Of a DNA stretch of 64,000 nucleotides, positions 1 to 64,000 are shown piece after piece. Position 1 is the first letter of the stretch. Each line of letters begins with the position of its first letter. The DNA lies in contig CM022679.1 in NCBI GenBank assembly GCA_012295275.1, positions 14,632,001 through 14,696,000 on the forward strand, in the 5' to 3' direction. Origin of the DNA: Chrysomallon squamiferum. Taxonomy: Eukaryota > Animalia > Mollusca. The notes under the pieces were generated by a model. That model did not search any database, had not been told where the DNA came from, and saw only the letters and a program-made list of their open reading frames with translations. Position numbers and translations under genes: made by a program.

Positions 1-1626
1 CATTTGATAGTCCAAAGCAAAATCTATCTTTATGTGGTATCAGCTGATATGATCTGTGTATTTCGGTTTAGATTTTAAATTGCAAAAACATAATTTGGTT
101 CGCGTTAACACACACACACGAAAATAAAATTACTACATGACAGATTGCAGATTGGTAAAGAAATGGAAAAACGTCATAACCAATTAGATCTGACATGTGT
201 CTACAGAGCACTTTGGGAATAATTTACATTCACTAGGCAAATTTATATTCCACTTTATCATCTGAAAGCTGTAAAAGAGATATGCACGTGGAAATAGCTA
301 AAAACATAAATAATTTATTGCCTAGATGATCGAGAATACCTCTATAGCGTCATTTATCTACGTTATCCGCACAACACATGAAGTATGTAAAGATATTTTA
401 CTATATGAAGACTTATTATCTGAAAGAAATTGTCTTATCAATAGTACTGACTGGGTGGTAATTTTGAAAATAAAGAAATATTTACAGCTGTTAATGGGAA
501 TCGTGATTTTAAATTTTCCTAATACCATTTTCAATTCTTCTGGAAGTATTTGTAGGTGTGTTGTGAACTTAATAATGCATTCACATGACGCTATGAATTG
601 CTAAATACTAAGACCACCAAAGTATTTGTTGTTGTTATAGTCTTCTTCGTCTTCTTTTCTTCCAGTGGGTTACTCTAGATTATAGGCTTCTAACATCTGG
701 AAGCGGAGCCAGAAATATTCCACATACGAATAACTTGGCATAAAAACGAAACAGCTTAATAATCGATGGAGCCATCCTAATGGCGTAACAAGAACCCAAA
801 TAAAGTCATGATTGCAGCCAAATCGTAATGATTGGCCTTTCTGATATTATCATAGTGTAATTCGTCTACATTGCTGTGTTAAATTATTTTAATGTTTCTA
901 AAATCGGGAAAATGGTTCGAATAGCGTTTCATACACAGACATCAAAACAAAATGCGTGTTTTGGCGATCATTCATTTACGCTTACATATTGTTCGCTGAC
1001 AAACATTTTTCACTGAAAACATATATAGATACAATAATGTAATTCATTTTGAATAGATCAGTCAGTTAAGTATTGTACTGAATTACTCAGACTTAGAAGA
1101 GAATGATCCAGAAGAAGAAGAAAAGAAAAATAATTCGAGGAAGAAACAACTATAAAAAGAAATCAGTTAATAGTAGGTAGACAGAATTCAGTTATGTTCC
1201 ATTATTTCTCTCAAGTATACACACGCTATCTCTCTCACTGTCTTTCTCTTTATCTCAAGTACATACACACAAACACAGAATATCATTTTTAAAATTAATT
1301 TTTTTTTAAATTATTTTATTACTCTTTTATCAGTTACGCTGACAACGATATCAGCTTCCTGTGTTCATGTGCTTCATCTCCCTGCGAGAATATCAATATA
1401 AAAAAGTTTTTCGATTTACTTTTAACGAATACCAATTTTCTTAAATCAATTTTCCAATTTTTTAATTTTTTTTAAATTTAATAAATAAATAAAACATTAA
1501 ATGATAACGATATGGAGTAGGGAAGAGGGGAGAATAAAACAGAGATAAGACCTAAAATGCAAATAAGCTCACTGCTGTCATCATTTCAAGCAATATAGAG
1601 AACACCAAATGAACACAATATTGATT

Positions 1627-1657
<31 letters not shown>

Positions 1658-1996
1658 GGCAATTCCCTTAGGACAAATGTGATCATTTTTCGTCTCTTGC
1701 GAATTCTGAATCAAGATGGTTTACAGAGCCAGGAAGATTGTGTCATGATGGACAAAAAACACGCAAAACAATTAAACCGTCTCCATACAGCGTTCTTCAG
1801 ATAAAACCTGATTTAAAAAGATTACAGCGCCCTAGACTAAACATTTTAGTAGGCAACAGATGATCAAGGTATTTTTAACAAAGTATTGAAATGGGAGAAC
1901 ACAGGATCAGATATTGTTAATATAGAATATAAATGTTCAGGGGAAATTATTAAACCAATCTCATTATATTAAAATGTTTTTCGATGATAAATGCGT

Positions 1997-2260
<264 letters not shown>

Positions 2261-2659
2261 TTTATACCACAAAAAAAGTTATATAGTCCAGTTTCATAGC
2301 ATTATCAATAATTATCTAACATCAGTAATAAAATAGTCATAAACAAAAATGTCGAATATAATAAAAAATAAACATTATATTGGAAACAACATTATCAACA
2401 ATTAACCAGTTTCGAAATCAAAACTAAAATGTCTTTTCTGTTTGTCTGTTTGTTTGTTTGTTCTGGGGGTTTCTTTCGGCGACAGATGCGACGTATAAAA
2501 TCATCAGGAAAATTAAATTTAATTGAGAAGGTAATTTCTGATAATAAAATTATATGACTGACTATACATTTTAAAAACTTATTAATGAGTCTTACGAATC
2601 AGCCTTGATTAAATAGATTTAAAACACATAAGTAAATTATAATGAAAATTTCTACTTAC

Positions 2660-2744
2660 CATGAGACACGTGGCCAAAGCCACACAAACACGTGTAACGT
2701 CTCATTTAGGTTTCTTCATCTCTTAACACAGGACCAAGAAAAAA
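2660..2744 (-). other. Candidate exon of an unidentified minus-strand gene
   Basis: tttatttgccag acceptor and strong ATG|gtaagt donor. A possible upstream first exon ends at 4139 (GAA|gtaagg) in a CpG-rich patch. No protein family recognised. Confidence 0.35.
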
Positions 2745-2886
2745 CTGGCAAATAAAAATTATATAATTTCATTATTTATTTCTTCTTTTTTTTTCTGTCC
2801 TTTTTGATATCACTGAAAATATGAAAATGTAATTTCGTTTATGTGTATGGATATGTACGTATATATATATAATTTTGTTTTTGTTT

Positions 2887-3066
2887 TTTAGGCAGGGCAC
2901 GAGCCTGGATTCGGCTAGCTCTCATGCAAAAAACCCTCGCAGGTTACTTCAAACTGCTCATAGAGAAAAAAAGAGTATCTGCTAAGGTACGGTTATTTAT
3001 TTATTTATTTATTTTATTTATTTATTTATTTATTTATTATTATCGTTATCATCCGTTTTTTGGTTG

Positions 3067-3075
<9 letters not shown>
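2887..3075 (+). pseudogene. Orphan degenerate copy of RUFY exon 4 plus flanking intron start
   Basis: 2887-2998 is nearly identical to 22353-22463 ([26 protein letters not shown]), with a few substitutions and one extra A in the A-run. It includes the donor (gtacgg vs gtacag) and similar TTA-rich downstream intron sequence. Confidence 0.85.
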
Positions 3076-3113
<38 letters not shown>

Positions 3114-3390
3114 TTATAATAAATAAAACAACAAAAATAGAATTCTTTTATTATATGGTTTGGCTACGACAATAACATTCTGAGGATAAAAATACATTAA
3201 TATATTGGAATGAGATTAAATTAATTTCAAAATAATTAAATGAACGTACAAACTCCAGTGTTATGGACGTTATATAATTCGTTGTTTTTATTATTTAGAT
3301 TTAAAAAATGTTAAGCACAGTGGTCGATACCAGCTTACGTTAGGCTTTTCTTTTTCCTCTGCTTTTTTTTTTCTTTCATTCATTTTTTTT

Positions 3391-3457
<67 letters not shown>

Positions 3458-3939
3458 TTGAAGTGCTTAATCATAATAGATCGAGTTAGTTTTAAATAAG
3501 CTTGATCACGTAAAAAGAAAATTTTGGAATGTTTCGAAACCAAGGAGGCAGCTAGTATCAGCATCTGACAGTTAAACAAGATAATATTTAAGCACATTTT
3601 AAACAATAGGTATTGATAAATGAATTAAAGATATCGATTTGCATTAAAATTGCAACAAAGTCGAATTTAATCGTCACTTTCTTGCATCACTTTTTTGTAC
3701 CTAGCTCTTGTTTCCGATAAAACAGAAACCAAACAAGTAACGATAATCATTTGGAAACCGAACATCTAAAATCATCAAAGGTTCTTTTCATATTAATATA
3801 GATTTATAAGTTTGGAAATGGAAATAATATATATTTTATAAAAAATATATAAACATTTATACATACACAGTAATAAAACTTCGTCCGACTGCATTTTTGA
3901 CTTGTCGTTTGACTTCTACATGAGGACGAGTACTAGTAG

Positions 3940-4260
3940 AAATGACGTCATAAGCCTGTATATAAAAATTATGATTTATTATTTACCACATTTACAATTC
4001 TGATTAGCCATAAATTAAAATTTAGTAATAATAATAATAAAGGAGTTAGGTTCATACCAAAAAGTGAGAGTAAAATTTTATGTTTTTTAACGCGAATTTT
4101 TTAAAGTAGGTTTTAGAAAAGGTCGGCAGGTGCCTTACTTCCTCACGTATGACATAAACTAGACTGCGCGTTTAACTGATACCGCGTACGTCTCTGGCTA
4201 CTTCGTACTCGGAGACCCGTCATAACCAACTTCCGTGTGGCAAAATGGACGCGAAAGAGA
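3940..4260. promoter_or_regulatory. CpG-rich promoter-like patch
   Basis: Palindromic CRE TGACGTCA at 3943-3950, ETS-like ACTTCCG (~4229-4235), YY1-like CAAAATGG (~4241-4248), and many CpGs relative to the AT-rich flanks. Confidence 0.4.
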
Positions 4261-4868
4261 CTATTTACCACACTAAACAATGCTAATTACACAAATATTT
4301 ATTTGTTGATAATTCAATTTTACCTCCAACATTAATGTCTATGTTAAGTGAGCCATTTTATTATGTGAATTGGGAGTAATTTAAAAAAGAAACCAAAGTA
4401 CACATGTTCAGTCTGTTATTCCCCCCTGTTATTGTTAATTACTTCAAATTTATAATTTATTATTTACAGAACAAAAAATTAAAATTTAATTACGAGAAAA
4501 ATAAACAAAAGCCACAGCTGTTTTCTATACTCCAGTTTTAGAATTCCACTGGACTTTGAATTTGGGAACAATACTTAATCGCATATAAATGTAAGTATAA
4601 GTCCATTTAATACTGAAATGCTGATGATAAAAACTATTTCAGATTTATAATTACCACATTTAATATAAAGTAATATTTATTTATAAATTTACACATTTAA
4701 GACAAAGTAAGACCAATTGTTGTATAAATTTGTTTTATTAATACATTCTGTTCTTAGTAAAAAAAAAATAATACAAAATGTTTTTTCAAAATTATAAAAC
4801 AACATATGTAATAATATTAACAAAATAGAAATTATAAATAATCATACATTTTAATACATTCTTTTTAA

Positions 4869-4905
<37 letters not shown>

Positions 4906-5465
4906 AAAAAATAATAATAATAATAATAAATCTATTCTAGTTGACTATAAAGTTTTATCCAAGCTTTCGACCAATTTTCAAATCAATTAAGCTGTAAATA
5001 AATAAAAAAGAAAAAAAAAAGAATGACTTTGTTCAGTTTGCTTTATCTGAAACAAAATTAGTCTTACAACATAACATATTTGTTTATTAAATAATTATGA
5101 AAATAAAATGTTTTACAAAGAAAACCTTTTGAGAATCAAAAGATGCAGAAACTTTATTTTCCATTTTCTGATTTCTTTTTCCCAATGTCAACAGTCATGT
5201 TTTGTTTGAGATTTGGAGTTTTATGAATTTTTGCTTATTTTTCCCTTATTGTTTCTTATTTATACGTTGTACAAAGAATTCCCAGGCTTTCATCTAATTA
5301 TTTTATTTTCATTTTTACTGTTTTTTTACACAAATAATTGGAATAAAGAAAGTATCCCTAACAAATAGTCAAGGATCAAACAATGTTCTCAGTTTAAAAC
5401 TGATCTTTTTTAACTGATCATCTTTGGTTTTTGCACTGGTTTGTTTTGTTACAATTTAGTTAATA

Positions 5466-8400
5466 TCATCTGGAAAAATCAATTTCTTTTTTGTAAGCTG
5501 TTAGTGTATTCTTCAAAAGCATTGCCACAGTACAAGGCCCAACACCTCCAGGAACTGGTGTTATGAGTCCTGCTTTTTCAGACACAGCTGAAAAAATAAA
5601 AACACAAATAAACAAAAATATAATTATATAGAAAAATATCGGCATAAATTCATTTTAAACTGACTGTATCTATCCAGTGTTATAACAAAAATAATATGAT
5701 TTGCATATACTTCATGTCAGAATTCAACAGGATATATATTTTCTAAAACTGAAAATTATTTTACTTTATTTTACTTTATTTTATTTTGTTTTATTTTATT
5801 TAACTTTATTATTATTTTTTCATAGTGATGTTTCAGTGGAAAAATAAAAATAAAAAATAAATAAAAATCTAAGTATAAAAAAGTTTAAAAAAAACAAACC
5901 CAGAAACAAAGCGAAATAGCTTTCAACTGTAGAAGCTGGTGTTTTTTGATACCTGCTTTTTATTTAATAGTTTATGAATATTACCAACAACAAAAGTATT
6001 ATAAATAATAATATAAGAATTACTAATAGCCATAGGCATACTATTCATACTATTAAACTACACAGCAACGATTTAAATTATAACTATACATGACATCTTC
6101 CAAACACTGACTATACAGTATGCTCATCAAACCTGTACAAAATATAGTTAATAAATATAATTATGCTATTTGTGGTTACAAAATTCTGATATCTATGGAA
6201 AATGTGTGTTATTATTTGGAAACAACTTCTTGGAAATGGCAATAACATGAATGTTATATTGCTTTTTTTGGTGTTTTGCTTCTGCACATGGCTACTGAAA
6301 ACACTGCTACTTAAAAAATGTAATTTAAATGTCTAAGTCTCTAGAGATTTGTTGTGAAGTGACATTCAGATAAATTAAATTCTGTTCTGTACAAAAATCA
6401 TGTGTTGGTTTTCATATGTCAGTTACTGAATGCTAATACTGACTGTGAAATAATGCAGATCACCTGATTTTTATTTTGAATTATTTTACCTACTAAAAGC
6501 CTGAGCTTCTTTCTATTATGCATATATCCTGAATACAAACTACCAGACGTGTAATCATAAACACTGAGAAATACTAAATACACCACATCCAATAATTATT
6601 TAAAATCTAGAATATAAAATTTATTTCTTAACATATATTAATGGTAACAACATAATTTTACAACGTAAAACATACAAACATTAATTTTAGATATAATGGA
6701 TTAATAAAACACACACACACAATAAATAAATATGTATAAAACAATTATATATATATATATTTTTTAATAAGTACCTTTAAAATCAACATCACCAACTAGC
6801 TTTGTTTTGCCTGTTTTTTCATTTGTAACACGTGTGATACCTATATCAATAACAGTGGCACCTTCCTTGATCATGTCTGCAGTAATGAGATGTGGTATAC
6901 CGGCAGCAGTAATCACAATGTCAGCTTGTCGTGTGAACACTGACAGCTGTTCAGGTGGGGTGTAACGGTGACAGATAGTTGTGGTGGCATTCCCTCCTGT
7001 AATATAAAAAGTTATAGGTCTCAGGATCAAACCTTCTCAGTGCTCTTGTTGGACTACTTTGTTTCCAACTGTTTCCCACAACTGATTTGTCATTCTTCAT
7101 CACTGGTTTATCAAAGTCTTTGTGTTTTCTTGTGAAATGAATTTAAAAGATCTCTTTTTACTAAATGATAGGAGTAATGTTTGTAAATATCATTATACAA
7201 GGCATATGTGGGTAGATATATAATAAGCTTTAATATTAAAATTTGTTAAGATATAAAATACTCATTTATTCAAACAGTGATGACACAGATGAAATTAGAG
7301 ATTAAATTAAAACAACAGAGCATTTTTTCATATGAAAATAGTTTTAATTACATTTATATTTAAGTTGCAAGAATGAATATCTGTTTGATGAAACATCAGC
7401 ATACTTTATTATTGATGGCTAAATTTTTTTTATAAAATAATAAAGTGAGGAAGGAAATCCACATTGTCACCTTCCCTTGTACAAAAAATGCATGTACGAT
7501 GGCCTTTCATAATCCAGTTATGGGATGTATGATTGAAAAGAGCACCAAAGGTTATTTTTTTTTTTTTTAAAAAGCTGATCTTTAAAATTAATAAAGTGAA
7601 TACAAGTGAAATATTTTGATATATATAGAAACATATACATGTAATAAGCAAAATTACTCAGACATCGCTTTATTAAAGATTCTGCAAAATGCTTGAACTG
7701 AAGAGACAATTAATTTTTTTTAAATCACTGAAATATATAAAAAATAAAAAATATATAACTCTAAAATATATTCTAAAGATAAGAAAAAAAGAGGAGAAAA
7801 CCCAACAAAAACCCCACAGCTACAACAAAAACTCCTTATCTCTGATTTCCAAAAGTCAATCATTTGATAAAGCATAGAATAAAATCCATTATACTGTTTT
7901 AGTTGACAATGAGAAAAACCAGAAGCATGAAGATAATACTCAATTTACATAACAACCAAAATGACAATGTAGCTCTATGTTTATGGCAGATATCAGAGGA
8001 GATACTAGAATCAAACCTCTTTAATGTGCTTGTATCACTTTTTCCCATTCCAGATAGTTCTCCCTTGACTGAAAGGGGTTATAAAAAACTGATTAATGCG
8101 ACATTTTCAGAGCTTAAAATGAATACTTTATTTATTAAAATATCATCAATAAAATGTATGAACAATTTTCTGCCAAATAATGCAATTTATTTATTTGTTT
8201 TGGTAACTATAATTTATAAGACTAATATGGTTTCAGTTAACAAAAGTGCATTCCTTATTACTTTAATACGCCACATATAGCACATACTAAGCTTCCAATA
8301 AATCACAAAGTTACTTTTTGACATAAACCAAATCTCTGGCTTTACAGCATCCTGATTTTAGCTTTTAAGGTCAAACAACTGAATAATCTGTTTTGTAAAA

Positions 8401-9147
8401 AAATCCATTTGCCTTACAGCCATTTGGCCGCCTAATAGGACAGAAAAATTAAGTCTGTCTGATTATTTTAACTGAATCAGAAAGAAGGGAATAAATCAGC
8501 TGCTGACAATGGATTTCCTGTCCCATTAATCTTACAGTCTGTTTTATCCTAATTGGATAAAGACTGAAAAAATAACAAAATTCCTTTTTAACAAATCTAG
8601 AGCAGTCATAAAACCTTTTAGGAAAATGTTTTTAGAAACTGTTGTTCTGACCTCTTTTTTTTTTAAATTTTATATATTATATATATTTTATATTTCAAAA
8701 GTGATTTCCCATCTGAAACCTAATACCAGTAATATATAAATAAATAAGAAACAATTCTGTTCAGTATGTATATCTGTTAAGTAATCAGTATGATTCTATG
8801 TTTTATGTCCATATTATATTTGAATATAATATTTATGTGCTAACATGTGAATGTGATTCAGTACAACACACATTGTATTTCTAGAATTACAAATTAATCA
8901 ATTACATTCATTCTTATCACATATGAAACATACAGGCTGCTCTTACCAATTATATAAGAGATCCTTTACATGTCGCTTTTCTTACAAGAAAATAACCATA
9001 ATCTTTGATGCATGAGTCATGAAGCAATGGCTGGAATTGGAAATAGTCTAAATAAGGAGGACAGATCCTACAATTGTAACTCTTCAGTCTAAGTGTATGT
9101 CTCTTATGATTATATCTGCATGAGTAGAACTTAAATATGCATTTGCA

Positions 9148-9196
<49 letters not shown>

Positions 9197-11543
9197 CTGT
9201 TTTTGGTGTGTATTTCAGAACTGAAAATTGAATCAGTATGATAAATGATAAACAAACTTACCAACAAAGGATCCTTTCTTGTCATCAGAATGCAGGTAAA
9301 GAGCTATAGGAAGACCAACATGTTTAGATCTTCCTACCACAACAGCATTCTTTCCAAATGTTTCAATTCCTATAATTTCCACAAATACTTTAAGTATATT
9401 AATTTTAGTTATACAATTTGTAATGATAAATTCTGGCATGTCTAAGAAAAATAATCATTTCAGTGGGCTATAAAATTCAATTTAGAAGTAATAAATCTAT
9501 AGTAACTTATTCTGATCTAATTATTAAGGATTGTTTATCTGCTTATGTATGTGATTCATTGCTGACAAAATGGCAAGAGAAATCAGTACATTTAGACAAA
9601 TTTTCATTTGTATTTTAATATACTTGGTATTGTTTAAATTTTCATAGAAACTGTTAAATGTATTCAGTTTTGAATAATAATCTATATCAGAGATGAAGTG
9701 TATTTATCACCTAATTTATCCATTTATTATCAGTATGCATTACAAAAAGTAACAATTTACATAAAAATTAATGACAAAAAATTTAATTATTAAAATCATT
9801 TCTTAATTCTTTTTCTATGTTATTTTTCTATTATTCTCTTTTATCTGCACTTAAATAACAAAAATTGATGTCATCTGACTAATCAGAATGATTTCAAAAT
9901 TAATAATACTTGAATTGCAAATTATAAATTAAAACATAATAAAAAATGACTGTAGAAAAATAATTTAAAAAACAAAACAAACCAAAGAAACATTAAATAT
10001 TATGGAATTGATGTATTAGTATTGAAAGTAAAATAACTGATAAATGATCAATATTTTGCATGAAAATAATAACTCAGCCTTTAGGGATTTTTTCATCTCT
10101 TCCAATCTCGTTTTTGCAGATGTGACATTTCTTAAAGATTTTACCAACATTGTCACCTGTTTATGATCAGTTTTAACATTTTTATTTTTACATTTTTTAT
10201 TTCTGTTATTTTTTTCTTTTATTGTCTTTTAAATAATATTAACATTCTGGAATCTGTGTAATATTCAGTATCACTATGTTATTATATAACAAAATGTATT
10301 TACCTGATCGCTTAATGATTTCTAGGACACCAGCAGGTGTAGCTGGAAAATATGATGCCATGCTTGCACACAAACGACCGATGTTGATAACACCAAAGCC
10401 ATCCACATCTTTATGTGGAGCTACAGCGTCACATACTGTTCTTTTTTCAATGTGATCAGGCAGAGGGAGTTGAACTATGATCCCATCAACAGTGGCCATC
10501 TTGTTTAAATGTTTTATTTCTGTCAATAAGTCATCCTGTGTAATAGTTGCAGGTGGGCGAATGATGTCACAAGTAATTCCTTTAAATAAATAAATTTGCT
10601 TCACATTAAGTTTATAATTGGTATCATGTCTGTTTAAACAAGATTGCAACTTTAAGTGAAACCTGTTCAGGTGGTGAAACAATATATTATGTTTTGAAAA
10701 TTTATTAGATTTCCATTATAAGAGCAGCACATAATTTTGGTGCAGTGTAATAACAGCAAATATAAATAATTTAAATTTTAATATTGCATCTTTACCCTAT
10801 GATCTTTGGTTTTTGCATTTTAAATTAGTATGTTTTACATTCTCTTTGTTCAGTAAACATATATAAAATGCAAATCTATTGTTTAAAATTTAAATTGATA
10901 TAAGATATTTTTCAGCAAATTCTTTTTGGAAATATGTCAATGATAAAGATTCACCATCCTTGATCTTTATTACATACCAGTTTCATCTGCAGCTTTCTTT
11001 TTGTTGTTCACATAGACTATGCTAGCAGAATCATTTCCAACCATCACAACAGTAACATGTGGTGGTCTCTTTCCATTTGCAATAATCTCATCTACCTCTC
11101 TTTTAACCTCCTGTTTTATAGAACTGGCAATAACATTACCATCTACTACTCGAGCACAAAAACAACTGAAAATTAAATTTTAAATAATTATTTATAACTT
11201 TAGTTTAATCATGATAAAATGCACTGTCATCTTCATATATAATTTAATTACTTCATTTCTTAATTATTTACATTATTGCAATTGTATTTAAGAAAAGAAT
11301 AAAAATAGAAGCGTCTAAATATTATGTAAGTTCTTAAATATATTTTAATTTTATGTCACACATAATAATGATAATAACAATAATAATAACTGTATCACTG
11401 AAATAATATTACCAATAAAAGTTGAGTTTAATAGAATCAATATAGAGAGTCTAAAACAATATTAATGGAAATTTATCTACTGAAACTCTCTATAAAGACT
11501 GAGTATACAATGGATACCTTTTTATTTAATAGATATTGATATA

Positions 11544-11574
<31 letters not shown>

Positions 11575-12032
11575 CATCTACTATCCTTAATAATTTCTTA
11601 TCTAAGCACATTTAGTATTATTTCATTAGTTAAGACAAAACTGTTACCATAGAATATTATTATAATTTGTTCTGAAGTACTGAGACAAAGATTCTGAACT
11701 GTACTAGTAAAAAATATAATTCAGTATTAAGAACATTACAGAAACTCATTATATGAATATATTAATATGAACACTGAATGTGATAGCCCTTTATTTATAA
11801 AGACATTAAAATATTAATAATAATAATAATAATAATGAAGGTAAAAAAGGAAGAAAGAAGAGAAATCTACAATGTGTTAGTTGTCTGTTTTTAATCATTA
11901 GATTTATCAATCAACAAAATATACAGTTTGCAGTATGCTTTATAGTGGTGCTTCAGTTTAATATATGTGTAATAAATAATCTGTATTTTAGTTTATTAGC
12001 ATATATTTATTAGGATTTTTTAATTATGTATT

Positions 12033-12117
<85 letters not shown>

Positions 12118-12919
12118 ACAGATAAATACCTATAGTGGAATATGCATCAGTAGTCTGAGTGCTGGCCTGATATGAGATAAATATAAAATTCATGACAAGT
12201 GCTTTTCTGCTCATATAAAAAATCCTTTACTGTGATAATAATTAAAAAAAAATGATGAATAACAATATAGTTATCTGCTTATAATAACAACAATATATAA
12301 ATAAATAAATAATCTTTTGTTAATCATAATGTAAAATATGTCAAATAATACTATACCAGTAAACCAGTATTTATTTTATTCAATAATTTAGAAAAAACAT
12401 TGTGCTAACACAGAGATTTATGGTTACATTATAAACTGATTTTCTGAACCAGTCAGTACTTTAGAAATAAATATAAACTGTTATGAACATTTTATGAGTC
12501 CTATTCTTATTTTCAAATATAACACAAAGGTTACCTCTGTTATTTCTGGGCTTTTTTTGTTTTGTTTTTTTATTATTGCTTTTTTGGGGCGTGTTGTTGT
12601 TGTTTTTGTTTTTTTAGGAATGCAAAATAAGAAGAAAAAATGTTTTATGGCAATCTATATAAAGATAATAATAATAATAAATATTTATTGTCAACTCAGT
12701 TCTTTATATGATATGGCAATGCTTAAAATGGGAAGACTTTCGCTTCATTATTATCATACATGGCAACATAAGGCCTACTGTCAAAAGAAATAATAATGTC
12801 AAATTAATTATGTGTTTACAAATATTTGGAATCTAATACCTGGAAAATAGGTGAAATGATCTTTTCTGAAGAAAATATCTCATTCGCGAAAAGGTCATTA
12901 AATGAGCCAGTCGTCGCAT
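5466..12919 (-). CDS. MTHFD2: Bifunctional methylenetetrahydrofolate dehydrogenase/cyclohydrolase, mitochondrial (MTHFD2/FolD-like), 6 coding exons, ~331 aa
   Basis: Exons (minus): 12840-12919 ([26 protein letters not shown], Arg-rich mitochondrial presequence-like), 10978-11165 ([40 protein letters not shown]), 10304-10579 ([28 protein letters not shown]), 9262-9369 ([18 protein letters not shown]), 6775-6996 ([35 protein letters not shown]), 5466-5587 ([20 protein letters not shown]..stop). All introns GT-AG, phases consistent, total 996 nt. Confidence 0.95.
12035..12115. repeat. (CT)n microsatellite in MTHFD2 intron 1
   Basis: Directly visible. Confidence 0.95.
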
Positions 12920-13231
12920 TTCTGCTCACGTTCTTCACCCAACTTCCACTCAAACAAACCGGCAACGGGCAGACGACGCTTCTATAGTGAATCAAATTTA
13001 TCGTCTAAATGCTGCAGTAAAATTTTACTGTCGTGATAAACATATTTGCTTAAGATTTTAGAACTTAAACGTCACTTATTATGTTATTTCAAATTAAATT
13101 TGATCATCTTGTTAGTAGCAATAGTTATAACATAAAGGTTAAACGTCTCGTCTATATATATTTGATTGGTTTTCGGTTTGTACTATTACTATGAGAAGTG
13201 CGTAACTCAAAACTAAGAAACCAGTTTCAAA
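12920..13231. promoter_or_regulatory. Bidirectional promoter region between MTHFD2 and RUFY
   Basis: Divergent start codons separated by only 312 bp. Locally CpG-richer. ATTGG (CCAAT) near 13164-13168, and YY1-like CAAAATGGC overlapping the RUFY ATG. Confidence 0.65.
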
Positions 13232-16200
13232 ATGGCAGCCTCCGAATCAAAACAAAACAGTTCAGTGGGTGTAAATACGCTCAGTTTGCAGGAAGAATTA
13301 GCTGCTAGCGATCGCAAACATGCAACCACACCAGCGGAAGATGAATGGCCCAAACCTGTTATTTCAGCTCCACAAGCAACAGTGTCACAGCTGCATACAC
13401 GCAATAATAAGAAAAAGGAGAGTAAGTACCTGACCTATAAAATAAATAATCTGCATGATAACCTAACTTTGAGCTACTTCATGTACTTGGTGATATTACT
13501 TTACTTCTTCCTCTTTTTATTTCATTGAAGTTTATGGCAAATTAATGTTTGATACATTAAAAATTAATATTTCAAAAGAAAATGAAAAACTAGAATCAAT
13601 GCATTTTATACAGTTATTTTATTATCAAATTTATAGAGTAACTTTAAAAAGTTGCTGTCAATGTCATTGTCAGTCGACTCATTGTCATTATCAATATCAC
13701 CTGTTGATGATAATGAGTTAAAAATAATATGAGTCACTATTCATTTGGTATATTGGTTAAATTTAACAGTGGCAGAAATAATACTAGATAATTTTTATAC
13801 ATTGACTGTTGACCAGGTGGAAAGTTTATACAGATATATCTGTCCTAGTTTAAAGTATAATAAAAGTATTGTATTTATAAAATATATTGCTTGTGGAAAA
13901 AATGTAAATGGGATTACAATGTTTAAAAAACAAAAACAAAAAAAATAAAAACTCCACTAAAAAACCAACATTTATTTCAGTCTAAAAAACAGAAACTACA
14001 TGATGCCTTATAAGATTATAATTCAGGTGTGTTAATAATTCAGTTTGGTATCTGTAGTGCACACTGACAATATTTTTAAATGATAACAATTAATATATTT
14101 TTAAAATAATAAATAGTGTTAGAGTTTTAAAACAAGACTCATTAATTTAACTAAAACCCATTGCTTAACTAATCAGGCAAGACAAACGACCAACATTAAA
14201 TAAATAGTTTCTTTTTCCAAATAAATAATTTGTATATTCACTTATTTTTATTATAAATAATAATAATATATATTACTTATTTGTTTTAAAATAATTGTTA
14301 ACACAACATATCCTGTTATATATATGTAGTTGTAAATACTACATTCTAACCAAAATGTTTTCTTTCGATGTACAAATTTATTATACATTTATTTTAAATA
14401 ATACAGCAATTTTTTGTTTTGTTTGTTGTTGTTTTTAATTAATAAATTAATTAATTAATCGTCATCATTATCATCATCATCATTATTTAATATATCTCAT
14501 TTCTTCTTGAATTTGAAATAGTAATATTACTCTTTTCCCTTTTCTGAAATCCTGGATTGCCTGTGATCACATTTTACATGACCACTGTTTGTATCATGTG
14601 ATAAATATTGATTTTCTGTAGAAAAAATCTGCTTGGTTTATCCAGAGTTTAACTCACTATAATTCATGCCTGTAGAAATAAAGAGATATATTTAGATATT
14701 CTAGTTTTAAAACAGTTGAGATAGGTTTAGATATTTTGTTTCCAGAGCAATAAATATTTTGCTTATGGCATTTTGATAATAAAGATATTTTGAGAATATA
14801 TATTTTGAAATTTATAATGTCCTATAACAAGAAGTAATTGGCAAAAAAACCCATGTTAAAGCCTTAAAGTAGCTAATCTTATTTGCTAAACATGGAATAT
14901 GGATGGATATATTCTGATTAGTGTGTTATGATGATATATAATATATTTAGACATCAGGATTACCTACAGCTTATTTTTGTAAATTATTCATATCAGTAAT
15001 ATTATTAAGATTCAGTTGTATTTAACTTAGCCATTTTCTGTGATAACATTTCACAGAAACAATAATGTTGTTCCAAAAATACAGTGTGTGTTATGTATAT
15101 ATCTGTCTTTCTTTCTATCCACACACAGACACATACATTTATATCAGTAAAAATAAATAAAACTATCAAAAATACTGCAGTCCTTGTCATCCTAAAACAA
15201 TCATGTGTCATTTAATATGCAGAAATTTCCATTAATATATATATGAATATGGACATTAGACCCAATATTAAAATTAATATGCAAAAAAAACCTCTCTTAT
15301 TTTTGTAAATATTATTATTTTTTTGTGTGTGTGTGTTCATGTAAAATACTTCAATTTATGACTCAGCACTATTTTAAGATATCTTTGAAGATACCACTCT
15401 TTGAAAGAATCAGTTTTTCATTTATTTAAGGAACATTAAAATGTTTAGAAAAGAACTTCATTGTGGGCAGTAATTGACATTTAGCCCCATATAATAACTT
15501 GGCCCATAGACTTGCAGTATTAAAATATGTATTATTTAACACACAAAAGCTGCCATTTTGTTATTTGTTTATTTAATTTTTTATTTTTTGTCCACATAAT
15601 ATTAAATTTACTGTACATTAAAATGAATCAGCAGTATTTTAAGAAAACTGCATTAAAGACATCAGAATTTGTTTTATTCAAAGAGTGTGAAATCCCAGAA
15701 GGCTGTTTAATAAGGGATCAATAGGTCTGCATTAAAAGAATGTTGGCAGCCAGTGGCAGGCAGCAGCATAGAGTACCACATTAACATAATAGCATCACTA
15801 TGCTTTATGGCTTGTCTCCAGCTAATCAATAATCTTTCCGGAATTTTCCTGCATTGAACAACATTGGATAATATCTTCATTCATCTGGAATTTCTGTTGT
15901 TTAGCTGAAAAAAGTCTCTGTTCTATGTTTAAAAGAAAAAAAAACCCACATTTTTCCTTCAGCTCTATTCTCTGTAGATAAATAATGTAGACTTCTGCTC
16001 TACCTGGCAGACAGCACATTTAGTACTCTTCACGTCTGCTGCCAAATAGTAGCAGACTTGATCTTTTTTTATTTTTTTTATTTCTGCGCTAAATCACTAT
16101 GGAGGAAGAATGGTAAACAAGTGTTGGTGCCATTTTTGATTTTTGCATTCTACTGAAGGCCATGGCTGAGGAAACAATATATTTGTGTAATTTTCGTGTT

Positions 16201-16640
16201 TCTGTTGATGGGGACTGGCTGTGTCTGCGTGAACTTAGAGATGTTCAGCTAGAACGCAATGAGGATGAGATGATCACATCTATTGATGATGGTATGTTTT
16301 GTGTTGGGTCATGGTGACACTCATTAATATGTAATCTGTGCAACTGTCTGCTATCTATTCATGTATTTTTTTGTGTATATTTACTTCTCTTTTATTTTCT
16401 GCTTTCAATATGAATATTCCTTCATTGTCAAGTATAAGATCTATGTTTTAAATTTAATTCCTGAATAAATTAGATGCAGCAGATGAAATTTTAGAAATAC
16501 TAACAACAATGGTTATGTCACTTAGTTTATAAGCAGTATAACTATTATGCTGTGTGAATTCTGACCTTTAATTATTGCAGATATAAATTAGTAGGTTTAC
16601 TTATATGTTTAGGCTCATGCTATACTTTGTTTTCCCTTGT

Positions 16641-16673
<33 letters not shown>

Positions 16674-17614
16674 TCTTTACACCCTGCTGGATTCTTATTT
16701 AGTCTGTCTGTCTTTCTGCATGAATGTCTGCCTGCCATAATAATAATTTGACATTTTGTGTTTTGTATAATACAGAACCAGGTGTTTTAGCAATAGTTAT
16801 AATATATGTCCCTTGGCACTGACAATTCTTTTCATAATAATAATTGTATTATTTCACCTGATTGAATGTTCCAGCAGTCAGTCAGTCAGTCTGTCTTTCT
16901 GCCCATCTGTTTTACCTGACAGCTTTTAACAATAAGAAGTAAAGGTCAAACGTTTCTCTATAAATAATGATATCATTTGTTATTAAGTGCAATGATGATC
17001 AGAATTTTCAGTTTAAAAGTATAAATTTATTTCTAAGGAGTGAAATAAATTAGTATTTGTATCAGGTAGATAGATATCTATATTTAGTATACTTGGAGAA
17101 TTATAAGGTAGTAACAGTTAAACAAAATACACAATGTTTGTACATGTGTGGGTGTGTGAGTGAGAGAGAGAGAGAGAGAAAGAGAAATAAAAATAAAATT
17201 TTCCAAAAGACTGCTGGTCTTGTTTCACATCCATTTCATTTTTATTTTTTTATTTTTTCTATTTATCTCAGGCCCTGGGCATATTTATTATCCTATGTTT
17301 TTCTAATGTTTTTTGCACAGTTTATTATTAAAATTTTTCTTTAATAATTATTTTAATGTGCCTAGCATTGTACATGTTATATGTGTACATTGTAAATGAT
17401 ATTATGACTATTACCTATGACTGCCTTTGCTTAAGCTATGAGTCACTTCATGGATAAATACTTCAGTGATTCATTTTCTTAAATCCATATTATTGTTTAT
17501 AGAGCCTGGGAAAATAACCTGCTTGATCTGTTTTTAGATTCTGTTTTGTTAATGATGTAAACATACATACATACATACATAATCTGCACATTCACTCATA
17601 CATGTATACAAAGT

Positions 17615-17648
<34 letters not shown>

Positions 17649-18313
17649 GCATGAACACTCATATACACTAACAAATTTCCATGCTTCGGTTATACACTGA
17701 ACATAAATATACAACAGAAGACAAATTCATTAGACTTCTAATATAATAAATATGCCAACATTAAATAAATATTCTTAGTTTCCACATCCTGGTTGCATTT
17801 TCATTTAGTTAAAAACCCACACTACTTGGTATACGTTATTTTAAATAACACTCCATACCCCAGTATTTCTATATCATGTGGTTTGAACTCTGTTGTAGAT
17901 GGTGCAAACTGATTTCTTTGATCTGTTAAAGAGTAAGTTAGCCATGTGTGTGTATTTTGAAGATTTTAAGTAGATAGAGGTAGGAAAACCAGAAGTGGCC
18001 ACCTGCTGATAAGTCCTGATTGGCAGTAAAAACTGCTTACCAGATTTCTTTTTAGTCCAGAGAGAGATGCTTCATATCTTCATCTTTTAAACAGGAAGGT
18101 GGTTATTTATGATAGCCTCAAATACAAGGTTATCTGGAAAAAAAGATATGTTCAGTTTTTATATCCTTATATAATAAATGTTGTAATGTAATAATACTAT
18201 ATGTCATTTTTATTTTTAATGTAATAAAAATAAGAAGAAGAAGAAGAAGAAGAAAAAAAAAAAGAAAAAGAATAAGAATAAGAATAAGAATAAGAATAAT
18301 GATAATGATAATG

Positions 18314-18352
<39 letters not shown>

Positions 18353-19789
18353 CCTCAAAACTAGATATGATAATCATTACCACAGCAGATTAATATGATT
18401 TCTAATACTGGATAGCCATTATTATAATAAACATATTAATTTTTGCAGTATATTACAAAATATTTTGGTTCCTCAGTCCCTCACTTTCTCTCTATCTCTA
18501 TTTCTCTTCTCTTCCCTCCTTTCTCTTTCCATCTGCCCTTTTCCTGTCTCAGTCTCCCTTTTTCCTCTCTCTCCTTTTCCCTCTCTTTTCACTCTTTCTA
18601 TCTTTCTCTCTCTGTCTCTCTTCTTTAATTTTGTTGACCAAACCAAATTTTATTTATTGCAATAATGTAAAATGTTAAAATATTTCAAAGTGTTTGAATC
18701 TTTTACTGTATTTTGAATACCTTAATTTAATCATATTAATAATTTCATTTGATGGTTTCTGTTAGAAAAACAGAGCTTTGCAGTTTGCTGGTTACAACAC
18801 TGGTGTGATGCATGGCAGATTACAAGATCAAAACTCCTCAGTGTTCATCTTTACCATTTTTGATTCCAAAAATTAACAAAATAATATTTTTTATTTAAAT
18901 ATTCTATTTTTCTTACATTTTCATAGTCAGTATCTCTACGGATATATTATTATTATCTGGTGAATATTTAAATAAATATTTCTACTAATATTATTGTTAT
19001 TATCTATAGAATATTCATATAAATATTTCTGTTCATATTATTATTGATGTTTTCTGAATATTTAAATAAATATTTCTACTAATATTATTGTTATTTTCTA
19101 TAGAATATTTATATAAATATTTCTGTTCATATTATTACTGATCTTTTCTGAATATTTCTATCTTATACTAAGTTTTTACTCATTATTTTCCAGGACAAGA
19201 TCCAAAAATAATAGAGAGGGCGAATCTTCTGAACGTAGCTAAGCTGATTATTAAAGAACTGATAGACTCATCGCTGGCACACGGCCGCATGCTTGATGAT
19301 GACCACGTCCCACTACAACAGTTTTTTGTCGTTCTGGAACACATCCTTCGACACGGATTGCGACGTGAGATTTATTTAAATTATACATATCTTAATTTTT
19401 CGTTATTTCCACGTTTTAACAATGTATATTGTAGTAGTTTAACATATTCAAGAATAAATTTCTCTCTTTTTTTTCATTTCTTTAAAAAACGAACGTCAGT
19501 GGGTTTATCATCTTTGATTCCTAATTTATTGAAGAAAAACAAATGGTTCAGAAAAGATTTAACAGAACTACCTTTTACAATAAAAAAAAAAATCAAATAT
19601 ATTTAATAATAAAAACTAAAGTATTTCTTTTGTTAAATTTAAAAATGAAAATTATGATACATCACATTCCAATTAAAAGTGCTGTTTTTTTTTCTTTTTC
19701 TTTTTTTTTAAATTTTATTTAGTATACATACATTAATATTTTCTTTTGGATTTTCTTCTTTTTTTAAAATTTAGAGATCTACACACATT

Positions 19790-19832
<43 letters not shown>

Positions 19833-22470
19833 TAAATGTCAATTAAGAGTACAATAAATACCAATTTACATACTTCACATAATTTAAATTCCTCTGCATA
19901 TTAAATATATTTAACAAATATTCAGCATTTCAACATAGATTTACTTCAGCAAATTTTTAAATAATGATCCCTATTTATTTACTACTGTATCCAACACCAT
20001 TTTAGTACAAGTTTCGTGATTTGCTTGTCAAAATAATTATTGATCTCAGTCTTCTTATAAAATATTTCTTTAGCTACAGCTTTATTGAAGTAGAGTTTTT
20101 GAACACACTTTTGAGTGAAAAATGTTTTGTTGACAGCTAAAAAGGGACTGCTGCGAGACAGAAGAGAATTCTGGGTTGTGTTGGAAAACATTGAAAAGTT
20201 TGCACCAGAAGCTGCTGAAATAACCACCAGCGTCAGAGATATGCCACATGTGAAGTATGTTTGATAATAACAATAATAATAACAATAATAATAATAATAA
20301 CTGTAGTAGTAGTAGTAATAGTAGTAGATTTATTAGTAGTTACAGTAGTAGGATAGTACTAGTAGTAAATAGTAGTAGTAATAAAAAAAAAAAAAAGTAG
20401 TAGTAGTAATAATAATAATAATAATAGTAATAGTAGTGGTATTAGTAGTAGTAGTAGTAGTAGTAGAAATTGTAGTATTATTGTAATAATAGTGGTAGCT
20501 GTAGCAGTAGTAATAGTAACTATAATATTAATATTAATAGCATCAGAAGTAGTAGTAATAATAATAATATTAATAGCAGCTGGAGTAATAGAAGTTATAG
20601 CAATAGTAATAATAGTAGTAGTAGTTGTGATGGTTGTTGTAGTCGTAGGTTTAGGCCTATAGATCTTACCTGTTTTTACACCATGAAAAAATAATAATGA
20701 TCTGTTTTCTTTTAGTCATTAATGAAATGTTAATTTTTTATTTCATTTTTAATTTATCATTGCCCAGTTTATATTCAACATTTTTTTTTTTTTTTTTTTT
20801 TTTTTTCAAATTGTTTGAATTTTCTGTTTTCCTGATTTCAAACTATACCAACCAAATGTCACATGATCAATAAGCAAAGGGAGAAGTCTGATACTAACTA
20901 CAAGTTATGTAGCACAGAACCATTTAACTGTAAAAATGTACTTACTAAGCATACACATGAGTCATTCATTTCTGTGATATAAAATGAGGAATATTTGTTA
21001 TGTGCAGTGAATGTAACAAATTCTGAGTAACAGTTAATCTTTAGCATAACAGGCAAAATTAAAAATACTTAACTGGCTGAAACCATTAAGTTGCATTTTA
21101 TTTATTTATACAATATGCAGTTTAAAAATATAATAACAACAACAACAATAATAATAGAAGTAAATTGAATATGCAGATTTTAATAGCTGATAATTTGTTT
21201 ATACAATATGCTGTTTTGTATTTATTAAAAAGAAAACTGTTAATATATCTTCTTTTTTTAATTAAATAGTTATTTAAGTATGCATATGTTATTTGTTCAG
21301 TTTTTTATTTTATTTACTGTTTTAAGTGTGTTTATGCATTTTTTTTATTATTTTATATTTTTTTTAACACTTTTTATTCATCAGTTATTTTGGACATTGT
21401 TAAATTAATAAAACAAACAAAAACAATGGATATTTTATTAAAAATAAATTCATAAAAACAGTAACAATTTTTTTATTGTTATTCATTTAAACAAATACCG
21501 TTTAGAACACATCCCCAAGAAATTAAAAAAAAAAAAAAAAACGACGAAAAACAACAACTTAATTTTACAATTAATTATGTGTTTTAAATTGAAAGTAAAT
21601 TAGACTGGGAGACAAGTCTATGTTTAAAGATAAGACTTGGTCTGATGACCTTTGTGTGTAATTGGTGAAAGGAAGTGTTACAGACAGACTGCTTTGTTGA
21701 GGTGACAAACACAGAATCACTCAGTGGCAGATGTTTTTTGAAGTTCACATCTTTATCAGTTTTTTATCTTTTATTTGTTCTTTTTTTTTTTTTTATTCCT
21801 TTGTTTTTGGGAAGGGCCTGTGGTTTGCATCTACATCTGGTTATTTCGTATAGTATTTTAATTTTAATTTTTTATTACTTATTTTACATCACCATCATTT
21901 ATTTATTTTTATTTTTATTTTTGAATAAAAATCAGAAAATTAAAGTGGAAAATTGATTTCTAATTTTAAAACAATATATTAAACATCTGGGATGGTGGGG
22001 TTTTTTGGGGGGTTTTTGTTGGTTTTTTAACAGAGTTATAATGAATTTAGGTAAATGGCTTACATAAAAATTAATGGGTTCCAATTTTTGGCATGTCTAA
22101 ATAATGTGTATGTTTGTGTGTGTTGGTTATTTTGTATATGTCAGTGTGTTTATGTGTAAAGAGGCCTGTATGTGTATTATAATTATAATACAGAATATAT
22201 CAAACCATTAGTGTGTTTTGTCTTTATGAAATATACATTTACGCTAATGCATCCCACTCTTTTTAATAATTCTGATTTAATTTTAACAGCTATTTTATAT
22301 TAATTTAAATAAAAGATTAGCACTGTTTATTGTTCATTTATTTCAGAACTGCTTTAGGCAGGGCACGAGCCTGGATCCGGCTAGCTCTCATGCAAAAAAC
22401 CCTCGCAGATTACTTCAAACTGCTCATAGAGAAAAAAGATGATCTGCTCAGGTACAGTTATTTATATTTA

Positions 22471-22519
<49 letters not shown>

Positions 22520-25500
22520 TATCATCATTTTTTTTGTTATTCTCATTATTGTCATTTTACTTATTCTCATTATCATTATTATTATTATTATTTTTTATTT
22601 ATTTATTATTATTTTATTATTATTGTTATTATTAAAATTTATATTTTTAGTTGGGTAGTTTGTATTGAGTTCAGACAGTCTGTTGATGAATATTTTCTAT
22701 CAGATGATGTAAAATGTCCTGTACTTAATAGTTAAATATATATATTAACTATTATAGCAGTATCCTTAAAGGCACATTTAGTCCTTTCTGCATCTCACTT
22801 GTTTTAATAGTCAGTGTTTTTTATTTATAAATTCATTTCACCTTGAAAGTTGTAAGTTATAGGCACTCAACTAATAATATCTAAATGTTTTATTGATAAC
22901 AACCTATATTCAAATGGTTGTCTAGTTATAGTAGTGAAATACAGTGATTAAAAACAGCAAATTATCAGTGTTGAAAATATAAATATATTTCTATTCATTG
23001 AATTAAAAAATAATGTTTTAACTTTTTAAATGATATATATAACACATTTTTTCTCATTTTTATTTTATATTTTTGCAATAATATCTCATCGCATCTGTAT
23101 TGAAAGAATATACTTCACTTATCCAATTCAAAACAATTTTTAACCATTATAAATGATGAACATCCCAACTTTTTAAAAATTATTTTTTATTTTTACAGTA
23201 ATATCAAGTTAGATACATAATTAAAATGTGTTATTATTTTTTATTTATTATGAATTATAGACACTCAGTTTAGTCTGTGTATGATCAAGTTCTTATACAA
23301 GTTTATTTTTAAATATTTTAAACAATAAATTCAACAACCTTTAAAACTCTATTTTTTGCAATAAGATCAGGTCAGATTTGTAATTAAAATTTTTCATCTC
23401 ATCAAATCCATAGCTTTGTTTTAACATTTTAAATGATAAACGTAACAATATTTTAATTATTTTTATTTTATTTATTCATATATTAATATTTTTTTAGATA
23501 CTGTGGGCATAATTTATCCTCTGTGTGTCCAAGTATTTTTACAAGTATGAAATACTGGTGTATCTAAAAACTGAGTTTATTTTACAGTGAGTTTTATGAA
23601 CCTGGTGCGTTTCTGATCGAAGATGAGGGAATCGTCATTGCAGGCTTGCTTGTTGGTCTCAACGTCATTGACTGCAACTTCTGCATCAAGGGAGAAGACT
23701 TAGACCAGCCTGTAGGTATCCAACATAATAAGGAAACAAAATTAATTTTATAACTAGAATTTCAACATACTAAGAAATAACACAGCTCTTTGTTTATGTA
23801 TGTATGTATTACAGTTTATAACAAAAGTAAAATAATTTAATTCAATAGAGTAGTCATTCTTAATAGTTTTGAAAATAAAAATAGAAAATCTTAAATTCTT
23901 ATTCTTAAAAGCTTGAACATTCTTTTTATTATTTGGGTAATGTTAAATACTGAAAGAATTAAGATAAAGTGTTTTTATTTTCAGATGGGAGTTATAGATT
24001 TTAGTTTGTACCTGAAAGGTTCTTACGTAGGAGGTACTGATGAACAGGATAGGTAATATATATTAAAAATATTTAGTTTTTACCAATGAGAGCAATGGAT
24101 GACAGTTATTACATGAATTCTGTTATATTTATTGTTATTTTAAAATTAAATCATTACCCATAAAAAGCATCATGCATAGTGAATTTTTTTTAATAACCTT
24201 AAATTTAATTTAGATTTTAATTCAGCTATGTTTATTTATTTATTTATTTATTATTATTTTATTTTTATTTTTTTAATTATTCATTTTATATATTAATATA
24301 TTTTTATTTTATTTATTATTATTATTTCTTTACTTTTTTTTTTTTTTTTTTAAATTTTTTTTTTATTCTTTTGTTTTAATTATTAGTTTTATATATTTAT
24401 ACATTTTTATTTTTTTATCATTATTATTTTTTAACTTTTCTGTTATTTTAAAAAAATGTAAATATTTTATTTTATTTTTATTTCTTATTATTTTTTTATT
24501 TACTTATTTATTTATTTTATATAAAAAAAATTCTAGGCAGGAGTTTGTTTTCTCCTTGGTAAAATGATGTGTTCTGATTTGTTTGTATGTGTAATGTACC
24601 ATAAATTACCTTTTATAATAATTTTACCATTCAGCCCAGAGGGTCAGTCAAAAATGGCCACAATTCTAGATCAGAAGAATTACCTTGAAGAGCTGAACAG
24701 ACATCTGAAGTAAGAAAACAGATAAATTTAAAAATATATTTTAGTGAAAGAAATATTTTATTTTTAGTATCTATTTATTTAATATTATTAAATTATTCTA
24801 ATTTTTATTATTATTATTGTTATTACTATTATTATTATTATTACAAATTATTTGAAAAATAAGAGCTAGTTTGAAGTTTCAAATTTAATGGATTAGAGAT
24901 AAGTATAAAATGTTGAAAGGTATAATTATCACTGAAAATGTGATTTCACAGAAATGAACAAGAAAGATAACCATGGAGTACTTTGTATGTACTTCATGTT
25001 AAATCTGTTAAGTATTGTCTTCTCTCTATCACCAGTACAAAAGATAAAATAAACAGGAATCATTTCTATATTGTATTTTATTATTAAATGTTATTACTAC
25101 CTTCATTTCACAGTGCCACAGTGACCAATCTGCAACAGAAAATGGAACATCTTCAGACAACTAATGCTTTAATGAAGGAAGACCTGGCAATAGCGAAAAA
25201 CACCATTTTTATGCTCCAGGACGAAAATGCAGCTCTGAGAAATGAGAGAGACGATATCACAAAAGACCACACAAAACAGTTAGAGGTAGACTGTCAGAGA
25301 TATTTCACATTTTAATTAATAAAAATTTATTACTACACAAAACACTCAGAGATAGATTGTCAATGGAATATCATATTTAATTAATAAAATTATATTACTA
25401 CAGAAAATAGTTAGAGGTAGACTGTCAGAGATATTTCACATTTTAATTAATAAAACTATATTACTATACAAAACAGTCAGAGATAGATTGTCAGTGCACT

Positions 25501-28500
25501 GTTACATTTTAATTAATAAAACTATATTACTATACAAAACAGTCAGAGATAGATTGTTAATGGCATATTACATTTAATTAATAAAATTATATTACTACAT
25601 AAAACAGAGGTAGATTGTCAGTGGAGTATCACATTTTAATTAATAGAATCTCAATGCCATAAAAAACATTAGGGATAAATAGGTATTATTATATCCTATA
25701 TTTCTATTAATCACAAGAAAGCATTACCAGTAGATATACTTTATTTCATTATCCACATTATTTATTATTTTGATATCCTAGATGAAATTGTAATAAAGAA
25801 ACACGCTTTACTTAGGTGACAAAACAAAGCCCAAACTCAAACTATGTATTCAGTATGCTGTTTTATTTCAGGCAGCAAAAGAGGACATTGATGCTGAAAG
25901 AGAAACTTACGAAACATCTAGAGCAGGACTGGACACAATGTATGCTGAAGCCAAAAAGAAACTTGATGAGGAAACACAACTAAGACTGGTCAGTAATTAA
26001 TCTTTATTGACTTATTAGTTACCTGACTGACCGACTGGTTATCTGATCAATGGTTAGTAATTCATTTTTATTGACTTACTGGTTATGTGAATGACTCACC
26101 TTATTAAATATTGCATATATGTGAGTTTTGGAGTATAATGATGAAATGAAAATATCTATCATTCCGATATTAGTAATAATGTAGCTTTTATATGCAGCCT
26201 GTAATAGACAGGTAAGCACATAACAATGTTGTTCATGGTTAGAACTGGAAATGGCCCTGTAATTATAGTAATGGGCTAGTCAATCAACACAGAAAATTAG
26301 GATAGTTAGTGATAATAAACTGGTTGTTTTATTTGTTTTTTTTTAAATTTATTAATGAAGTCATTTAGCTTGAATTTTCTACAGACTGTGTAAGAAGATC
26401 CATTATAACCAAAACAGATGAACTATTTTCCTGACTTAAATGATTGCAGAAATTAAAATAATGTTTCTTTTTTAATTAATTTATGATTGGTTGGAATTTT
26501 GTATAGTCAATGATATTTAACAAAAAAAAAAAATTTATTTATTTATTTATTTGTTTGTTTTTACATAAACTTTATTATTATTCTTCTTAACCAGCACATT
26601 TGTTTTTCATCTTTTTTAATTCAGGATGTGGAAAGAGAACTTGAGTTACAGATCGGCATGAAGACAGAGATGGAAGTTGCTCTGAGACTGCTGGAACGGG
26701 ATATTCATGAGAAGCAGGACAACATTGTGTCACTAAGGCAACAACTGGCTGAAATCAAGACAATTAACCAAGAGATGTATCATAAACTGCAGGTTTGTGT
26801 GAATCATCTGTAGATATCAGAAATGTAATATTATAGTTCAGTTTCTCTTTAACATTCCAGTAATAAAATATGCGTAGTCTCTGAATTAATACTCATGTAA
26901 TTAATAACTCAAAGACTGAGGTAAAATTGAGATTTAATGAAAAAAATTAAAACACACAAAAAATATAATTTAAAAATATTTCACCTTTTTTCCATTGTTA
27001 AGACAAGATCAGAAGACACTATATGTAATGATCAAAAATCATTCCAGTTGTTATGGTTATTCAGTGATATAGTCAAGCGAGTTATTTCTACCTATATAAA
27101 GTTATTCAAAACCATATCTGACATGAAGTCAGCAAGTTTCATAAACTGCAGAGGCATATTGTGGTGTTTTGTGTTTGTGTATGTTTGTGTCTCTGTGTGT
27201 TTCTGTATTTACTGTGTCATCATAGATGAGTATGTTTCATATTACAAGAAACACACATTCTTGTGTATCTTCTAAACTAAGAAAAAGACCCAACTCAAAA
27301 GTATTTATTGATAAATAAAACAACATATATGTACATACATTACTGAAAACATAAATTGAAACTCACAACTGGAGAATAATCAACACAATTACTAATAGCC
27401 CTAGATGTACAAAACAAATGTTTAAAATCACAGTAACAAGTGCAATATGATACTGTCAACTGTAAGCAAAAACAACCACCAATCAGTGAATTTTATCAGT
27501 TAATTACAAAAGTTCTCTGAAGTCTGTCTGCAATTATATAGACAAGCCCTACACTATGTACAGACAAAAATCACCAAGTGGGGTATTTTGTTGTACTTCA
27601 TCAATGACCCATTATAATGTGATAACCAAGGGAAATAATAGTGTATGTATTGCAGCACTTTGAGTTGTCATTCATAAATGTGTTTGAGTTTTTGAAAGGT
27701 CCTTATTGCCAGTTTATACAATAGCTTACTCAGGACCAGAGTTCTAGTTCAAAAGGTATGGGAGTATAGGAATAAATTGTATGAAATTTATAATCTATTT
27801 AAAACATAAAATGTGTTTTTCTTTTTTAAAAATGATAACTTAACATCAAGGCAAATAGCATGTAAATATAGGGTGCCAACATATATGAACCACAATATTT
27901 TCATATTATTTTAAATCCGAGACAAATTCACAGGTCCATAAACTGAAAAATAAACTGCAATATTACACCACTTTAATAAAACTTTAGTTCTTACAGGTAT
28001 GTCTCACATTTATAGATTATCTTTGTATGTCACATATTCTAGTACTAGTTCTAGCTACATTTTTTCTGAATCCTTCAATGAAGCAGAGTTGACTACTAGA
28101 TTACAATTTGTGTACCTATAGATCTTTTTACCTCTTCCACTCCATGCTTTTGTTTGTCAGAGATGTGTAAATTCTTGTTTGTGGATCAGTTCTTAAAAAG
28201 AACCCTTGCTCTTATTCAGTAATAAGAGAATTTCAGAAATGACTTTCTTGATAATGATCTAAATTTGTTTTTTGCCTGAAATTCTGTTATTCAGAATGTC
28301 CAGTCTACAGGTACATGACAAACATTTTAAGTAAAAGAAAACAAGAATATCAAAAAATTATAACAACACCAAAATTCAAGAATTTAAAAGTTTTATTTTG
28401 TTAAAAATTGTATGAGGTTTCATTCACAGCATTTGCATCTTTCAGTTTCATGAACAATATCTGGAATATGTTTAACAACTTATTTCTATTTTTTAAGTTT

Positions 28501-29927
28501 TTATTTTCCTTCTATTATTTATTTCAGTTTCTTTATTGGAATATACAGTGGCACATTTTGGTGTTTGAAAAAATAGTTTTAACAATTGTGTTTCAAATAT
28601 TGGTAACAAAGCATACAGAATTTTAACAAGTTTATTTCATTTTTTTTTTCCCTATTCGATGATTACTTCCATCGTTTGTCATCAAACTGGCCTTCAAATT
28701 TCTTCAAGTTTTCTTCTGTGTTCTGAAATGACAGTATAAAATAAAGTGTTAAAACAAGTGATTGCATGCTCTGTTAAACACTAGTCACATTTTTTTTTCT
28801 TAATTTTATTTTTTTAAAAAAAAAAAAAAAAGAAAAATAATGTTCATTAAATATTTTATTTTAAAAAATAAATAATAAATAAATAATTTTTTAAAGAAAA
28901 AAGGATACATTTTTGTATATTTTTTTATTTTCACATTTATGGTTTTGTATTTCAAAGTTATTTTTTCACATATAAAATGTTAATGAAACATTTTTACAAA
29001 CCTCTGAGGTGTGTGGTAGAAATACTTTCTTTCCACATGTAGAGGTCAGTTTTAGGATTTCTCTCTGAAAAAACAAAACTTCACATACAGATATCTACAT
29101 CAACAAATACTTCACAGATATCTAGACTGAAAAATATCTAACATTTTTGATGTTATTAAAATTTCATGATAATTACTAATGAAAATTTAGAGAGAGAGAG
29201 AATAAAAATATTTAAAGGACATCCTTTTTATTTTATGTTTTTCTTTTAATTTTTAAAGTACTTTTTAATGTAAATAAAAAAAAAATTAAATTCATTTAGT
29301 CTTCACACAAAACAATTTCTATGTTTTATATTAATTCACTCCAGTGTTTTATTTTATAAAGTCAAACTTTCCAACCCACCGATGCCCAGAAAAAAAAAAA
29401 TAATAATAAATGAATAATTTTAATGATACTTACAACAAGAACCCTGTTAATCGTGTTTACCAGTCCCTCCACGGCTGTTCCACACTCCTCCCTCACACGT
29501 CTGTCATCCACCAGATCGACATTTCGTTTACCTCCCGCATGCCACCAGTTGCTGTAGTGATACTGGGAGCTGCACTGAGGTACAGCCAACATGAGAGCAA
29601 CCAGCAGGAAGAACCAGTTTAGATAGTGTGGATGATGCCATTTTTACTGTGTCTGTTCTAGAAATAAAAATAAATAATATATATATATTTTTTTTTTTAT
29701 AACAGCTATAAATGTTTGATCCATTTGAAATAATTAGAAAACTTCCTTTTTATATAAATTTCTATTTATTATTATTTTTTAATTTATAATATTTTTTTTT
29801 TAGTATTACTGTTATTATTTTTTTATTATTAAGTTCCTTTTTTCTTTCTGTTTAAAAAAACAAATAAAGCCAGAATTATAAAAATAATAATTTCAGATCT
29901 GATTGTGAGTTTTCGAATCATTTAGAA

Positions 29928-29973
<46 letters not shown>

Positions 29974-32900
29974 TTATTTTTTTTTTTTTTTTTTTTTACA
30001 ATTTCATTGCAAAGATTCTTTTTGGACTGTTGATTACAATGTCATATTCACTACATCATATATCAGTGTCAGAAAGTAATAATATAAAAAGTATTCTTGT
30101 TATGAAAGTAATAAATAATAATGTACCCTTTTACCATGATTTGATATCTTGAGAAACTGTACAGCATATAAACCATGTACGTTTTCTCATCATTTTTATT
30201 TAAATTAATATGTTATATGTTTGTTATTAGCAATATAAGGAACATGTGACTATTTAGTTATAAATATTTTTTTTCTGTTTTCGCTATTTTTAAAATGTTT
30301 GTTTGATTGTTTTTTATTCATTAAATGACATATGTATACTTGTTTAAAACTGAAATCTTTTTCTTGAAGTTAAAAATACTATCTTTGAAATCTAAAATTT
30401 TTAACAATGCATATTAAAACTTCTTTAGTAGAACAAAGAAAACAATGAACCAGTATCTAAATCATTAGCAAGTTGATAATATGTTTACGTTTTTGTGAAA
30501 AAATTTACCTGGAAAACACCTTTAGATTTTATCTAAAAATATATTTTTTAACTTAGCTTTTTAAAAAAGGTAACCCAAAATAATTATGTAGAATTTCTTC
30601 TAAATCTTTATTTAATGGTTTTTTTTTTTTAAATTGGTCATGTTTAGATAACTAGTATATACATGGAATTTTTTTTATCCATCTTCCAAATACAGAAAAT
30701 TTATAATTTATATAAGTTCTAAACCAAACTCAAAAAACATAAAAAAAAAAAAAGTCTTATATAAAAACTGAAAAGAAAAAAAGAGAAAAATTTGGAAAAG
30801 ATATTTTTTAAAACAAATTGTAAAAATCAATTTTAATATAATTCATAAAAGAAAACTTTCAAAAACCTTGAAAAGTAATTAACAAAAAAAGAAAAAAAGA
30901 ATTAATGATTTATTGCCAGGCCAAAAAAACAAATTTAAAATTTTTAAAAAATTAGAAAAAACTGAAAACATTATTACTCACCAGTTTGTAGTGTCTGATG
31001 GATTCACTAAGGTTTCCAGTAAAAACAATGAACACTTTGCTGATCGGCTCCTCTTTTTATACAAAAATTTTATCCGTCTGCAAAAGTTTTATTTAATGAG
31101 AAAGAAAATTCAGGAAATTACAGTGTTTTCCACCCCAAAGCTATATTCCTTTCACCTGTAAATACATTATTTGGTGCTGTTTTGCATGCCAACTGTTCCT
31201 GGACAGACTCTGGGGGCTTCCAAAGATGGATGGCATTTGACAGATGACAAGATGGAGACAGGACTGTTAAGGGTTGGAGCTAGCACCAGGTTCAATGTAA
31301 TTACAGCACAGTCCATCCCCTGGCAGATAATCTGACAAGTGTTAATAAACAGGAAAAGCACGACAACGCACAGACAGTTATTTGCACCGTTTGCGTTCGT
31401 CTGTAAAACGTATGTGTGTAGGAGTTAATCTAGAAGATTCATTATTACTTCAAAAGAAAAAAAAAAAAAAAATATTATTTTAATTTAAATTTTTTATTTA
31501 ATTAATTTTTGTTTTTTCTTTTCACCCTTGTGCAGATATAATTAGTTTGAGTTACAAAAAAGAAAGGTTTGGATAATAGGTGATCAGATTGTTTGTGGAG
31601 TTTTAGTGTATTGTTTTTAGTTTTCATTTAATTTTCCCATTAGAAATTCCTCCTCCAAGTATACTTAAAATCAGAGTATTTTGTTTTTGTTACAAAAATA
31701 TGTCCATATTAATAATAGATAATTAATTGGTGGGCGAGTTTCTGTAAATTACATTTTTTTTTGTTTTTCATTGTAATTACTAGTTTTCCATTTTGAAATT
31801 TCTTCTAAAAATATTCTTTAAGTGGTTTTTATGTTTTATGTAATGCACTGGCTAATTCTGTAGACTTAATTTTTATTTATTTTTAATTTATTATTTGTTT
31901 TATTTTTTGCTCTCTCTGGTCCCTTCGAGCTGTCATCCATTTAATCCAATGCCCTTTTATCAAAGACTGTGGTAAATTCATTCCTGTCTAGAGGAAGGTA
32001 ACTTAAAATATTTCTTTCTGCTGATTGATAAAAGAATAGGTCACATGTGGCTGTAATGAATTTCTTCTTATCATGATATATAAAAAAAAATAATTTGAAC
32101 ACTTAAACATTATTTAATATAATGAATTTCTTCTTATCACGATATAAAAAAAAAATAATTTCAACACTTAATTATTACTAACATAATGAGTTTCTTTTGA
32201 TCCTAACATACCAAAGAAATAATTTCTACATTTATTTATTATTAATATTAAAATAATGTTTGTCTTTCAACATTTAGATGTGATTTGGCTGACAAGTTTT
32301 AGCTGTCTGTATTCAGAGTTCATTCTGTTGGTTTTTCCTTCACTTGTAACTTGATTCGCAGACCCACGTGTTTCATATCAAAACTCTTTACTCTAACACT
32401 TTAAACTTCATTCATTCAGGGTCTCAGGAGTTTTTAAGGTTATTTTAAAACCAGACACAAATTATTTCACTAAGCTTATATCAGTCTGTTTATTATTCAA
32501 CGTCCTTGGTTTAAAGCTCTAGGTTTAAACAAGTCATCGATTTCTTTAATTCCGTATTTTACAGTTGGTTGTTTTGAAAGATGCAGGTTGAGGTTGATGT
32601 AGTGATTGTAAGGTTGAGGAATTACAGTTTGAGGATGTTTAGTAGAGTTTTGAAAGTGAGAAATTTAGGTTGATGTTGGTAGTGTTTGGAATGTCAGAAA
32701 TTTTGGCTGAGGGTGGTAGTGTTTTGAAGGGATTAATATGAGAGAGGTTTGGAATTTCACTAATATCACTGTTGTTTTGAACATTTGGAGGCTGAGGATG
32801 TAATTAATGTTGGAAATGTTTGAAGACGATGTCAGAAGTGTTTGGAAGGGTTGAGTTAAGGATGACAATGGTTTATGGAAATGTTGAAATAGGGGATGTC

Positions 32901-35900
32901 TCTAGGGGATTATTTGTATTTGGAAGCATGGGTGCTGAGGATGTCAGTAGTGTTTGGAAAGTTTAGAGGTTCAAGATGTCAGTTTTTGGAAGTATGTAAA
33001 TTGAAAATGTCAACAGTTTGAAGGGTTGATTTTAATGATGTCAGTAGTATTTGGAAGAATTCAGCTTGAGGATAAGAAGGCAGTGGTGTTTGGGTATTAG
33101 AAGATGATGTTTGAGTTTAAGAGGGATGTTCAGTTGTTGTTTTGATTTAAATTAAGAGAAGAATTGTTTTTATGTATTTGTTACAGACAGGTTATGTTTA
33201 AATACTCAGACACAGACACAAAAACATACACTCACTCACATACACACTACATGTTCTTTAACTGTGTACTTTCTTTATGCATCTAGCAATAATAAAAGTG
33301 AAAAACTGCCCACTCATTGGCTTTATTGAAGTATCATACAGGATAACAGCTTTTGTTAAATTTTACAAAAGTCACTGTGTATATTTAAACTGAGTAAAAC
33401 ACAGAGTACTGAGAAACATTACAGTATCATTTTTTTTTCTTTCTAATGTAGTTATTTAAATACTGTAAAATAAATATAGTTATTTGAATGCAATACTGAA
33501 ACAGTTTTTGTAAATTCTGTATTATGTGCAAGAAGCTGCAGTGTGTAATTTTGTGTTACAGAGAAACAGAACTGTTTTATCTGTCTAGTTTTAATTAGGT
33601 TTAATTCTGTTACATTATGTGTTTGTTTCAGAGTTGTGAAGGTACAGTGAAGCACAAAACAGATATGGTTGGAAAGCTGGAAGAGAAGACAAACCAACTC
33701 GTTCACACACTGAAAGAAATGGAGAAGAGGTGAGTGCATTTTTAATCTTTACCGTTCAGCTGGCTAAGTGACTTGTTAAATGACAATGCAAATGTATACC
33801 AGCAAGAACATTCCCTTGGTGAGCAGTGCAGGGCATGGCTACAGTTGTTTCAAACTAATGTTCAGATTTTGTTTTTTCACCCAAGGCTAACAGATTCAGT
33901 TGTTAAAATGTCTGGGAAAAGCAAGCACCAAGTTTTATCCCATTAGTAGCTGCTTGTCTGTCAGAATTGTTGAGAAAGAATGATCATCTTGACAGCATCT
34001 TGTGTTAAAAAAACCTAAGAAGCAAGCAGTGCCATCCCTTCAGACGTCTGCCTTTCAAAATTGTTTAAGCAAAACATACAACAGAGAGAGTGTTCAAATA
34101 ATATGATTTTTGGTTAAAACAGTCAATAAGAATGAAGCACCAGGTTTCAAAACTGTCAAACCTTGAGTTTCTTGTGTAGCAAAATTATAATATGAAAGAT
34201 ATGAAAGAATGTTCAAGAAACAAAATATTTTGTTAAAAAATCTATAAGAAGCAAGCACCAGCTTTCGAATCTGTCATTCCTTCATTCACTCGCTTGCCAA
34301 AATAGCTTAAACCAAACCAAACAGTATCGTGAATCGACAGCATCTTATGTTAGAAAATAAGTCTAGTCACATAATGAGATTTTCTGTGAAAAATATCTGT
34401 ATGAAGCAGGCATCATGTTTCAAAATAGTCATCCCTTCAGTGGCTTGCCTGTCAAAGTTGTTTAATCAAAACAAGCATCGGAGATAAAGGTCAACTAATA
34501 AGCTTTTTTTTTTGTTAAAAAATGTCTATAAAAAGCAAGTATTGAGTTTCAGAACTGTTATCCCTTCAGTCACTTGCCTTTTGAAATTGTTTAATCAAAA
34601 CTAACAAGAGAGAATGGTCAGCTGAGAAACTGCGCAATCAGTCATTGTTGGTGGATGCTCTGGGCCTGTGACTGGGTATTCCATTATTACTGATGACGTA
34701 AGCGACACAAGAAAGACAAAAATTTCATCTTGCAGTCAAATAAATCTCTAAGCTGATGAAGTATTTTTCTCATTATCCATTACGGTTTTTGGTGTTGCTG
34801 AACTTCTTGCTAATGCTTTTCAAGCAGTGCAGTTTGTTGGTTTAATGATAATAATGAAATATTTTAGTTAAGGCTTTGTGGACATAAGGGCAGTTGTCAT
34901 ACAATTACATCTTTTATTTTTATGGTGTAAGTTCTCCTCATTCATCACCTAAACCTTTTCTTTCTTCCAGGGCACTGTGATAGTAATTTTCTTTAACTTT
35001 TATTTGTTATTTTTATAAATTTATTGCCTTTTTAATGAATAATAATAAGCATTAACAGAATAAAAATATTTAATAAATAGATGTCACCAAAATGAAAAAC
35101 ATTTTATACATTTAAGGAGATGGACATTTATGCTATTCCTTTTCATAACTTTTTTTTAATAAATGATAATTGTCATAAAGATGATAATTATTTAATTATA
35201 AAACTGAAAGATATATATAAAGTTTCAGTGATCAAATTCAATCAAATAAAATAGGTTACAAAATGCCATTGTTTTTACTGACATTATTAACCTGAAATGA
35301 ACTGACAGAAATTAAAAATAGGTTTATTTTTTCTGATTAAATTTAAATAAAGAGTCAGAAATAATTAATAAAAATTATAATAATAATCATTGTTTTATCA
35401 CACTGACATTATTAACTTGAAATCAACTGAGAGAAATTCAGAAGAACCTTTCTTAATGATTTAAATTTAATTTAGAGTCAGAAATAATTAATAAGAATTA
35501 CAATACTCAAATTATCATTTTATCTCATTAACATTATTATTAACTTGAAAAGAATTGATAGAAATTAGTAACAATTTGTTGTTGTTGTTTTTTTAAAATT
35601 AATTTTAATAATATATCACAAATAACTAATATGAATTACAGTATTTAAATATCATCATTATAATTTTATCATCACTAACATTAGATCATTTCACCTGTGT
35701 ACTGACATTTACCTGGTTTACCTGTACTTATTCGTTGTTGTGTTTACCTTGGTGTATTATGATTTGTTTTATTATTTAGTTTGCACTGGTTTGTTTGTAG
35801 CCGCGCAGTCCATTCATTTTTGTATCATTTTTCTTTTGCATGTTCTGTTCCACCCGCTCTTGGCCTCTTGTTGCTTGCTGGTGTAGATTAAAACAATGCG

Positions 35901-36242
35901 AGTCTGATAAACTAGCAGCTGAAGAAACAGCTCGAAAACTTGGCCAAATAATTGCAGAAAAAGATAACAAGCGGTAAGCGAAATTACTATTATTTTTCTT
36001 TTTTAAAGCATGAGTCAAAATTTGGTTAAGAAGTTTTTTTAGTTTTCTGGTAATAGGAATTTAAAAAAATGAAAAAAATAAAAGAATGAATGTAACTCAG
36101 AATTCACTTACCTGATATTTGGAGTTGATTTCTAACAGTTTGGATAAGCTTAAATATTTTCAGATTATTAAAAAAAATTTCAAAAATATAACTTACATTT
36201 AAATTTATAAGATTTCTAGTTTGCGTTTTGTGTCCCAGAATG

Positions 36243-36276
<34 letters not shown>

Positions 36277-39208
36277 AAAAGCAAAATTTATAAAATAAAT
36301 CAATCTTTCAAGATAAAAGATTAATTTATAAAATTTCTGAAAATAAAAATAGATTTGCAGTTCTAAATGCACTCCAAAATTCATTTGTTAATTTGTTTTT
36401 ATATTCAACTGACATTATTTTAAGTTTTTATTTAGTTATTTTTTATCTTGCAGTTATTTTAGTTTTTATTGTTCTGTGTTTCAAAATAGTCTTTATCATT
36501 TAACCATTGTCTATGCACATTTGTGATCATTATAATTAGTTTTTTTAATTTTTGCATTTTGGTTTTTCATATTTCATTAAACAGGTAAGCCAGAAATAAT
36601 AAACCACAATCAATAACATTTGTTAAATAAATAAATAAATAAATAAATAAAGCAGCAGAAATATATAGATTACATATTAAGAGATAATATTTATTTATAT
36701 ATTTCTCTATGCAAAAATATATATAAAACATAAGTTTGTAAGGGCCATTTGTTGCTGTCCCAGAGTGAACACAATAAATAAACTGTATTTAATGTACATA
36801 AAGAGCCATGTTGGAGACTGATCTGCAGATAGAAGCGAGAGTGGAGAACGACATTGCAGAAAGGTTTGGAAGAGGAGAAACTCAGGGGAAGTGAAATCCT
36901 TCTGGAGCTGCAGCAAGCTAAAGAACTTCAGAAGGTAAACCATTGTTTGTTTTAGTCAAGATTATTTCCAGTTTTTATAAAAATAATCTATCTTAGTGAG
37001 TGATGACAGCAGCCAAGTGTTGAGAGGACAAAGTCTGCAAGGCTTGAAGAGCTAACGATGTACTGTTTGTGTGAAAACACATACAATTATTTCTGTTAGT
37101 TGAAATAGAAGAACAGTAATCTGGGTCATTGGTTACAGAGATGGTTTGAGATTTAATAGATACAAGACACATGTTTTTTCTTTGATTAGTTCCTAGTCCA
37201 CTGACTGATTAATTAAAAGCTTGTAGTTTATTCTCTCCTGTCACTGGGAAGGTACATATTAAGGATGCATTGTTGCAAATCAGTATAAACAGCTCATACT
37301 GTGATGGCAGATGTTTCCTCTTAAAAAATTATTATTATTATTATTATTATTTTTATAAAGAAACAATGTGAAGGAATCATTTTCAAAAGCCTTTGGTAAT
37401 TTTGGAAATTATGTGGTTTTGTTAAATAGTTTATGATATTAACAAATTACATTGTTTGGTTAAATTAATGTTAGACAGTTATAAGATTCTGTAGTTTTGT
37501 TGTGTTTGTTTATGATAAATGATATGATTTTCTTTCAGAGTTATAATGAGTTAACCAGAAAACATGAAATGCTCAATCGTACTTGTGAGGAACAAGAGCA
37601 GGCATTAGCAGAAATAGGCTCACACCTCAGCGAGTGAGTATTTTTCATTGTCAGTAAGTTCACACCTTACTATTTTTCATTGTCAGTTATTTCTCACCTT
37701 CATATTTTTCATTGCCAGTAAATTCACACAGTATTTGTCATTGTCCACAAGTTCTCACCTTCATATTTTTCATTGTCAGTAAGTTCATACTTTTGCAGTT
37801 TTCATTGTCAGTATGTTCACATATTATTTTTCATTGTCAGTATGTTCACATATTATTTTTCATTGTCAGCAAGTCCCATCTTCATATTTTTTATTGTCAG
37901 TAAGTTCATACACTACTTTTCGTTGTCAGTAAGTTCACACAGTATTTTTCATTGTCAGTAAGTTCACTGTCACTAAGTTCACACCTTATATTTCATTTTA
38001 ATGGATATTTTTTTTTGTCAGCAAAACACTACAATGCTTACAGTTTAATGAGTATTTTCAGTAACAAATACAAATTTATAATTGCCATATAAAAGTACAT
38101 GTTGGTAATTATAAAAGTGTTGGTTGGTAATTGCTATAAAAGTACTTGCTGGTGATTGTCATAATAGTAGACGTTGATTACAATAAATGTGTATATTGGT
38201 AACTGTCTGAAAAGCACAGGTTGGTAATTATCATAAAAAGTCCAACTCAATACAATAATGTTTTTCTTTTCAAATTGATTAGCACTTCTGTTTTTTGGAA
38301 TGTTTTTTTTTTTTTTACTATTTACATCATCATACTTAATGAGGGAGTATATAGAATCTGGATTGTTTGGTTCACATCATGTACAGATTTTTCATTATTA
38401 TTTGAAAGGTTTTTATTTTTTATTTTTTTTTTTTTTTTATTATTAACTAGCCCTGAATTAAAAATGACAGGGATTTATAGCATAGTCTTACAGATGTTGT
38501 TATTTTTCTCTTCAGCTCCAAGTTGAAAGTTGAAGACATGAGGGAAGCGACTATGCAGTTGAAAGAGGCCCAGTGGGAGAGTGACGAGGCAATAAAACAA
38601 TGTAAACAGTGCAATAAAGATTTCTCTATTGCAAGGAGAAAGGTAATCTTGTCAGTGTTCATGTATCTGCCACTCAGTCAGTGACTTTAATTCAGTTTTC
38701 AAAGTTTGTGTTATGTGGTTTCTAAGGGTAGATCCATTTAACTGTTCATTTGCTGCTAAGAAAAAAATTAACATGTAACTGCACAGGAGGTTTTCTAATT
38801 CCTTATTTGTTTGTGATGTGATGCCATTTAATAAAATTACATTCATTTTATGATTAATTTCATTAACATTTCAGATTTCTATCAAAAAAAAAAATATATA
38901 TAATAATAATAATAATAATAAATAATAATAATAATAATAAAATAAAATAATAAAATAATAAAATTAAAATTGAATAATAATTAATAATAATAATAATAAT
39001 TAATTAAGAGATTATAAACATAAATAAATAAAAAACCCAATTAAATAATTAGAATTTTATTTTATTTCAGCATCACTGTAGGTTCTGTGGAGGTATTTTC
39101 TGCAATGAATGCTCTGACAACAAAATGCCTCTGCCGTCTTCATCTAAGCCTGAACGGGTCTGTGATAACTGTCATACACTTTTACTAAACAGATACTCTG
39201 CCACGTAA
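13232..39208 (+). CDS. RUFY2: RUN and FYVE domain-containing protein (RUFY1/2/3 family), 16 coding exons, ~660 aa after correcting one apparent +1 indel
   Basis: Exons: 13232-13421, 19194-19364 ([28 protein letters not shown]), 20137-20254, 22347-22451 ([14 protein letters not shown]), 23588-23711 ([12 protein letters not shown]), 23985-24052, 24635-24709 ([15 protein letters not shown]), 25114-25285, 25872-25988, 26625-26792, 33632-33729, 35887-35973, 36804-36934 (one extra base near 36833-36835), 37539-37633, 38516-38642, 39071-39208. FYVE motif RRKHHCRFCG..C..C..RVCDNC spans the last two exons. GT-AG and phases are consistent except for the exon-13 indel. Confidence 0.93.
16162..16291 (+). 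CDS. RUFY2: Alternative first coding exon (1b) of the RUFY gene, RUFY3-like N-terminus
   Basis: gccATGG start; [43 protein letters not shown] then G|gtatgt. It ends in phase 1 like exon 1a, so it splices in frame to exon 2 (19194). The motif matches the recalled vertebrate RUFY3 N-terminal ETIYLC.FRVS.DGEWLCLREL. Confidence 0.85.
18232..18352. repeat. Compound (AAG)n/(AAGAAT)n/(GATAAT)n/(AAT)n simple repeat
   Basis: Directly visible. Confidence 0.9.
18961..19158. repeat. ~94-bp tandem duplication just upstream of RUFY exon 2
   Basis: TGAATATTTAAATAAATATTTCTACTAATATTATTGTT.. at 18961 and again at ~19055, with few mismatches. Confidence 0.85.
20266..20645. repeat. Degenerate (AAT)n/(AGT)n trinucleotide tract
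   Basis: Directly visible, begins just after RUFY exon 3. Confidence 0.85.
25271..25646 (+). repeat. ~65-bp tandem repeat (~6 copies) overlapping the RUFY exon 8 donor
   Basis: Unit ACAAAACAGTTAGAGGTAGACTGTCAGAGATATTTCACATTTTAATTAATAAAA..TATTACTA repeated with variants. Confidence 0.85.
28663..29641 (-). CDS. GnRH/corazonin-family neuropeptide precursor (~109 aa), nested antisense in RUFY intron 10; apparent +1 indel in the signal peptide
   Basis: Coding exons: 29434-29641 (exon starts at acceptor 29657; aaaaATGG), 29002-29064 and 28663-28722. Corrected translation: MASSTLSK(L)[16 protein letters not shown]|[84 protein letters not shown]. The layout (signal peptide, Gln-initiated peptide, Gly-Lys-Arg, two-Cys associated peptide with I.R.L..EI....TC) is typical of molluscan GnRH/CRZ precursors. 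Both introns GT-AG, phase 0. Confidence 0.85.
30982..31029 (-). other. Probable non-coding first exon of the GnRH/CRZ-like gene
   Basis: Strong donor CTG|GTGAGT at 30982/30981. The exon begins at the Inr-like TCATTG (~31029). The next minus-strand acceptor used is tttctag at 29658. Confidence 0.6.
31026..31061 (-). promoter_or_regulatory. TATA box plus initiator of the nested neuropeptide gene
   Basis: Minus-strand TATAAAAAG at 31061-31053 and Inr-like TCATTG with +1 at ~31029, i.e. canonical ~-32 spacing. Confidence 0.6.
32570..33120. repeat. Degenerate G/T-skewed minisatellite (~30-35 bp unit)
   Basis: Recurring GTTTGGAAG..GTTGAGGATGTCAGTAGT-like units with strong strand skew. Confidence 0.6.
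33900..34625. repeat. Degenerate ~100-130-bp tandem repeat in RUFY intron 11
   Basis: Recurring AAGAAGCAAGCACCAG..TGTCATCCCTTCAG..GCCT..CAAAATTGTTTAA.CAAAAC blocks, about 5-6 copies. Confidence 0.6.
35270..35650. repeat. Degenerate ~125-bp tandem repeat (~3 copies)
   Basis: Recurring CTGACATTATTAAC.TGAAAT.AACTGA.AGAAATT and AGAGTCAGAAATAATTAATA blocks. Confidence 0.6.
37190..37321 (-). mobile_element. Degraded interspersed (SINE-like) repeat, inverted copy
   Basis: Reverse complement reads AGAGGAAACATCTGCCATC...TTTGCAACAATGCATCCTT...ACCTTCCCAG, similar to 46629-46697. Confidence 0.4.
37638..37995 (+). repeat. ~29-31-bp minisatellite (~12 copies) directly after the RUFY exon 14 donor
   Basis: Unit TATTTTTCATTGTCAGTAAGTTCACACCT and variants. 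Confidence 0.9.
38085..38242 (+). repeat. ~25-bp minisatellite, copy block 1
   Basis: ATAAAAGTACA.GTTGGTAATTG units; same family as 39790-40210. Confidence 0.7.
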
Positions 39209-39789
39209 TCCTGTCTGGGCATCACAGCTTCAATATCCAAACAAAGACAACTGTAACAAACTGAACTGTGCGATATGAAAAGACTTCAATTCTGGAATAT
39301 CAGACAGTAATTTGTTCAGCTGAATTGTGGGATAGGAAAGAGGTAAACTCTGGAATAACATGTTGTAATTGTCTGCTGAATTATTTCAAATGAAATCCTT
39401 GAACTGTGAGATTTCAAACTGCTCAGAGATGAAACAGAAGAGACTTGAATGCTGGGATGTTATTGTGGTGCAGATTAAACAAGCAGTTCATTTCAAGATG
39501 CTTATCTTCACCATGTAAATCAGTGATGCGATATACTTTGATATTTATTTTTAATAAATATGCTGGTTTAATATCATGGTATGCTACAGGGTGTATTAAA
39601 TATTATATTATACTGCAGTGAACATTTGTTGTAAGAAATCTGTAAGTGATGCTTATTTAGATTATTACATCTAAACAGTTTTATTGCAAATGTGTCCTGG
39701 TGTTATGATTGTTAATAAAATGTTAAATTATTCATTACATAATACATCACAATGTAACTGATAGGAAAGTATAAATGTGTATTTGTCAT

Positions 39790-40210
39790 TAAAGAACAAG
39801 CTGGTAAGTGTTATAAAAGTAAAGACTGGTAATTATCATTAAAAGTATAGGTTGGTAATTGTGATAAAAGTACAGGTTGGTAATTATTATAAAAGTACAA
39901 GTTAGTAATTGTTTCAAAAATACACGCTGGTAATTGTTACAAAAGTAAAAGTCGGTAATTGTTATAAAAGTACAAGATGGTAGTTATTATAAAAGTACAA
40001 GATGGTAATTATTATAAAAGTAAAAGTTGGTAATTGTTATAAAAGTAAAACTCGGTAATTATAAAGTACAAGTTGGTAATTGTTATAAAAGTACATGTTG
40101 GTGATTATTATAAAAGTTGAGGTTGGTAAATGTTACATAAGTAAAGGTTGGTAGCTGTCATGAAAGTATTTGTTAAAGAGTAATTTGGTAATTAAGAGTA
40201 AGGTTGGTAT
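39790..40210 (+). repeat. ~25-bp minisatellite, copy block 2 (downstream of the RUFY stop)
   Basis: About 15 units of ATAAAAGTACAAG.TGGTAATTGTT. Confidence 0.85.
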
Positions 40211-43200
40211 TTGGATCGTTAACTGATAATTCCATGATGGAGATATAAATATTTATAATTCACATAATAATTTCAGTATGCTTTGGTTTATATGTTTGAA
40301 TGCTCTATAGTTTGCAGATTTTCTGGTTAATAAGATCAATATATGTAATATAATGGTGGTGACAATTATTTTAAATTTGATGTAAATTAATAATATCTTT
40401 CGTTACTAGTATGCATTAAATATATTTTATGCAGTACATTATGAAGAGCTTGTAATACAGCATTTTGTGTTCCTCATCACAAAGTCTGAATGAGATAATT
40501 TCATCAGTCAAATTCTTAAAATATCCTTTACTTTATAAAGAAAAGAACTTAAAATCTGTGAGAAAACAAGCAAAAAGCATAAATAAATGGTTCTGGAAAA
40601 TGAAGCAAAATCGATTTCACTGAAATTATGGTTTATTTATCATCCAAACTGATAGGACAGATTAACATTAATTAAAAAAAAAAAAGTTAATTAAACTATA
40701 AATGACCTGATTAATAATAAAGCCTGTGTAGTTTTATATTGACAAGAAGAAGTGATACAGTTTTTCAGTGGCTAATCGAGGTATGCATTATATATTAAAT
40801 TATTTATTATATTTTAATTGAAAAGAAACATCTGTTTATTCAGTTTTAACCTAAAACTGTGCAATGAATAAATTACTGTATTCTGTAAATTGTGTTTTAG
40901 TTCAGTTACTGAAGATGTTATCTTTAATTTGAAATGTAAATATCTTGTAGCATAAATGATTAAAGCCATTTTTGTTCTGATTAATATTTTTAAAACATAA
41001 AAATAATAATAAATAAGTAAATATTATGCATAAAAAAATATTTTCTCAGTGTAAATTAAAGATTATTTATTGTTTTATGGGTTGAAATTTTACCAAATTA
41101 AGAAATAAGTACATATATCAAAAACATTATTTGTTGTTCTTCTTTAAGAGATGTTTTATTTCATTTTTATAAATAAAATTGTAAAATATAAAGCAATTGT
41201 TTTGAAATTAATGTCAGTTAAGTACTTATTCATCAGTTATTTATTAAATGGTACATTTTTACACACACACACACACATACACACACACAAATACATCTGA
41301 ATAATGCTTGCACATACAACACATATGAATATATAAATGGTTGATAAATTTTTCTGAAAAATGTGGTACATCAATTTGACATGTGGTACATCAATTTGTT
41401 TAATTAACTGATCTTCTGAAGTTTGGAAAAATATGTATATTTAAAACAAAACTAACAAAACATATTTGCATTCATAGATAAGAACTGATCAGAAAGAGAA
41501 AACACTGGTGGAAGTTACATACACAGTTACAGACAGACAGACACACACAGACACAGATCCAAAATTACATACATACACACACACAAGTATATATGTATGT
41601 ACATAGGTGTTAAAAAATACAAATACACACCCACATATACACATATTACTTTTCTCTGCTTTGTCACAAGGATGTAACTTCAAAGATTTTTAAATTTTCT
41701 GCTAACAAACTGAACATCTTTAAAAAAAAAAAAATAATAAAATAAAAATGTCCTACTTATTCCTTTCAGTAACTTAAATCTCTAAAATGTGATAAAGTTG
41801 TTACAGCTTTATCTGGTAATTTGAATATGATCACACCCTCGACAGTTAAAAAGATGTAAATTGTTTTGACAACTGTAATTATTTATCTGACTCCTGTTCA
41901 ATTTTGTGTGACTTGCTTTTGTCTCAGCCCTCACTAGTGCGAGGGTGAAATTATACAGTGTTACAAGTAAATTTAATAATACATCTAAACTTGGCTTTGA
42001 ATTACTTCAGTCTCAGTGTTAGGATAAAGAGACTATAATTTGTATTTTAACTGGAAGAAAGCAAAACTTCTAAATTAAAAAATTGTCTTGAATCTGTGTT
42101 ATTTAGTATTTAGGAAAAGCCTGGTTTTGTTATAGGTGTCGTGAACAAATACAGTGATATACTTGTTACATTCTTTCTTCTTTTTTTTTTTTTTTTAAGG
42201 AAAAATAAATAATTTCTATGGTTTTTATTATTTCTATAATTTCAATTGTTTATTTTTTAGATTCTTTTATTAATGTTATTGTTTATATGACACACACACA
42301 CACACACACACACACAGATACTTATATGATAGTTAAGTCATTTGTCAACAAAATATTAGTTGTATCACATATGACATGAATTCATTTTTGTCTTTTTAAA
42401 TTATAATTATATATATAAAAAAAAAGAATTTAAAAAAAAACCCACCTTATTAGACCATGAAACTGGAAATAACAATCCTTAAATAACAATCTGAACATAT
42501 TTTACATTTACTAAAAAGGAAAAATTGTATGTATTAACATACAGACCTGAGACTTAAATTTTTTAATAAAACAATCACTAAAAAATTTGTTATTAATTTA
42601 TGTTTACATCCAGTTTATTTTTAAAAAGTTTATAGAAAAATTAAATTTCAACAGTTTTTGTTGACAAAGAAAAATAAATTTTGAACAGTAAAATATTATC
42701 AACAAAGACTATTTATTTTTCACACAGAATGTACTGTATACCTCCAGTTTACACTAAAAATCTAGGAAAACAAAATAAAATATTTGACAGGCTTATATTT
42801 CATTGGCATGATCTATGGTCATTTGAATACTTCCTTTGCCCATTGCATATAAAATTTATTATTTATAGATGTTGATTTCATCTTTTAATGAAACAAAAAC
42901 AGAACATCGTCTACAAATATTTTACAATATGATATATGACAAAAACGTTCATTCAGTATATTATTATCAGTACTGTTGAAATACATATATCAATCTGTGA
43001 TCTGTATTTTAAAAATACATGCAAATATCCTGTATGGAAAAAAAAAAAGAAAAAAAAAAGATATCTAATATACCAAAAATTATATGATTTGTATTAGATA
43101 CAAGTTAATATCATTCAAAATTATTATTTTTTATTTGGATCTAAAGTACACTCATTAGTCTAGACCAGAAGGGCAATCTTTATTTGAGATGCAAGCCACA

Positions 43201-43315
43201 GGAGAACAGGTTATCACCAGGTGGCCTGCACTACTAATAAATGTTATTTTTTTGAGAAGTCAGACTTGCCATTCAGAAAGCCACAGTTTGTCTATGACTG
43301 GTCTGGTCCATCAGT

Positions 43316-43603
43316 GACTACAGTTATTCTCTACATCAGTAAAATTATTTAAAGAATTAACAGAAATACAATTTTTAATGTGGTAATTATATAACATTCT
43401 TCAAATTCATCTGTTAAAGACTATTGTTACTCAGTATCAGTATCAATAAAATTTAAAGAATTAACAGAAATATAATTTTTAATGTATAATTATATAAAAT
43501 TCTTCATGTTTATACATGTAATTCTATCAAGGACTATAGTTATTCTGTATCAGTAAAATTATTTAAAGAATTAATGGAAATGTAATTTTTAATGTTGTAA
43601 TTA
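43316..43603. repeat. ~100-115-bp tandem repeat (~3 copies)
   Basis: GACTA.AGTTATTCT..ATCAGTAAAATTATTTAAAGAATTAACAGAAAT.CAATTTTTAATGT repeated at ~43316, ~43419 and ~43532. Confidence 0.75.
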
Positions 43604-43940
43604 CATACCAATGGTGTACAGAAAACCACTGTAGCAAAATGGACAAGACTGTCTCTGTTTTTTCTAAATGATGTTATATTATGTCTTTCATATCATAAGC
43701 TGATCTATTTTTGTTTGATTGTTTGCTGTTAATGTACTTTTGTAAATAATCAGTGTGTACATAGTGCATTGAACTGTTAAATATGTATTTTGATGCAGTC
43801 ATGATATGTATCTGTTTAATAAACTACATGTAAGATATCATTTTGTATTTAACTGATGTATTTTTAATTTTATAATGAGTCGAGAGATTCAAAATAATTG
43901 GAATGAAGGATTGTTAGAAATATTGATTTCAGTCTCAGTT

Positions 43941-44010
43941 GTGATGATGATGATAATGATGATGATGATGATAATATCAATAATGATCAAATATAATAAT
44001 AATAATAATG

Positions 44011-44070
<60 letters not shown>

Positions 44071-44085
44071 GTAATAGTAATAAAA
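43941..44085. repeat. (GAT)n/(AAT)n microsatellite
   Basis: Directly visible. Confidence 0.9.
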
Positions 44086-44323
44086 TGTTTAACAGCTTAT
44101 ATCTTTATATGGTTACCAAACTAGTGTCCTGATACAAACCTTATCCAAAGTGATTCTTTGATCAAACATTCTTGATTTTGTGTTTGTGCTCATGTGTGAA
44201 TGTGCATGTGTTTATTTGCTTATATGTACATTTTGGGAATATGTATCCATGTGTAACCATACTTTCTATCATAAAGATGGTTTAAACTGTAAATACCCAG
44301 CATCCAGCACACGAAGAGTGATT

Positions 44324-45475
44324 CTAGATCACAAATATTCCCAGCAAAAGAAAAGATGAAGTAACAAAAAAGCCAAAGAGAATCCAGTCGATTTTTTTCA
44401 AGGTGTTTTCAGCTGACTTCTTCTCATTTTCAGACGATTCCATATTTAATTGAAACAACCCACGACAACATTTTAAGCCAACAACATCATCACTATCAGC
44501 ATCATCATCCTTCGTCTGAGGGCCTCTGTCGGCACGATAAATTGTTGCCAGTATGGCAGTGACACAGTGAAGCAGGACTGACAGGAGATAGGCTTCGAGA
44601 TTTGAGATACTTAAAGACGTCCTGGGCATGGAGTCGTTAATGAAATTGAGGAACACGGCATACGACACAAATATAGATATGAGATATGAGAGTTTCTCTC
44701 CTGAGTTTGGTGGAAACAGGAACACAAGGGAAGTGAGAAAAGACAGGAGGAACATTGGACAAATCGTGCTTGTTATGTAGCAGATGCTTTTTCGTTCCAT
44801 GACAATGGTGAAACGAGCTGTGTCGAGGTCGTAGTTGTAGATGTGGTTGATGACTGTGCCACTGATGTGTTTCAGCTTCCATTCGCTGGCTATCGACAGA
44901 AGGTCATTGGGAATATTCTCCGTCTCACTGAGAACAAACTGGGCAGCAGAACCTCTTGGACAAGACAGGAGAAGATTACAAGCCTGGGTGTCAAAAGGAT
45001 AACGTCGAGTATTCAGTGAGCAAGTTGTTCTAAATATAGTGTAAATCCTCAGAGCAACTCGGCCATTGTTGTTGATATACAGAGGCAGATTGGTCTGCAG
45101 GTTTGTTGAATCATCTGCAGGATTCAGTAAATAAAACTTTGGATACCAGATGTATTCAGGGTCCAGCTGAAGGTTTTCAATATTTCCATATTCTGACTTG
45201 TTCCATTTAAGTCTCGGGTCTTCCCAAACTATCTCAAAGTGAGCAGAGAATGAAAATGTTTGATGGACTGCATCAATTCCAAGTATGGCCACCAAATTCA
45301 TGTCTAATGTGACACTTACGTTGCCATAGCTGTCGCCAAAAGCTGGAGTTAACACAGAGTAGTTACTTAACAGATCAAGAATCAAGTGTTGTGTTTCTAA
45401 CAGCCCAGAATCTGGACTGCAGAAAACATTCAGTGAAAAGCTTATTAAAACTACAACACTGAAAACACACTCCAT
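44324..45475 (-). CDS. Intronless divergent Cys-loop ligand-gated ion channel subunit (nAChR-like, non-alpha), 383 aa
   Basis: Single ORF with signal peptide, WEDPRLKW, IWYP, 15-residue Cys-loop CSLNTRRYPFDTQAC, EW, M1 (..PMFLLSFLTSLVFLFP), cationic GEK motif before M2, M3, short M3-M4 loop and M4 (IDWILFGFF..). No vicinal CC in loop C. Confidence 0.93.
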   Translation of the reverse strand: MECVFSVVVLISFSLNVFCSPDSGLLETQHLILDLLSNYSVLTPAFGDSYGNVSVTLDMNLVAILGIDAVHQTFSFSAHFEIVWEDPRLKWNKSEYGNIENLQLDPEYIWYPKFYLLNPADDSTNLQTNLPLYINNNGRVALRIYTIFRTTCSLNTRRYPFDTQACNLLLSCPRGSAAQFVLSETENIPNDLLSIASEWKLKHISGTVINHIYNYDLDTARFTIVMERKSICYITSTICPMFLLSFLTSLVFLFPPNSGEKLSYLISIFVSYAVFLNFINDSMPRTSLSISNLEAYLLSVLLHCVTAILATIYRADRGPQTKDDDADSDDVVGLKCCRGLFQLNMESSENEKKSAENTLKKIDWILFGFFVTSSFLLLGIFVI

Positions 45476-45516
45476 GCTCAGTCATAGAGAAGTCAGGCCT
45501 GTTTGTCTAGAGAAAA

Positions 45517-45524
45517 CTTATATA
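45517..45524 (-). promoter_or_regulatory. Candidate TATA box for the Cys-loop receptor gene
   Basis: Minus-strand TATATAAG ~45-50 nt upstream of the ATG at 45475. The AT-rich background lowers specificity. Confidence 0.35.
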
Positions 45525-46589
45525 AATGTTTTATCACAGTTTTTTCGTACTTGTAACACAGAAAACAACTAAAACCGTGGGCTGGTTTCATGTTTAGTGA
45601 ATGGAAAGTCCCCCAGAAACTAAAACGTTCTATCAGTGTTTGATACATATACGTGAAATAATAAATGTTTCATTTTACTGAATAAACACGTGAAGACAAA
45701 AAACATTAAACAAAAGGTAAACCCCAGTGCATTGGTATGTTTTAAAAACAATAACAGCCACATTACTGAACTAATGAAATAAAAGCTTTCAGTCTGGTGG
45801 CATTCTGGTTGCCATGGTAACAAACAGTCCTGTCCCGACAAAGAAGTAAATGTGTATTTGTGTAGAGGCAAGCATCACATTATTTAACATAGATAACAGA
45901 GAAATTAATTGTCTGAAACACATTAATCAATACACACATATTTATACTACTTAAAGCATTTTTGTTATCATCACTGCAAAACCGTATCAAAGTTAATTAA
46001 GAAAGCATTAATTAAGGAAGAGTAAATTTTAGTGAATGGTCTAAAATAATCTATTTACTTTTTAAATATTTTTATTTTATTAAAACCATTTAGTTGAAGT
46101 CATTGTAAATAGCATGTTATTGATATTGAGCAAGGTGAAAAAGTAATGAATACTTTACTAATACAAATACACTGTGTATATATTTATCTCTCTGTACGAT
46201 CATATGAGAAAAATTTATTTTAAGGAAATATTTATGTAGGTTCAGATCTTATATTTGCTGAAAAATAGTGGCTGCTGGCCAAAGCAGACAGGTGGCTTTT
46301 CAAATAAAGAAAAGAATTTGGGTAGGATATGATGCTGTCAGACTAAGTTCTGCAGTAGACTCACATCAGTCAGCAGCAAGGAATCTTTTATTTAGACCTT
46401 TCAACTGAGAAAGACAGAAAAACAACATAACAAGGATTTTAATAAACAAGTTGAGACCATGAATTTCAGGACTCTAGCCTATCCGAATGTTCACTTTGCT
46501 GTTCCACATATTACTTTTTTTTTATTTATAAGACCAAAGAAAGAGACCTGAAGAGAACATTTTATTTGAAATAAAAGGAAATGTTATTT

Positions 46590-46822
46590 TTTTGTCAGAC
46601 ATATGGTTAGGGACCATTCAGTTAAGAAGAGGAAAACATCTGCCACTACTTCATTGTATACTTTTTAATTAGCAGCAAGGAATCTTTCACCTTCCCCCAA
46701 ACTTGACAGTATATACTGTGGTCCTTGTTAAACATTGGCTAGAAATAGACAAGTCCAGCAAGGGTGGTTGATCCAATAACCAACTGTACCTCAAGCAGAC
46801 ACTATCATTCATCTATGCCACA
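46590..46822 (+). mobile_element. Degraded interspersed (SINE-like) repeat
   Basis: AGAGGAAAACATCTGCCA...AGCAGCAAGGAATCTTT..CCTTCCC also occurs, reverse-complemented and diverged, at ~37190-37320. A partial CAGCAGCAAGGAATCTTT occurs at ~46371. Family not identified. Confidence 0.45.
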
Positions 46823-47504
46823 CTACCTTGCTGTTTTGTTCAAATAGCAGCTGAATTACAGAGCAAAGATATTTCATTATTATAGAAAATTAGGACAATA
46901 ACTTACAAATGCTTCAGTTTCTGTTTTTGTGAAATGCAATGAGAAATATCCCATAATACAAATAAGCAAACAAAAAAAAATAGTGAAAAATTACAAAAAA
47001 TAAAAGTCATTTAGATAAAGATTAAATAAAGTAATCTAAAGCAACAAACACAAAAGAAACAACACAACAAAGACATAATTTAAGCTCCCTTTTATTTCCC
47101 CTTCGATACCACATCCCTTAAAAAACAATTAACATGGTGATTACTCAGAGTAGCAGTACAATTCATGATACAATATGATATTATTCCATGCTGCCATATA
47201 TTGGCTTACGTCCCTTCATCCATAACTATATAGTGTAAATAGGGTTAACAAATCATTGCGTAAGTAAATAATTCTCCAACAAGAGTTGGTCCATATATGT
47301 AAGTTATAATCGAAAATCAAATATGAATATCTTTATATAAAAAGAAAATAATTGTTTTATATCGATCAGTATTCACAGGCATATCAAGATAGCAGAATTA
47401 CCACATGTTAAAAGATTCTTACATTTGGCTGAATGTTAAGTAAGTGATGTATATAAACAAAGCATTCTAAAAATATAGAGAAGATAGCAAGATGGGGAAG
47501 ATTG

Positions 47505-47549
47505 AAGAGGAAAGGAGGAAGGAGGGAGAGAGGGAGAGGAGAGGAGGGG

Positions 47550-47617
<68 letters not shown>
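47505..47617. repeat. Purine-rich/(GA)n microsatellite
   Basis: Directly visible. Confidence 0.95.
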
Positions 47618-47621
<4 letters not shown>

Positions 47622-50600
47622 AGTGAAGTATTTAATTAATAATTTGATTTCAAGTCAAAATCAATAAATACATAAATACTCAAGTGCTCTGACAAGTATA
47701 ATGCAAGGCAGAACAAATAAATATATAAACTATACACTTTAAAAAAAAGCAAAAACAGTATTTCAGTGTTTTTACTATCAATATCAAATGAAATAACATA
47801 AAAATAAAAAAATATACCTTATTCATTTCTGTTTAATATGTAAATGATTTGTCAACACATTTTATGTTAAATTGCTAAAACTGCAAAACCAAAAAAAAAA
47901 AAAAAAAAAACAATTATTTTTCCCTGATTATTTTTTCCACAACACCACAATTAACTAATTAATAATTTCTAATGATTCCCTCAAAAAAAAAAAAAAATCA
48001 TATTTTATACTAACAAAGAATAAAAGTCACAAATAAGCGTAATGATGAAACTGGGATAACTTAGCCACTCTGTGATGATGGTTTAAACAACAACATTAAA
48101 TAATTTACATCTGACATAAAAATATTGTTCAAAAAATATATTTTAAATAAAGTATAACAACTAAAAAGTGGGCAACGTAAAATGAGCTTCTCGGAAAAAG
48201 GAACAAAATAGGCTTATTGGATTGTCAGTAGTAGAAACATGAAAATGTAACAAAGCAAAGTAACAAAAAAATGCCAATGAGAACAGACTGAAAGATTGTA
48301 AGTGCACGAAAAGAGTACATTTAACAGACATTTTCACTAACCAGGGCTGAATGTATTGAATATATTCCAGTTTTAATAACTGGGCTCACAATCTGATAAA
48401 ATTTGTTATATTGTTTTTAAATTAATCAAGAAGAAAAAAAAAAAAAAAGGTTTTAGTTATTAGTGTTATTGAATTCATTATTATTTTAATTTTAAATTGT
48501 GCTTTGATGTTTAACTTTTATTAAATTATTAAATTTTATGTTCCATAGTCAAAGATTAGTGACAAAACTGAACGAATGTGTGAATGTACACAGATGCACA
48601 TGCATTTAAGTACATGTGCACACACATATGTTTCTCATAAACAGACTTAAAATGTTATATAGTTCTGTACTATATTGCTTTTATAGCCCTGGATTTAAAC
48701 AAGATAAAATAAACAGACAAATTAAATGTCATGTTTATAGTAACAAAATTTAAGTACATGCAGCCATAGGAGAAACCAAACAAAACATTCAGAAAATGAG
48801 ACATTTCTTACAAATAGACATAAAAACATTTTAACATTGTCAAATAACAAGTCTTGTTTTCACAACCTAGCAGTAGTGTTTTGAAAATACATTATGAAAT
48901 GAGAAAATAATAATGGTAATAATGTTTTTATTATAATCACTTAAATCTTACTTTTCTTAATTACTTTTTTTTTTATCCCTATTATTTTTTTTTTTGAATT
49001 CTTAATTATTTTTCGTTTTCTTTTTCTAGCATAATATTTTTTATTCATTCACATTAAGTTTAGCCTGTAGTGGATACAGATAGTGAATCAGTTCAGAGAG
49101 CAACATTCTGATCTAGTCAGAGCAATGTTCTGATTAGCATCTTTTATCTGGTTCTGTGGACAATATTTTTCAGCAGGACTTTTGTTATATATTTATATTT
49201 CAGCATTTTTTTTTTAAAAAAAAAACAAAACAAAAAGAAACACATTTATACATTTTGTAGGCATTTGTTAATTTAGGCACTTTTTTTTTCTATATTTATA
49301 GCCATTTAAGTTCACTTAATAAAATAATGATAATGACAAACAATTACCATATGATGTCTCATGGAAAAAAAAAGAAGAAAGTTTTATTTAATTAAAATTA
49401 GCTCATCAAAATTGGGAGAAAATGAAAAAAAGAACAGTTCAGCTCTTTAGTGAAGAAGATAAAGTTAAATGAAAGGATGAATGGTAAGTGAAAGAACAAA
49501 AAGGTTTTAAAAATGTTTTATAAATCTACTGTGAATATAGATGAATATAATTATGTAAGAATGTCTTAAGACTTAATAATATAAGCAACACAAAAACAAC
49601 CACCGAGCATGTGAGATCTGATGCCCCTTTTTCACCTAGAAGCTTGTGAAATAAATAAATACAGCAAATAACAAAATGGATATGAAATTTGTAAACAAAA
49701 CAATGCAAACAAAATGGTGAGACGGTAACCTCCCATTTGTTACATATGTCCATTCTGTCAGACACCTTATAATAAAACCATAAGTCTTGTCCCCTGATTT
49801 AAGTGTACAATGAATGACTGATCCGAATCAAAGATAAATGCCCAGGAGGTTATACAGAGGTTTAAGAATCAATCCTTAGTACTTTCTTGTAGCCAAGTTT
49901 GATATGTACAACCCATAACTTACTTCTGCTATTTTAATTACATCCTATTAACAACAGTTGTGTTCTCTGCTTTTCAATACTGCATTAAGATATACTGGGT
50001 GTTGACTTGTTCAGTTTTTCAATTAACTCTCACAAATGGGAGAAAGTAGTTATGTAATGAATGGAATGTGCAACAAAGGGAGATAAACCATTTGTAAAAC
50101 AGTGGATGTAAATTCAGCAAAAAGATATGTTTTAGTTTCCAACGCCCAGCATTGAAACTTTCAACATTCAAATTTACAGTCGCAAAGATGACAAACAGTA
50201 TGCTGTTGAAAGTAATGTGTGATGAACTTATATTAATTAATGAATGCCAAAAAAAAAAAAAAAAAAAAAAAGGAAAATTAAGAAAAAGATTAAAATTAAA
50301 ATTCATGGAAGATTGTTATCCCTGAATATGTAATGGATTTTCTTTTTTTCTTTTAAAATTAAAAAAATAAATAAATAAATAATATTTGAATTCAAAATTG
50401 ATAGGAAATTTTATTTTATTTTATTTATTTTATTTTTTTTTCAGAGATAATTTAATAAATAAAAATGATAATATTAAATTATTATAAAGTGAGTTTTACA
50501 AAAATAACTGATTAATATAAAATTTAATTAAATAACAAAGAAAGTAATTAAAAAACAATTGTTAAAGGATTTCACATTTTTTAGGCAGCATGATTGTTTT

Positions 50601-50729
50601 ATTTTTTGAATAAAAAATTTATTTCAGGCAGAAAATAAAAATGTCAAAAGGTGGGGAGAAAAATGCATGTGTCTGAAAATACTGTTTCTGCATTATATTA
50701 TTGAAAGGATTTAAGTAGTCTGCACCAAG

Positions 50730-50763
<34 letters not shown>

Positions 50764-51154
50764 GCATAATTTCTGTCATTCATTTACTCAGGCAAAACAA
50801 AACTAATAGCCATTAAAGTAAAATAAAAATGAAAATTGCAAATAGGGCAAAAAAAAAAATAAAAAAAAAAAAATTCTCAATAAAATATAAATAGATTTAT
50901 TAATGTCAAAAATAAATTCAAAATAAAATAAATGCAAATATGACAAAATCCATTCAAAATAGATATTTTTAACATATCAAAATAAATTATAAATTAAATA
51001 TTATAAATATGGCAAATCAAACTTGGTTTTCTGAGACATAATATTACATGAATTATTAATGAAAATGAAGTAAATGTACTTCTTCAAGTGAAAAGTTCAT
51101 GACGTGGGTATACTTCATCTACGTGAATTACTCATGATATGAAGTAGATATACT

Positions 51155-51205
51155 TCAGTCAAGTTTGCTTGCATAGCTCTTCAATAAATGACGAGGGCAA
51201 TCAGT
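51155..51205 (-). CDS. GFPT1: GFAT alternative (duplicated) terminal exon with divergent C-tail
   Basis: Poly-T tract + cag acceptor, then TDCPRHLLKSYASKLD*. Phase 0; aligns to the canonical last exon VDCPRNLAKSVTTE*. Confidence 0.75.
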   Translation of the reverse strand, partial: TDCPRHLLKSYASKLD

Positions 51206-51626
51206 CTGAAAAAAAAAAAAATTAAAATTTTTTAAATTATAGTTAATTAAAATATACAGGTTGAACATCTATCAGAAAAGTCTGAAATCTGAAGCATTTC
51301 AGGTAAGAGATCCTCAATTTGTCAACACAATGACATCAGAATAAAGATGCTGTCACATTTACCAATTCATAATAGTAGCAGGTTTAATCACTAAAATATA
51401 ATATCTATAACAAATGTCTAAAACATAATTAATTACATTATGTCATTGTTATTTAACTAATTTTAATTAAATTACACAGTGCTAGTGATAATTTAGAAAC
51501 TTATCCAAGGAAAAATGTTTTTTAATGAAACTGAAAAGTCTTTTTAATATTGTTTTATATTGATGTGGTTAAAGTAATCGTACAGTTTTTACAATGCACA
51601 GTGACTGTCTTAACAATAATAATAAT

Positions 51627-51657
<31 letters not shown>

Positions 51658-52640
51658 CCAAACAGTAGTTTTAAAATTAATAATATTAACAGTAAACAAC
51701 AATAATAATATTTTTCACCATCATTACTTATTTCCAGCATTATAATATAAAATAATAAAGATCAATAAATATGTGGTTATTTGTAATTAGTTTGAGAATA
51801 TTACAGAAGTATAATACAAGTATTTATTGACAGAAGCTGATAATTTAAAAAGCAACATAGCATAAGAATACAGATGGACGGGGTAAAACAAACAAGTGCA
51901 GCTATTTAAAAAAGGAAATTTGAATTTCCACGTTTAAACAACCACATCAAGGATATTTTCTCTATTGAAAATACATGTTAAAGACCATACTGATAATGAG
52001 AAAAAACTCAACATTGTTTTTTTTTTTTTTTCTCAAAAGCAAGAACTTTTATGAACTATATGCTTGTTGTGATGAAGGGGAAAGAACACACAAAAGCTTT
52101 TGATAAATGAGAAACAAAGCCTTGGTTGGAGTAAAAAGCTGCATCGAAGAAGAATTAATTGTGTGAGTTGTGACATTTCAGCACTTTACTCAGCTCCCAA
52201 CAGAAAGTCCACTTAAAGTAACCAACCAAATCCAGATAACTAATACATAGATGCTTCAGATAACAGATGTTTCAGATAAGTAATATTCTGCAGATAACTA
52301 ATTTAGAGATGGTACAAAAGTATCAAAATACCCAATATTTAGAATAAAAGTAAAATACAAGACCAGTAACTAATACTGAATGTAAATAGATATAAACTTC
52401 AAAGTGTCAAGTAACAAATACAAAATTTTCATGGAAATAATATTTATGAGAGATAAGAAAAAGTCTAGGCATACTTGGTTACGGAAAACTCAAAAGTCCA
52501 ATTAATATAAAAATCTGGAATAATCAATATTTATAATACAGATTTAAAAAATAAAAGTACACTTAATCATGGTCAAATACAGGTAACAAAATACAGGTAG
52601 TACAGGTAAAGTGCTTACAGGTGTTGAGATTGTGAAAAGT

Positions 52641-63672
<11,032 letters not shown>

Positions 63673-64000
63673 TTATTCTGTTTATTTAAAGCATAAATAA
63701 ACAGATTCTGTTTATTTATGCTTATTTACATACTTATTTATATATAAGCATAAATTAAAAACAGATTTGTGAATGCATTAAATAAATTAATTTAAAATAA
63801 ATAGAACTGTAGATATATTAAATAAATAAATAAAATAGTGGTTACACTGAGACTTTGTCCAAAAACAAACCGAGTCTTAAAAATATTCAGTGAAAAACAA
63901 TGATAGGGATCAAGTACAAATAATTATTGAATATATTTTTTAGAACAAGACTTTCTCCTGGCTGTGCTAAAATTGTTGTGTAATATAAATGATGTTTAAA

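Follow-up and report, generated by a model that had tools for sequence, protein, structure and literature searches.

Peptides long called "GnRH" in molluscs are now regarded as corazonin-type (10.1101/2020.03.01.971697; PMC8557429), and the corazonin-type family was present in every mollusc class among the rows of the PMC8557429 supplement that were compared here. An N-terminal Gln and a C-terminal Gly followed by a dibasic site are listed as hallmarks of the superfamily (PMC3969558). The limpet gnrh-like gene consists of four exons, the second of which carries the signal, the peptide, and the beginning of the associated peptide (PMC3969558), and the coding sequence of Platynereis crz1 likewise begins in exon 2 (PMC6969523). 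The ly-GnRH/CRZ peptide of Lymnaea slowed locomotion and sped up egg laying (PMC8113230); in Platynereis, CRZ1 is an activator of the corazonin receptor and sets the timing of growth and maturation (PMC6969523). Only in deuterostomes can the paralogues of the superfamily be told apart by intron counts, and PMC10321317 and PMC4923880 assign them oppositely.

We analyzed a stretch of 64,000 nucleotides (the window) from the genome of Chrysomallon squamiferum. A four-exon minus-strand gene was found inside intron 10 of a RUFY2-like gene. We regard it as probable that this is a working corazonin-type precursor gene, the frame break in its first coding exon being an assembly error.

Host gene and anatomy of the nested gene

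The following features were located in the window.

16162..39208, plus strand: RUFY2-like host gene with 16 exons, RUN and FYVE domains (Pfam; Gigantopelta alignment)
26793..33631, plus strand: phase-0 RUFY intron 10 of 6839 nt, which houses the nested gene (16-exon RUFY model)
31054..31061, minus strand: TATA box-like motif TATAAAAA, starting at 31061 (sequence; putative function)
30982..31029, minus strand: exon 1, 48 nt, non-coding, without ATG, donor GTGAGT (sequence; presumed start site)
29434..29657, minus strand: exon 2, which contains the ATG (29641), the predicted signal-peptide region, the peptide and its GKR, and the opening segment of the associated peptide including the first Cys; phase-0 donor (sequence and ESM matches)
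29607..29638, minus strand: interval holding a one-base frame break (deletion of any single base restores a 25-residue hydrophobic leader)
29524..29565, minus strand: predicted mature 11-mer, amide-donor Gly, and KR cleavage site (sequence; processing predicted by the family rules, PMC3969558)
29002..29064, minus strand: exon 3 of 21 codons, bearing the associated peptide's second Cys (sequence; acceptor rank 1 of 300)
28663..28722, minus strand: coding part of exon 4, C-terminus DDKRWK followed by TAA (sequence)
to about 28397, minus strand: 3' UTR of the nested gene (poly(A) hexamers)

The RUFY model, with AG/GT at all splice sites, aligned without gaps to Gigantopelta isoform X1 with 594 of 640 residues identical (93%), an X standing at its break. 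For exon 10, the best of 87 matches was with Gigantopelta aegis (95%), followed by Haliotis (88–89%), as would fit a gastropod akin to Gigantopelta. Intron 10 was the longest RUFY intron. The Gigantopelta protein runs on without interruption from exon 10 to exon 11, which flank this intron, and therefore the nesting is real; the position of the gene, described in an earlier note as antisense in the longest RUFY intron (26793–33631), was confirmed by the 16-exon model and this alignment.

Reading of the sequence placed the exons of the nested gene at the same coordinates as before, and the splice sites, the TATA- and Inr-like motifs, the peptide, the two Cys residues, and the DDKRWK end were all as the earlier note had described them. 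The A of the Inr-like TCATTG lies at 31029, 32 nt downstream of the start of the TATA-like motif at 31061. All three introns were of the GT–AG type, and both coding introns were in phase 0. Splice sites were scored with matrices from RUFY's own 15 introns, the minus strand of intron 10 serving as background: the donors took ranks 2 (exon 1), 6, and 13 among 321 GT sites, and the acceptors took ranks 1, 8, and 21 among 300 AG sites. The G+C content of exon 2 was 50% versus 16–21% in the introns of the nested gene, and the four GC-richest 100-nt windows of intron 10 all fell within exon 2. Tandem repeats of intron 10 lay outside the nested exons, and no Rfam matches were obtained in this intron. 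Past the stop codon, five AATAAA/ATTAAA hexamers were present on the minus strand between 28636 and 28397.

The GnRH/CRZ-type motif with terminal GKR occurred a single time in the six frames of the window, with no second motif of this type, and in none of 100 local shuffles; as the pattern was written with the peptide already known, this is a rough control.

Two further elements were observed on the minus strand of intron 10. A GC-rich block (31118–31370, 44–51% G+C in an intron of 27%) lies just upstream of the TATA motif and is a possible regulatory region of the nested gene. The best-scoring donor-like site was found at 29532 within the GKR codons; it is probably due to chance, and its use would delete the cleavage site of the peptide.

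The neighbors of RUFY, identified with Pfam, were an MTHFD2-like gene, a single-exon Cys-loop channel, and GFPT, with the gene order MTHFD2-like, RUFY, GFPT across 5466–63591. The channel is a 385-codon open reading frame at 44324–45481 (minus strand), a subunit of a Cys-loop ligand-gated ion channel with Pfam ligand-binding and membrane domains. In GFPT, one late SIS-domain exon is present in two tandem versions (56046–56228 and 55276–55449, minus strand) with 61% protein identity, which are candidates for mutually exclusive splicing. RUFY exon 4, together with its downstream intron, has an isolated second copy at 2887–3118 (plus strand), beyond the MTHFD2-like gene and 19 kb upstream of the real exon, with 84% DNA identity over 247 nt and 96% protein identity to Gigantopelta residues 143–170. 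The human MTHFD2, RUFY, and GFPT paralogues presumably also lie near one another in pairs; if so, the order MTHFD2–RUFY–GFPT would represent an old bilaterian neighborhood.

Frame break and repaired precursor

In the assembled sequence, the ATG at 29641 does not share the frame of the peptide; it opens 37 residues followed by a stop, and no secretable precursor is encoded. An alternative in-frame start was rejected because exon 1 has no ATG and the next ATG in frame with the peptide, at 29592, leaves just 9 residues ahead of it. Deletion of one base within 29638–29607 gives a precursor of 109 residues, in which the 25-residue leader precedes the 11-mer and GKR; the remaining 70 residues form the tail, and the two Cys lie at positions 53 and 79. 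As judged from hydropathy only, the repaired leader has a hydrophobic core (11-residue mean of 3.2–3.4). The 109-residue precursor of the earlier note was thus obtained in the repaired frame but not in the assembled one; its remark that the gene is frameshifted held, the residue count given there being that of the repaired protein.

We consider an assembly error several times more probable than a true lesion. RUFY exon 13 also contains one extra base, at 36832–36835 (plus strand), where GAAG stands in place of the single Glu codon expected; the match to Gigantopelta is complete (100%) as far as 36834 and continues, in the next frame, at 97% from 36836 onward. This extra base, one per 1924 coding bases of RUFY and about 7 kb from the break of the nested gene, is likely an assembly error and may have arisen where the two variants of a synonymous site were both entered into the assembly. 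Because RUFY carries a similar extra base, an assembly error in the nested gene is likelier than a pseudogene. Single-base assembly errors around the locus are present but not frequent, since no frame break was found in the 385-codon channel open reading frame, nor by eye in 14 exon stretches of MTHFD2 and GFPT.

A genuine extra base is unlikely; it would make the locus a corazonin-type pseudogene or null allele of recent origin, in which the first ATG opens a meaningless peptide of 37 residues, and would leave the animal without this hormone or dependent on a second copy elsewhere. The assembled frame reads in this way; however, past the break no other lesion was detected: the three coding exons contain no stop, and the six splice sites, the GKR cleavage signal, and both Cys residues are all kept. 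The comparable extra base in the conserved host 7 kb away also speaks against a lesion. Nor is the loss of residue 2 from the peptide peculiar to this locus, for it is shared with a neomeniomorph transcript among the published rows.

The read check covered exon 2 with short flanks (29420–29665) in four of the 11 runs listed. In DNA run X1, a single 114-nt contig covered 29623–29665 without differences from the window and ended at 29623, that is, inside the break interval 29607–29638. This end is a weak hint of a variant at the next base, as contigs also end for other reasons. RNA runs X6 and X8 and run X4 gave no contig on 29420–29665. The blank over the rest of this region, with the peptide and most of the break interval, weighs neither for nor against. 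The two RNA runs contained less than one tenth of the sampled words of 26500–34000, which is not evidence of expression.

For a working corazonin-type gene with an assembly error, the following course can be proposed, its processing steps following family rules. Transcription would start from the gene's own separate TATA promoter, independently of RUFY, and the putative 25-residue signal peptide would direct the 109-residue precursor into secretion. Cleavage at KR, donation of the amide by Gly, and cyclization of Gln would yield a pyroglutamate 11-mer amide, while the associated peptide would carry one disulfide. Released from neurons, the 11-mer would act on a corazonin-type GPCR and, by analogy with Lymnaea and Platynereis, may modulate locomotion, the heart, metabolism, and reproduction.

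Family assignment and the predicted peptide

In the ESM Atlas, exon 2 retrieved GnRH clusters first (15 of 30 hits, 0.93, 177–181 of 256 features), next came an arthropod cluster without a name, then AKH at 0.91 and corazonin at 0.90. Corazonin and GnRH/AKH are not split by this ranking, and a value of 0.9 is also reached by 4–10% of shuffled proteins. With the GnRH and AKH families left out, the search gave an unnamed arthropod cluster (0.92) and nothing molluscan. The similarity search with the precursor that the earlier note had proposed returned no relative: phmmer gave no match at E ≤ 0.001 among 1.84 billion sequences, the word search of proteins of 38–123 aa, a range shorter than some precursors, gave no candidate, none of 44 candidates aligned with the exon 2 and exon 3 pieces at E ≤ 10, and Pfam had no GnRH, AKH, or corazonin match for the product. 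These blank results reflect low sensitivity rather than novelty because published molluscan precursors were likewise missed. Sub-threshold Pfam matches to YncO and PhoLip_ATPase_N were rejected, as was the outcome of a metagenome scan. Of its 265 stretches, three passed, and their context marks each as a chance match in GC-rich DNA, two of them lying after a stop.

We compared the precursor with molluscan ones (PMC8557429 supplement, part 224) by eye. Exon 2 encodes an N-terminal Gln and a C-terminal Gly with a dibasic site, and, in the repaired frame, the order of predicted signal, peptide, and G-basic site is that of the published molluscan "GnRH" precursors. The earlier assignment to the GnRH/corazonin superfamily is supported by the ESM features, by this match, and by a four-exon plan like that of the limpet. 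Judging from the sequence, the nested gene is likely the corazonin-type gene long called molluscan "GnRH". Its four-exon plan and phase-0 intron match the limpet gnrh-like gene (PMC3969558); the four-exon plan is common to human GNRH1 and therefore does not by itself separate the paralogues. A Pinctada gene model loses similarity about where the first coding intron of the nested gene sits (PMC8557429 supplement), which suggests that the intron position may be shared.

Relative to the Lottia gigantea precursor (FC805607), the peptide encoded here is without residue 2, carries Tyr and Trp in place of Phe and Gly, respectively, and terminates in HAG. Cys 53 and Cys 79 are, as counted by eye, 25 apart versus 24 in Lottia, Aplysia, and Charonia. 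A Trp-basic C-terminal tail is found in gastropod precursors, DRKWKK in Lottia and DKRWK here. Location inside RUFY is not reported for the Lottia gene in the consulted parts of PMC3969558 and of the PMC8557429 supplement. The GGKR site leaving a C-terminal Gly-amide and the His after the last Trp are shared with oct-GnRH/CRZ of Octopus vulgaris (pQNYHFSNGWHPG-amide; PMC5592718), which is a 12-mer and not an 11-mer as predicted here; the cephalopod precursor is also shorter and without the Trp-basic tail. The Tyr-Ser core HYSN is common to Charonia tritonis GnRH variants A/B and Mizuhopecten py-GnRH, both of which, unlike the peptide here, keep residue 2 and the Gly before Trp; by eye, the region of the exon 2/3 junction is similar to the stretch that precedes the second Cys in Charonia. 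Platynereis CRZ1/GnRHL1 and Lymnaea ly-GnRH/CRZ belong to the same family and are expressed and active (PMC6969523, PMC8113230); the presumed function of the predicted peptide is modeled on theirs.

Six of the seven positions of the corazonin core (aromatic-His-aromatic-Ser-Asn-Gly-Trp) fit the predicted peptide, the Gly being replaced by Trp. Gly precedes Trp in 16 of 16 molluscan rows compared (PMC8557429 supplement), and the string "SNWW" did not occur in a 3.9-million-character supplement file of that paper. Absence of residue 2 was recorded in one of the same 16 rows, that of the neomeniomorph. The peptide motif, in five spellings, was not found in the literature searched. The Trp-for-Gly change could mean relaxed selection, and the loss of residue 2 moves the peptide into the AKH register.

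We consider it unlikely that the gene is an AKH/GnRH-type paralogue, or a corazonin gene with its peptide shifted to AKH-receptor selectivity. Four of the six hallmarks of a "true AKH" (PMC5024129) are present, namely Gln 1, aromatic 2 (Tyr), YS at 4–5, and Trp 8; but a length of 8–10 (here 11) and a W-, WG-, or WGX-amide end (here WHAG) are not. The slightly higher ESM placement of the GnRH and AKH clusters over corazonin and the two-Cys tail, also present in AKH precursors (PMC5024129), agree with an AKH assignment, yet the YH-aromatic-SN core, the Cys spacing, and the Trp-basic tail resemble the molluscan corazonin-type rows. Crassostrea gigas AKH, which shares the four hallmarks and the two-Cys tail, is a 10-mer with a WGX-amide end and one coding intron (PMC5024129), in contrast to the 11-mer, WHAG, and two coding introns here, the latter as in the limpet gnrh-like gene (PMC3969558).

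It is very improbable that the unit is no gene and that its motifs came together by chance in AT-rich intron DNA. In favor of this reading, no significant alignment match was found in any library searched, the frame needs repair, and the exons were picked by eye; against it, the motif was absent from all shuffles, the top-ranking splice sites join in frame, the GC peak falls on exon 2, the ESM family call is independent, and the peptide, Cys pair, and tail match in order across three exons.

Significance of the position within RUFY

The kind of gene is already well known, and the nested gene is a divergent member of its family; a conserved nesting would be the one mildly new idea. We lean slightly toward the view that the corazonin gene has lain antisense in RUFY intron 10 since the mollusc–annelid ancestor, that is, for more than 500 million years. 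RUFY nesting of a corazonin/GnRH gene was not found in the literature searched, a set that took in few subscription papers and not the limpet and annelid neuropeptide surveys among them. RUFY terms were absent from the searched supplement of one synteny paper, and no neuropeptide accessions were found near the RUFY RefSeq accessions (10 proteins) in the papers and supplements searched. Nothing found here points to a functional link of RUFY with the peptide, and co-location alone implies none.

A call of "loss of corazonin" from the present assembly would be unsafe, since probable single-base errors hit both the nested gene and its host. As a natural variant, the predicted peptide departs from a residue that is constant in the molluscan rows compared, and it may serve as a probe of corazonin versus AKH receptor selectivity. 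Short peptides and overlapping exon plans still keep the naming of GnRH, AKH, and corazonin genes confused in molluscs and annelids. If the nesting is ancient, it would provide a positional orthology test splitting corazonin-type from AKH/GnRH-type genes in Spiralia, and would find divergent unannotated copies such as the present one, the peptide of which has drifted into the AKH register. A fixed address in RUFY intron 10 would then be an independent orthology marker for any assembled spiralian genome.

What the first reader, a model, noticed from the sequence alone, without database searches (positions are those of the whole stretch)
29524..29565. Atypical mature peptide [17 protein letters not shown]: GnRH/CRZ residues on AKH-type spacing
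Seen: CAG TAT CAC TAC AGC AAC TGG TGG CAT GCG GGA GGT AAA CGA = [11 protein letters not shown] + GKR, an 11-mer. Known: molluscan GnRH/CRZ is pQNYHFSNGW.. (Trp at position 9), while AKH-type peptides (e.g. Aplysia pQIHFSPDWGT-amide) have aromatic4-Ser5-Trp8. This peptide lacks Asn2, has Tyr for Phe and Trp for the usually conserved Gly, so it has Tyr4-Ser5-Trp8 spacing with CRZ-like residues. Inference: a divergent paralog or lineage-specific ligand that may cross receptor classes (CRZR vs AKHR/GnRHR).
Basis: partly seen in the sequence, partly recalled or inferred. Interest (0 to 1): 0.78.

Follow-up and report, generated by a model that had tools for sequence, protein, structure and literature searches.

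The report
Divergent snail corazonin-type hormone gene
A snail, likely a deep-sea vent species, has a small hormone gene at the same spot inside a RUFY gene where a likely bivalve keeps its ordinary corazonin/GnRH-like gene, so this is likely the usual hormone with an unusual predicted peptide rather than an extra one.

Summary
The codons are real, on the minus strand. Short-read contigs of three runs from two studies give the same 11-mer plus GKR, so it is not an assembly error. The window does carry one extra base in the signal-peptide region, absent from 2 of 2 spanning contigs.

The peptide belongs to a predicted 109-residue, three-coding-exon precursor nested antisense in a RUFY intron. 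A metagenome contig carrying a canonical molluscan GnRH/corazonin (CRZ) gene shows the same nesting before the same two RUFY exons. No second copy lies in the window. It is therefore most likely this gastropod's own CRZ orthologue, not an extra paralogue or an AKH.

Of the three oddities, Tyr for Phe is known (scallop, triton snail) and loss of residue 2 has a precedent in a solenogaster entry. Gly-to-Trp was not seen in any CRZ examined. The peptide meets 4 of 6 AKH hallmarks, so cross-activation is possible but untested. Expression, splicing and close relatives are untested. The scan noted CRZ-in-RUFY nesting before, in a probable annelid.

The parts
29434..29641 (-). Coding exon 1: ATG at 29641, 25-residue signal peptide (window has one extra base at 29609), mature peptide, GKR, first 30 residues of the associated peptide with Cys 1; phase-0 GTAAGT donor follows
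   Evidence: a splice-acceptor-like site lies just upstream of the ATG, as in L003 and L004
29533..29565 (-). Predicted mature peptide [17 protein letters not shown] (calculated MH+ 1430.60)
   Evidence: sequence; read support; signal cleavage before Gln fits the -3/-1 rule best (Cys, Ser; Pro at -5) and mass computed; processing inferred
29524..29532 (-). Gly-Lys-Arg amidation and dibasic cleavage signal
29002..29064 (-). Predicted coding exon 2 (21 residues, Cys 2), phase 0 on both sides
   Evidence: splice consensus and match in size, phase and Cys to exon 2 of L003 and L004; not confirmed by RNA
28663..28722 (-). Predicted coding exon 3 (19 residues and stop, ending KRWK); AATAAA at 28636 and further down
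   Evidence: the Lottia precursor ends RKWKK; not confirmed by RNA
26793..33631 (+). Host intron of the RUFY gene (phase 0 at both ends) that contains the three coding exons on the opposite strand
   Evidence: flanking splice sites; no RUFY-like exon of L003 maps between; that the two flanking exons are consecutive is inferred
13236..39205 (+). Host gene, RUFY type (RUN domain exons, coiled coil, FYVE exon); ends approximate
   Evidence: Pfam RUN at 22321-22470 (E 6e-9) and FYVE at 39053-39205 (E 5.5e-14); exons at 33.6 kb and 35.9 kb match L003

Best explanation
This is likely the snail's own corazonin-type (molluscan 'GnRH/CRZ') hormone gene, lying antisense in a RUFY intron and predicted to yield an unusually divergent 11-residue amidated peptide that would signal through the snail's corazonin receptor. 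Shown: the codons, their support in reads, the single precursor motif in the window, and the same nesting and exon plan as a canonical CRZ gene in L003. Inferred: three-exon splicing, signal cleavage before Gln, KR cleavage, amidation from the last Gly, pyroglutamate formation, secretion from ganglion neurons, and Gq/calcium signalling through a CRZ-type receptor that tolerates or has co-evolved with the shorter N-terminus and the extra Trp. The AKH-like spacing would be a by-product of losing one codon, not descent from AKH.
For: Position: L003 has a canonical precursor (QSYHFSNGWNP-GKR) on the minus strand, followed by plus-strand exons matching window RUFY exons 33605-33730 and 35801-35974 (62% and 61% identity, E 5e-13 and 4e-11). 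Exon plan: acceptor just before the ATG, phase-0 intron 15-16 residues after Cys 1, a 21-22 residue exon 2 with Cys 2, and a short exon 3 (L004); introns 369 and 279 bp against 391 (L003) and 527/261 (L004). Peptide: 8 identities with one gap to the Haliotis laevigata and Charonia peptides, against 4 without gaps to Aplysia AKH. C-terminus resembles Lottia CRZ. No second precursor motif in the window. Mollusc AKH and CRZ receptors are selective.
Against: Positional orthology rests on 1 contig; L004 is too short to reach RUFY, and L003 lacks the upstream RUFY exon. Similarity of the associated peptide to L003 and L004 is weak (shuffles reaching the score: 390, 15, 144, 47 and 231 of 2000). The Cys pair and a phase-0 intron are also features of AKH genes. 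No genome is held, so a canonical copy elsewhere is not excluded. An octopus analogue lacking residues 2-3 did not activate the octopus receptor, so the N-terminus matters. No spliced RNA was seen.
Confidence: 0.78

Rival explanations
1. Same gene and ancestry, but the peptide has gained activity on the AKH/GnRH-type receptor as well as, or instead of, the CRZ receptor.
For: Meets 4 of the 6 AKH hallmarks of PMC5024129 (pQ1, aromatic 2, YS 4-5, W8). Oyster AKHR1 is activated by insect ACPs as well as by its own AKH. Cross-activation exists elsewhere: amphioxus CRZ receptors respond to GnRH and a Platynereis GnRH-like peptide activates CRZ receptors at high concentration.
Against: Fails AKH length (11 residues) and the W/WG/WGX-amide end; all mollusc AKHs seen have Trp-Gly, here Trp-His. 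Chain length governs selectivity in mosquito receptors (abstract). Oyster CRZ does not activate AKHR1 and Aplysia AKH does not bind the Aplysia CRZ-type receptor.
Confidence: 0.15
2. An extra, lineage-specific paralogue, with a canonical CRZ gene elsewhere in the genome.
For: Two departures from an otherwise strict mollusc consensus could reflect relaxed selection after duplication; CRZ duplications are reported in annelids. The rest of the genome could not be searched.
Against: This copy holds the position shared with the canonical gene of L003; no tandem copy in the 64 kb.
Confidence: 0.08
3. The gene is the AKH/GnRH-type orthologue that happens to resemble CRZ.
For: Trp at 8 and YS at 4-5; Atlas features give AKH 0.91 against CRZ 0.90; AKH precursors have a similar Cys pair.
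Against: The canonical CRZ exon of L003 gets the same Atlas ranking (AKH 0.91, CRZ 0.90), so the score does not discriminate. Position, two predicted coding introns (oyster AKH has one) and residue identity favour CRZ.
Confidence: 0.03
4. A decaying or null gene: the frameshift is a real allele and the odd residues reflect loss of constraint.
For: The window has an out-of-frame ATG; no spliced transcript and no database protein were found.
Against: 2 of 2 spanning contigs, from two studies, lack the extra base; the only substitution among runs is synonymous; splice sites, Cys pair, GKR and a G+C-rich exon are intact.
Confidence: 0.04

Closest known systems
Molluscan GnRH/corazonin (invGnRH/CRZ), e.g. 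Haliotis laevigata pQNYHFSNGWHA-amide and Charonia pQNYHYSNGWHP-amide (PMC7697785 Table 1)
   Same: Signal peptide, single N-terminal pQ peptide, amidation and basic site, associated peptide with two Cys; 8 identical residues to each of the two named peptides; exon plan and RUFY nesting as in L003.
   Different: No residue between Gln and Tyr, Trp in place of Gly, so the conserved Trp is at 8 and not 9; ends in Gly-amide like cephalopod forms.
Solenogaster entry neomeniomorphaSP.92386, QYHFSNGWDA-GKKR (PMC6425005 supplement file 3)
   Same: Also lacks residue 2, so it has the same aromatic4-Ser5-Trp8 spacing in a mollusc CRZ-type precursor.
   Different: Keeps Phe and Gly; predicted 10-mer; a transcriptome prediction, not a tested peptide.
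Molluscan AKH (GnRH-type), e.g. Aplysia pQIHFSPDWGT-amide and oyster pQVSFSTNWGS-amide
   Same: pQ1, aromatic4-Ser5, Trp8; Cys pair in the precursor; a phase-0 intron.
   Different: 10 residues, Trp-Gly-X-amide end, aliphatic residue 2, shorter precursor (80 residues in Aplysia), one coding intron in oyster; only 3-4 identities.
Brachiopod, nemertean and phoronid corazonins (PMC8557429 supplement)
   Same: YHYSN core in 2 brachiopod entries; the 'Gly' site varies (G 5, S 4, D 3, N 1 of 13 entries).
   Different: All 13 keep Trp at 9; none has Trp at the Gly site.

Membership tests
Molluscan GnRH/CRZ (corazonin type) | Precursor: signal peptide, then one Gln-initial peptide, then Gly plus basic residues, then an associated peptide | tested here: met
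   signal peptide judged by hydropathy and the -3/-1 rule only
Molluscan GnRH/CRZ (corazonin type) | Core aromatic-His-[Phe/Tyr]-Ser-Asn-x-Trp | tested here: met
Molluscan GnRH/CRZ (corazonin type) | Usual consensus: residue at position 2, Gly8, Trp9 | tested here: not met
   11 of 11 table rows have both; 14 of 15 mollusc species in the supplement have residue 2 and 15 of 15 have Gly. A consensus with known exceptions, not a strict definition.
Molluscan GnRH/CRZ (corazonin type) | Orthologous gene position and exon plan | tested here: met
   same antisense nesting before the same two RUFY exons in L003 (one contig only); same intron phases and exon sizes as L003 and L004
Molluscan GnRH/CRZ (corazonin type) | Two Cys about 24-26 residues apart in the associated peptide | tested here: met
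   25 here if exons 1-2 splice as predicted, 26 in L003/L004, 24 in Lottia and Octopus; also seen in AKH precursors, so not diagnostic
Molluscan GnRH/CRZ (corazonin type) | Activates a CRZ-type receptor | not testable with these tools
   needs a cell assay
True AKH (hallmarks of PMC5024129) | Length 8-10 residues | tested here: not met
   11 residues predicted
True AKH (hallmarks of PMC5024129) | pQ1; aliphatic or aromatic 2; FS/FT/YS at 4-5; W8 | tested here: met
   Q1, Y2, Y4-S5, W8
True AKH (hallmarks of PMC5024129) | W-amide, WG-amide or WGX-amide C-terminus | tested here: not met
   ends WHAG-amide
True AKH (hallmarks of PMC5024129) | Activates an AKH-type receptor | not testable with these tools
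   needs a cell assay

The most novel reading that the evidence does not exclude
In this snail lineage the corazonin gene has converged on AKH spacing by losing one codon and gaining a Trp, and its peptide now activates the AKH/GnRH-type receptor as well as its own: a natural ligand that bridges two signalling systems separate since the bilaterian ancestor, giving a two-change experiment on what keeps them apart.
Probability: 0.15. Interest if true: 0.65.

Novelty: new variant of a known kind. Interest (0 to 1): 0.3.

Why it matters
Mollusc corazonin-type peptides are very uniform, so a natural form lacking residue 2 and carrying Trp at the Gly site is a ready-made probe of receptor specificity and ligand-receptor co-evolution in the GnRH superfamily. 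The RUFY intron also gives a positional marker for telling CRZ from AKH/GnRH genes when peptides diverge; no paper naming it was found. The extra base in the window probably hides the gene from annotation. Otherwise it is the expected hormone gene at the expected place.

Tried and rejected
Protein searches with exon 1 found nothing: near lengths, 2 candidates and none at E<=10; longer lengths, 293 candidates and none; 1.84 billion representatives, 0 at E<=0.001; Pfam, 0 families. These are weak negatives for a short divergent precursor. Whether Gigantopelta or other relatives share the peptide is unknown.

No own genome is held. RNA run X5 gives one contig that runs into intron 1 with no joint, so it shows neither expression nor splicing. 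X7 laid nothing.

Of 15 metagenome motif matches, 13 lack precursor context and were dropped as chance. ESM Atlas places the exon in the GnRH superfamily (0.93) but ranks the canonical control the same way. No conserved non-coding DNA was found between the host intron and L003/L004 (best E 0.02).

Intron number was rejected as a class marker because PMC4923880 and PMC10321317 state opposite counts for deuterostome GnRH and CRZ genes. A Ser-extended 12-mer (cut one residue earlier) would restore canonical spacing without a deletion (alignment), but it puts Gln at -3, which the recalled -3/-1 rule disfavours; it is not excluded. No fold or complex prediction was run.

Full report
Observation. 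The stated codons lie on the minus strand: 29565-29533 encode [11 protein letters not shown] and 29532-29524 encode GKR. They sit in a G+C-rich island (up to 56%) in a window of about 20-37% G+C. A loose superfamily motif occurs once in the window and 0 times in 200 local shuffles. Of 4 runs laid, 3 had contigs over the peptide (X1, X2, X5; two studies). The only listed substitution is synonymous. The peptide is therefore not a sequencing error. One of these runs may be the source of the window, so I count the support as at least one independent study.

A flaw in the window. The ATG at 29641 is one base out of frame with the hydrophobic stretch and the peptide. Both contigs spanning the place (X1, X2) lack one base at 29609. 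Without it the frame is open and gives a 25-residue signal peptide. The best cut by the -3/-1 rule (recalled) is directly before Gln. The extra base is most likely an assembly error, which may be why no database protein was found; that link is inference.

Gene anatomy. Exon 1 ends at 29434 before GTAAGT. Two further exons are predicted from splice consensus: 29064-29002 (21 residues, with the second Cys) and 28722-28663 (19 residues and stop). All junctions are phase 0, giving 109 residues. No RNA confirms the joints. The one contig from an RNA library runs into intron 1. The three exons lie antisense within 26793-33631, between two phase-0 splice sites of a RUFY-type gene with RUN and FYVE exons.

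Organism. Exons of the neighbouring MTHFD2-like gene are 81% and 83% identical to the Gigantopelta protein XP_041363622.1 in the two longest matches, against 55-58% for the gastropod Batillaria. The window is thus likely a gastropod close to Gigantopelta but not that species. That Gigantopelta is a peltospirid vent snail is recalled. The species was not determined.

Orthology. A motif scan of metagenome contigs returned 15 loci, of which 2 (L003, L004) are true precursors with the canonical QSYHFSNGWNP-GKR. They resemble the Dreissena entry of PMC6425005 and are likely bivalve. They share the window's plan: an acceptor just before the ATG, a phase-0 intron 15 residues after Cys 1 (16 here), a 22-residue exon 2 with Cys 2 (21 here), and in L004 a short third exon. 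L003 also carries, on the opposite strand and upstream of the precursor, two exons matching window RUFY exons 33605-33730 and 35801-35974 (E 5e-13, 4e-11), in the same order. This is the strongest evidence that the window's gene is the positional orthologue of the canonical molluscan CRZ gene. Limits: it is one contig, it lacks the upstream RUFY exon, and similarity of the associated peptides is weak (15 to 390 of 2000 shuffles reach the scores). No second precursor motif occurs in the window, but the rest of the genome is unavailable. An earlier AI note of this scan (e1-7908766) reports the same nesting in a probable annelid. I read it after and did not check its DNA.

How unusual is the peptide. 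In Table 1 of PMC7697785, 11 of 11 mollusc rows have a residue 2 and Gly8-Trp9, and 2 of 11 have Tyr for Phe. In parts 104-105 of 400 of supplement file 3 of PMC6425005 (file cut in storage), I count 15 mollusc species: 15 keep SNGW and 1, a solenogaster, lacks residue 2. SNWW had 0 hits in that file. Among 13 phoronid, brachiopod and nemertean CRZ entries of PMC8557429 the Gly site holds G 5, S 4, D 3, N 1 and never W, and all keep Trp9. So Tyr for Phe is ordinary, loss of residue 2 has a mollusc precedent, and Gly-to-Trp is the one change without precedent in what I saw. The 11-mer is in no paper of the library. Partial motifs gave 4 unrelated papers. Chrysomallon with gonadotropin gave 0 papers and Gigantopelta with gonadotropin 4 listings on other peptides (listings only). 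None of the 20 listed of 56 papers mentions RUFY. Subscription journals are not searched, and no supplement of PMC10730642 could be read.

AKH comparison. The peptide meets 4 of the 6 AKH hallmarks of PMC5024129 and fails length and the Trp-Gly end; by that paper's descriptive terms it would count as 'proto-AKH'. It has 4 identities to Aplysia AKH against 8 to two gastropod CRZs. Cys pair and one phase-0 intron are common to both gene types, and Atlas scores do not separate them.

Mechanism. By established processing rules the precursor would give [17 protein letters not shown]. Mollusc CRZ-type receptors signal through IP3/calcium, and the peptides affect locomotion, heart, feeding and egg laying. 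Aplysia AKH does not displace the CRZ-type ligand from its receptor, and oyster CRZ does not activate AKHR1. An octopus analogue lacking Asn2-Tyr3 was inactive, so the snail's receptor has likely adjusted to, or tolerates, the loss of one residue. Cross-activation stays possible because oyster AKHR1 accepts insect ACPs. I put it at about 15%.

Papers seen. PMC7697785: outline, sections 17 and 25. PMC8113230: part 1 of 5 and its supplement. PMC4923880: part 1 of 3. PMC5024129: parts 1, 2, 3 and 6 of 6. PMC10321317, PMC4146582, PMC4964986 and bioRxiv 2020.03.01.971697: passages. PMC8557429: passages, supplement search and supplement part 10 of 387. PMC6425005: supplement searches and two parts. 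PMC6838013: abstract and outline.

Verdict. A real, likely functional, divergent corazonin-type orthologue: a new variant of a known kind, interest 0.3.

Noticed in passing
window 29609: One extra base in the signal-peptide region relative to both spanning short-read contigs; probable assembly error that breaks the gene model.
   Followed up: yes
window 2887-3118 and 22353-22597: A stray copy of one RUFY RUN-domain exon with its downstream intron flank (84% over 247 bases) lies about 19.5 kb upstream of the original.
   Followed up: partly
window 44327-45481 (-): A 385-residue uninterrupted ORF for a Cys-loop ligand-gated ion channel (Pfam LBD E 8e-35, membrane region E 1e-12) between RUFY and the SIS-domain gene; apparently intronless.
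   Followed up: no
window about 31100-31420: G+C-rich island inside the host intron, 1.5 kb upstream of the precursor ATG, with a possible minus-strand donor; might be its untranslated first exon or promoter.
   Followed up: partly
L003 1412-782 (-) with 6555-8154 (+): Canonical CRZ gene of a likely bivalve nested antisense ahead of the same RUFY exons, suggesting an old lophotrochozoan arrangement.
   Followed up: partly
window 5469-12922 (-) and about 52600-63200 (-): MTHFD2-like gene and a SIS-domain gene that looks like GFAT (name recalled) flank the RUFY locus.
   Followed up: partly
window 29565-29533: The SNWW stretch also occurs in Ciona GnRH-X, listed as a partial antagonist in PMC7697785 Table 1; probably convergence.
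   Followed up: no
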